Below, piece after piece: positions 1 through 64,000 of a DNA stretch of 64,000 nt (the stretch's first letter is position 1; every line of letters starts with the position of its first letter). The DNA comes from Octopus bimaculoides (lineage: Eukaryota). Under the pieces are notes generated by a model. The model worked only from the letters and a program-made list of their open reading frames with translations. It had not been told where the DNA came from and made no database searches. Both the position numbers and the translations under genes were made by a program. The stretch is from positions 93,596-157,595 of the forward strand of contig NC_068994.1 of assembly GCF_001194135.2 (NCBI RefSeq), in the 5' to 3' direction.

Positions 1-82
1 GTTGGATCTAGCTCAGTGTTCGTTGAGTTACAGAGGATAGGGACGGAAAATGAAGTATACGAAAAACTTTATAAAGTTTCTT

Positions 83-123
<41 letters not shown>

Positions 124-157
124 GCGTGTGCGTGTGCGTGTGCGTGTGTGTGTGTGT

Positions 158-322
158 ACGACGGACTTCTTTCAGTTTCTGTCTGCTAAATCCACTCACA
201 AAGCTTTGGTCGGCTTTGGTAGAAGACATTTGGCCAAGGTGCCACGCAGTGGGACAGATCCCAGAACCCAGAACCATGTGGTTTGGAAGCGAGCTTCTTA
301 CCATACAGTTACGCCTGCGCTT
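158..322 (-). mobile_element. SINE family A, 5' half
   Basis: Reverse complement of the 33075-33235 head; abuts (TG)n. Confidence 0.75.
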
Positions 323-554
323 ATTATAAATTGTCTTTAATATTAATTAATACTCCCACAGCGGTAAGCCAACAGAATCATTAGCATGTCGGGCAAAATG
401 CTTAGCGGCATTTCGTCCGTCTTACTGTTCATTCTTTCGATAAAATAAGTACCTGTTGGACAATGGGGGCGATGTAATCGACTTAGTCCTCCCCAAAATT
501 TGAAACCAATATTTCATACTTCCAGCATTAAATATGATAATACTAACTTGAATA

Positions 555-770
555 TTCTTTTCTACTCTAGGCACAAGACCCAAAATTTTGGGGGAGGGGG
601 CCAGTCGATTAGATCGACCCAGTACGCAACTGGTACTTAATTTATCGATTCCAAAAGGATGAAAGGCAAAGTCGACCTCGGCGGAATCTGAACTCAGAAC
701 ATAAAGACAGACGAAATACCGCAGAGCATTTCGCCCGGCGTGCTAACCACTCTGCCAGCTCGCCGACTTT
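555..770 (-). mobile_element. tRNA-type SINE 'family B'
   Basis: Reverse complement begins ggcgagctggcagagtggttagcacgccgggcgaaatgc; a partial + copy lies at 350-510. Confidence 0.8.
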
Positions 771-899
771 AACTTGCATAACATTAAGTAGAAAGTGAAA
801 GGTTGATGCGTATTGGCCATGTTTATACTTTCCCTAAGGAAAACAAAACTTTTCCGGCTCAGAATGGAATTTCAGGGAACACTAAACTTTGAATACCAT

Positions 900-1189
900 A
901 GTACTACTAAAGCAGCACGGTCCCGAACTCGCAGTCGCGAGTGGTCGATCCTACAAAAAGTGCGCGTGCGAGCGTGTGTGCAAATGAATACGGGTTAGGG
1001 TTAGGATTAGGATCTACCACTCACGACTAGCTAGCGCACCCTAACCCTAACCCTATCCTTATCCCTTACCCTAAACACGTATTCATTTGCACACGCGCAC
1101 TTTTTGTAGGATCGACCACTCACGACTAGCTAGCGCGGACGCGCAACTGCGCGACTGCGAGTTCGGGACCGTGCTGCTTTAGTAGTACC
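900..1189. mobile_element. Foldback MITE with long TIRs, 9-bp TSD (GAATACCAT) and internal telomere-like repeats; Mutator-type ends
   Basis: 901-939 gtactactaaagcagcacggtcccgaactcgcagtcgcg is the exact reverse complement of 1150-1188; inner arms also pair; GAATACCAT at 891-899 and 1190-1198. Confidence 0.85.
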
Positions 1190-1214
1190 GAATACCATTT
1201 TCAGCGGCATTTAT

Positions 1215-1252
<38 letters not shown>

Positions 1253-2384
1253 CATTTAAATGGTAGTGGTTACGGAGTAGCGTTTAGTTGTCATATTTCA
1301 TCAATGGGGTATCAGAGAGATATGTTCGATCAATGGGTTATGATTTATAACAGAGGATACGACGGATTGGGGTATCACTTACCACCGCTATTTCCCTCCC
1401 CACCTCTCACTAAAACACTCTATGGCAATCGTTTTATATCAACAAATCCAACTAACTCCATTGGCTCACCAATCAGCTTTCTACTCAATCCAACCATAAA
1501 CACCATTCAACCGTTTGTTCTAATTATCATTTCAAACAAATTGCATTTGTCTTAGATGCTGAACGCTCACTGCTAAGAAGAGGCCGTAGTTTCATGCAAC
1601 TCAACAATCTAAATGATTTCGCTCTAAGCGTTGAAACAACGCTTTCTTCGCCGGACGCAGTTTCTCAGGTTTTTGTTTCTATTTATTTATTATTATTATT
1701 TTTTGTAAAAGACTAAACAAATCTCAGGATGCCGACTTCTACAGCGAACTTAATGACGTAGCTGCTCTCGATGAACACCAAATTTAAGGTAGTTCTGCTC
1801 TGTTGGCCTGCTTATGAAGGAATGTGACCGTGAGATACCATATTACAAGGTGATATATAATATTACAATACATGGAGCTACATGTCAGACACAATAGTTA
1901 AAACGTAAAATACTCAAACATATTATATTGTGCATGAACCAACATAATATTGCACCAAGATCCAAATGCTAAAACTAATTGCTAATTTGGATGGAAATGA
2001 AGGGGGTGAAAAAACGTCCACATAACTATTTAGTACCTTATTTAGTTTTGAAACCCAACTATTAAAAGTGTTGGTGTTAGTTGTATGTGCAATGGATTAT
2101 GAGTGTTCGAACCCGATCTGGCATTTGGTCGAATACATTTGTAAGTGACATAAAAATATACGAGCGTGTTACAGAAACATATGAGTATGTATTTACAAAT
2201 ATGTAGGTTGCTTCTATATGTGTTTCATGACTATAAATGTTTCGTAAATATGTGTATTTCGAAAATATACAAATGGGTTTTACATAGATATATCTGTGCG
2301 TAAAATATCAATCTGTTTCATAAGCATATATGTAGAGAGAAAGGGAGAGAGAGAGGTAGAGTGTGTGTGTTTCATTAATATATA

Positions 2385-3150
2385 CAGGGTGCGGTAAATA
2401 AATTGTCGTCTAAAATACTGACATCTCATTTTAACAGATATATTTACCAAAATTACATAAAAATATCTTGAAATACTAAAGAGTAAATTTATCCAATAAA
2501 ATCGCCATTGGTTTCAACCACAGTCTCCAGACGACTTCGGAATTTCCTGCAACTCTTCTGAATGGTCTCCTTGTTTAAGTTGGTGAATGCTGCCATAATC
2601 CTTGCCTTCAGTTCATCTGTGGTGTTGCAAGGAGTTTTGTTGGTCTCTCACTCAACGGCGCCCCACACATAATAATCAAGGGGGTTGCAGTCGGGGGAGT
2701 TAGGTGGCCAGTTGTTAGGGGTGATGTGGTCACAGAAATTGTCTGACAGCCATGACTGGGTTCTCCTGCTTGTGTGGCATGGGGCAGAGTCCTGTTGCCA
2801 GATATAGGGTCTTCCAGCAGCCACTCTCTTGACCCAGGGCAGCACTACCTCCTCTAGGCACATGATGTAGGCCTCCGTGTTGAGTCTGAGGCCATGTGGG
2901 AAGATGAATGAAGGCATAACGTCGCTATCACTAGTGATCACTCTAAACACCATGATGTTGACTGGATATTTGATTTTTATCCCTCTTGGTACATGTTCTC
3001 AGATCGCACTGTCCTCAGATTGACACCCAAACACTCTGAAATGTTCGTACTGGAGCTTTCGGCGCGAATGCCAAGTACTACCGCAGGTCGTTTCCTAATT
3101 TCTGGCTGAGTGAATTGCGTCATGCTACTGTTTTTTTCTCACAGACGTTG
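2385..3150 (-). mobile_element. Internally deleted Tc1/mariner, maT (DD37D) family transposase pseudogene
   Basis: QQDSAPCH...WPPNSPDCNPLDYYVWG with 37 residues between the 2nd and 3rd Asp; premature TGA at 2648; C-terminus continues to a stop at 2489; HTH N-terminus from ATG 3123; TA+CAGGGTG terminus at 2383-2391. Confidence 0.9.
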
Positions 3151-3378
3151 CCCAACTGACACTACTATAGTGTGGAATCGACAAAACGTGTACTTCAACT
3201 CCATCATTTCCTCTTGTGGCTTGCTTTGATTTCTGGATGTGGCCATTATAAAGCACGGGTATAATTTTGATATATAAAACGCTGAATTAAGTGTTAGATT
3301 TTTTTTTTTCACTAAATTCAATAAGAAAATGAAGTGGCTATGTTAGGAGTGAGTAAAAGAAAAAGCGAAAGTCATAAC

Positions 3379-3416
<38 letters not shown>

Positions 3417-3632
3417 ATGGGATAGTGGATAAAGAGAGAGAATGAATGTATGATATACACAAACAGATAGAAAGAAAGACAGACAGATTAGAAGTGTGGT
3501 ACGGTGAAAGACAGAAAAATTATGAGAAGTGATCCAACAGCCAGACGAGCCGAGAGTGAAAAGTAGACAGAAATGGAAGGGAGAAAATATTAGAAACTAG
3601 AGAGGAAAGAGGGAAAGAAGTAAGCTGTCTTC

Positions 3633-3663
<31 letters not shown>

Positions 3664-4599
3664 GGTGGAGATGTAATGTTTAAAGAGGTATAGAGAGTGA
3701 GTGCATAATAGAGATAGAAAGAGAGGTGTGTGAGTGTGTGGGTATTTTAAAGGTTATATCAAACACAGAGCGGCACTCGTACTATTAGTTTAGGATGATA
3801 TATCGCGCTCATCAGGATAGCTCGTTTACAAGTTTTGAATTCTAGCCGCTATGAAGCGCGCGCACACACACACACACACACATATGGAGGAGACCCCCCC
3901 CCCTTCGGCTATAAATGACCATGGGATTGCACCTAGAAAGTTACCCTCCCAGGCACAAGTCCGGGCAAGGTTGATTTATGGAAGGCCAGCAGTCGCCCAT
4001 GCATAACAGCCTCCCCTCTCCACGCCACCAGTGTTATCCAAGGGAAAGGCAAAGGGGCCGATACAGCTTGGCACCAGTGACGTTGCAATTCATTTCTGNN
4101 NNNNNNNNNNNNNNNNNNNNNNNNNNNNNNNNNNNNNNNNNNNNNNNNNNNNNNNNNNNNNNNNNNNNNNNNNNNNNNNNNNNNNNNNNNNNNNNNNNNN
4201 NNNNNNNNNNNNNNNNNNNNNNNNNNNNNNNNNNNNNNNNNNNNNNNNNNNNNNNNNNNNNNNNNNNNNNNNNNNNNNNNNNNNNNNNNNNNNNNNNNNN
4301 NNNNNNNNNNNNNNNNNNNNNNNNNNNNNNNNNNNNNNNNNNNNNNNNNNNNNNATATATATATATATAATGCAAGAGAGTTAGGGGTTGAGGATTCAAC
4401 CCACTAAGGGATAGTATCTATTCAATATACTGCTAGGAGGGTACCCAATTATTGCTACACTAGTGTTATACCAAGTGTAATAAGTGGGTGCGGGTAAAAG
4501 GGGGGTTATTTTACCCTAAATTTATATAGCAATAAGAAAATGCAGGAGAATATGCGGTATCCATCGACTTGCAGACAGTGTATTCCATTGAATTAATTT

Positions 4600-5015
4600 G
4601 TTTAGACATCACAGCAGCAATAAATGAAATCAAATACTATTCTGCTGCAGGCCCTGGTAGATTGCCAGCTAGTCTCCTGAAGGAATGTTGACACCAGCAG
4701 TTCCTCTGACCAACCTCTGGAGAAATTCTTTAGACTCGGGTTATATACCGAAACAGCTCTTATCCCAGTCTGTCATCCCAGTCTGTCATCCCAGTTTTCA
4801 AACAGGGAAACAGATCCCCCGCAATCAACTATCGTCCAATCTCACTCACCTCCCATATCATTAAAGTGTTTGAAAGAGTGGTGTGATCAAGGATAGCTGG
4901 CTTCCTAGAGAGCCACAAACTCCTAAATTCAAACCAACATGGCTTTCGCTGCAGCAGGGACTGTCAACACAGCTCTCACACGACATCGATGATATCCTTA
5001 AAACCTTGGGATCAA
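4600..5015 (+). mobile_element. CR1/L2-like LINE reverse transcriptase fragment
   Basis: Frameshifted AGPGRLPASLLKEC..LWRNSLDSGYIP..VIPVFKQG..NYRPISLTSHIIKVFERV..LLNSNQHGFR; homologous to the 56.1-57.6 kb copy; contains a 13-bp duplication (atcccagtctgtc). Confidence 0.85.
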
Positions 5016-5311
5016 GCACACAAACACACACATACACGTAACCCCCTTTTACATACACACACATATATTCACACAGAGTTGAAACGCTGTTTGATTTATT
5101 TTCTCAGCGTACAATTTTCATCATCCCACTACCAAGTATGACATCATCCTTTCCTTTCTTATTCATAAATACAAGAGTATTATTATAGTAGATTATCTCG
5201 GTAACCATGGGAGCTATGAAAAAATACAAAGCCCAGCATCACCACCGGATCATTCTACACATCTGTGTAATTTTCCGCGCCGTTTGACCGTGAAAGAATC
5301 ACCCATGTCAA

Positions 5312-5369
<58 letters not shown>

Positions 5370-5384
5370 ACATGCCATATATGT

Positions 5385-5545
5385 CTTTTACCTTCGACTC
5401 GTTTCAGCCATACTGAGGCGCTGCCCGGAAGGGTTTTACTCCAACGAACCGACCTTATTACTTATTTTTTAAGGACCTGTTACTTATTCTATTGGACTGT
5501 CTTGCCTAACCGCTACGGTACGGGATGTAAACAGATCATACAAAT
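5385..5545 (-). mobile_element. SINE family A, degenerate 3' half
   Basis: Weak match to the reverse complement of 33320-33470. Confidence 0.45.
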
Positions 5546-5976
5546 GTTGAAGAGACGACTTCCAAGCTGCATTCTCTTGCTGTCGGTGCACTGTATATTT
5601 ATTACGGTAGTTTTGACTTTAAGAGTCCTTCATAACGTGAGACATTCACGTGTAGTAATGCCCTAATATATATATATATATATANNNNNNNNNNNNNNNN
5701 NNNNNNNNNNNNNNNNNNNNNNNNNNNNNNNNNNNNNNNNNNNNNNNNNNNNNNNNNNNNNNNNNNNNNNNNNNNNNNNNNNNNNNNNNNNNNNNNNNNN
5801 NNNNNNNNNNNNNNNNNNNNNNNNNNNNNNNNNNNNNNNNNNNNNNNNNNNNNNNNNNNNNNNNNNNNNNNNNNNNNNNNNNNNNNNNNNNNNNNNNNNN
5901 NNNNNNNNNNNNNNNNNNNNNNNNNNNNNNNNNNNNNNNNNNNNNNNNNNNNNNNNNNNNNNNNNNNNNNNNNNNN

Positions 5977-6022
<46 letters not shown>

Positions 6023-6029
6023 CAAGATA

Positions 6030-6185
6030 CTTTTAGTTTCCGTCTACCAAATTCTCTCACACGGCTTTGATTGGCTCGGAGCTATGGTAGAAGACACTTG
6101 CCCACGATGTCACGCAGTGGGACTGAACTCGGGACCATGTCGTTGGGAAGTAAACTTATTACCATAGAGCCACGCTTGTGCTTAT
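6030..6185 (-). mobile_element. SINE family A, 5' half
   Basis: Matches the reverse complement of the 33075-33235 head; abuts (TA)n. Confidence 0.75.
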
Positions 6186-6642
6186 AGAAGCATACTTCTT
6201 ACAACATAACCAGGCAGTTTGAACAATCATGGACAGCGGAATTCGATTCCACTGCCTTGAATCTTGAGAAAGTACTCTTAGTATATAGTTCCATGTATAG
6301 TCTCAAGTTTTGTGAAGATAGATGATGCAAAATGTATTAACTGTGTAACACATAATGAAAGTGCGAGAGGGTGTAATGAATGAGAGCGGTTTTTGTGTCA
6401 CACACACCCAACCCATTCAACAAGTGTCGGCCGTGCTAACGCCGTCGTTGAATAACAACAATAGCCACGGCGGCGGCGGCGGGCGGCGGCAGCAGCAACA
6501 GCAGCAGGCGACGGTGATGTTTTGTTGTTCAGTTTTCTGTCGCTCTTTACTGGAGTCACTTGTATTGCTTTATCAGGGTGGCGGCTCGTATCCGAATCCC
6601 ACCACACTTTTCTGGCCTCACCTCCATTGTTCTGAATATAAA

Positions 6643-6653
6643 ATGACACGTAG
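6643..6653 (+). CDS. Possible first coding exon end (MTR-R) preceded by a GC-rich 5' region
   Basis: ATG ACA CGT AG|gtaaca; phase 2 matches the 7135 exon; GGC/CAG-rich non-TE sequence at 6440-6640 upstream. Confidence 0.3.
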
Positions 6654-7134
6654 GTAACAAGCAGGGACGATAACAAAAAAAGAACATTGATATTTACACA
6701 GTTATTTCTACATTGTTTTGGATTTACTGAAGTCTTGCGCTGGCGAATGTTGCTCTTTTCTCTCCCTTCAGGCACCAATTTCTCTCTTTAAGGTCCCCCT
6801 CCTCGAAAAAAATTCTACGATTTTTCTGTTACCTTTCTTACCTTTAAACTCCAATATCAAATTTTCGTCCCAAAGTACATACATACATACATACCGACCT
6901 ACCGACCTACCTGTATGTATATGCATATACGTAGGCACGCTCCCGGTAAATATGAATTACAAAGTATTTCTATGTTCCGGCTGAACATATTTCTTCTCTC
7001 GTTTCTTCACGATTTCCTGCTGTCACTCTTCAGGGCTGTTCGCGCACCCACTTATATTGTGTTCATTTTTTGCTTATCTCTCTCCCTGCCCCACCCGGCT
7101 GTCAACTGTCAAATTCCCACGTAATTCTACGCAG

Positions 7135-7236
7135 GCTAAAAAAGAGAAGTGTGTATAATAGCTGGACGAATGTAATGGGTGTTGGATTAACTAAACGGAA
7201 GACTCTGACAATAAATGAACGAACCAATTTATCAAG
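7135..7236 (+). CDS. Possible coding exon (LKKRSVYNSWTNVMGVGLTKRKTLTINERTNLS)
   Basis: Acceptor ttctacgcag|G and consensus donor AAG|gtaagt; 102 nt, phase 2-2, no stops. No recognisable domain. Confidence 0.4.
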
Positions 7237-7520
7237 GTAAGTGGTTTATGTGTTTGTCTTTTGATATCACCTCACCTTTTTCCCAATCTGTTTCAAAGAT
7301 GCATTCTAAAGATACAATACATACATACATACATACATACATACATACATACACTTCATTACTTCATTATCACCTTTGAAAGGAAGGAAGTTATCAGTTG
7401 TATACATCCTGCATACATAGAGTACAGCTTGTATATACACTGGAATACGTCAAGTACATTAGTGTGTGTGTGTGCGTATTCTGGAGCACCTTTCGAACTG
7501 TTTATTCTTAAATACGTCAG

Positions 7521-7574
<54 letters not shown>

Positions 7575-7904
7575 GGTTGACAAAATTTCAGGTCAGTTAC
7601 TTAGCTGAAGCTTCGAAGTCGCTGTCAACTTTGTCTGGTTGAAAATAAACTTGGTGCGCTACCTGATATATTGAATAATTCTCCAATTAATGTTTCTTTA
7701 TATATACAACTAAACATTAAGAAAAACAAAACATATTCTAAAGCATCTAAGGTACCCTAGAAAATAGCTGGTGCATAGAGTGAAAAAATGTCACGCACAA
7801 CTGGTATATACTGAAACAGGTGTGTTGTGTATATCTGGGAACATATTTGTTAAAGTTTGTATATACGCAGTAACATTCCGGGTAATCAGAGCTATTGTAT
7901 ATAC

Positions 7905-8070
7905 TAGTGGTTCCCAACCTGTGGTCCGTGGACCCCTGGTGGTCTGCAAAGGTAGTACTGGGGATCCATGAAGACACCCAGTACTACAGACCTTTCAATA
8001 TCCTGGGGTCTATAGGAAAACTCATTTAAATGAAAGGGGTCCTTGGTAGTGAAAAGGTTGGGAACCACTG
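7905..8070. mobile_element. hAT (Charlie-type) MITE
   Basis: TIR tagtggttcccaacct / aggttgggaaccactg; flanks gtatatac and gactacat are only a degenerate match to an 8-bp TSD. Confidence 0.75.
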
Positions 8071-8268
8071 GACTACATCTTTGAAACAGCTGTTCATTCA
8101 CACTAATGAGAACTGTTTGCAATAAGATTAATTCTTTATTTCAGCTGAAGCTTGTTCATAACGACAACACAGACATCTGATTTTCAGTGATGGCTTTACA
8201 TATTAACCCACGGCCAACGTAGTGTGTGTGTGTGTGTGTGTGTGGGTGTGGGTGTGGGTGAGGATGCA

Positions 8269-8306
<38 letters not shown>

Positions 8307-8313
8307 TGTAAAA

Positions 8314-8358
<45 letters not shown>

Positions 8359-8424
8359 TGTACGCACATGTGTGTGTGTGTCGACTTATATATGTGTGAT
8401 AGAATGTGAATATCTTGTTTTTAC

Positions 8425-8624
8425 CTTTTACTTGATTTTGTTGTTAGGCTGTGGCCATGCTGGGGCACCACCTTGAAGAATTTTAGTCGAAAGAATCAAC
8501 CCCAGTACTAATTTTTTAAAAGCTTGTTACTTATTCTGTCGGTATCTTTTGCCGAACCGCTAAGTTATAGGGGATATAAACACACCAACACCGGTTGTCA
8601 AGCAGTGGTAGAGGGCAGGCACAG

Positions 8625-8687
<63 letters not shown>

Positions 8688-8875
8688 ACGGGTAATCTCT
8701 GTGGTTCTGTCCTATGGTTGGAGAGGGTCGATATATCGGATTGGATATTTCAGTTGCGAACACAGAGAAAACTAACCCTATGAGTATTTAGCGCCTCGCA
8801 GTGGTACTGAACCCGGAACCATGTAGTTGGAAAGCAAACTGCTTACCAGATAGCCACACAGTCACGCCTGTGCTT
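8425..8875 (-). mobile_element. SINE family A copy with part of the head replaced by unrelated sequence
   Basis: 3' half at 8425-8625, microsatellite, unrelated 8690-8790, head remnant at 8795-8875. Confidence 0.7.
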
Positions 8876-9075
8876 GCTCATATATATTATATAATATGTA
8901 CACTGTGTGTGTGTGTCCGTGTGTGTGCGCGTGCTTTGTGGCGGTGTGCGACAAATGGCTTAGCTGGTTCTTTAAAGCTGTTTATTGTATAGGTACACCA
9001 TATTGCACCAAAGAGGCGACTAAAAGCGTTGGCACTCAACAAAACACTACACACAAAGTAGAACCATATCCAATA

Positions 9076-9100
<25 letters not shown>

Positions 9101-9106
<6 letters not shown>

Positions 9107-11790
9107 ATAGGGCTTCCTTCGGTCAGAGCTGACCATGGGTAGTATCATTGCTGTTTTCAGCTCAGCCAGAACAGTGTCTCCGGTGACTAAACAGACCTAT
9201 ATGTGGATGACAACCTCTGTCACAGACCACATTTCTATACAGTCTTCGGTCTGTTGCAGTTAATGCGCTCTATTTGCCGGGCTCGCTTGTGTGCTACTGT
9301 ACTCATTAACCTCTTTTCCCCCTGACTTGCGGTGTTCACTCAAGGTGCTCCTCCACGTTGGCCGATCAGCTGGAGGTTCTCCCATTACTCTGCGTTGAAG
9401 ACAAAGACCTTCAAATCTCCTTTTACAACATCCCTGTATTGTAGCCGAAGTCAATGACTCGTGTGAATACCTTGGCGACGATACTGAGAAGGGAGATTCC
9501 CCTGAAGTTGTTGCAGTCGCTTCTTTCACCCTTGGTCTTGTAGAGGGTGATAGTCTTGGAATAACACCTTCTTGCCAGAACTGACAGAAGACCCCATGCA
9601 GTGGCTGCAGTAGGGTAGTCTTGCATTGCTTGATCAGGTCTAGGGGAATCCCATCGCTGCCCGGGGCCTTGCCCGAGACCAAGCCATCTATAGCCTTGCT
9701 AAACTCAGTCAGGGTTGACTCAGCATCAAGCTCTTCCATGATGCCACTCAATGGCATCGAGAGCCGAGTGGGACACAGTGTTCTGTCTGGAGTAGAGGTC
9801 AGAGTAATGTTCCACCCATTTCTCCATCTGCTGACTTCTGTCAGTGATTATTTCCCCACTGCTGAATTTCAGGGGAACTGTCTTGCTCTGAACTGGTCCT
9901 AGTGCCTTCTTCATTCCTCTTTACATGCTTCTGATGTTCCCTGTTAGTGAGGACATCCAGACAGCCGCCCTGAGTTGTGTCCAATACTCACTGGCACAGC
10001 GCCTGACAGTCCATTCTTCTTTGCCTCTGGCAGCCCTGACGATCTGCAGGTTCCTCTTGCTGGGTGGTCGCTTTTACTCAGCTACTGCAGCACGTTTAGC
10101 CGCAATAACAGGGGTCATCTTGATGGACTTGGCCTCAAACCAGTCGCGCGAATTCGAGACCCTCTTTCCAAAGGTAGCCGAGGTTGTGTTGTGCATGATG
10201 TTTCGCAGAATTTCCCACTTTTTTGTGGCAGTCTGCTGGCTGCAAGGTGCAAAGCTCTTTCTTAAAAGCCGCCGTGAATTGCCCTTCATTGTCCGGTTGA
10301 GACATCTTGCTGACATTAAGGCAGGGATTCCCCTGTTTCTTGACTCTATAGAATCTCCTCAGGTGCAGTCGGATTTTACAACACACCAAGGATCACAGTC
10401 TGCACTGTGGTCAGAGCGTGTTGAGAACATTCTTGATGGCGGTACTTCTTATCAAAGTGAGGTCCAGCTGATGCTTGTACTTTGAGTGTGGATGTTTCCA
10501 CACTCAAACCTTGTCTTATGGTTTGGTGCGTAAGTAGGAGTTGGCGATGCACAAGTTGCGTTGGGTACACAAGTTGCGTTGGGTACACAAGTTGCGTTGG
10601 GTGCACAGCTCGAGAAGGTGCTGTCCATTAACACTCATTTTCCCCTCACCAGACTGTCCAAGGTAGGGTGGAAGGCTATGATTCATAATCTACACCCAAT
10701 CTGGTATTGAAATCTCCCAGGCGAATAAGTTGTTCCTTGCTGGGGATGTTGTTGTTGGTGGATGTAAGGTTCTCAGAGAACTTGCCCCTTGTGTCTGATG
10801 TGGCGGACAGTGTCTGTGCATACACACTGATAAGGATCATGGGACTTGTGGTGGTGTTGAGAAGAAGAGTCAGGGGCGTCGCTGAGCTGTCGTTGCCTGG
10901 TTCTGTTCCTCACTGCAAGGCGCACTCCGCGCCCTCTGGGCACGTCTGAGCCATTCCACTGCCAGTAAAACGTGTAGCCCTTTTCCTTCAGTGTACCTGA
11001 GTCTACCAGCCGTGTTTCCTGAAGGGTGGCAATGTCCATATTCAGCCTCTTCAATTCATGGCTGTTTTTCTGTAGTCACTTATGTTCAGTATGTTGTCGG
11101 AAAGGTCGGTTATCTTTGTCCGGACAATCCAAGTTATCTGTTTTAAAGATGGTCGCTTTTGTTGTTTTGCTGTTTTATCTGGTACAGAGTTTGTCGTCTG
11201 TTATTCGGATGGATCCTAATCCTTGTGCATCCAATGAGGAAAGCAGGCAGTGACGGGACAGCACCTTACTAGCTTAAGGTAGGCGATAGCTATCCAGTGA
11301 GATCCGAAAATCTCTTCCACCGTCGGGCGAAACCCCCGGCGCGTTGCCTAACGCCAATGATTGAAACTTTATCGACAGCAACTGCTACTCCCCGTTTTGT
11401 GTCCACGCTGTAGGCGAAGCTGGAGTGTCTTCTCCTGGTGTTCGGTGCGGGTGTGTTGATGAATGATGTGTAGTGGTGGTCGGATCTAAACCTGAGCGAT
11501 GTAGTATGAGGGACAGAATGTTGCCTATGCACAACACTACTGGTTCCAAAAGAACAGCAGGGCTGTTACAGTTTGGCAGCAGCCCTGTCACAAGAGCTGC
11601 CAGAATAAAGTTGCAATCAACGACGAACTGCCGTAGGGGCACCAACTCCGGATTTTTCCGCCGAGATTTACTACTGAAGTCTTCCTATGACTGGGTAACA
11701 CTGCAAAATACCAGAGGTTTGGAGTTAGAGTTTTCCTTCTCCTAGATGGACTGCGTGCCAAGGCTAACGATCTTTGCTTGTCCTCATGTG
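9101..11790 (-). mobile_element. RTE-clade LINE, decayed, with most of the RT deleted
   Basis: APE motif KRLNMDIATLQETRL..SGTLKEKGYTFYWQ (10773-11054); RT start GKAPGSDGIP..TITLYKTKGERSDCNNFRGISLLSIVAKVF; abrupt jump near 9455 to the C-terminal region and CxxC..HIGLFSH finger; 3' UTR ends in a microsatellite; long 5' UTR. Confidence 0.9.
10549..10608. repeat. 18-bp triplication inside the RTE endonuclease region
   Basis: cacaagttgcgttgggta x3. Confidence 0.9.
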
Positions 11791-12570
11791 GTAGGCAGTA
11801 CTGGGTTACATGGTAGCCAGTAGTAGGAAAAAATCAAGGAAATCAGAAAAACCTGACTTGACTGTAACATAGATATGTGCATGCTATTGGATAGCTGTTG
11901 ATTCACATGAGTTCTTCCGCCCTTTGACAGATTTTGTTTTTTATCCTACAGGATGTCCAATAATCACCGTCCTCACCAAGCAAGCCTGGTGGGGTTACCG
12001 ATTTAGTCGCCGACAATCCGATCATGCAACACGTTGTACTAGGTTACTTGTTAGCAGTAGCACTCGGAAGTGACCTGACATATATGTGTGTGTATGGGAA
12101 ATCTATATATATCGTATAAATGTATATCAGGCACGTGCACCACAGCCATATGTGCGCGATATGGTGATCTCTTGTCAAGATAAACAGCACATGACCTTGC
12201 AGGTAAAACCCAGTTAGAATTTTCTCCAGGTCGAGTGCCCATCCCACTCAAAAGGTCCCTGAATAAAGTCCGTTTAAGGATGTTGAACGAAACATTCTTG
12301 TTTTCAAAGGTGAATTATTCAAACGCCAAAGAATTTCTCTCAACACAGCTATGATGCTCCCCCAACTACTTCTGCTCTTGATCAGAGATGCCCATATCGT
12401 CAGCCACTAAGGGACAGGCCAAACAACTGACAAGCAAATCTGTGGTATTGAGCAGAATATTTGCTGTAGCTCGTCTTTTACACCAAAACAAAACATGCAC
12501 ATGATAACACTTTCAATCAGTTAAGATCAGAATCCATGAGAGCCAGCGCTTGGTATTGCATCGGGGCCAA
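11790..12570. repeat. Interspersed repeat 'family C', long copy (possibly a non-LTR 5' UTR derivative)
   Basis: 12125-12565 aligns by eye with 36530-36806; no coding capacity seen; classification is inference. Confidence 0.6.
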
Positions 12571-13349
12571 ATTCCGCCGAGGTCGACTTTGCCTTTCATC
12601 CTTTCGGAGTCAATAAAATAAGTACCAGTTGAACACTGGGGTCGATGAAATCGACTCAATCCCTCCCCCAGAATTGCTGCCCATGTGGGGCAAAAATTGA
12701 AACCATTATTATTATTATATGTTTGGCTTTTGCTTGGTATTTGTACAAAGTTGACTCCAAGTCTCACCCAGAGACCTCAAGAGACAAGAAGTTAGTAGTT
12801 CGAGTTGGTGTTATGACTAGGGTGCCATATTTTTGGTTTTGCACAGAGTTTTATTGTAGAAAGTGTCTGTCAAAACATTTAAGAAAATTAGAAGTTTGTT
12901 TTAAAAGTAATTTGATTATAAGATGATAGTGTGACCTTAGAATGACAGTAAAAGGTGTTTGTTACGTACGTTTAAGAGTACTTTTCACAATACTTACAAT
13001 ATTTTTCGTAGGATAAGAGTAGTTCCCATGGGGTCGATAAATTAAGTACCAGTGAAACATGGGTGTCAATGTAATTGACTAGTCCCCTCCCACTCAAATT
13101 TCAGGCTTTTAGTAGAAAGGAGTATTATTATTATTATTATTAGTAGTAGTAGTTATTGTTGATGGTCGCAAGTCAAAACTGGTCCTGTAAATTACTTCGA
13201 AAATATTTTGTCCCTGACCGTCCTGTCATATTGCATATTTAAGGCAAGACACCAGCACTACAAGCGAGGGAGGAGTCCTAACTGAAAATTCATTACTTCT
13301 ATCCCTCCACACTGAAAATAACAATTCTGCCCATTGTTTTCTTGCTTTT

Positions 13350-13392
<43 letters not shown>

Positions 13393-13874
13393 AAACAAAG
13401 TTCCAATCTCAAATTCTCTCAACATCCTTTGAAATCCTTTAAAGTCTATGTCGATGACCTCCTCTTCCCGGCCTATTTCCCAAGTAGGTCCCTTTTGCTC
13501 CTTGATAATTCTGTCCATTCTCCCCTTCAGTTATTCTCATTATTTTTCCTTATCAAAAAGATTTCTCAATAAAATCTACCATTTCTACACCCAAGCCTAT
13601 TTTTCCAAATTTCAATAAAATATTTAAAACCTAATGCTTGCATCATCGAACTCAGCTTCCCTCTTTTCCTACCAATTATCATATTTCATTCCTTCGATGT
13701 CCTAACCTAGTTTTGTAGAAAAACAAAACAAAGTTACTATAAAAATTGGAATATTATTTTGGTAAAATTTCAAGGAGAAAGATCAACAGAAACGTGAATA
13801 TCAAATGATCTTTGTTGACAAATGGGCAGCGGCAGGCATGGTTATGGTTCTAGGTTCCAACACACTGCACGACA

Positions 13875-13892
13875 ATTTATATATATGTATGC

Positions 13893-13924
<32 letters not shown>

Positions 13925-14358
13925 ATATATATATTTGTATATATGTATGTATGTGTATATATGTATGTATGTGTATATATATATATATATACGTATATAT
14001 ATGTATGTGTATATATATGTATATATGTATGTGTATATATATGTATATATGTATGTGTATATATATGTATATATGTATGTGTATATATATTTGTGTATAT
14101 ATGTATGTATATATGTATGTGTATATGTGTGTGTATATATATATATGTATCTATTTGCATATATATATGTATATATTTGTATATATATATATGTNNNNNN
14201 NNNNNNNNNNNNNNNNNNNNNNNNNNNNNNNNNNNNNNNNNNNNNNNNNNNNNNNNNNNNNNNNNNNNNNNNNNNNNNNNNNNNNNNNNNNNNNNNNNNN
14301 NNNNNNNNNNNNNNNNNNNNNNNNNNNNNNNNNNNNNNNNNNNNNNNNNNNNNNNATC

Positions 14359-14396
<38 letters not shown>

Positions 14397-14450
14397 CAAA
14401 TATATATACATATGTGTGTGTGTGTGTGCGTGTGTGTGTGTGTGTGTGTG
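13875..14450. repeat. Compound (TA)/(TG) microsatellite block spanning an N-gap
   Basis: Read directly. Confidence 0.95.
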
Positions 14451-14452
14451 TA

Positions 14453-16277
14453 TCAGGTTGAGTAAAAAGTAAGCAACGTTTTGAACCATGGAGAATTTGT
14501 ACCGGATTTTTGCAGTTTTGAATTTTAGCAATTGCCTGATAATCCATAGACTTACCCAAATGCATCAATAAATTAACACTGATATTTTCTCACCGTTGTT
14601 ACAATCATGTCGACCTGTTCGTGTCTGTTTGTCCGTTGTTCAAGAGGTTAGTAAAAGGATTATTGAATTGTGTTTATTGTTAATTGTGGTGTCTTTTAAC
14701 ACTTGTGTTTGCTTCCTTGCGGCAGTTTTGTTGACGCTGTTCCCCTTATTTGAAGTGGGTAGCGTTGTTTGGAAAAAAATGATGAATTATGAAAACTTTC
14801 AGCTCCTCAGAATTCTCTTCGGAGGAGGAGGAGGAACTGATAAAAGCTCTGGACAATGCAGACAAGAAGATGGATTTCGCGACGGTGGCCAAAAGCCACC
14901 AAAAAACAGATTAAATTGGAGGAAATTGGTAGAAATACTAAGGGACGGATACAATGTGAAGGTATCCCCTCCCTAAGAAGCAATACAGGGTGAAAAAGAA
15001 AAAATTGTTTATAGAACATTTTCGGTAAAGAACAGGAAGGTCGATGACGGTTGCACAGATTGAAAAGGATTTAAAACAAATATGGAGAGGTTGTGTGTAC
15101 CTCAGCAGAGGCCGAAAGTTTGGAACTGAGGAGGTGCGGTTCCGAGATGCAGCGACCGCCAGCCTACACTCGGCAACCCCTTTAAAAGCGCGATATTCGA
15201 GCAATGTTGCTATTCAACTTCAAAAAATGACATAAAGCAGCTGAAACTACTCGCGATACGAACGAAACGTTTGGTGAGGAAATGACCAGCGAGTGGTCAG
15301 CTGGAAAACGGTTTGAACGATTTCGCAGTGGAGACCTGAGCCTTGAAGATCGGGAGCGCAGTGGACGGCCATCTGTCATCGATGGCGGTCAATCAAAGAC
15401 TGTCATCGATGGCGGTCAGTTAAAGACCGTCATTGAGAAAGACCCACGTAAAACCGCTCGAGAACTGGCAAAAGAACTTTAAATTAGCCAGAAAACTACC
15501 TGCAACAATTTGCATGCGATCGGAAAATCAAAACTGCTCGACAAATGGGTACCATACGATTTGAATGAAAGTCAGAAAATGCGCAGATACGAAATTTTCG
15601 CGTCGCTTCTTCTCTGTTACCAGACCGATCCATTTCTCGACCGTATTTTAACTTGAGATGAAATGTGGATCCTGTGCAAAAAAAAAAAAAAACATTCTTA
15701 ACAGTGGTTGGACCAAAATGAAGCACCGAAAACCTTCCCTAAACCGTCAAACAGAAGGTTATGGTGAGTGTTTGGTGGTGTACTGCTGGACTCATCCAAT
15801 ATAACTTCTTAAAACCCGGAAAAAAACATTACTGCAGAAACATACTGCCAAAATGAACGATAAACTGCTACTTCTCCATCGTCCCAGAATGGTTAACAGA
15901 AGAGGGCCAATCCTTCTTCATGACAATGCCCGACCACACGTTTCACTAATGACGCTTCAGAAGTTGAGGGAACTTGGCCACGAAGTTCTTCCCCACCCAG
16001 CTTATTCCCCAGACCTTTCACCTACTGACTACCACACTTTCAAGCACCTTCATGGTTTCCTGCGTGAGAAGGAGTTCAAAAATCAAACCGATGCTGAAAA
16101 TGCGTTCAAAGAGCTGATCAACTCCAGATTTTTATGTTACCAGAATAAACAAACTTGTAACTCGTTGACAAAAATGTGTTGGTTGTAACGGTACTTACGT
16201 TGATGAATAAAATTTCCGAATTGTTGAAATATATTGTGATGAATTTCATGTTTCAAAACGTTGCTTACTCAGCCTGA
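14453..16277 (+). mobile_element. Mariner (DD34D) with both TIRs, pseudogenised transposase (~15180-16210) and a nested insert in the 5' region
   Basis: TA|tcaggttgagtaaaaagtaagcaacgttttgaaccatg matches the reverse complement of 16243-16277; EDRERSGRPS; HDNARPH...YSPDLSPTDYH with 34-residue spacing; 27-bp in-frame duplication near 15370-15430. Confidence 0.9.
14630..15180 (+). mobile_element. Nested insert in the mariner: probable 5' UTR plus ORF1 start of a non-LTR (Tx1/L1-like) element
   Basis: Decayed ORF MKTFSSSEFSSEEEEELIKALDNADKK...GIPSL...YRTFSVKN...YLSRGRKFGTEEVRF; accounts for the ~500 bp excess over a normal mariner. Family call is inference. Confidence 0.45.
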
Positions 16278-16329
16278 TGTATATGGCAGGTTAAAAGGTG
16301 TGTAACTCAATAAAGATATGCTCAAAGCA

Positions 16330-16730
16330 AAGCTAGACAAGACCTTATGCGGTAGTCTCTTCAGTAGCGCTGGCCTACCTGTGCTGTTATAGAGAAGTGG
16401 GTTACTATGAATAGGGAAGAACATCGATTGGCTACGATGCAAAGTGCCATGGAAAGATATATGTTAGAAATACGAGAGCATATCCGAAATAATGAGACGA
16501 CTCTAGAACGGAGCGGAATAAACAAAGCAATCGTAGAATAGCGAAAGCTCAAGTTCCGTCGTAATGTTCACAAACAACAGGTGGAGCCGTTCAGTTGCCG
16601 ACTGATATCTAAGAGATCGGGAAAGGCCTCCATGATGATGGGAAGACGATTTAGTTAAGCGATTTGGAACAAGATAGAAAAGAATGACGCAATCAAGAAA
16701 GAATCGGAAAAGCATTGTGACCAGGGATAT
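16330..16730 (+). mobile_element. RTE-clade LINE, C-terminal fragment
   Basis: Degenerate LFSS..LPVLL..EEHRLATMQSAMERYML..EHIRN..RSG..NNRWSRSVADW..RPP..WEDD. Confidence 0.65.
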
Positions 16731-17225
16731 ATAGCAACATAGTCTGATCGATACAGATGTGTGTGTGTGTGTGTGTGTGTCTATGCATATATGTACTGGA
16801 ATATTTAAAACTGGATTCTGAGATGTCCATACATCTTAGCTATTTTTTGTCAACGCCATATTTTACTGTTTTATTCCTCGCTCGCATTAGCATATGAGTT
16901 TATCAAAACTCACCATTTTGCTCATATATATGTGTGTGTGTGTGTGTGGAAATTAGTCATGTTGTGATGAAACATCGACACGAAACCTTGCCTAATGACC
17001 CACTGAGATACAAACACACACGCGCACACATGCATACATACACGCGCGCGCGCACGCATCAAGTCCTTGTCTTTGCAAAGGTAAGAGAGTTGGGAGGGAA
17101 ACGAGAAAGGCACTTATGGTAGCGCTGTGTCACAGTGAGTTGGTGTCGGCTTCGTAATTCATTAAATCTTAATTGGTGAGGAAATAGAAACTTGACTATC
17201 AGTCTCCCAGAATAAGGAAATAACA

Positions 17226-17266
<41 letters not shown>

Positions 17267-17903
17267 CGAGAGAGAGAGGGGGAAGGAGAGGGCTGGCGGC
17301 GACGGCGGCGACAGAATATGTCATCATGTGTAAGAAGAAAGTTGTTATTTAGCCCTGAGTCAAGCTGATCGACCAGGTATATTATGATCAAAGGTGTTCC
17401 TTTCGTGATCATCTCGACTTTTTGCATATTCAATTGTGCATTGCCAATATCATTCTGCTTTTAAACGATGAGAGTTTGACTGTTGTTTCTTGCATGCCGT
17501 TAGACTACGTAGAAAACGCTTGTCCTGTTAGAAATAACAGTCAAATCCGACCTATTTGATTGGTTTGAAGAGAGAAAGTGAAAGACGTCAGAGATAAAAT
17601 ATAACAAAACAGCCCCTCAAGTGGTGTCAAGTTTTGAGGGGTGGGGGTTAGAATGAGAAAGACCATAGTTGACTAATCTCGTCAACCACTCACATCTCTT
17701 CGACTTTAATTGAAATCAAATTACTACATGCATTAATTAAGAGAGCTAGAAAGATAGACATACTCATCTCACTAAAGAGACTGGCAAATATATAACTAAG
17801 TTAATATTAATATTTAATTTAACTAAGTTAATATTAATATTTAATTTATGGAGCATAAAGATATCTAGCTAGAAATATGTAGCGAGATAGACGGATAGGC
17901 AAA

Positions 17904-17966
17904 CAGGGTGGCAGGGTGGCAGGGTGGCAGGGTAGCAGGGTGGCAGGGTAGCAGGGTGGCAGGGTG
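17904..17966 (+). repeat. 8-bp tandem repeat (CAGGGTRG) x ~8, G-quadruplex motif
   Basis: Eight GGG runs with 5-nt spacers, read directly. Confidence 0.9.
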
Positions 17967-18679
17967 TCGGTAAGGCAGGCATTTCAGAATATGTTGTGGT
18001 TGATGGTGTTTCGAACAAAGTCATCTCTGATCGATCTCACCTTTTATCAGAAAGGTTCCAGCCGTGACTAACCCGTCTTTCTTGGCGTACGTGGGACATG
18101 TGTCCTTCCCATTTTTAAGACGGTGTATTTTGAGGAAGATATAACTACTATTTCAAGCAAATCTATTGAACACGTTGTACCACCTCTCCTTACGGCCATT
18201 TATTGGATGGGTGAAATCGGTGTAAGAAAGATCAAGGGTAGTGGTCTTTATGGATTTACATAAACCTCTGTAATAAGCAACCTTGGAATTTTACTTTTCC
18301 CTGATGCTACCGAAAATGTCTAGAGTAAATACTTTGGCCGTACAATTGAGCAGCAGACTAAAGTATTTTGAAGTACGACTGAGAATAATAAAGTACAAGT
18401 GAAGGCCAGTGAAGAAAAAATGTTTTATAGTTTGTTTATAGCATCTCTAAAATTTGGTGGATTTGTTCAATAGGTTTGTTAATGGAGTCAGAGCTAAGCA
18501 AAAGTAAGGGGATAGAACGAATCTCCCAGTCTTAGCTGGTTTTAATTATATTCTTTTTGCCTTGTTTGCATTATGCCTGACTCTAGATATGTAGCCTGAC
18601 TCTAGTAACTAAGAGTGAAATATAAAGATTCGTTTCCTTCTTACTGCTTTCTATAATAATTCGGTTCATTTCTACCTGT

Positions 18680-19525
18680 TGTATTAGTATGAAATTCTGC
18701 TTGAAATCGGAAAAACTTTTACGGAAACTTTTCAAATATTGCAATGGGTGCAAAGGGAAGATTATTTAAGTAGTGCGCAACGTGGCGAGTGATGCCAGCA
18801 TTTTAATTGGAAAGAACAGCCACTGAAACGCTCCTACGACGATCATATTGTGAAAGTGCAGCTGTAATCCTTGACAATCGTCACTTGAGTGTCTTTGATG
18901 TTTCCGAAGAAGTAATGATCTGTAAAAATTCATGTCACATAATCTTAAAAGAAGAAACGATGGAGAGTCCTGTTGCCGCAAAATGTGTTAACAGAAACTG
19001 AACAGAGTTGCAGTTAATCGTGAGTTTTTTGATCGTTTGAATATCTATGAAAACTTTCTGAAAAGTCATAATAATTATCGAAACGTGGGTGTAAGACTAT
19101 GATATTGAAAGAAAAAAGATAGTTGCCATAGAAGGGTCGATGGTCAGCATTGCAACCAAACGAAAACACGTTAGATTTATTCTGGTGTTGATCGTCTTTT
19201 CGTCTCAGTTCGTTCCATGGGGTTCAGACAGTCACTAAAGAGTTATGTTTGTCCTGGAGCATTAACATAGAAATGATGCGAAAAAAAAAGGGGGGGGGAC
19301 TGAGGTATAGACAATGAAAAGCTGCAAGCTGCACAACGCTCAAGCCTCATTCCTTATCCGTAATGGTTTGACAAGTACGAGACAGCACTCATCTCTTAGC
19401 CTTTCTACATCACGGATTTGACCCTGAAGGACTTTTCGATTCCTAAATGCATCTTCAATTCAGAAGTTAGAAGAGATCGAAGACAATTCGCAGCAAGAAA
19501 CAAGTACTAATCAAGACGTTCCAGA
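18680..19525 (+). mobile_element. Highly decayed mariner transposase remnant
   Basis: Fragments KFC..IGKTFTETFQILQ, NRHLSV.DVSEEV.I.K.SCH.IL, ETWV.DYDIE and degenerate HDNA / SPDL motifs across frameshifts. Confidence 0.65.
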
Positions 19526-19530
19526 ATTTG

Positions 19531-19571
<41 letters not shown>

Positions 19572-21489
19572 TGTGTGNNNNNNNNNNNGGGGGGGGGGGT
19601 ATCTTGAAGGAGACAAATCTGATTAAATTATAAACAGCATTTTCTCAAAATTTGGAGCTCCTTCGAACAGAAGGCGCGTGTGAAGTTTAGCTCACACACT
19701 TACACGGCTTCTGTCTACATAACAGAAATAGTTGTCTAAATGAGATATTGAAACGGACTTATAATAGATTGAAGAAATATTTGGGGTGACACTGGCGATA
19801 TATATCCCCGGCTTACATTACACGGTTACTATAGAAACTACATTATTGCTACAGTCGCTACACTGCTGATACAATCACAACACGGACCTGGATAAAGTTA
19901 CCAAAATTTTTGGGAATGTGGATTGGTGGGACAACGCCCGTTGTGTACTGTTTCACAATAGACTTTCAATGTCTATTGTGTATTGATGTTTCTTTTATGC
20001 TGTGTGGGAGCAATTGCAGATAGAACCACTGTTAACAATATGAAACGTATTATAAATGATTCTTGATTGGACCCACACGTATAATAGATGATAACCAGAT
20101 TGGGGTCACATGTATCATATATGATCCTACATCGGACTCACGTGTATTACATATCATCTCCAATTGGGGTCATATGGTCGCAGATCTAAGATCACGTATA
20201 ATATATACTCTGCAGTCTGTGGAAACTTGTATCTCTCTGTCTTTTTGTCTAAACTCCTTCGTTTACGGTTGTTTAACTTCTTCTGCAAGTTGATCTTATT
20301 GTCTTTGTTGGCTGCTTTTATGATTCAACATTTCTTTCATGTGGCATTTTCTATCTGTCCACCGTCATTGCAGTTTATCTGATAAGTAAGCTATAACAAT
20401 GGAGGATATTAACGCTCAGTGGGAAATGGTGGTGGTAGTGACGGTAAGAACAATGATGATGATGATGATAACAAACGTGTGTGATCTTGTTTGATGTTTG
20501 ATTACTAAATTGTATTGGTAAATATGTCTCGTTAGGAGTGACAGGTGAAATGATTGACCGGCTAACTACTTGCCTAGCCCCTGTCTGTATCTTATGTTTT
20601 TTTATCTGTCGGGTTGTATTGTTCCACAAACATGAATATAATTATTGTGCAAAGTAGAATCTAAATAGAAAGACAAGAAGAGACAGGTTTAAATGAGTGA
20701 AGTAACCAGCTTCTAAATGTGACTTTTGACAGAACTGTGTTGTTAGGACAGTGGGGCTGATATAGTATTAGTTAGATGGAGTAGTGCACCTCTAGACTAC
20801 AAGTTACGAGTTCATATCCTAGTACAGTCATCGCTGACGTTGTGTTCGTTGGTAAAAAAAAAATATTGTATCTATTGACAACCATGTCTAAACAGACCTG
20901 GTTGTATTGTTGTTTAACCCCAGGCCAACCCTGACCGAGCACACCTATGATCAAAGACATTCCAGCCACGACCATTCTCTCCTTTTAAAACGCAGTTAAT
21001 CTAGGATAACATTAACGTGATCCTCATTTCAGTCGGGCATTTTAAAGATTTTTTTTTTATTTGGGAAATTTGGTTATTTCTAGCCACTTGAGCTACCGAA
21101 GTACTTCAGGGCATCAGCGTTTACCACACTAATATCTATTTAGCTCGACCTTGATTCTGTCCACAGAGAAATGTTAAAAGTGATAGAACTTGCAGTTTGT
21201 CTACGTGAAAGTTTATCTCTCAGCCGCACACCACAACAATGAGAACCAAATCTAAGTACATTTCCCTCTTACCTTTGGCTTTAGACCCAAATCAATCCTG
21301 ATCGAGATAATCCATATTCAAAAGCATTCCATCCATGACGGTCTTGGATAGTACACCACAGATCACATTACGAAGTATCTCTTATTTTTAAGATATTAAG
21401 GTATAATTTAAGAGAGATGCAGCTACTATTTCTAGTAGGTTAGGGTTATCTCAGTGGTTTACTAGCTTTATCAGTCTCGTCTGTTTCAG

Positions 21490-21528
21490 ACTCCTGCGAA
21501 AGTTCTGCTCACTGCATCTTCCGCTTGA
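21490..21528 (+). CDS. Possible 39-nt exon just upstream of the SH2 domain (LLRKFCSLHLPL-E)
   Basis: Acceptor gtctcgtctgtttcag|A and donor GA|gtaaat; phase 2-2, compatible with both 7236 and 22962. Confidence 0.25.
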   Translation, partial: TPAKVLLTASSA

Positions 21529-21999
21529 GTAAATTTATTTAAAAAATCTGCTCAGCAGACCGCAAGAGTTCGTAAAAAGATCCGCTCAGACATCCGATCA
21601 GATAGTGTATCTAAAATTACTATCTAATGTGATTTTTGTTTAAGATGGCTAATTGTGATTTGAGTGATCTTTGCTACTGTTTCTAGCGGGTTTGTTTTAC
21701 TCAGAATATGGAAAAATAGAAAATCCTCCTAAAAAATCTAATGAAAGTGTGTAAAAAGTTTTAGCTTCCTTGAAACCAGTTTCAATGTTATTCCTTACTA
21801 AAAACCAATTCCTGTGGTTTTCTCTATTCAAAAGTTCCACAAGGACGATTCCATATCTTTCCATTTCCCTTAATGTTATATTCGTATTTACTTTTATATG
21901 GACGACATTAAAATTAGGTGTGGTTTTAATTCCGTTTTTTTATTCTATAGCTAAACCTGAAAAATTCTGTATTACTTTGGTGTAGGATCTACAAATTAA

Positions 22000-22577
22000 A
22001 AGGCGATTACTTTAGGTTACTTTTTAGTTTATTTTTCAATTTCTAAAAAACCCTTAAGATGTTCTTGTGTCTCTAGCAGATGTTCGCTCAATTCATCGAC
22101 AAAATTATTCAAATTTGTATTTCATCTTTATTATCAAATTACTATTCAAATGTTTTATGAATTCTTTTGTACATACTTAGCATTGTAAATGTATTTTTTT
22201 CAAAATTCTTACTATTTTAATAATAATAAAACCATGTTTCATTTATGTCTAAGTAAATAATAAAATAAAAACAAGAATAAACAATATGGTAATTAAAAAT
22301 AAGCGTGTAGATCACACAGGTTTGACAGCTGCGAGTTTTGCAATGTAAAGTTGGCAAAATTTCACCGTTTTTCCCTTTACTTCGAGCTTCCTTCATTTCG
22401 CCATCACAACGATGATATGGTGCAACATTTTGTTCGTCATCTAAAAGGTCATTTCTTCGTAAAAATACAACAGCCTTCGTCTCGTCGCTGATCGCATTGT
22501 AAAAATCTTTAGCCAACAACTTAAGAGCTTTTAGAAATTGAAAAGTAAACTAAAACGTAACCTAAAGTAATCACCCT
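22000..22577 (-). mobile_element. 578-bp TIR element (~60-bp TIRs, TTAA flanks) carrying a transposase N-terminal remnant resembling Merlin/IS1595
   Basis: 22000-22062 aligns to the reverse complement of 22515-22577; TTAA at 21996-21999 and 22578-22581; ORF 22519-22217 FYNAISDETKAVVFLRRNDLL...HRC.GEM...LHCKTRSCQT. Confidence 0.75.
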
Positions 22578-22810
22578 TTAAGCTGGAGATAACACGCCAA
22601 AGTAGGACCAAAAATTCTATATTGTGAGGTTAAGAATTTTACTTCATAATCACGTTATTTTGTATACGAACTCACTGTCTTGTACAATGGACAAGAGTCT
22701 CTCTCCTACCGTAACCTTGTCAACCAAATACTTGTCCGTTAATCTCCGTAGTCAGAAATTATGCAGAAACTCATTGAGTTGGTCCGTATCAATTTTTGGA
22801 CGGTAGACTT

Positions 22811-22864
<54 letters not shown>

Positions 22865-22961
22865 GCTAGCTAGTTGTTTACCCACTTGCACTATCTGTCT
22901 ACCATGTCTAATTAATTACTGGTATTTACAGACATTTTACATTGATGGCAATATTTTTCAG

Positions 22962-23078
22962 GATCAACCCAATATCTTTCGGAAAGTACGAAGCAGAGAT
23001 GGCGCTCAAAGACACATCACCTGGAACCTACCTGATGTACAAGGATTATGAATCTAACCAAATTTATCTCTCTGTCAG
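22962..23078 (+). CDS. Coding exon, N-terminal half of an SH2-like domain (xINPISFGKYEAEMALKDTSPGTYLMYKDYESNQIYLSV-R)
   Basis: Acceptor atatttttcag|G and donor TCAG|gtaaag; 117 nt = 1+38 codons+2, no stops; resembles SH2 alphaA-betaB-betaC (EAE..L....GT[F/Y]L.....[Y]LSV). An in-frame alternative acceptor exists at 22932. Confidence 0.8.
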
Positions 23079-23339
23079 GTAAAGATCTTCATTATAGTCT
23101 GTCTTTGTGAGAGAGAGCTTAAACTGGTTGGATGTTACATTTGTGGGGGGGGGGGGATATACGAACTGAAGACTACCTTTATATGTAGTGCAGTTCCCTC
23201 TCTGAGGCAACAGACTGGATATTAACTTCTCACCAGTAATAGCCAAATGAAAAACGTGGGGTCTAAGCACCTAATTCTCCTAAATTTCTGTAGATTGTTT
23301 AACCCTAGATTTACTTTGATTTCACAGACCTCTCCTTTA

Positions 23340-23515
23340 TTTTTTAACTTGTTTCAGTCATTAGAGTGAGGTCATGCTGTGACGCCACCTTGAAGGATTT
23401 TAGTCAAACGAATTGGGCCCAGGACTTATTCTGTTGGTGTCTTTCTTGAATCGCTAAGTTATGGACGCATAAACTCATCAAAACCGGTTGTCAAGCTGTG
23501 GTGGGATACATACAC
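23340..23515 (-). mobile_element. SINE family A, 3' half
   Basis: acttgtttcagtcatt...gctaagtta...ggttgtcaagc matches the reverse complement of the 33300-33470 tail. Confidence 0.7.
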
Positions 23516-23749
23516 TCTCTCTCTCTCCCTCTCTCTCTTTCACTCACTAACACACACACACACATTATCGGTCGCACATACATAGTGTATGTATTTTTTT
23601 TTCTTTATAAGGCGAAGAAAATTAGATAACGAATAATTGCAAAATATCGCTATCATTTTCGGTGATTCCGAAGCGAGTTCTCACAACCAGTCTGTGACAT
23701 TCAGGTGTTGTTTAACTCCTGAATGTCATGTAGGATGCTACTTGGATGT

Positions 23750-24066
23750 AGAATACACTTCAGCCTTCATCAGGTGACTTGGGGAAATTTCGAAACTGGG
23801 TTCTCATTCCTAATTCCTCATTCGATGCGAACTTGGAATCTTAACCACTACACCATACGCACGTGAGCAATTACGGAGTGAATTTTAGGGCTTACAAATC
23901 TAATATTCTCCTATCCTTCCTTAATACCGGTTCCTATATGCTGCTCATATCTGCACTCAGACTGTTTAGGAGGTTGTTGTGTCCTAGCATATGTGCTGCT
24001 TCTTTTAGTTTTCGTATTTTCCAGTGATGTTCTCTGTCTATTATTTTTAACTTCATCCCACAGGGG
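23750..24066 (-). mobile_element. Penelope-like element 3' remnant: GIY-YIG C-terminus, tRNA-like segment and half hammerhead
   Basis: PLWDEVK/IIDREHHWKIRKLKEAAHMLGHNNLLN..S.DMSSI*EPVL (24066-23892); A-box-like TGGTGTAGTGG downstream; CCTGATGAAGGCTG at ~23773-23760. Confidence 0.7.
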
Positions 24067-24129
24067 GAGGGTTAATATAGGTAATTTTTTTCTTTATAGC
24101 CTGCTTTAAGTAAGGCAGAGTTATAACGG

Positions 24130-24355
24130 ACGGTTTGACTGGAGACTGGCAAGCTAGGAAGCTGCAATCTGATTTGGCAATGTTTCTACAGCTGGATGCC
24201 CTTCCTAACGCCAACCACTACGAGAGTGTAGTGGGTGCTTTTTACATGGAGCCAGTCGGGGTGGGGGGGACGGCATCGACCACATTTGGCTGATGCTTTT
24301 TATGTGCCACCAGCACGGGGAGCCAGTCAGGTGGCACTGGCAGTGACCTAATGCC
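24130..24355 (+). repeat. Interspersed retroposon-derived repeat fragment
   Basis: Contains ctggatgcccttcctaacgccaaccac and an internal direct-repeat structure; family unassigned. Confidence 0.4.
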
Positions 24356-24797
24356 CAATATATACAGACAGTAGACTATAAGCTAATGCAGATTTGGCAG
24401 TTATTTCTAGCAACACCAATGACCATATGGGTGATATATGTTATTATTCTATGCAATGGCAGCACTATTGAACTTCAGAATGTTGCCATTTTTGACTTCA
24501 ACATCTGGCCTCTGGATGATTTTTAGTTTGTGCAGTTTAAGTTTTCCTTTTGTGAGCATTGATTGAAAAAACTTTCAACTATAGACACAAGGCCTGAAAT
24601 TTTGTTTGATTGGGCTAAGTCAATTAATTAACCCCAGTGCTTAACTGGAACTTATTTTATCGACCCTGAAAGGATAAAAAACGAAGTCAACCTTGGTGGC
24701 TTTACCTTAATATTTGCCAATATTAATTGCTGTAAATAGTTATTTTCTGCAAAATGTTAGTTTCTTTCTCCTAAATTGCATTTTGTCTATTCTTCAG

Positions 24798-24939
24798 AAC
24801 TGACAGTGTGTTGCGACATCATATGGTCACACAAAGTGATGGTCTGTTCTATCTGGACAAACAACCCTACCCGTATCTCGATTCTATCGTACTTTACCAC
24901 AAAAAGCATAAACTCCATGGTATCAAATTAACACAACAG
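24798..24939 (+). CDS. Coding exon, C-terminal half of the SH2-like domain (TDSVLRHHMVTQSDGLFYLDKQPYPYLDSIVLYHKKHKLHGIKLTQQ)
   Basis: Acceptor ttttgtctattcttcag|A and donor CAG|gtaaat; 142 nt = 1+47 codons; the phase matches the previous exon (AG|A = Arg); SH2 betaD-betaE-alphaB pattern (HH.V.Q.DG.FYL....[F/Y]..L.S.V.YH....L.GI.L). Confidence 0.85.
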
Positions 24940-25520
24940 GTAAATCTTTAGCTTTCTTCCTCACTACTTTCAAACATTTTCATTCATTAATGTTGTTCAT
25001 GTTGTTTAGACCCAGATTATTCTTAATCCAGGAGCCATTTGATCAAAAGTATTCCTATTCGACCATTCTGTCTTTTATTAAAAAATAGTGAATCTATGAT
25101 CAATATATTCCAGCCATGACAAATCTTTCTATTCAGAAATACTGTCATTTTGTTTTTATGTTGTTGTCTGATTCAACAAGCCTATGATTAAAACTATTCC
25201 AAATGCATCTCTCTTTTTTACAGGTATAGTGTAACTAGGAATATATGACCTATTATGTAGCTGTCAGTATCAGTGGTTCCAAGAGACATATTGCAATGTG
25301 ACCAAAACTTTCTCTTTCCAGAGTTTAACCAGGATCACATTATCACTCAATATGGCCTTCCTTTTTATGTTTGTAGGTTTTTGATTTGAGCGAGTTTTAG
25401 TTGTTACTTCTAATAATTTGAGCAACTGCTTAGAAACAAGTTGACTCATAATGTTTGCTTGAAAAATTTATGTAAATAGTGAGATTTGTTGATATTAGTA
25501 AATATTTCCTCTGTTTTTAG

Positions 25521-25637
25521 GCTCCGCTGAGTGCCAGAATTGTGAAATGCTTTGCTGCAAGATTTGCTGCCAACAATGGCAACATTCTGCCTCAGAAAAC
25601 TGAAGATAAAAACAAAATGCTTGAAGAGACATTATCT
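25521..25637 (+). CDS. Coding exon after the SH2 domain (APLSARIVKCFAARFAANNGNILPQKTEDKNKMLEETLS...), runs into an N-gap
   Basis: Acceptor tttcctctgtttttag|G; phase 0 matches the upstream donor; open to the gap. The donor is not visible. Confidence 0.65.
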
Positions 25638-25842
25638 NNNNNNNNNNNNNNNNNNNNNNNNNNNNNNNNNNNNNNNNNNNNNNNNNNNNNNNNNNNNNNN
25701 NNNNNNNNNNNNNNNNNNNNNNNNNNNNNNNNNNNNNNNNNNNNNNGTGCACGCGCACATTAGTGTTAAAGAAATTGTTTCTACTTAATCTGTATTCTCA
25801 ATTAAAATTATTTTTTCACTTGTTTGTTGTTTATTATTTCAG

Positions 25843-25889
25843 TTGATCAACGTTATGATTTAGACATAAGCAGTTGGTCAACATCTTAA
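25843..25889 (+). CDS. Probable terminal coding exon of the SH2 gene (xDQRYDLDISSWSTS*)
   Basis: Strong acceptor ttgtttgttgtttattatttcag|TT; the phase-1 reading is open to TAA. Phase cannot be confirmed because the previous donor lies in the gap. Confidence 0.45.
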
Positions 25890-26193
25890 CATACACACAC
25901 ATGCAATATCATTATATACACACTCCAGGCCAACAACTAGTGTGTGTGTGTGTGTGCGTGTGTGTGTGTGTGTATAAAAATTCCGTCTTGTGATGTAATG
26001 GGAAAGTATGGTAAGTACTCAGGTTGGTTTCCCATTGAAATTCCGATTGGAACTGCGACTAAAAGAAGGCTGGTGTTTTAGGTGTTTAGCAAAGAATGGC
26101 TACAAATGGCTAATCATCGATGCATATTAGGAATTAAAAAGTGAACAAGCAAAATGTGAGGAATTAGAGTCTGGAACTTAAAATTCAAACATA

Positions 26194-26294
26194 GTTGCAG
26201 AGTTATTAGAGTCAATAAGGGATTAAGAAATAAGCGTGGGAGGGATTTCATGCATTATTTCTTAATCCCTTATTTACTTAAACGACTCTACAAC
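26194..26294. repeat. ~100-bp imperfect palindrome with a perfect 20-bp core stem
   Basis: 26214-26233 aataagggattaagaaataa is the exact reverse complement of 26255-26274; outer arms match imperfectly. Confidence 0.85.
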
Positions 26295-28759
26295 CTGTTG
26301 GCTGTGGGTCAAAAAGAGATCAATAGTAAAAGTACTTATAGTTTAGGTATATTTGCAGATATGTGATGGAGATTTTGGCTGCTATTTTTTGCGGCCAAAT
26401 CTGCCTCAAGTTCACGACTAAACCTTTGAAGGCAGTGCCCCAGCATGGCCACATTCTAATGACTGAAGCGCGCACAAAAGATATACAGAATTTGCGAGAA
26501 AACTAATAAATGGCTGCATCGAAAAAATTGTTCGATGGTTTCAGTCGCGTGACACAGACACACCTTTAACAGTGTCACCATGAGGAATGTAGAAAACTGG
26601 GAATCGATTCATTGGAAACGTCCATTCACGATGCAATTCTTAAGAATATTATTATATATCAAAAAAAAAAAAGCAATAAAATTGAAATGTCATTTCTGCC
26701 TCGCCAAGTTGCCATTTGGCTCTAATTCAATAGAATTGTTCCAACAACAACCATATTATCTTTATGTATAATGCAGCCATCAGTAATAGGCTGGGATCTG
26801 AAGGTATTTCACTGCTATATCGAACGCATATCGTTGTTCTTGTTCTTCTAATCCTGCTGACATAATCATAATCCCGATGACATTCCAGTTGTAGCCATCC
26901 TTATATTTCATTCAAGCATCGTATAGCGAAGACGAACGTCTCCATTTAAAAAAAAAAAAAAAAATATGTGATTTGAGCGAGATTTGATTTCTATTTCTGA
27001 TAAATAAGAGTGACCAGAGAAAAGCACCTCCATTGATTCAGTTGTTGTCAACGAAAAATGCTTATTGGGATCACTTTGCCTGTCATCAACGCTAAGCAAA
27101 TAAAGTAATAACAACGAGTAAAGGGAAACAACTCCGTGGCGAAACTAAAGTCCATTCGGAATCGAATTGTCATCCAAAATTGTGGTTTTAAAAATCATGA
27201 TATTGATTGTCGAGGAATTCAGTGTTGAATATTTAATATGTCCACAAATAAATTTTCTTGACAGGAATAATATTAGGTTGAAGAAATTTGAACGATGGTA
27301 GTTTTTAAGAGATATTAGATAAGACTAGCAATGAAATATATAAATGTATTATCAAATATATAAACTAAATATCAAACAAAATGCTGAAGTTTCTGTTATA
27401 TCTTGAGATGCAGTCATCATTCTGTTGATCTTTTCCAAAAGGAATAAACAAAAAAAAAAATGCCTCCCTCCTGAATAAAAATTTTTCAAGAAAAGTCAAG
27501 AATTTATAAATTTTTAAGGAAACATGAATTCTTTATGAGAATTCGATCTTGAAACGCATTAATGCTTTACATAACAGATATGGGGTTCTTGTGACAGGTT
27601 AAATCTATCACTCAAGCAGTCCACTGTGGGGTCCAAGCCCAGAATTCAAAGAACTGGAACAACTACTGTAAGGCATCCCATTTAATAACCTAGTGATTCC
27701 ACAAATCTCCCATCCACAAAGAAGAAAGAAGTTGACCTCGATCAGATTTCCTCATCTTGGACATTCACACAAAATCTCTGTCTATTTTTAATTCATTCTT
27801 GATCTGTTGATTGTGCTAGACAGTATTTCACAGAGTGGGGGGGGGGGTCTGATAAGACTGAAACATGTTCAGTGTTGTCACAGTATTTACCATTTTAAAT
27901 TTTAGCATTCTCTTGCCCAAATTTGTCACTAACACAATCGGCATTTTTTTTCAACATGATTGTAATTTCACTTGATTTAACTTCTCCTTAGTTTTTGATT
28001 ATGATTAAATACTAATTACTGTATCATTCAAAAATTATTGTTAGAAACAGTATAGACAGATAGATCGAATAATTGAGAGTTTATCTGCAAGATTGGTTAT
28101 ATGTCATTAAATTGATTCAGTGAAATAATGCTACAAAGAAAATAAATATACAAAACCTGTCTGGACTGTTGAAATATATTTGATGGTGTCCATGTGAAAG
28201 TGAGAATGACTGGGTGGCAGTGTACCTTGAACCAGTATAGGAGTAAAGGATTAGTCGAAGCAGGCATAGCTTTTGCATAGTATTGTGTAGTAATACTTTT
28301 AGTTCTAATGATTTAATTAGCTATTTTGCAGCAATCACTGACCAGAGTTCTGTAGAACTAGTGGCTTAATCAATTATAAGAAAAACAGTAATCAATTCTA
28401 CATAATTAAACATAATTAGTTTGATCTCAACAAAAACTGCTCAAACTTCAATAAAAACCAAATTGACAGCGGCTGTGGCGAATTTTCTATGAGGATCATT
28501 TAAAAAGGAATTAATTGGTTGAGTTGTTTAGAGCATCACACAAACTCTTGTGTGGAATTTATGTCATTTTCATATGTTCTAAGTTCAGATCTGATCGAGG
28601 TCAACTTTGTCTTTCTTCTTTGTGGATGGGAGATTTGTGGAATCACTAGATTATTAAATGGGATGCCTTACAGTAGCTGTTCCGATTCATTGAATTCTGG
28701 GTTTGAACCCCACTATGGGACTGCTTGAGTGATACATTTAACCTGTCACCCGATTTGTA

Positions 28760-29163
28760 ACTTGACTTATCAGAGGATGTGCAGATTAGTTACAGTTCAG
28801 TCAATTATCACTGAAGATTTGGGTAGGAGACGCATGTCTGCCAAGTTTGTGCCAAAACTGCTTTCAGGTGATCAAAAAGACACTCAGGTTTCAGTTGCAC
28901 AAGATCTTGATTGTGCCAAGAACTATGAAAACATTTTGACAACTTTGCGTAAGCCTCTGAGCAAGCATCACCAAGCTTTTGGCAAAATTTGATGCAGATT
29001 CTCTGCTCAATTTTCTCTGTCATGGTCAATGTGACAATCACATGCTACACACATTCCTCCCAAGCACAGCTATAAACAGCAGACGAGAGCTAGAACAGCT
29101 TCACTCTACGTGCTTTAGATTTGTTACTATGGCAACAGTCCCGATATTTATTGATCAAACCAC

Positions 29164-29166
<3 letters not shown>
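28760..29166. mobile_element. Rearranged mariner remnant with an internal inversion
   Basis: Minus strand: TA+cacgtggtttgatcaataaatatc TIR and MTEKIEQRICIKFCQKLG..SEAYAKL; plus strand 28760-28945: IITEDLG.RR.SAKFVPKLLSGDQK..VSVAQDL. Confidence 0.8.
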
Positions 29167-29203
<37 letters not shown>

Positions 29204-30974
29204 CATTAAATAATTTAATGAATACCATAGCTTCTTCTGGAGATCCAGTTTCCTGGATTCTCAGGTGTATGTACTCCCCACTGGACAGAAAGCCAACCCA
29301 TCACAGGAATAATCCTTTTTGCCAGCTGAGTGGACTGGGGCAATGTGAAATGAAGAAGACAACTCATTGCCAAGTCCAGGAATCAAAAACCACAATTTTA
29401 CGATCATGAGGTCCCTAGCCGATTCACTCCAAATACAAGGAACAACCAGCAGGGAGACTGTTTTTAGCCCATCCCCAAATGGGGCTCGTGGCAGGCAAGG
29501 GGTTAATATTTGTAATAATAAATGTAAAGGATGGATTTCACACATTTCTTCTCAGAGATTAACAACCAATTTACTGTCAATCCCACCCAATTGCCTTCTT
29601 TCACTTCTGCTCCTAAACGTCATCTGCATCCAAGCGAGACGCCTCTCAAGCCTAACCTACTGAGACAGTAAAAATATTCTCCCCTTCAAAAGCATAAAGA
29701 AACAATCACTACACATAAACAAAACATTCCATCTCCTCTAAATATGAACAGCACATAGCTACGGAATCACCATCGCTAATGATCCAGGAAAAAATACATG
29801 CCTCCAACATAGCAAACACCCTATTAATAAGGATGGCATTTCCCTTCAAAGACAAAGTATTTTATCGTCTCACACACAAAAAAAAAAAAAAGAACTTACT
29901 AACCCTATATGAGGCTGGATTGAAACACACAGTGACGTAACACTTCAACATCCAGAATGGTATTGCTTATACACAAAGAGAGATCTTCTACAGTATTTAC
30001 TGCTATACACAGAAAGTGATAATCAAAGAAAAGATACTTGCTTGATTGCTTTGAAGTTATTTCCAACACACTCTAAAACTTCTTCTCTACGGATGTACTC
30101 CTCTCTATCTGTTGTTCTACTGCTACTGTTGTGACCTTTGCCCCTTGTAGTCCCTTGTTAGTCTTGTGTCACCTCTGCTCAGGCACTCACTAACATTACT
30201 TCGCATACTATGCCCACCACCCACGACGACTAGTCCTTTTCCTCCCCCCACCATTGTCGCTTCTCCGTACAACTGTCAAATTGCAATTGTTGAAGAACGT
30301 GAAGCCCATTGGTCTCGGAGAGTTTGTAAAGGTTGAAATGAAGTTTCCCTCCTCTCTGTCGATCCATCATAAACTAAATTACCCCACATTCAAAACTCTC
30401 TTCACTCTGTAAACACCTCGGCCAAGGCGACATTAAGATAAAACTAGTCGCCAAAGGTGGTGCTATGATGGTCTGATGCACTGACCCTGACAGAAAGAAA
30501 CCCTAACCGATTTCACTACAGGAAATTGCCCAAAGATTTCAACATTCGCAGCGCTCATCTGTCACATTTCAAGAACTTTTTTCTTCCACTTCCGCATATG
30601 ATTGACGGCCATAATCTAAAGTGAATTCTGGTATTTTAGAGATCGTAATTCTAAAATACCTGATAGAATAATTACTTAACGAACAAATGAGAAATGTGTC
30701 AACTATTTAATTAGACTCTTTTCATCTCCGAATATATTTTCTTCGATTAAATTATAAGAAACTGGTGCATACCTTTCTGTTTATGAACTAAAAAGAAATA
30801 ATTAGTTGTAAGGGGAAATAACTTATTCCAAGGGAAATAACTCTGAGAGAAAATTTTTGCAAGTTTTTGAAATGGTGTTCATACAGCTTCATACAACACG
30901 TCAGTTGATAATATATTCAATCGATAGGATATCCTGAGATACGGATTGCATTAAACACTTTTTTCATTCATCTT

Positions 30975-31100
30975 TTATTTTACTTGTTTCAGTCAGTTGA
31001 CTGCGGCCATGCTGAGGCACTGCCTTGAAGGGACGAATAAATCGACACCACAACTCCAATTTCAAATCTGCTACTTATTCTATCGTTGTCTTTAGTCCAA
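30975..31100 (-). mobile_element. SINE family A, 3' fragment
   Basis: ttttacttgtttcagtcagttgactgcggccatgctg motif. Confidence 0.6.
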
Positions 31101-31161
31101 CTTTTGTGACCTCTATTAATTTTGCCTTTAGGTTCTAATTACTAATAAGCAACCATTTAAA

Positions 31162-31203
<42 letters not shown>

Positions 31204-31289
31204 TTGTATGCGTTTCAGTCCAAAAGCCTTTGTCCATCCTGGGTCACCGCCAGTATCATAACCTTTTCAATAGCCATTTTCACGTGATT

Positions 31290-33065
31290 GGCTTTTGGTG
31301 GAGGAGGGTGTTTGATATTGTTGCACTCGTTAACGTTTCTTGCTGTGATGTAGATTCATCTGTTATTTGGGACAGCAAAACTTCAAGGTATTTCTTGAAA
31401 ACATCTGTCCCTACTCCATGTAGATCTCATGATTTTGTCTCTATATTAAAGATCTGTGGGCTTTTGAATTCTAAGTTATTGCCGTACTTCGTCCTTACTC
31501 AAGACGGGATGGGTGGGATCCTTGGAACAGTGCTGTGGCGTCCTCATCGGGGTCTGATAAAACTGCTGATGCCAGCCTCCTCCACTTCTTTCATAGGTGT
31601 ATCATTGCATATTTCTCCAATCTTCACTCCAGGGAGTAGAGTCATAATTTTTTAGTCTCTTACAGTAACCCCAGTGTTTCATTGATGTAATGTTTCTGGT
31701 GTAGCACTGTTGAATTGCTGCTAATTTCGCTGTTACATTGAGACTATGGGGTGACCATAACTGAGAGCTGCAGTCCATAGGACCAGCATAGTTTCCTGGT
31801 ACCTTGTTCTCAGAGTTCACAGAATCTATCCAGCCATTCGCAGGCACATTGCCACAATCCGAGTGATATGTAGATTAAACATCGATACTCCTATCAATCA
31901 TCAGGTCACGAATTGTGTTGATTATAGGATGGCTACTCCTTTTGTTCCAAAGTACTTTTATTTCGGTACTTTAGCACAAGTTGGCGGAGAGCTTGTAATT
32001 GCCCTGCATAGAACTACGTTGTTTTCTTCAGCTCATTTATATACGGCATCTAGATCTTTCTGTTGAAGATTAGTATCAAGAAGATTCTTGGCTGTGCAAC
32101 TTTTGTAACGTCGGCCAAGATAGTAAGAATGGTTGCTTGTATAACTGATGTCATGTCTGAGAGAGCTTCCACAAACAGCAGCGACTCCAAGACAATTCCC
32201 TGAAGCACTCCACCCATTATTAACGTCTCTTCGGATAGGGCTCCATTGGAGGGCACTATCTTTTAAGAAAGTCATGTAAACACTCTCTCAATTTTCCAAC
32301 TATGCTGCGATCAATCATATCAAGGGTTTTTGATTTTTTTTTTTTTTACTTTGATTTTACCAATGTGTTAGGCTAGAGAGAGAGACAAGTCTATAATTTT
32401 TAGCTTCTTCTCTGCTTCCTCGTTTATGGTTAGAACATATTATGCCCTTCTTTAACTTTCTAAGCGTTGGAAGAGGGTTTGCAGTAATCTTTACATTTTT
32501 CAGAATTGATGGGAATAATCAATGGCTGATATTACATCAGTTTATTTTATTTCGATGTAATCGATAATTACCATCCCTTCGTGTAGGGATGTGATGTCAA
32601 TGAACTTGTTTGGCATATTTATTTGCTAGTTTTCTGCCAAAGTTGTGAAACACTTTTGCATTGCAAATTCAGTAATTTACTTATCTCTTGGGGGTCCGCA
32701 GTCAGTGAGTCATTTTCTTTGAACATGTTTTACCATCTTCGGCAAGGCTCGTTCGAAATCGGACTCCTCACTTTCCGTTAGTAGCCCATTTGGACGATTT
32801 GAGATCTTTGCTTGTCTTCTCATTAGAATTTTCCTATTTCTGGAATTTATGTTTTTCTGTCGGTTTGAAATTCTCTCTGGAACAAATGTGTGGCATATGC
32901 CCTGCATGATTGTCATAAACTGCTTTATGCTGATATTCTGCAGAGAAAGACTGTTAGGCCGGTTATGTTCCAGGACTGTTTCAATATTTTTCCAGTTGGA
33001 TTTATGAAAGTTCTGGCCGGAAAGAAGTCGGTTGCTTCTAGTTGCCTGCGTTTTTGCATTTTTTT
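31290..33065 (-). mobile_element. CR1/L2-like LINE remnant in pieces (linker region 32710-33065; RT and C-terminal region 31290-32280)
   Basis: NFHKSNWKNI..ICHTFVPER..RKILMRRQAKI; NGALS..GGVLQG.VL..LLF..LADVTKV..QQKDLDAVYKW; MDCSSQLWSPH..IQQCYTRNI..RLK. Confidence 0.75.
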
Positions 33066-33074
33066 TGTCTCGGA

Positions 33075-33470
33075 GGCGTAGGAGTGGCTGTGTGGTAAGT
33101 AGCTTGCTTACCAACCACATGGTTCCGGGTTCAGTCCCACTGCGTGACACCTTGAGCAAGTGTCTTCTACTATTGCCTCGGGCCGACCAAAGCCTTTTGA
33201 GTGGATTTGGTAGACGGAAACTGAAAGAAGCCCGTCGTATATATGTATATATATGTATGTGTGTATATGTTTGCGTGTCTGTGTTTGTCCCCCCAACATC
33301 GCTTGACAACCGATGCTGGTGTGTTTACGTCCCCGTAACTTAGCAGTTCGGCAAAAGAGACCGGTAGAATAAGTACTGGGCTTCCAAAGAATAAGTCCTG
33401 GGGTCGATCTGTTCGACTAAAGGTGGTGCTCCAGCATGGCCACAGTCAAATGACTGAAACAAGTAAAGAG
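33075..33470 (+). mobile_element. Full-length tRNA-type SINE 'family A' with an internal microsatellite
   Basis: A-box tggctgtgtggtaag, B-box ggttcagtcc, CORE-like ccttgagcaagtgtctt; internal (TA)/(TG) tract at ~33240-33275; 3' half ends gactgaaacaagtaaag. Confidence 0.85.
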
Positions 33471-33769
33471 ACTATACATTTGTAGTCTTAAGCTTTGATT
33501 CGAGAAAATGGTTGGCATCACCTTAACATTATGGAAAGCGCTGTAAGTATATGCAAATTGTGTGCTGGTGCCATGATAAATGTTTCTATATTGCAATAGT
33601 TACAGAATATAGAAAGAAGTGTAAAACCGATAACTATATAACCCAACCAAAATATCTCAGTTACGCAAACGTGAACAGAATTACTATTTAACCTTAAAAT
33701 ACATTGTAGATATTCAAAGAACCTTCTTGGTTTAGTGGTACGGAACATTCTTCTGGTATTCTTTTTATT

Positions 33770-34075
33770 CTTTTACTTCTTTCAGTCATTTGACGATGGC
33801 CATGCTGGAGCACAGCCCTTTAGTTAAAGAAATCGGCCCCTGGACTTATTCCCTGTAAGTTTGGTGCTTAATCTATCAGCCTCTTCTGCCGAAAAGCTAA
33901 GTTACAGAGACGCAAACACACCAACATCGGTTGTCAAGCAATGGTGGTGGTGGGGGTGGGGGACAAATAGCCACACACACACACATACACATATATATGA
34001 CGGGCTTCTTTCAGTTTCCGTCTACCAAATCCACTCACGAGGCTTTGGTCAGTCTGAGGCTGTAGTAGAAGACAC
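33770..34075 (-). mobile_element. SINE family A, 5'-truncated
   Basis: 3' half, microsatellite and part of the head, in inverse orientation to the 33075 copy. Confidence 0.8.
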
Positions 34076-34584
34076 TCTTTAAAGTATAGAGTTGGATTTG
34101 GTGGAGCCATTTGTTAGCAACTTTTCTCCCCCACCCATTTTGTAGGGGGTATTACCCATTTTTCTGGGCTCTTTTCACAGTTATACCCCGTTCGAAATTT
34201 GCATTAGTTTTTGTATGAAAAAAAAAGGAAGGGAGTTAGGGGCTCGTTTGTAGTTTGTAGAGAAACGTTAAACATGCCTGAAAAAAACATGGTCTTTCTC
34301 CCCAACTAAAAGACATGGAGAACTATGAAAGGAGGCGAATAAGTACCGGGGGAGGGGGAGGAAAGAAGAGAGAACTAACACTTGATCGTTCTAGAACTCC
34401 CAGAATGAAAACCTAAACACCTGAAAGACTTTCCCTCCATTCATTACTAAATGTCTTTCTTCGTTGTTAAAAGTAAAGAAGCTCGAAAAAATCGATCGTA
34501 TTTCAGTCTAATTGTCATTGTAAATGGCCGATGCTTTCCTTTCTCTGTCGCTTCACTCCTTTTCTCTACGGTTAAGAGAGTGAA

Positions 34585-34760
34585 GGTGCGTGGCTCAGTG
34601 GTTAAGGGCATTCGGCCCACGATTGTAAAGTCATGAGTACGATTCCCTGCAGCGCCTGTGTTCTTGAGCAAGGTACTCTACTTCACCTTACTGCAGTCCA
34701 CTCAGCTGGCAAAAATGAATTGTAGCTGTAATTCAAAGAGACCAGCCTTGTGTGTGAGGT
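34585..34760 (+). mobile_element. Third tRNA-type SINE family (related minus-strand fragment at ~29300-29360)
   Basis: A-box tggctcagtggttaag, degenerate B-box, ttcttgagcaaggtactc...cagtccactcagctggcaaaaatg. Confidence 0.65.
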
Positions 34761-34899
34761 TGAATCTCACTCTCACTTCCTCTCTGTCCTCTTCTCTCCC
34801 GCTCCGCTACTCACTTCCTTTGAGGTAAGTGTGACACACACCACAGGTACGGATGTACAAAAACAACAAGTTGGCGTATTAACATTATTGATAATCCTT

Positions 34900-35112
34900 T
34901 CTACAGGAGGTACAAGGTATGAAATTTGGTGGGAGGAGATTAGTCGATTATATTGACCCCAGTGTTTCACTGATACTTAATTTATTGACCCTGAAAAGAT
35001 GAAAGGCAAAATCAGTCAACCTTGGCGGAATTTGAACTCAGAACGAAGCGGTAGACGAAATACCGCTTAGCATTTCACCCGGTGTGCTAACGATTTTGCC
35101 AGCTCGCCGCCT
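34900..35112 (-). mobile_element. SINE family B
   Basis: Matches 555-770; head abuts taataacaacaac. Confidence 0.8.
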
Positions 35113-35122
35113 TAATAACAAC

Positions 35123-35540
35123 AACAACAACGAGAGACAAAGAATAATGCCTAATAATTGATGTAGCAATGCCAGGAGATCGACATATCATCATGAAAGA
35201 AAGAGAAAAGGCTGGTAAATATGGAGACCTGAGAATTGAGATTACTAAGATGTGGCAGCTATGAGAGTCAAATATAAAGGTTGTCCCTATTGTAATCGGA
35301 GCATTGGGTTCAATACCACCCAAGCTGAAAAAAAAAAACCACCTGAAAACCTTAGAAGTATCCAACAATCTAGACGTATTGCAAAAGTCGGCATTACTTG
35401 GAACTGCCTGCATATTGCATAAAGAACTGTCTGTTTGAGGTCTTTGTTGTGACTTGACAAACGGTACAAACCCCCAATAGACATACTATCTTCAATCAAC
35501 AACTTCACGATATTGGATACTGTGCGACGTCTTAAATAAT
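35123..35540 (+). mobile_element. R4/Dong-like non-LTR 3' end (restriction-like endonuclease C-terminus plus 3' UTR)
   Basis: CLIIDVAMPGD..KEREK..KYGDLRIEI..MW..VVPIVIGALGSIP..LQKSALLGTACIL. Confidence 0.85.
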
Positions 35541-35544
35541 AAAT

Positions 35545-35756
35545 CTTTCTACTGGAAGCGCAAGGCCTCAAATTTGTTGGGGTGGGGTTAAGTCGATTAC
35601 ATCGACCCCAGTGCGTAACTACTATTTAGTTCATCGATCACAAAAGAATGAAAGGCAAAGTCGACCTCGGTAGAATTTGAACCCAGAATGTGACAGCGGA
35701 CGAAATACCGCTAAGCATTTCGCCCGGCGTGCTAACGATTCTGCCAGCTCGCCTCC

Positions 35757-35760
<4 letters not shown>
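35545..35760 (-). mobile_element. SINE family B flanked by (TAA)n
   Basis: Matches 555-770; long (TAA)n from 35759. Confidence 0.8.
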
Positions 35761-35802
<42 letters not shown>

Positions 35803-35807
35803 TAATC

Positions 35808-36300
35808 GTTTTTTTTATTGGCTACAAGGGCGGGTCGAATACAAAACAAATAGGGACAATACAAAACTGGCGACATGTGGAGTTTAACACAAAAATCGAG
35901 TAAATAATAAAATAGCAATGATAATTAACTATAAAATTCAACAATAAAATTGCCCCAAAAGGGAAAGTTCCTTACAGGGACAACCGAGGAACCCCATACA
36001 TTTTGGTTTCCCCGAACGCCAGATGCACCTCAGATGCCTCCTCAACTTTTTGAAGTTCCACGTGAAAAGGGAGATGAAGGTAGAGAGGAAAAGGCTGCCC
36101 TACCCCTAGTAACTTTGTTTCAAGGTGGGTGAATGGGGGGGGGAGGTCCATGTGAATAGCCGTATTCTGAGCATGCGCCTGTAGGCCAGAGGGAGAAGGG
36201 GCGCTCACCCGAGGTGTACTAGATGTTGCACTCTGGGTGAAGATTCCCTCCCTTTTGGCCAATTTTATAGTTCGAATTTTTATTGTTAATTGTTCTTGCT
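35808..36300. mobile_element. Two Tx1/L1-like 3' fragments in opposite orientation
   Basis: + strand 36030-36130 LLNFLKFHVKREMKVERKRL followed by a 3' UTR; - strand 36000-35808 similar UTR ending AATAAA plus an A-run. Family call is tentative. Confidence 0.4.
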
Positions 36301-36405
36301 TTTTTTTTTTACTCGTTATACGCAGTATATGTAAATCCCCACTGTCCTTTGTGTTGTATTAACCATTGTTTTTCTGTGTAACCATTATGGTCAATAAAGA
36401 AAGGA

Positions 36406-36439
<34 letters not shown>

Positions 36440-36806
36440 GTAAGAGAGCTACGCATGCCATGAAAGTGACACTGGTGGTACAGATATATGAAGCCCAATA
36501 CACCCATCAGGACTACCCGTCTGATAAGGGTACACCAGGCACATGCATCACAACCATATGTGCACGACATAGTGATCTCATACCAAGATTAACAGCACAT
36601 GACCTTGCAGGTGGGGCCCAGTTAGACTTTTTTTCAGGTCGAGTAGCCCATCCAACTCAAGAGGTCCCTGAATAAGGTTTGTTTAAGGGTGGTGAACGAA
36701 ACACCAATATTTCCAGGGGTGAATTATTCAAACCCCTAGATGATAACACTTCCAATCAGTTAAGCTCAAAAGCCATGAGAGCCACTGCCTGGTACTACAC
36801 CAGGGC
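36440..36806. repeat. Interspersed repeat 'family C', internally deleted copy flanked by (TTA)n on both sides
   Basis: Matches 12125-12565 but lacks roughly the 12330-12500 segment; (TTA)n at 36407-36439 and 36807-36830. Confidence 0.7.
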
Positions 36807-37069
36807 ATTATTATTATTATTGTTATTGTTATTATCATCAACATCATCATCATCAGTTATTGTAGCGGTGGTGTTCTGAAAGTGATGCCGGTGGTACTGC
36901 GGCTGGCAACTAGTCTTCCAACTCATTGGTGTCCTATCAATTTTTTCTGTATTTGTGATGCGAACGATTATTGATCGTTTTCTCGCCTGCGTCTCATTAC
37001 GATGGTTTGCCATGTTCTAGTTTCTTCTTTGTCCTCGACATTTAACGAGAAACCGGGAGAAGTGGTTAA

Positions 37070-37272
37070 TAGTTGGTTAAAGAATCTTTTCTACACTAGG
37101 CACAGCGTCCGAAATTTGAGGGGAGGGGGCCATTCGATTAGATCGATCCCAGTATGCAACTGGTACTTAATTTATCGACCCCGGTGAAATTTGAACTCAG
37201 AACATAAAGACAGACGAAATACCACTAAGCATTTCGCTCGGCGTGCTAACGTTTCTGCCATCTCGCCGCCTT
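37070..37272 (-). mobile_element. SINE family B
   Basis: Matches 555-770 with an internal deletion. Confidence 0.8.
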
Positions 37273-38921
37273 AATGGTTGGTTAAAGAATGAATGTTGCT
37301 TTTGCTCACGTTAGTGCAGTACCGGGGACGGGAAGTTCCCATTTCTACTTTCTCTTTCGAAATTGTGGTACTCCTCTTCGATGTCTTGATTGTGGTTTTC
37401 GTTATTACTGCATTTGTTGATGATGTTGTGGTTGGTAGAAAATGAGTTTTTTTTTTTTACTTCATTGCCTGAAGTAAATCTTGTGGTGCTTGGTGTAACT
37501 CCTCCCTCTCCAGTCTTCCACCTTAACGTTTATTAAATCTTCGCTCTTCAAATAAATGGACTCGAAAATCTTTGAGATGTATTCGAGAATCAGCATCATC
37601 TGCACCGTTGTTCTGCTAGGAAAGCTGGTCTCCAGTTGACAATCTCTTAATCTATGTTGAGATGATCTTCGTTTAATGAATCATGTCATGTGACATAATG
37701 CTGAATATCACCATGGTTACCCACCAATTCATAGCAATAAGAAATTCTCGGTGGAGGACCAGAATTACTTGACTGTTTTCCTCACCTCCTATGGACTCGT
37801 TCTTACTCCATCTTGGCAATGAAATGGTAGAAGGCCGTAAGTCTCCAATGCTAGAAGTTCTCTTTATTTGTAAAGTGAATATTTCAACCAGGATCAACTT
37901 TGGTGAACCACATTGACTTGTTTATGGTGCTGACAAAAAACTATTACGTTTGAGAATGGTGAGGACGATGCGGTGGTGTTGCTGTTGTGCTTGCTAATAA
38001 TTGATCCACTAATTGTTTCCATTTAAACGCACCTATTACTGCACTACTGGTCGTTGTGATGGTTGTAGTTGTGCTGTTTTCTTAATCTTTGCTGTTCTTG
38101 CTGCTATCGTTAGGCGCGACGATGGCGGCGGAGTTTGTTTCATTGTTGCTAATATTTTTTGCCAAACTTCGGACCAGAGAAGACAAGACTTTATTTGTAA
38201 CAACGAAAGTGAGTGTCTCCTCTATTCTTTCCTCCATTTAAGTTGTATTTCCTCTTACTGTCCACTCCTCTTTGTCACATGACATTTCTAGAAGCGATGA
38301 TTTTTAAAGATTTTATTTGTTACCAAATTCTTTTAATAGATTTGGCCCCTTATTGGGGCTGAAAAACGAAATGACCATACTTCTCCCTTTCTCGTTCTTC
38401 TTATGATCTCTTCCCAAATCAGATGCGCAACAAAAACAGAACAATAAATTCGTAAATTGATAAACTAACAATTGTTTTCAGATTAGCAGAGCAGCTAAAC
38501 TACGTAACGCACTGTTAAACAATATAAATAATAATAATGATGATATAACAATAATAATAATAATAATAACAACAACAACAACAAAAACAACAACTGAAGA
38601 AGAAAAGAATGAAAACATAAAATGGAAGAAATTTTAAAGTGAGGTTATTAAGGAAATAAAGATTTAAGAGGATTTAGCGCAAATTTGTTTATACTAAAAC
38701 AAAAACACACACAAACACGCACGCGCGCGCACGTCTGTGTGTGTATGTTTATGCATGTGTGTATATATATATATATATATATGCGTGCGCACGTACATAC
38801 ATACACATATATGTATATTTATTCAAGTCTACACTCACTCATATAGATATGCACGCGCACACACTCATAGACTTCTATCCAGATGTCACTTATACATATG
38901 CTTGAATACGTTAGTTATAAA

Positions 38922-38964
<43 letters not shown>

Positions 38965-39626
38965 GTGTGTGTGTGTGTGTGTGTGTGTGTTTGTGTGTGC
39001 GTGCGAACATACGTACTACATCTATAACACATGCGGACTCTTCTGCTTGAGAAGTTACACAAAGTCGGCTGGCACTACGAATTAGTGCTGATTGCCTTTA
39101 TCTCCGTTGGTATGCGTGTGGTTCCCTAACACCCCCACCCTCCCACCTCAGCTCCTTGCTCAGTCAAGAATGCTTCTCTTCCAACACAAAGATCTTCTGC
39201 TAAAGTTTCATTTTACACTAATTAACTTCAGCTTAACATTTATTTATTACTTCGAAAAATCATTTTTCACTTTACTTCTTCCTTTTATCTTTAAAAATGA
39301 GAAATTTTGCACTTTTTCTACTTAAATATAAATAACAAATTGATATTATTTTTTTAATATTTCGTCTTTGGCAACAAGACACACAGCTTTTCTTACCAAA
39401 ATGGCTGTTTTGCATATTTCCTGAATAATTCTAACTTATTACATCAACCCAAGTCTATTGACAGTGATTCTCTCATCATTTCTTCATTAAACGTAGTGAA
39501 GTCTCTAGTTCTCTGAGGAGGATCCAATAAAACGGAAACATGTCTACAGTTGCCTCCCACCCCACTGCTTACCTGTCTAAAGAAACAAAATATTAGTCAA
39601 TGACAAGCTTTTCTTTTTTTGTCATA

Positions 39627-39870
39627 GGCGCAGGAGTGGCTGAGTGGTAAGAAGCTTGCTTACCAACCACATGGTTCCGGGTTCATTCCCACTGCGTGGC
39701 ACCTTGGGCAAGTGTCTTCTACTATAGCCTCGGGCTGACCAAAGCCTTGTGAGTGGATTTGGTAGACGGAAACCGAAAGAAGCCCGTCATATATATGTAT
39801 ATATATATATGTATATGTGTGTGTGTGCGTGTGTGTTGTGTGTGTGTTTGTGTCTGTGTTTGTCCCCACG
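39627..39870 (+). mobile_element. SINE family A, head plus microsatellite, 3'-truncated
   Basis: ggcgcaggagtggctgagtggtaagaagcttgcttaccaaccacatggttccgggttc... Confidence 0.85.
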
Positions 39871-40235
39871 TAAATTCCAGAGATGTAACTTTTTTTGTTA
39901 GAAATAACCTATTTTATTTTTAAGAAGAATTTAAAGAATTGGAAAAGGAAAGTTAGCACACACACATGCACACACATACATGCATACATACATACATACA
40001 CACATACATACATACACACATACATACACACATACATACATGCATACATACATAAGAAAAGCAATGAATACAAGTTGAAGAATGAATAGAAAATAGCGGA
40101 GAGTGAGACAAAGAAAGAAAGAAAGGAAGGGAAAAAGGGGAGAGCGAAGTGGTGAGATATTTGGAAATTTTGTCAAAATTCCAAATGCAACGAGAAAAGA
40201 TGTCGTGGTGTATCTTTTAGGAATATATTTGGCAA

Positions 40236-40335
40236 GTAAACAGGGATGACGTGGCCACCACAAAAATTTGCTGGTAGAGGAAAAACAAGTTTGCCGGACG
40301 GTGACTCACAATTTTTTGGCAAACTGACCGGAAGT
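40236..40335. promoter_or_regulatory. Candidate enhancer: FOX, CRE/ATF, AP-1 and ETS motifs within 100 bp
   Basis: GTAAACA 40236, TGACGTGG 40247, TGACTCA 40302, CCGGAAGT 40328; motif presence only. Confidence 0.25.
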
Positions 40336-40384
40336 CGTTTCTCTATCATACTATTAAATAAAGATATAGAGGCTTAATTATTAT

Positions 40385-40432
<48 letters not shown>

Positions 40433-41284
40433 CCCGTAGAAAACATAATCACACGTAGATTCACACAGACACACAAGGGCGCGTACACAAAACCATGCAC
40501 AAAATACTATTGCGCATACATACATATACACACTAATTTGTATACACACAGCAACTTACATTTACACGCGCGCGCGCGCATTCACAATAACTTCACAAGA
40601 TTAATCCCGATATTGATGAAAGAAAGACGATAATGAATGAGATTAAAGTCAGTCTATGACGGGTAGATGTCAGGTCTGATTGGCTACCATAATGCACAAG
40701 AATTGTTTGTTCTCGTAATACGTTGTAGAATGTTCAAATTTACGTTCAATAAAAACAGATTAGTGAAAGGGTTAGTGTGGCCAGCACCCATGACCCTTTT
40801 TTAGGGTTTCAGTGACTGTGAGAAAAAAAAAAACTCATTCGTGTCAGTAAGTGGGCTCTATTAACTCCCACCCCCGCCATTCACCCAAGGGTAGGTGGCG
40901 TTGTTTAGTCGACCACCAAACAACAGTTACAGTCTCTCAGACGAGCTTTCGCACAGTTCCCGTTTATTAAATTCCATTCAGGAAGCTTTGTCAACACGAA
41001 CCTATGGGTGAAGATACCCCACGGTACTGTAGAGAGGGCTTGAATCCGAAATCGCGTGATTTCGATACAAACTCCCTTATCACACAGCCCAAACCTGCAT
41101 CTATGTTTAATGTAGGCAGTTTCTTCAAAGAGATAATTTACCACAATTTTTATATTTATTTAAAGAGACAGTTGATGAAATAAGTTTAATTTAATAAGTT
41201 AATAAATTGTTGGAGGTGGTGAACAGTGTTTTGCTTCAATGTTATATTGTGTTGTAGAGAATTGCAGGCAATATTTAACCAACA

Positions 41285-41480
41285 GAAGCCATTGGCGAGC
41301 TGAATCGTTAGCACGCCGGGCAAAGTACCTACCGGCATGTCGTCTGTCTTTACGCTCTTTGGCTTTCATCCTTTCGGGATCGATAAAATAAGTACCAGTT
41401 GGGTACTGGGGTCGATGCAATGGATTTAACTCCTCACCGAAATTGCTGGCCTTGTGCCAAACTTTGAAATCAATATCTAC
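41285..41480 (+). mobile_element. SINE family B (further partial copies at ~12575, 13010, 24580, 28580, 50740, 52730 and 63905)
   Basis: ggcgagctgaatcgttagcacgccgggc...gataaaataagtaccagttg...ggggtcgatg. Confidence 0.8.
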
Positions 41481-43118
41481 CCAACACTGTATGTATAAAC
41501 AGAGGTCAACATCTAAAATACACTGCATTAACACGTGTGTGTTTGCGTGTGTTCTATTACTACTTAAGTATTTTACTGGTTTCAATTATTGTCCTGCGGT
41601 CATGATGGGATACTGCCTTCAAGAGCCGATCATATCGATTTCAGCCTGATAATTCTATCAATCTGTATTTATGGAATAGCTAAGTTATCTGCATTGGCAT
41701 ATATCAAATTTTCCATCGGAATGCATTAATACAGATACACACACACATAACATCGACATCCCCCACCCCCAATGTGCGTGTGTGAATGTGTGTTTATCAT
41801 TTAAATTGCGCTTAATACCCTAACCCATAACACAGTTCATGACAACGACCCAGCCACAGTGATGTGAGCCATGAAAGTGAAAAGATTACAAATAATAATT
41901 AGGGCACGAGCTATAATAAAAAGAAATACGAACAAACGCATAGAAACCATACAAGAATGCACAGCATTAGACGCAGTTAAAAAAAAAAAAAACCTCAATT
42001 AGGTACAACCAACATTCTATACGAATCGTTTTCAGTTCAGTAACAGCACCAAATAGTACCGTTTGCAGACACTGGAAGGAATGGTGTGTTTGGCAACATT
42101 GCAGACCTCAAAGAGCAAAGAATGGTGTTGTGTCTTTGATGCAAGAATGAAAAATAAATAAAATTACAAAGGACAATTACACATCGGTGGTGGTGGTGAG
42201 GGTTTGCAATCTATGTTGTCAACACTGGATTGATTGAAGTCGAAATGAGTAAAAGCTGTGATTTACAAAATTATGATGTTTTAAAAGGAGATCGAAGAAG
42301 TTGTGGTGTTCATGTCATATCCTAGTGATGTAAGCGCAGTGAAATGATTTATATTGCATCCGAAATTGCTTCGCAGCGAAAATATATTTCTCTGTGAAAA
42401 GTGCAAGCATCATTTTAACAATAACTGCAGGGAAAAATTTAAAAAAACAACACAAACATGATAAAAGCAGAAAATATTTCTGAAATCAGGTGTTTTTAAT
42501 CAGTATAAGCAAGCGTACCCTTTCTCTCGCTATCTATCTATCTTTCACACACACACACACACACACACACTTCAGCACCCAGCAAGCCCTTTAGTAGCGG
42601 CGGCTGTATGATTTAAATGTTGCCCTTCACACCCCGTTACTTTTCTCTTTTCTCTTTTTTTTTTTTTTTTACTCCACCCGTTTACAATCGCTTGCTTTGG
42701 AGGCTCAGTACACATCTTGATAGCATCAGTTGATGAAGCGGAACTCGGAAAAAAATTAAAGAAAAAAGACATACAGGGTGAGGGTGGATACATTATTAAG
42801 GAGAATGAAATAGGGCTTACACTGGGGGGTGGGGGAAATAATAGTTATGAGATAGACATCAGTGAAATAGGGGTCGTCTTTTCAGTAAATACTAAGATAA
42901 AAACAATGATTAGAAGTTTGTCATCAGTTTCAAGCTTCGTACAAATTGTAAGGTTTATGGTATGTCGGGTATGTTTGTGGGTATTGTATGTGTGCATGCG
43001 AGTGGATATGAATATATGTATATGTGCGCATATGTATACATGCGAGTACGTGTGTGTGTGTATGTATATATTGAATGCATGTGTCAATATATTTGTATGT
43101 GTATGTATTTGTGTAACT

Positions 43119-43164
<46 letters not shown>

Positions 43165-43174
43165 NNNNNNNNNN

Positions 43175-43221
<47 letters not shown>

Positions 43222-43393
43222 AATTCCAACCACGTTTCGTGGTTCGCTACCTCAGCAGTTCCTTTATAGGATTTAGCGGCTAAAGACATCATCAGGAATG
43301 TCAGCGGGCGAATGACCATCCTGCCAAATTTCCCATGACCACCCTGCCAAATTTCCCTTCAAATACTCGCCGGTAGGCTCCACCAGCCAGCAC

Positions 43394-43433
43394 CAGCTGT
43401 CACGTGACACTATCTAAGCTTCAACTGACCAAT
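43394..43433. promoter_or_regulatory. Candidate promoter element: CAGCTG, palindromic TGTCACGTGACA and CCAAT
   Basis: Motifs read directly at 43394, 43398-43409 and 43429; function unproven. Confidence 0.25.
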
Positions 43434-43463
43434 GGAGGGGAAGGACGCACAGAGCTATACGTA

Positions 43464-43502
<39 letters not shown>

Positions 43503-45786
43503 ATACGTATAGTTATATTCTACAGATTTAATGTTTTAGCAAAGGAAATTCGCTTTCACTAATTTCAAACAAGCTATTGAATTAGCAAGAAGTTTCCCTG
43601 TTAAAGCATTAAATTGTTAGATAAAACTATTTTATTTACAGTTATCTCGTATTGAGTTCTTTTTCGATTTTTAGTTTCTTTGACCTTTCGTGTGTGTGTG
43701 TGTGTGTGCGCGCGCATCTTTTGGTAAATATCGAACGGGAGAAGTATTCAATACAAAAATACAGAGAAATAGTTTATCCAGGTCACCCCGTTCGTCGCCT
43801 GTTATTCTGGAGTTTCCCTGACAATACGAGCACTAGACGACGGGTTTCGATACATCAAGGGTGCGGGAAGAGAAACTAGGACACACACACACAAACAATT
43901 AATTAGAGAATATTTTACAAGATTCTTGATGGGAATCGATTTATTGAAACGCATTTTGGGGTAGGGGTCAGTTTAGGGGAGTCGTTATGCCAATAAAATG
44001 TCAACCAAATTTCTGATAAAATATCAAATGAGAAATAACGTATAATTTGTTGTTGTTGTTTTGGTTACTGCTGTTGCTAGAGACTATAGTGTTGCTAAGC
44101 CCCAGAACAGTCCTTCGATCAAAGGCATTCCAGCCATGACCATCCTCCTAGTCTATAACTCTCCAACTACATTAACTGTTGTTATTTATAATATTGAGGG
44201 AGATATAGTTGCTACTTCTAGCGGGTCAAGCTACTTTTAGCTGCTTCTTTGTTGTCGTTGCTGTTTAGTTCCAAGTTATGAAGATCTTCCACCAGTAATT
44301 ACCACGTCTGTTTTCCAGGGTTTCCTTCTTTATTTTATATGGTATGAAACGATTTGAGGGAGATTTGGTTGCTCTCTCATTGACCCGTGTGACTGTGTGT
44401 GTGTGTGTGAGACAGAGAGACAGAGAGAGAAGAAAGAGACAGAGCATTTGTTGTTGCTGTTACGGCTGCAGTTAATATTGTTACTGTTGTTGTAGCTGCT
44501 GCTGCTATTGTTGCTGCTGGTGGTGGTGGCTGTGATGTTGGTGATTGTAGTAGACATGGCGGTGGTAGTGGTGATGGTGCAATACCTTCAACTGATGCTG
44601 ATGCAACTTAGAAATTAAATAAATAAATAAATAAATAAATCTCCAAAACATTTTAATTTTATTGTTTCGTTTATTTTTACTTTTGTTTTTATTTGCGTGA
44701 GTTAGCGAGGGTGGTAGGACACGGATGGAAAGCTTAAATGGAAGATTACGGAGCCGAGAACGAGAAGAAAACACCGAGACCGGTGCGTGAGGGAAGAGGC
44801 TGAGAGATTCTGAAAGTGAATTGAATTGTGAGTCACACATGAAATTGTTGCAATATCTCTCTGTCTGCAAGACACAAGCAATGTTATATTAATCTTGTCA
44901 CGTCGAATGATCAGCCAGGACGGAACCAACGATTAGCTGAAGGCCGGTTCAATGTTTCCTTCTGTTAAACACATCTCTGTCTTTCTTCAACCCAGCACGA
45001 CTTTGTCCAGGCGAAATTTTCCAAAGCAGCGCATTAGAGTCCGCTAGACTGCAGCGACCATACAAACCATTCCAGTCACGTATAATTAAGTCGGCAGAGG
45101 TCCCTGCAGACTGCCTGCATTTTTGCATGTATCTATGTGTTAATAAGGGCTGCCGTTACGTGTGTGTGTGTGTGTGTGTGGTTGTATGTATAATTATATC
45201 AATGCATTAGTGTGGTTATATCAATGTGTGTGTTTATATATTTATAAGTGCATATATAACATACACATGCATGTATACACATATATAATATATAGATGCT
45301 TGCAGATGGATATGATATAAGCACAGACGTATGTCTGTGTGTGTATATATATGTGTGTACATATATATATATGTGTGTGTATATGCATATATGTGTATAT
45401 ATATGTGTGTATACACACACACACGCACGCATATCTGTACATTTTGCATAAACGCATGTACATGTATATATGTATTTGTGTATATATAAAGTAATAAGTT
45501 AGTTTACGTCCCATTAAAAAAAAATGAGAAATAATTTCTTTCAGCGAATGTTGCCAGTGTCTATATATCATTTACAAGAAGAGGGACAACAGACACTTGG
45601 AAGTTTCAGCCTCTAAGCCTTTATCGGATTCACCTATGAAGGCTAGCAAGCTGAAACTTCGGAGTCACTGTCACTTCTCTTCTTGTAAAATTTTTATAAA
45701 TATGTCCTCTACTAAAAAGTATTGAGTACATCTTCAGTTGAATTTAAAATTGTTTTTATATATAACTTGATATAAAAAAAACATTA

Positions 45787-45839
<53 letters not shown>

Positions 45840-45929
45840 ACGCAAGAATACATGCATGCCTACATACATACATGCATTACATATATACTTACACACATAT
45901 CTATAAGCATCAATATTTGTCTGTTTTGA

Positions 45930-46180
45930 AACAACCTCACTATTTCTCAACGAATCTGTTTTACAAGACTCAAAGATGAGATTGAAAGATTCTTGATTAC
46001 AGCACAGGATCAAAAGCTTCCCACCAGAGACCGCCAGAAGAATGTGATGGAGCTGAATATTGTAATTACAGAAAGTGTGTACAATGGCAAGAAACAAGGT
46101 ACCACATCAGCTCTGACTGCCCTGTCCTATTTAAGAAAGAGTGCAGCTACGGATAAGACAAAGTCGGTTGATTCGCTGGA
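45930..46180 (+). mobile_element. R4-like non-LTR fragment (zinc-knuckle region)
   Basis: RLKDEIERFLITAQDQKLPTRDRQ...YRKC..QET..HISSDCPVL.KKE. Confidence 0.7.
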
Positions 46181-47837
46181 TGATATGAAAATATCAACAG
46201 AAAAGCAATCATATCGTTTGATAAGCTACTAAATGTAAATAGATAAATCAAAGTTAATCAGTTGGGTATTAATTGGGAAGTACCACCAGAAAATAAAGCA
46301 CACCCTTATCGAAGTAGCAGTCAAAATAGATAATGTGTTTCTAACAGAAATAGGGAAATCATCAAATAAAAATCTTGAAATAAGGCTAACAGGAATGCAA
46401 GGATTGCAGACGAAAACAATCCCTATAAGAATGAATGCCTCAGGAATAATTTTTAAACATGATGCAAACATACAACCTTATTAATTATGATATACACAAC
46501 ATAGAAAGCATTGCACACACACATCCCGTTGAACACAACAGGACTCCCATTACACACATAACATACGGGAAAACAGTACCACTTGGTACGGCAGGCGCAT
46601 TTCGTAGAGTACATTTGATACTATAGAGTACAACAGAATAGATAAAATACTCCAGAAAACACGAAACCCAAACCAAACACAGCACAAAACCAAGACAGAG
46701 ATGTAAAGTGTAAGAAGGCGAGAAGAAGAAGAAGGTGATGATAGGAAAAGAGAAAAAGAAAAAGAGGAGAAAGGGGATGGTTTCTCTTGGAGATCGATTC
46801 CAATTTTGTGAATTTAACTGTGAGTTTAAAAAAAAAAGCTAAGCTTAAATTATACACCTAAACATTCTTAAATGCATTCGTACATACAAATATATATTTG
46901 TGATTGCAGTAGTAAGTGACAGTATGTAATTTAGGAAGATATCTCAGTTGTTGTTGTTCTCTAGCAATAAATCTTTATTCTGTCATTTACGTTCAGTATA
47001 ATTATCGATACATCACATTCCGAATATTGTGATGCGAAGAGAAGGAAAGCTAAGTGTTCTACATGAACAAGAGAAACGTCTAGAGTAATACCGATCATAT
47101 TCACATCAAAGGTGTTCGAGAACTATGACAAAAAAAAAATGATTTATAAAAGTGGTATTAAATGCCGATTTGGTTTCATAATATGAAAGAAATTGTAGGT
47201 TTGTGAAAAGAGTGTGTAGCGTATAAAAGCAACGTTACCTGCCGGAAATATTAAAAGAAACTCTAGTTTCCTTTACAAGAACAGAATACTGAAGACATAA
47301 TTCCAAAGAAAAATATCCAGCGAATTTATGAACCATACAGTGGATATTTAAAATTGTGTAGGTCAGTTGTCCAGCAAGTGGGAAGAATGAGAGCGAAAGA
47401 TTTGAGTAGTTGACTTTAGAGTAACATACACATCGGGAAGACTGAAATAATGATCTCAGAGTCCCCAATTAGTGCAGATCACAATATGAACCACACGAAA
47501 AACTTTAGGTATAAGAAATAATCCGATTTAGCAACACACGTTTACAACATATTCTACACAATCCTAATATAATATGTAAAACCTAGAAGATGACGTATTC
47601 TATAATTAAACATGTTTAGTTATTGACTAGGTCATCTTCTAGATTTTACCTTGCCTGTTTAGACATAACATTTTGCCTAAAGATGGTGGATTTATGTTAT
47701 GGTGTAAATTACGAATGCATCAATGAAATGCTACCGAAACAGCTGTAATAATTTTTAAACTCCATTTGTGCTCATTTATAGCCACGCCTCACCTGGAGCC
47801 AACACCGAGTCTGATATATGGTTTATTTTGCATTTGG

Positions 47838-47869
<32 letters not shown>

Positions 47870-47879
47870 NNNNNNNNNN

Positions 47880-47925
<46 letters not shown>

Positions 47926-48499
47926 CCTGCTGTACACTACCAACAAATGACACTTAATGGTTGTTTCACCCTACTAAGAACCTAGTATTATGGTACTTAG
48001 TTCTGGCGTCCCGTGTGTTGATGCGCCGAGAATCTAATGAATCCTGTAATCAACTTGTGTATGTATGTATGTATGTATGTATGCATGTGTGTATGTGTGT
48101 GTGTGGGTGCGTGCGTGCGTGTGTATGTATGTATGTGTGTATGTATGTCTCTTTTGTATTTAATCATTCAAATCTTCCTCTGAAGAAGGAGCTGGTTTCT
48201 AACCAAAGATACAAAGCTCCATCTTTGGAATGTAGATAATGAAAACAATGTCATGTTTTAAACCCGAGGAAAGACTTGCATTGTTTTACTATTCCACTTA
48301 CAGATTGTATTTGTAATGTGTGATTAATCAGTTGGTTGATTTCTTTTTCTGAAAAGCAAAGTTTATCCAGACTAACAGTTAGGCATTTATTAACCAAACT
48401 AAGTGCTCCAATTATCATTGGTATAAATGTAAATTTTTAATCGAAATTTTAGAAGCTGGAAGTTTCGAAGTAATTGTCTACACTTATCTTATTTCCCTT

Positions 48500-49230
48500 T
48501 GATTTTCAAAGGCATTCACATCAACAGAACAGCTGATCTATTTCGGTACATACTTTTTCTTGAGTACCCCAAACAACAATATCCGGCCTCTTATGTTTAC
48601 ACAAGACAGATGTTTTGAAGGGAATGTTCCACCAGTATTCTTTGAGTAAGTATTCAATAACAGGAGAATTCTCTATATTTATTCCAAGACAGTCTTTTTT
48701 TTTTCCGAACGGCATTGCGTGTTGTTTTTGCGACAACGTCATGTGGCATAGAGTAGTAGAACCTTGGTGAAATGTTTGAGCAGCTGCTAATCACATGTGT
48801 GATGTCTTCCACAGAAATATGGAATAATTTACATTTATGATAGCATCTAGGAACTCCAATTGCTTCACTGTCTCTTTTGTTGATTAAGTATTTAGTAGCA
48901 ATCTCCTGTTCTTGCATTGCAAAAGCGTAGCCTTCGAAATGTGATGTAGCGGTCACGAGTCCAAAAGGGATTTCGCTTCATGTCAATATTATTATCTTCA
49001 AGTCTACGAGAAACATACCCATGCATGTTCTTTTTGACTTCTTCTTCTTCTTTGTATGCCGAGCGTTTCACTTCCATGTCTTCTTTGAAGTTTGCTTGTC
49101 CGGCTGATTTGGGGTTGTATAGGAGGTCACGAGAAAGAGAGTGCTTCTTGTGGAGCTCACTTCCAGCATGAAGGATATTGTTTTCTTCTCTTTTCAGGCT
49201 GAATGTGAGGCGGCTGTCATCTGACAAAAT
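48500..49230 (-). mobile_element. R4/NeSL-like (RLE) non-LTR fragment
   Basis: KNMHGY..NID..WT..TSHFEGYAFAMQEQEIATKYL..KCKL..EDITHVISSC..HDVVAK; EYWWNIP..CKHKRPDIVVW. Confidence 0.8.
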
Positions 49231-50466
49231 GAGGGAATCATCCTCATGTGTATGCGTGTGCGTGCGTGCGTGTGTGCATGCATGTGTGTGCGTGCGTGCA
49301 TGTAAAATCTGAGAGTGGAAGAGGAGGAGACAGAAAGATTTTTTTTCCCCTTATCTTCTTTATTGGGACAAATATTAACTTCTGGGGAGGAAGTGAATAA
49401 GATCCGAAACGGATGAATCCCCAATAAAGTGAATAGTGAAATAGAAATAACCTTAATATTAAATAATCTCTGAACGGTGATCTTAGTTTTATAACGGAGT
49501 TTATTTGTTTACATGTTTTATGTATGTGTGAGTGTATATAGATATGTGTGTGTGTGTGTGAGTGTGTATGTCTGCGTGTGTGTGAGTGGTGAATGTGTAT
49601 ACATGCGTGTGTTGACAGAGTTTTGGGTGGGGGAGAGAAAAGGTAATACATCGATTCTTGAACAGCTATGAAGGACCCCGAAATATAGTCCCTTTTCACG
49701 ATTGTTTGTTAGTGGGGTGGGGGTAGAAGATATGGAGGTGGTGAAAGAGGTGAGGCTAGAGAGGAAAAAGAGAGAGGGTTTGTAGAGAAAGGGGAGATAA
49801 CAATAGACGAAAATGGGGGAGGGAGGAGGGAGAATTAAATTGTCGTGATGATGATGATGATGATGATGAGTAGGAGAAAGAGGAAGAGTTCTCAGCAAAT
49901 AAACTCCCACCTACGATCTCTGATAGTGAAACCCCTGCAACAGACCCTAGTTTCCTCCCCAGATTCCTTCAGTGCAGTGAAGAGGTTTTGTTAATTCACT
50001 GTTGCTGCCGTTTGTTTACAACATACACTTAATAAACGATGAGAAAATAAAGACAGAGGAGCAAGCTGTGTTGGTTTCAACACATTGCCACCAGATGGCA
50101 GGTTGAACGGAAGTAAAGAAAAGAGGGGAAAAGAAGTAATTGAAAAGGGAGTTCATGTCTGACTCTGCATCTTGTTCGATTTGGAAAAGAGAAAAGAAAG
50201 CAGAAATTGTCGGAGGATCGTGTAAACATGAAAATAAACATGGCGTTCTTACCTGGTTCCATCATATGACCATCCAAAAAGACACGCTGTTGTTTGCAGA
50301 TTGTATTTCACTACCTCTCCACCTTATCTCTACCGTTCTCTGGTGGTTCGATTGCTCATCTCTCTCTCTTTATTTTCGTATCAATCTTCCCGCCTACCTA
50401 TGACCTAGCTACTATAATCCTAAATTTACCACCATATACATACATACATACATACGCACGCGCACG

Positions 50467-50503
<37 letters not shown>

Positions 50504-50833
50504 NNNNNNNNNNATTTCTACTAATTGCCAACTTATAAGTGGATGTTTCGCATTGCGTTTTTTTACAAATGAAACATTGGCCCTGTTGGAGCCATTTCCA
50601 TACTTAATCATTATATTTTGTAGCAGGGGTTCTGAATGAGAGGGAAAGGTGCGAGACGACCACCAAAATTGGTCGTGCAAAAGTTTTCGGCTACTTCACA
50701 TAAACCAGTCAAGAGACAGTGTTTTAAAACAGTAAAATGTCTATAATTTGAACTCAGAACGTAAAAACGGATGAAATGCTGCTAAGCATTTTTCCCGACG
50801 TGTTAACGATTCTGCCAGCTTGCCGTAGAATAA

Positions 50834-50889
<56 letters not shown>

Positions 50890-51384
50890 ACACTGAGTTG
50901 ATTGTTTCGCTTTGGTTGTCCATTTTTTATAAACCTACTGCACACACACACGCACACACACCTTCACCACCACCATCCAGAAGTGAAGATGTGAGTGTGA
51001 AGAGACAGACAGACAGTCAGACAGAGATAAAAGAAAAGCACAATGGCTGAGACGAAAACATAATGGTATACTTGCACGTGAGCATTAGTTAAAGAACATT
51101 ATTATTATCATTATTATTATTATTACTATTATTTTATAAAGATTGACGTAACTCTTCACGAATATTTTTATTCCATCTAAAGGCTACAATAGGTGGTTGA
51201 GGGAATATTTGTTTGAAACGAGGATATTTTTCTGAAATATGCAGCTAACTTTTATGTATCACTTTTGAAATGCCAGCGAAATTTCGGTGCCAGTTAATCA
51301 CTAAAGGAATTTTATCAGAAATTTTACTTTGGTTACCAAAATCATGCGTGGAAGTTTTACTTTCTTTGCTAATTTTAGTTATGT

Positions 51385-51965
51385 CGTTTGCGATTTGACA
51401 TAATGGTGTTTCCAGTAATCTCCTATATCAGTAAAAATCCGTTTTATCCTAAAAAGTTGGGATTTCGGATTTGACCGAATTATATGATGCAGATGATCGG
51501 AGCGGCGGTGGAGGTAAATGTGGGATGGCGTGGGCTTGCAAAATAACTCCGTCACTATTCTGCCTCCAGAAAACTTTAATTTTTGTGTCCAAAAACTCAA
51601 CTCTAGTTTTTGAAAAACTAAGCGTAAATTTTATATTGGACTTAAAAGCCATAGTTTTTAGCGTAACAGTCACAGAACTATAAGAAGTTAATGAAACTGT
51701 CCTGTGATCCTTCCCAGTTAAAAAAGACTCCATCAGTGAACTGTAACCAGAGTATTTGTTCATGACTATACAGGGATTTGAATGTCTTCATTAATAGTGT
51801 CTCGGATTTCGTCACAAAGACATTAGCGAAATTAACTGTCATGGAGGTACCCATGGGGCAGCCCCACGTCTGGTTACCTTGTAACACAAACTCCAATAAC
51901 TTACAGAGAAAATTAGATGGAATACTTTGATCGTTTTTCGAAGGCATTTGGATGGGCAGGCAATT
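51385..51965 (-). mobile_element. Penelope-like reverse transcriptase remnant
   Basis: IPSNFLCKLLEFVL..GCPMGTSMTVNFANVF..WLQFTDGVFFNWEGS..FLDTKIK..IVTELFCKPT..YLHRRSDH.HHI..S.PKSQ.FRIKRI. Confidence 0.8.
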
Positions 51966-53816
51966 TTTCATATAAAGTTTTGTGACTTAAAACTTCTTTA
52001 AAAAACCGTAATATATCCACTCTTGTCCAAAATTACAATAGCGCCTTCTTTACCCACCATTTTAATAACAATAGAATTATTATTAGCTAGACGACGGAGT
52101 GAGTAACGCTGGGAATTTGTGAGCTTATTCCAGGACTTCTTTCCATTTGTTTTAAGGCTTTCCCTAATGCCTGAAAATCTTACCTCAAATATACCAATGT
52201 GTGCATTACAACCTGACGATTTATTACTTCAAAAGTCTAAATCGATTGGTGAGAGCAATTCATTTCACACAATGGAAGTTATTATTCAACACTATAGTTC
52301 AAAATTAATATCACTTGGTGCAGACATTAAAAAGAATTTGAGTAATCTTGATTGAACAGGTTCTTCTAAAAATCGTTTCAGTTATTTCTGTAATCGAGCC
52401 TTGTGCCTAAAGTAGAAAAGATTTTTCTTTTGAGAGCAGTGCCGATCAGATATATGTGCCTGCTGTTTGACTCTGTAGCGATGACATCGTCAGTGTGGGA
52501 AACCGACACAGTCTCCCACGACCTAGTTCGCGCAGGATGTCCACCCTCCACATCAGTGACTTTAGAGTCAGTGCATACAGAAGAGACGAGAGTGGACAAG
52601 CCTAAAATATGTTTTAAACACCGCAGTACATCAAAAATGTTAAATATATTTTCACAATGGGAAGTGTTTAAAACTAAAGGGCGCAGAACGTGAAAAATTA
52701 GTCCGTCAGTTACTGCTATTAATATCAGGGCAGTGGATTGGCGGAATCATCGGAACGTCGAACAAAATGCCCTGCTTTATTTGTTATGGCTCTAAGCGTT
52801 CTAAGTTACATCCCACCGAGATTAACTATGCCTTTCTTCCCCACGGATACGATAAAATAAAGTGACAGTCAAATACTACGGGCGATATAATTGACTGATC
52901 TCTTCTAAATTTGAGGCCTTGTATCTGATTAGAGGTCATTATTAACATAATTTGTAGAGCAATAAGAATAGCACTCGGAACGAATAGGATTAACGGCGGG
53001 TATTTCTGCTTGCGATAAGCTCAGACACAATTTAACTGGGAAGTATGAAGGAGGAGTGGGAGGAGGAGGAGGAGGAAAAGATCAAATTAACGAATATTTG
53101 TCGAAAGCAACAAATAACAAATAACAGATGTTAAGGAAGATATCCTGAGAGAATTAATTAAACTCTAACATTGCAATGTATGAGACAGAAATCGACTTTT
53201 AAATTAATAAATTGTTAATAAGCTTTTAACAGAAATGAAAATACATGATACAACATTCGCAGATCTAATTATTGCTGAAGACAATTTCATTAAATAAACT
53301 AATATTCTACGACATAGGCTGGTCAAGAAAATATAGTTATAAGAAGACTAGAAACCGCGGCCCGACTAACAATAGTCAGGTTTGAAAATTATAAATCTAG
53401 GAGAAACCTTGTAATATAGAAAACATATTTGTGAACTGTGGAAATACGAATTTAGCTGAGAAATATAAGAAATGCAAGTAGAGAGAATAAAACAAACTTT
53501 TTATAATGAAATCAGATTTAATTCTGTAAATAAATGTAAAATATTCTTAAAGAGATGTAATAACATTAAGTCAGGATCCTCAGAAGAGATGCTATTTTAG
53601 TAGAAACACTTACAGAATAAGCTTCCAATAAATAGATCGGTAGGGTTGTAGAACAATGTTCTGTAAATATTTTGCAAGATTACGGTGTTTTGATAATGAA
53701 GTATTATTGATATAGCCCTTTCTCAAAATTATTTCATGCAACAGAAATTAAATTTTCACCTCCCATTGGATGGAGTACTTTCTTGTTGATCCCACAAATA
53801 ACAGAACAGTACACTG

Positions 53817-53925
<109 letters not shown>

Positions 53926-54189
53926 AGCAACATATATTTGCCAACTAAGTGTGGCGTCCTATACAGGGCAGGGCTATTGATGTTTTTAGCTCCAGGTAGA
54001 CATCTCCAGCTGGCTAACGACACACATTGTGTCCGATTAGTATTTGCGAGGGGAGGTAATCGCTCCCATCTCTAGCCTTACGTGATACGCACGGGCTGAA
54101 GTTTCTGGGTGGTTACCCGTCCTCGAGTTTGGGTGTATCATATAAGGCTAGAGATGGGAGCGACGTATGGTGAGATGGATGGACAGAGA

Positions 54190-54254
54190 GGCAAAGGTAG
54201 ACAGACAAACTGACTGACTGACAGTCAGAAGGATAGACAGAAAGGCAATCAAAA

Positions 54255-54285
<31 letters not shown>

Positions 54286-54436
54286 GAGAGAAATAGAAAG
54301 ATGACCACAGACAGACAGATTGATTGATAAACAGAGATATAAATGGATGGATTGACAAACGGACAGACAGACAAAATGGCAGACAGGTAAACAGAAAGGC
54401 AGACAGACAGAAAGGCAGGCAGGCAGGCAAGAAGAG

Positions 54437-54472
<36 letters not shown>

Positions 54473-54628
54473 GGATATTTGCACAGCAACAGATTTGCAA
54501 AGATACACAAAGTAATTGTTGCATTTTTAATATATAAATTGTGAAGAAAAAAGATGGAAAATCAGGCCGAGGAGAGAAAGCCACGAGGAAAGAGAGAGAG
54601 AGAAGGCCTAGGCCTGAGAGTATGAAGA

Positions 54629-54659
<31 letters not shown>

Positions 54660-54680
54660 GAGCGAGAGAGAGAGGGGGGC
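54190..54680. repeat. (GACA)n/(GATA)n/(GA)n compound microsatellite
   Basis: Read directly. Confidence 0.9.
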
Positions 54681-55569
54681 TGGGTGTTGAAGTGATGTGA
54701 GAACGGGAGGGAGTGCAATGTTTGCTGTGAGAATATTGTGAAGGGTTTGACAGAGAAGAAGTGATGAACTGAGCGTGTTTGGTTGGTGAAGGAACGTTGA
54801 AGGCTGCCTTAGTATGGAGAGGCGTTGGAGAGGATGGAGGGCAGAGAAAGTGCAGCGTTCGGCAGCGAACAGAAGCTAAATGTACACCGAGTCAGAAAAC
54901 GAGCAATATAGAATGTAGGAAAGAAAAGAAAGAATGAAAGCAGTTAAGTAGATATATAAAAAAAAAAAAAAAGATGCCAATGTATATTTGGAATGAAGCT
55001 AGTGATTCATTGAAGACATTTTAGTTGTAGAAGAAAGGAAAGAAGAAAAAACAAGAACAACTATAATAACAACAACAATATAAATAATAATGATGATTTT
55101 TGCCTAAAAACGAACTAAAGAAGTATATGAAATCAACTCCTTAAAAGTGGAAATGATAAAAGAGACAAGGAACTATTAGCATTACTACTACTACTACTAT
55201 TGCTACAACAACTACTACGAAACAAATGATGAGTAAACAAAAAACTAAATTTAAAAAAAAAAGCAGGGAATCTTTTAAAAGAATGTATTTCTGGATATTT
55301 CTCCGTCTCCCGGTGACACTATGTTAATATTTGTCAGCGTCAGCGTTTCTGTTTACGATTCTAGCGCCATCTCTCGGCTGATCTATTGTGTGCTATTGAT
55401 GGCGGTTTAATTTTTACGATGACAAGGGAGAGGTCAGGGCAGGCGTATAATGCAAAGCCAGATTGTCGGATAGATTGTTGACGGGGTTCGAATCACGCCA
55501 AAAGCTGTTCAATACTCTTGATATTTTGATCAGCTTCCACTTGTATATTATTTCTCTGTTTCCCCATTT

Positions 55570-55798
55570 CTACACACTTGACACTCCCATTTGAACATTT
55601 GGTATTTCATAAAAACCAAATTTTTCAATCCCAGAAGAAATATCCATATCCACGAACCTTTCCAAGGCCTGAGAGAGGTGAGAAGAGAGGAAATCATCCT
55701 CGCACATAAGACTGGGATCGAATGCTTGCAACGGAGTAGATTTCACCAAAGGCATCCAGTGCCCTGGTGTTGGTATTGAACCAGCAAACTGATTAAGT
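55570..55798 (-). CDS. Possible terminal exon of a minus-strand gene (LNQFAGSIPTPGHWMPLVKSTPLQAFDPSLMCEDDFLSSHLSQALERFVDMDISSGIEKFGFYEIPNVQMGVSSV*)
   Basis: Minus-strand acceptor ttttcattctgtttttgtgtggtag|A followed by 75 open codons and TAG; high-complexity sequence; no family recognised. Confidence 0.35.
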
Positions 55799-56084
55799 CT
55801 ACCACACAAAAACAGAATGAAAACGGACCCTTGAACAGGCTTCCTCGTAGTTTTCAACAAAAACCTTACTACAAACGAACCCAAAACTCCGTAGTTGAGA
55901 ACCAAACTGCTGAGCCACATCTCCCTATTCACTTCTTACATTACGCCACAGTTTAAAATGTTTCACTATATTCTGTTACAGTACTTACAATACAACAGTG
56001 GATATATAATATTTAGAGCAGGTACATTCATCCAAAAGTGTTTATAGCATGTATGTTTACCCATAGTGGTTTAGTGCTCCTGAT

Positions 56085-57625
56085 AGCCTAACAGAAATAA
56101 GATCAAGCACAATTCGGCAGGAGGTCTCGACAGGTTCCCCGGCCACTGTCCTGAAGATGTGTCTACATCCTATTGCACTCCTTCCCCACTCTGGCTGAGC
56201 TCTGGAGGAAATCACTTGACGCTGACTACATTCCTGACCATTTTCCTTCCCAGTCTGTTGTTCCGGTTTTCAAAAAGGGAAGCAAATCTCTTGTACTTGA
56301 GAGGGTGGTGAGATCGCGTATAACTCACTTCCTCGAAGACAACAATCTGTTGAACCCCAGCCAGCATGGTTTCCGTGATGGCAGGGATTGCCTGTCGCAG
56401 CTTCTGCACTATTTTGACAACATCTTAAAAGCGTTGGGAGAGGGCTCCAACACTAATGTCATATACCTTGATTTCAGCAGGGCATTTGACAGAGTAGACC
56501 ACAAAATCCTGCTGAAGAAACTGTCCAACATTGGAGTCCGTAGAAAGCTGCTGCAGTGGATAAAGTGTTTCCTGACGAACAGAACCCAACATGTTGTGTT
56601 TGAGGGAACCCGATCCAGCTCAGCCAAAGTCAGTAGTGGTGTCCCACAAGGTACTGTGTTGGGCCCACTCTTCTTCATTATCTACATCAACGACATAGCA
56701 GACGTCATCAAACATTGTACATTGAAAATCTTTACAGATGATTCCAAGCTCCAAAAGGCCATAAACGGTATGGGAGACCGAACATGCCTTCAGTCGGATC
56801 TGTTTGTTGTTTCCCAATGGGCGGAAAAGAACAATATGGTTTTAAATGAAGATAAGTTTAATTTGATCCAGTTTGGAAAAGAGGAAACTCTGAAACTACC
56901 ATATGCCCTTCCCTCGGGAGACTCCCCAATGACATCCAACAATACCAGAGACATTAGAGTAGTCATTGATAAAAATCTAAGCTGGAGTTCCCACGTAAAC
57001 AGCAAGGTTGAGTTGGTCCGCAAGATGTGCTCCTGGATTCTGAGAACTTTCCGGTATAGAAGTGCTCACACCATCATCCTTCTCTACTCTACTTTTGCCT
57101 GACCCCCACCTAGAATACTGTTGCCCACTGAGGTCTCCCCACACAAAGCAACGCATTATGAAAATGGAAGCACTCGAGAGGTCAATAACAAGATAGATGG
57201 CATGACAGGTATTGACTATTGGGGTCGACTAAAAAACCCAATCCCTGATCTCGCCAACGCCACATCATTTGTATGATGTCGAAAATATTTCATCAATATT
57301 GCACAAATGATGTTAGCATCATTTGAAAATCCACCCAAAACTTGGTCCTCGTACTATCCGCCCACTAGAAAAATCGAACACAGGACACATAAAATTACGA
57401 CACAACTACTTTAGCTCAACCGGTCCAACTCTCTTTAATATCAGACCAAAATACGTCAAAACGGAAACAGATCCAATAAAATTCAGAAGTTCTCTGGACA
57501 AATTTTCCCCCCAAAATCCCAGACCAACTTCCTACATCCGGATATGTCTCCAACGATAATTCCTTGCTAGAGTGGGCCATGGTGCCCCATATATGACAGC
57601 TCACCACCTTAATAATAATAATAAT
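56085..57625 (+). mobile_element. 5'-truncated CR1/L2-like LINE: RT pseudogene, 3' UTR and (TAA)n tail
   Basis: ORF 56173-57102 with QHGFR..C..QLL, YLDFSRAFDRVDH, SGVPQGTVLGPLFFIIYIND, FTDDSKL; frameshifted C-terminus; taataataataat tail at ~57610. Confidence 0.92.
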
Positions 57626-58158
57626 GGTTGAGACTTGGGTGCAACTCGTATAAATTAAAGCAAAACCAGTTGATATATATCAATTCAAGAGCCGATCATA
57701 AATCTAATCTGGAGGCACAAAAATATTTTTCTCTCAGAACATTCGAATATCAAAATATGGTCATTGAATACAACACAAACCAAATTTGGTTTTATGTCTA
57801 TGGCTGGTCAGCATCAAGCCTATAAGCGGGAAAACCGTGACCACCGGCAGATTTTGCTTATTTAAGAAGTTTCGGTCAGTGCTGGCTGATAACTTCAATC
57901 GAGTGTCTCAATAGACTTAATCAATTCAATGAAAATAAGTGAGAACAGTTGCACTCACAAAAGCCTGCCATTCATGGATATTAAAAATCAAGGCAGAGTG
58001 ATCTATCGAGTGACCTCGGAAGGTAAATGGTACAAGAAATGAAACCATTAATCTAAATACGCATTTTAATGAGTGAAATAAAAGAGAGATCACTGCTTGA
58101 TGAAAGCACAGTCATTGTAATTCAGGGAATTAAAACTTTCAGGTCAAACGGATGGCAA

Positions 58159-58203
<45 letters not shown>

Positions 58204-60166
58204 GTCAATATATTTTGGCGGTATCTGTTTATGGTAATAAGTAGAGATTGGCGAAAGTGTTAAAACTGAACCAAAACAATGGTCCCTGACACACACATGA
58301 AATCATTCACTCGCAAAGATATACCCGGTAGTCCGAATATCACTATTAAAATATCAATTAACCCTACACTTAGGACAGCCGTTGTATATGGGTATGTTTG
58401 CTGTGGTCGGATGTATGGAAGTTAGGGTAACCAATTTGGCTGCCGTACTGGCTGTCCAAATGCCACACACTGCGCCAATAACCGACACATTTACTCTGAA
58501 CACTGATGCACTAACGGTAACACCTTATACTCTTACAATGCTAGAAATAGCAGCCAAATGATCAACTTTCACCTTCTCGACAATGTTATCTTGGGTATAC
58601 CACAAAAAGCACGGATTGGTTAGGGTTAGGGTTAGAACGTCTTTCATTTATAGGTTTGCACGATCAAGGTGTTAACAACAATCGCAACTCTGAACTTTGC
58701 CAATCATATCACAGTAACAAAGTAACGCCAATACATACCTCGATATATTACAGAAGATGTTGGAAAGAAANNNNNNNNNNGGGGCGATATCTGTATAATT
58801 AGAGTTTGAAGAGTTGAATACCTTCTCATATCAAGATGGCTTCCCGTAATGTGATAAGATATTGCACACAAGCCTTATCCTTTCATTTGTTATTTCATTC
58901 AATAAACAAAACAGTCTGTGCAAACCATTTTTAGAAGAAAGACAAAATAGTAATGCGTTCTGATATCACCAACGCGCTCGCGTGTGTGTGTGTGTGTGTT
59001 TATAAAGAGCAGCAATTGTTTTCTATACACTTATGTAGTAGATAAAGCATTAAAAGAGAGGAGGTCGACGTGTCAATAGTGTTTGGCGGCTGATTACATT
59101 GACATCGTGTGTGAGCCAGTGGTTCTCTGTGTGAGACAGTGTGCTAACTTAAGAAAAAGGAAGTTTCTGAGCCGGGCAGTCATACAATTCTTCCCTATTA
59201 AATCATCTGCCATCCTTAAATTGAAAATAAACACTTCCAGATAGTTTACCCTGTGCCTGTGCAAACCAAACCCATTGGCAACTCGGCCAAGATGGCCAAC
59301 AGACAATGTATAGCATGTGTCACAGCCATGTTTGCTATAGCAACGTAAACATTTAGAGCTGCTAGCAGGTCATCGTTAATGAACTGTTTGTCAGCCAGAG
59401 AGAATTTGGCCGACGAATTTCCCAGCATGCTTCCACATTCTCATTACCATCCTTTTAACACAATCAGTCTCATTACTTCTTTCTTTCATTATACTTAGCT
59501 TCTTTCTTTCTTTCTCTTTCCTTTCGTTTCTTCCTCTCTATTATTTTCTATCCCGCACCCTCTCCACCCATGACAACTTCTCCAAATTTAGCATATTTTA
59601 CTCATTTCTCTCATTGCTTGCCTACCTGTCTGTTTGTCACTTTTGTGTGTGTACGTGCGCGCGCGTGTATGAATGTATGTGTATACGTGATCTGTGTTGC
59701 GTTTCTAAGTACGTGTGTATTTTCGTGATATAGTGGGGGCCCTGTCTGTCAATTTTTGTGTGTGCCGGAGAAGGGTGTCTGTAAATGAGTGTCTCTATAT
59801 GTGCATGTAAATATATGTGTTTATACGTGTGATTGTGTGTGTGTTCATATATTTACCCTCCATAAATCATTGCAGAATTAATATTCCCCATTTATGGGGG
59901 GGGGGGGAGTGAAGTGGTGGAATTCCGGATTTAAAAAATTACAGATTTTATAAAAATCCGGCTTAAAAGAATTGCGGATTAACTGCTTGGGTGAATTTAT
60001 TCATATCCTTTATGGTCTGATTTGAAATCCTGCCAAGAGTGTCTTCGCCTGGAATCTATAAAATAAATGTCAACTTCATACCGAGGGAACGTTTGGATCA
60101 ACTAAATTCAAACAATAGTGTCTTCAAAAAAATCATTTCAATTTTGACCTCCCGTAACATATTTGG

Positions 60167-60244
60167 TGGTGGGTGAGGGGGCCTTTCTAGTGGTGGGTGA
60201 GGGGGCCTTTCTAGTGGTGGGTGAGGGGGCCTTTCTAGTGGTGG
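60167..60244 (+). repeat. 24-bp tandem repeat x3.2 (tggtgggtgagggggcctttctag)
   Basis: Three perfect units read directly. Confidence 0.95.
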
Positions 60245-60369
60245 ATGTCTGTGAGTGCAGCAGCAGCAGCACATCATCCAGCGATTGTCTGTTGAGGGTC
60301 TCACCTGAGTTTAGCAGATTATCAATAATTGTTTGGAATTAGTTAAGTCAGGGATGGGCTTTAGCCAGG

Positions 60370-60760
60370 AGAAATCCTCGCTGGTAGTGAAGCCCAGTAT
60401 TTGGATGTTGTTAGGTGCCGCCCACGATTAAGTGGGGGAATAATGCGAGTCTGTTGTCTTGGTATTAAAAGAGACGAAACCACATTGAAGGATGCTTTCG
60501 AGGTCCCTGTTTACGCAGTTTGGGTCTCGATTAAGGATGCGAGTGACTGATGCGCAGTTGAGGAATGTTGGGGAAGAATGAAGAGTTGTGTCATCTGTGT
60601 AAAAGTGGTCATTGTTGGACGAAGGGTAAATAAGTTATTGATGTAGAAGGAAGAGACTGGGTTACAATACCGTGCACTGGGCACATCGAGGTCGATAGAA
60701 TAATGGGGTAGAAAGAAGTCCCAGTGTGTGATCTGTTAGGCGGTTGTTGATCCAAGAGAT
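60370..60760 (-). mobile_element. Decayed L2/CR1/Jockey-type RT fragment
   Basis: ISWINNRLT..VPQ.TVL..FLLYINNL..HFYTDDTTLHSS..NRDLESILQ.G..FN.KT across frameshifts. Confidence 0.7.
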
Positions 60761-60764
60761 AAAA

Positions 60765-61025
60765 GATGGATGGAGCCCACAGGCGGGTGGAACCGATACG
60801 TGGGTGGAGCCTATAAGTAGCTGGAGTTCACATGAGGGTAGGGTCCATAGGCTGGAGGAACCCAAAGGTGGGTGGAACCGATAGGTGGGTGGAGCCCACA
60901 GGTGGATGGAATCCATAGGATGGTGGAGTCCATAGGCTGGTGAGTCTATAGGCGGGTGAAGGCCGTGGGTGGGTGAAGGCCGTGGGCGGGTGAAGGCCGT
61001 GGGCGGGTGAAGGCTGTAGGTGGGT
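60765..61025 (+). repeat. Degenerate ~17-bp G-rich minisatellite
   Basis: Units such as gggtgaaggccgtgggc and gggtggagcccacaggt; homogeneity increases toward the right end. Confidence 0.8.
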
Positions 61026-61153
61026 AGTTTCGACAGCAGATTTCCCTGCCACACAATCGAAATCTTTGCTGTCGTTGACAAATTACGGAGTTGGTCAGCA
61101 GTGGATCTGACTTTTCGGAAACAATATTAGTGGTCGTTGAGGGGAGAGGGAGG

Positions 61154-61191
<38 letters not shown>

Positions 61192-61644
61192 AGAGTGTCA
61201 AGATGCTGAAAAAACATAATTATCAATGGTTGTTTTCATTAGCTTTAGAGATTTCGGAATTGAGTTCAAGATGGGTGTATGTGTGTGCAAGTATGTATAT
61301 ATGTGCGTGTATGTATGCATGCATGTATATATGTGTGTGCGAGTATGTATATATGCGATTATATGTATATACGTGCATGTATGTATGTATGTATGTATGC
61401 ATGATACATATATTTGCATGCTTGTAGTTGAGCTTCTCCCTTTAACAGTGTATCCGCTCTACATGGCTAACTGTATATGTTCGCAGTTGTCTGTGTTTAT
61501 AATGTGTTTGTGTGCGTGTGAGCCTGTATATGTGTAAGTGTACAATAGTTAATATTGTTCGATTGTAACATAGTTATACAAAAGAGGAGATTTATTTATT
61601 ATAGGAAAAGGGAACGCTAGTCTTAACCATCAATCTCATCCTTC

Positions 61645-61686
<42 letters not shown>

Positions 61687-62719
61687 GCGTGTGCGTGTGC
61701 GTGCGTGTGTGTGTGTCTGCGTGTGACCAAAGTAATTATACACTTTAAAATATGGTCAGCAATAAATACACAACTATTGAAAAGTAGCTCCTCGCATGCC
61801 AGGCCGTCGTCTATAATTGGAAGCAGGCAGACGACCATCAGTTTCTACCGTCTGATTGGTTGTAGTCAGTGATAATGGCCGGAGAAGTTGCTTCTCAACA
61901 CCTTTTACCCACAGACAACAGATAGCAACGCCTCTGATTTATATACAATCACCGATGCCAACAGAAACGCAGCCTCTACATTATTTATGATCTGACTACA
62001 GCCCTCTCTCTTCACCATTCTCTCCAACAGTCGCTTCCAATGACCATCACACATCACAAAACAACACCGGCACACACTCTCGCATATACACTACACCACC
62101 GTAACAATATTGTACAGTTAAGTTCAGTCTCCATTTAGGGCAGAGAATAAAACTGGAAGAATCAACTGTTAAAAGGTCAAATAAATCTATCCTTTCCTTC
62201 ATATTGGATACCTTTGCATCTGTGTGTGCGCGCAGGTATGTATATATGCGCTTATGCATGTATTTTATGTATGTTAACCTATAGAAATGTAAACATACGT
62301 GTGTGTGTGTGTGTGTGTGTGTATACATACATACGCACACATATACGCACTAAGCATACATACTGATAAATGTTGTATTTGGGCTCATTACTAATAATAA
62401 ATTAGCTTTATATATTTTAGAAGTGGACAATGTCCAGCTAGGGTTTATGGTCAAGAAGTCATCAGAGCGGTAATGAATATTTTAATAAACACCGATAGGT
62501 TGACAAGGCGATATCACTTCATAATCAACAAATGAATTAGGGGGTTGCGTTTGAATATCACGGTGGTTTGAATGGTTTCCCAAGAGAATAGGATTTATAT
62601 CGGATCGGTAATGAAGTAGACATGTGGATATAGTATGGTCTTCTCTAAGAATTGATGGAAATAACTAGCTCTATAACTACTGTTACCGCTCTATCTTTAT
62701 CTCTCTTTATCTGTCATAA

Positions 62720-62800
<81 letters not shown>

Positions 62801-62803
62801 GAA

Positions 62804-62882
<79 letters not shown>

Positions 62883-62948
62883 TAGATAGATAGATAGATA
62901 GACAGACGGATAGACAGACAGACAGAGAGACAGACAGACAGACAGACG

Positions 62949-62979
<31 letters not shown>

Positions 62980-63100
62980 GGATAGACAGACAGACAGATA
63001 GATGGACAGACGGACAGACAGACAGATAGACAGACAGACAGACAGACGGATAGACAGACAGACAGACANNNNNNNNNNGAGACAGACAGACAGACAGACG

Positions 63101-63131
<31 letters not shown>

Positions 63132-63132
63132 G

Positions 63133-63175
<43 letters not shown>

Positions 63176-63272
63176 GGATAGACAGACAGACAGATAGACA
63201 GACAGATAGACAGACGGATAGACAGACAGACAGATAGACAGACGGATAGACAGACAGACAGACAGACAGACG

Positions 63273-63310
<38 letters not shown>

Positions 63311-63400
63311 TAGATAGATAGATAGATAGATAGAGACAGACAGACAGACAGGCAGACAGACAGACAGGCAGACAGACAGGCAGGCAGACAGACAGATATC
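62720..63400. repeat. (TG)n-(TA)n-(GACA/GATA)n compound microsatellite, ~680 bp
   Basis: Read directly; source of the 237- and 243-aa artefact ORFs. Confidence 0.95.
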
Positions 63401-63570
63401 TCCCTGTCAACCATTATCCTCCGTTCTCTCACGTTCACACTTCAAATAACCAGACCCAAAGAGCTTTTACTTCATGGCAAGTGTACAAGTAACTCGCTCC
63501 TATCACTAGTTATATGATAGACATCCAGTAATCATTTAAGGTGCCAGATTCTCCAAGCTCGGTTTGTCTA

Positions 63571-63607
<37 letters not shown>

Positions 63608-64000
63608 ATGTATGTATGTATGTATGCATGTATGTATGCATAAATGCACACGCAAACATTCTCTTTCACACACACACACCTATATATAACCTCGCTAAAA
63701 TGAACTAAGAGCAGGAAAGGAGATCTAATTTAGCCAATTATTCGAAGTAACTGATGGAGGGCAAATAATATTGTATACAATGTTGGAAATATATATATAT
63801 ATATACACACCGTAAGGGTTGAATATAGTATGCAAAATTATAGAAAATATTATAAACAACATGTAAAGCATAGAAAATATATCATTATTTAATATTACGA
63901 TGTGTGAAGGCGGCGAGCAAGAAGAAACGTTGGCGGTAGAAAAGCTTAGCGGTATTTCTTCTGTCTTCGTGCTCTTAATTCAAATTCCGCCGAAGTCGAC

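What the first reader, a model, noticed from the sequence alone, without database searches (positions are those of the whole stretch)
22962..25889. Spliced gene for an atypical SH2 domain lacking the FLVR arginine
Seen: two phase-matched exons with consensus splice sites join to give ...INPISFGKYEAEMALKDTSPGTYLMYKDYESNQIYLSVRTDSVLRHHMVTQSDGLFYLDKQPYPYLDSIVLYHKKHKLHGIKLTQQ, followed by a short tail. This spliced product is absent from the ORF track because it is split by introns. Established: SH2 domains bind phosphotyrosine through the betaB5 Arg of FLVRES. Here the aligned segment reads YLMYKD (Arg to Tyr), and the N-terminal WYHG motif is also divergent. Inference: a small SH2-fold adaptor that probably does not bind pTyr canonically, possibly lineage-specific.
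Basis: partly seen in the sequence, partly recalled or inferred. Interest (0 to 1): 0.75.

Follow-up and report, generated by a model that had tools for sequence, protein, structure and literature searches.

The report
Membrane-anchored SH2 protein lacking key arginine
This is a real, spliced octopus gene for a 148-residue protein made of a lipid-anchor signal plus one SH2 domain whose phosphotyrosine-binding arginine is replaced by tyrosine, and it belongs to an old, uncharacterised animal family that never has that arginine.

Summary
Their joins match a RefSeq protein of Octopus bimaculoides (XP_052828945.1, LOC106883693) and intron-free contigs that look like transcripts from a related species.

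Two corrections are needed:
- **Missed first exon.** It lies 15.7 kb upstream at 7175-7236 and encodes MGVGLTKRK..., an N-myristoylation motif.
- **The "short tail" to 25889 is not coding.** The reading frame ends with Arg-Leu-stop inside the N gap. In O. sinensis the same place reads CGT TTG TAA followed by a GT microsatellite.

The protein is an SH2 domain by family profile and by predicted fold. Tyr sits where the FLVR arginine should be. In 32 relatives from molluscs, chelicerates, amphioxus and anthozoans this position is Tyr (20), Ser (11) or Phe (1), never Arg. The neighbouring Asp and the betaD4 His are invariant. A centipede fragment also matches the family but was not in that alignment.

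So this is not an error, an allele or a pseudogene, and it is not lineage-specific. My best reading is a membrane-tethered single-SH2 adaptor whose pocket no longer binds phosphotyrosine in the canonical way. The ligand is unknown. No paper on the family was found.

The parts
7175..7236 (+). Gly2 (7178-7180), Thr6 and Lys7-Arg8-Lys9 make an N-myristoylation motif followed by a basic patch. The donor site is AG|gtaagt.
   Evidence: tblastn with orthologue P0001; sequence; identical to the N-terminus of XP_052828945.1; fits PROSITE-type pattern G-{EDRKHPFYW}-x(2)-[STAGCN]-{P}
7237..22961 (+). Intron 1, 15.7 kb. It contains transposon debris and three assembly gaps.
   Evidence: Exon coordinates; the O. 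sinensis orthologue has a 24.7 kb intron at the same place
22962..23078 (+). Coding exon 2: last base of Arg21, then INPISFGKYEAEMALKDTSPGTYLMYKDYESNQIYLSV and two bases of Arg60. Covers SH2 betaA, alphaA, betaB and betaC. Lys29 is at alphaA2. Tyr47 (23038-23040) is at the FLVR arginine position betaB5. Asp49 (23044-23046) is at betaB7.
   Evidence: alignments to PLCgamma1, VAV2 and RasGAP SH2; position counts
24798..24939 (+). Coding exon 3: TDSVLRHHMVTQSDGLFYLDKQPYPYLDSIVLYHKKHKLHGIKLTQQ. Covers SH2 betaD to alphaB and the BG region. His67 (24817-24819) is at betaD4. The block QPYPYLDSI is the most conserved in the family.
25521..25637 (+). Coding exon 4, visible part: APLSARIVKCFAARFAANNGNILPQKTEDKNKMLEETLS. 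It includes a predicted amphipathic helix (residues 112-125) that is conserved in molluscs only. The frame runs open into the gap.
25638..25746 (+). Assembly gap. It hides the last two codons (Arg-Leu), the stop codon and probably a (GT)n microsatellite.
   Evidence: P0043 is the window product plus RL. O. sinensis reads TCT CGT TTG TAA AGGAAAAT(GT)n here, about 70 bp, with both flanks collinear
25747..25889 (+). 3' UTR, not coding.
   Evidence: Stops in all three frames soon after the gap. The supposed tail ORF is disrupted by a deletion in O. sinensis. It is absent from the newer RefSeq model and from all orthologues

Best explanation
A four-exon gene (Octopus bimaculoides LOC106883693) encodes a 148-residue protein with three parts:
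- an N-terminal Met-Gly...Thr myristoylation signal followed by a basic patch;
- one Src-type SH2 domain;
- a short helical tail ending in -Ser-Arg-Leu.

It belongs to an old, uncharacterised animal family. In that family the phosphate-clamping arginine (betaB5, the R of FLVRES) is always replaced: by Tyr in 20 of the 21 bilaterian sequences aligned (Phe in one) and by Ser in anthozoans. The residue two places on (betaB7, normally Ser/Thr) is always Asp. The ring-packing His (betaD4) and the EF-loop/alphaB face stay strictly conserved.

**Most likely mechanism (inferred, not shown).** The protein is lipid-anchored to the inner face of a membrane. It uses an intact SH2 peptide groove to bind a conserved partner without canonical phosphotyrosine recognition, because the pocket has lost its key positive charge and gained an invariant negative one. 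It would then act as a small membrane-tethered adaptor or competitor.

**Shown here:** gene structure, the signs of transcription in a relative (intron-free contigs), purifying selection, SH2 homology and predicted fold, the residue pattern and the taxonomic spread.

**Inferred:** myristoylation, membrane location, loss of phosphotyrosine binding and the adaptor role.
For: **Gene structure**
- Searches give the exons. The product is identical to RefSeq P0043.
- Intron-free orthologous contigs occur in 14 and 126 assemblies of public sequencing runs.
- O. sinensis has the same four exons, with Arg-Leu-stop at the place of the gap.

**Selection**
- Octopus against the related species' transcript contig: pN 0.17 against pS 0.79, which is saturated.

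**SH2 identity**
-.

**Pocket pattern in 32 sequences**
- betaB5: Tyr 20, Ser 11, Phe 1, Arg 0.
- betaB7: Asp 32/32.
- betaD4: His 32/32.
- BC loop: net charge negative in 28 of 32, zero in 3, +1 in 1.
- alphaA2: Arg/Lys 26/32.

**Lipid anchor**
- 29 of 32 sequences carry Met-Gly at or near the predicted start, and 25 fit the myristoylation pattern.
- Most also carry a second membrane signal: Cys at position 4, 5 or 7, or Lys-Arg-Lys.
- The three without Met-Gly look like truncated or mis-started gene models.

**Family boundary**
- Only 34 proteins reach E<=1e-3 among 1.84 billion representatives. Ordinary Arg-bearing SH2 proteins appear only at about 1e-3.

**Background**
- Among human SH2 domains, only RIN2, TYK2 and SH2D5 lack the FLVR arginine (PMC7530234).
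Against: - No binding, lipidation or localisation experiment exists.
- alphaA2 is still Lys/Arg in most members. betaD6 is Arg in 13 of 32 (not in octopus, where it is Met). A non-canonical phosphate contact, as in the p120RasGAP C-SH2, therefore cannot be excluded.
- Bivalve members start MGFG..., and Phe at position 3 is disfavoured by the myristoylation pattern.
- Transcripts of a related species include an isoform with a different N-terminus and no Met-Gly (P0062), so not all products would be anchored.
- The window protein alone falls just under Pfam's SH2 cut-off.
- The structure is a prediction, and I could not inspect its coordinates.
Confidence: 0.6

Rival explanations
1. The domain still binds phosphotyrosine, through other basic residues (alphaA2 Lys/Arg, betaD3 or betaD6 Arg, betaB6 Lys/Arg). 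This would resemble the "FLVR-unique" C-terminal SH2 of p120RasGAP, which holds phosphotyrosine without using its FLVR arginine.
For: - alphaA2 is Arg/Lys in 26 of 32 sequences, betaD6 is Arg in 13 of 32, and the betaD4 His is invariant.
- RasGAP SH2 domains are the best sequence and fold matches.
- The precedent is described in PMC7530234.
Against: - No alternative basic position is conserved across the family. betaD6 is Met in octopus, Trp or Ser in the other cephalopod-like sequences, Ala in 10 of 11 anthozoans and variable in arthropods. betaD3 ranges over Arg, Glu, Val, Ala, Lys, Gln and Cys.
- The invariant Asp at betaB7 and an acidic BC loop put negative charge where the phosphate would sit.
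Confidence: 0.2
2. It is a SOCS-like protein: an SH2 domain followed directly by a C-terminal SOCS box that recruits Elongin B/C and a cullin, so that bound partners are ubiquitinated.
For: - The tail starts right after the SH2 domain, is about 42 residues long, ends the protein and begins P-L-S-A-R-I-V-K-C-F, which loosely fits the BC-box pattern L-x-x-x-C-x-x-x-hydrophobic.
- SOCS1 and SOCS2 give the longest Foldseek alignments, 111-131 columns.
Against: - There is no Pfam SOCS_box match even at E<=10.
- A profile of the mollusc tail finds no SOCS or other BC-box protein among solved structures.
- The SOCS alignments have rmsd of about 12 A.
- The key Cys/Ser/Ala position is Ile, Val or Thr, and there is no Cul5-box LPxP.
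- The tail is conserved only within molluscs.
Confidence: 0.04
3. It is a decaying or mis-assembled SH2 gene: a pseudogene, an allele or a sequencing error at the FLVR codon.
For: - The window is a draft assembly with ten N gaps.
- The window protein alone is just below Pfam's cut-off.
Against: - The frame is intact across four exons with canonical splice sites.
- The protein is identical in the newer assembly's RefSeq model.
- Tyr, or Phe or Ser, occupies this position in all 32 relatives across about five phyla or subphyla.
- pN is far below pS.
- Intron-free contigs that look like transcripts occur in many sequencing runs of a relative.
Confidence: 0.01

Closest known systems
Canonical Src-type SH2 domains (best matches: p120RasGAP N- and C-SH2, PLCgamma1 C-SH2, VAV2, Nck, Crk, Grb2/Gads)
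   Same: - Same predicted fold: alphaA, betaB-betaF, alphaB, with rmsd 1.6-1.8 A over about 90 residues.
- Conserved betaD4 His, Gly before betaB, and the alphaB Tyr.
- Profile E-values down to 2.6e-11.
   Different: - betaB5 is Tyr, not Arg.
- betaB7 is Asp, not Ser/Thr.
- The BC loop is acidic.
- There is no Trp at betaA1 in the octopus protein.
- It is not embedded in a multidomain enzyme or in an SH3-containing adaptor.
Human SH2 domains that lack the FLVR arginine: TYK2 (His), RIN2 (His), SH2D5 (Trp)
   Same: - The key arginine is replaced while the fold is kept.
- For TYK2 and the JAKs, the groove is used for phosphotyrosine-independent binding of a receptor tail (PMC7530234).
   Different: - The replacement residue is different.
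- No specific sequence relationship was detected.
- Those domains sit inside large multidomain proteins. This one is essentially the whole protein.
- Here the replacement is fixed across a whole family spanning several phyla, together with an invariant Asp.
SAP / EAT-2 (SH2D1A, SH2D1B): free single-SH2 adaptors of about 130 residues
   Same: - Same architecture: one SH2 domain plus a short tail.
- From my own knowledge, SAP can bind its ligand without tyrosine phosphorylation, and it acts as an adaptor and competitor.
   Different: - From my own knowledge, SAP keeps the FLVR arginine and is not lipid-anchored.
- SAP is not among the 60 best hits shown in the profile search of solved structures, so there is no sign of special kinship.
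SLAP / SLAP2 and Src-family N-termini (from my own knowledge: myristoylated, sometimes palmitoylated, SH2-containing proteins)
   Same: An N-terminal Met-Gly lipidation signal with a second membrane signal (basic patch or Cys), placed upstream of an SH2 domain.
   Different: Those proteins have an SH3 domain, a canonical SH2 pocket and either a kinase domain or a Cbl-binding tail. None of these is present here.

Membership tests
SH2 domain (Pfam PF00017) | Significant match to the SH2 sequence profile | tested here: met
- 20 of 32 family members match at E<=0.01, best 7.4e-7.
- The family profile hits 134 solved SH2 sequences and nothing else in the 60 best shown, with a best E of 2.6e-11.
SH2 domain (Pfam PF00017) | SH2 fold: a central antiparallel sheet flanked by helices alphaA and alphaB | tested here: met
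   - AlphaFold2 with 32 sequences gives a mean pLDDT of 79.5, with 10-residue block means of 84-95 for residues 21-110. The predicted elements are H29-36, E43-48, E55-60, E65-73, E76-79, E82-84 and H87-96.
- Foldseek against the PDB gives 175 hits at E<=1e-3. The top 50 are all SH2-containing entries.
- This is a prediction, not a solved structure.
SH2 domain (Pfam PF00017) | Arg at betaB5 (the FLVR arginine) that clamps the phosphate | tested here: not met
   - The window has Tyr47 there.
- Among 32 relatives the counts are Tyr 20, Ser 11, Phe 1 and Arg 0.
- This residue defines canonical function rather than the fold. A few accepted SH2 domains also lack it (PMC7530234).
SH2 domain (Pfam PF00017) | Supporting pocket residues: alphaA2 Arg, betaB7 Ser/Thr, betaD4 His | tested here: inconclusive
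   - alphaA2 is Lys in the window, and Arg/Lys in 26 of 32 relatives.
- betaD4 is His in 32 of 32.
- betaB7 is Asp in 32 of 32, instead of Ser/Thr.
SH2 domain (Pfam PF00017) | Binds phosphotyrosine peptides | not testable with these tools
   This needs a binding assay with the purified domain.
SOCS family (SH2 plus SOCS box) | C-terminal SOCS box (BC box plus Cul box) | tested here: not met
   - No Pfam SOCS_box hit at E<=10.
- The tail profile finds no SOCS or BC-box chain in the PDB.
- The Foldseek SOCS alignments have rmsd of about 12 A.
N-myristoylated proteins | Met-Gly start that fits G-{EDRKHPFYW}-x(2)-[STAGCN]-{P} | tested here: met
   - The window protein starts MGVGLTK, which fits the pattern.
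- 25 of 32 relatives fit, and 29 of 32 carry Met-Gly at or near the predicted start.
- This is a match to a sequence pattern only. Whether the lipid is actually attached was not tested.
Class I PDZ-binding C-termini | C-terminal [ST]-x-hydrophobic residue | tested here: inconclusive
   - Cephalopods end in -SRL (inside the gap in the window; taken from P0043).
- Bivalves end in -SHL, -THL or -TYL, one spider paralogue in -SHV, and others in -TRL or -TRM.
- Several gastropods (-QRL, -ATS, -ASS), amphioxus (-NLV) and anthozoans (-AVK, -VKS) do not fit.

The most novel reading that the evidence does not exclude
An ancient family, predating the bilaterians, of lipid-anchored single-SH2 proteins in which the phosphotyrosine pocket has been rebuilt rather than lost. 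Tyr/Ser at betaB5, an invariant Asp at betaB7 and an invariant His at betaD4 would then read something other than phosphotyrosine, for example a basic or unmodified residue in a conserved membrane partner. That would make it an SH2 lineage with a new ligand chemistry. It appears to be missing from vertebrates, insects and nematodes.
Probability: 0.3. Interest if true: 0.7.

Novelty: new variant of a known kind. Interest (0 to 1): 0.5.

Why it matters
SH2 domains are the textbook readers of phosphotyrosine, and almost all of them depend on one arginine. Only three of about 120 human SH2 domains lack it (PMC7530234).

Here a whole family, conserved from corals to amphioxus, has never been seen with that arginine. 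It carries an invariant acidic residue in its place, yet keeps the rest of the binding face under strong constraint. That pattern points to a working domain with a different ligand, not a dead one.

The family offers a natural test of how far SH2 recognition can move away from phosphotyrosine. It also marks a small membrane-anchored signalling component that the standard model animals appear to have lost.

For genome annotation, it corrects the first exon and the C-terminus of the old octopus gene model.

Tried and rejected
- **SOCS-box reading of the tail.** Rejected: no profile or PDB sequence support.
- **AlphaFold with only three sequences.** It gave an unusable model (pLDDT 49.6). I repeated it with 32 sequences.
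- **3' UTR of the related species' transcript contig.** Too diverged from the window to bridge the gap. The O. sinensis genomic locus did bridge it.
- **Look-up of the O. bimaculoides protein in the new assembly.** It returned no DNA, because the annotated gene spans 228 kb. The Patella protein was not on record.
- **Alternative exons.** The exons seen in isoforms of other species (P0004 cassette, P0062 alternative N-terminus, P0042 alternative C-terminus) have no convincing match in the window.
- **Species of the Logan runs.** Searching papers for the run accessions found nothing, so the species behind P0001 is unknown.
- **Literature searches.** Searches for a myristoylated SH2 domain or one without the FLVR arginine in invertebrates found nothing on this family.
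- **tRNA scan.** Nothing found in the window.
- **Model coordinates.** They were not available to me, so I did no pocket geometry or electrostatics.
Full report
**1. What is in the sequence**

The window is animal DNA with long introns, microsatellites and ten N gaps.
- 22962-23078, bounded by ...ttttcag|G and CAG|gtaaag;
- 24798-24939, bounded by ...cttcag|A and CAG|gtaaat;
- 25521 onwards, after ...ttttag|G.

The phases match, and the spliced peptide is letter for letter the one quoted.

A search of the window with an orthologue found a fourth, earlier coding exon at 7175-7236. It reads ATG GGT GTT GGA TTA ACT AAA CGG AAG ... TCA AG|gtaagt and lies 15.7 kb upstream. Its last two bases join the G at 22962 to make Arg21.

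The assembled product is:
MGVGLTKRKTLTINERTNLSRINPISFGKYEAEMALKDTSPGTYLMYKDYESNQIYLSVRTDSVLRHHMVTQSDGLFYLDKQPYPYLDSIVLYHKKHKLHGIKLTQQAPLSARIVKCFAARFAANNGNILPQKTEDKNKMLEETLS, followed by the gap.

**2. The gap and the tail**

Exon 4 runs in frame into the N run at 25638-25746. The window's product equals residues 1-146 of XP_052828945.1, the 148-residue Octopus bimaculoides LOC106883693 model from the newer assembly. That model adds only Arg-Leu.

In the O. sinensis locus (L007) the same four exons are present. The sequence opposite the gap is about 70 bp: TCT CGT TTG TAA AGGAAAAT followed by a (GT)n run. The flanks on both sides align with the window.

So the two sides of the gap are continuous. 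The reading frame ends nine bases into the gap, and a microsatellite probably caused the gap.

It is coding only in the old model XP_014790290.1 (159 aa...EETFDQRYDLDISSWSTS), which jumped the gap. The supposed tail is not preserved in O. sinensis.

**3. Is it a real, working gene**

Contigs of about 1.6 kb from a related species carry the orthologous reading frame without introns. Each has a 5' leader of about 0.2-0.3 kb and a 3' trailer of about 0.9 kb. The two allelic forms were seen on 14 and 126 contigs. Nucleotide similarity to the window stops exactly at the exon borders.

Between the two species the proportion of nonsynonymous differences is 0.17. That of synonymous differences is 0.79, which is saturated. 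This indicates strong purifying selection. A pseudogene, an allele or a sequencing error is excluded.

**4. What it is**

- At family level the case is firm. 20 of 32 relatives match SH2, best E 7.4e-7.
- A profile of the family hits 134 distinct solved SH2 sequences, led by p120RasGAP, VAV2 and PLCgamma1 (E 2.6e-11 to 1e-9).
- An AlphaFold model built on 32 sequences has a confident core. Ten-residue block means of pLDDT are 84-95 for residues 21-110, with the SH2 order of helices and strands.
- The model superposes on SH2 crystal structures at 1.6-1.8 A over about 90 residues. All 50 top Foldseek matches are SH2-containing entries.

**5. The pocket**

Three independent alignments put Tyr47 opposite the FLVR arginine: GTYLMYKD against GAFLVRKR, GTYLIRE and GSYLIRES.

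Counts in 32 relatives:

| Position | Residues |
|---|---|
| betaB5 | Tyr 20, Ser 11 (all anthozoans), Phe 1, Arg 0 |
| betaB7 (normally Ser/Thr, which hydrogen-bonds the phosphate) | Asp 32 |
| betaD4 | His 32 |
| betaD5 | His 30 |
| alphaA2 | Arg 17, Lys 9, other 6 |
| betaD6 | variable; Met in octopus |

The BC loop carries a net negative charge in 28 of the 32 sequences.

The longest conserved block is FYLDKQPYPYLDSIVLYHKKHKL. It covers betaE, the EF loop, betaF and alphaB, which is the face that shapes ligand specificity in ordinary SH2 domains.

My reading is that the peptide groove is under constraint, while the phosphate clamp has been replaced by a conserved, more acidic arrangement. 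This is an inference from sequence. I could not inspect model coordinates.

**6. The ends of the protein**

*N-terminus.* 29 of 32 relatives carry Met-Gly at or near the predicted start, and 25 fit the myristoylation pattern. The three without Met-Gly look like truncated or mis-started models. For example, Mytilus californianus has ...FRMGFGASKQ inside an extended model.

Most members also carry a second membrane signal:
- Lys-Arg-Lys in cephalopods;
- Cys4 in gastropods (MGGCLTKSS);
- Cys5 in amphioxus and anthozoans;
- Cys7 in spiders.

This two-signal layout is what is seen in Src-family kinases and G-alpha subunits (established knowledge). It argues for membrane anchoring.

*C-terminus.* Molluscs share a helix, A-x-LSAR-x-VK-x-F...NGN. 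It looked a little like a SOCS BC box, but no profile or PDB sequence search supports that.

Several lineages end in Ser/Thr-x-Leu/Val (-SRL, -SHL, -THL, -SHV, -TRL), the form of a class I PDZ ligand. Others do not, so this stays a lead only.

**7. Distribution**

A profile search of 1.84 billion representative proteins found only 34 hits at E<=1e-3. Ordinary Arg-bearing SH2 proteins appear only at the very bottom of that list.

Named members come from:
- cephalopods, gastropods, bivalves and a chiton;
- spiders (two paralogues), scorpions, a horseshoe crab and a centipede;
- three Branchiostoma species;
- sea anemones and stony corals, as a divergent branch with Ser in place of Tyr.

No vertebrate, insect, nematode or echinoderm member was found. 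All members are annotated as uncharacterised. UniProt's automatic label for some is "SH2 domain-containing protein". Three literature searches found nothing on the family.

**8. Verdict**

It is wrong about the start of the gene and about its 3' end.

It fails on lineage specificity.

The most likely function is a membrane-tethered single-SH2 adaptor or competitor that binds its partner without the canonical phosphotyrosine clamp. The main rival is retained phosphotyrosine binding through other basic residues, as in the p120RasGAP C-SH2 (PMC7530234). It is weakened by the lack of any conserved substitute and by the invariant Asp.

This is a new variant of a known kind of domain. It is of moderate interest and easy to test.

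Noticed in passing
window 25638-25746, and gene model XP_014790290.1 (P0006): The old O. bimaculoides gene model bridges the assembly gap with a non-canonical join. This gives a false C-terminus (FDQRYDLDISSWSTS) read from 3' UTR. The newer model ends ...LSRL. In O. sinensis the gap region holds a (GT)n microsatellite, which is a likely cause of the gap.
   Followed up: yes
window 15853-16188 (+), inside intron 1: A 111-residue ORF with a mariner/Tc1-like transposase signature (...HDNARPH...SPDLSPTDYH...). It has only a weak Pfam DDE_3 match (E 0.0087, below the cut-off), so it is probably a decayed transposon fragment.
   Followed up: partly
window 56173-57102 (+): A 309-residue ORF with a clear reverse-transcriptase domain (Pfam RVT_1, E 1.2e-24). 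It is most likely a fragment of a non-LTR retrotransposon, about 30 kb downstream of the SH2 gene.
   Followed up: partly
window 9260-9757 (-) and 9925-10485 (+), inside intron 1: Two ORFs of 165 and 186 residues in a stretch richer in G+C (0.44-0.49). Neither has a Pfam match. They may be degraded repeat-element coding sequence.
   Followed up: partly
window 7170-7177: An upstream ATG at 7170 is followed at once by TAA. It sits five bases before the real start codon, which has A at -3 and G at +4. This makes a minimal one-codon upstream ORF.
   Followed up: no
related proteins P0009, P0010, P0011, P0014, P0058, P0094 (bivalves): Bivalve members carry a C-terminal extension of 130-200 residues. 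It has a conserved block (IEHTND...RISKSSGRLW.SG...SLKR.S) and a conserved end (-ILYCSHL or -VYDTHL/-TYL). Cephalopods lack this extension.
   Followed up: no
related protein P0060 (Crassostrea virginica LOC111106011, 574 aa): The family SH2 region is fused in this gene model to a C-type lectin domain (PF00059) and a transmembrane-like tail. The family's usual C-terminus (...VYDTHL) lies in the middle of the model, so it is probably two neighbouring genes merged by the predictor.
   Followed up: no
related transcripts P0004, P0062, P0063 (Logan contigs from cephalopod-like species) and P0042 (O. vulgaris): Isoforms exist with a cassette inserted between exons 1 and 2, with an alternative N-terminus that has no Met-Gly but puts a Trp just before the SH2 domain, and with an alternative C-terminus. 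No matching exons were found in the window.
   Followed up: partly
spider proteins P0015/P0103 (146 aa) and P0096/P0100 (about 170 aa): Spiders have two paralogues of the family at separate loci, for example two loci each in Uloborus diversus and Argiope bruennichi.
   Followed up: no
window 22813-22861 and 25940-25973: A perfect (TC)24 run lies 100 bp upstream of exon 2, and a (GT)17 run lies in the 3' UTR region. The window as a whole is rich in dinucleotide and ACAT-type microsatellites, and several of them flank the N gaps.
   Followed up: partly
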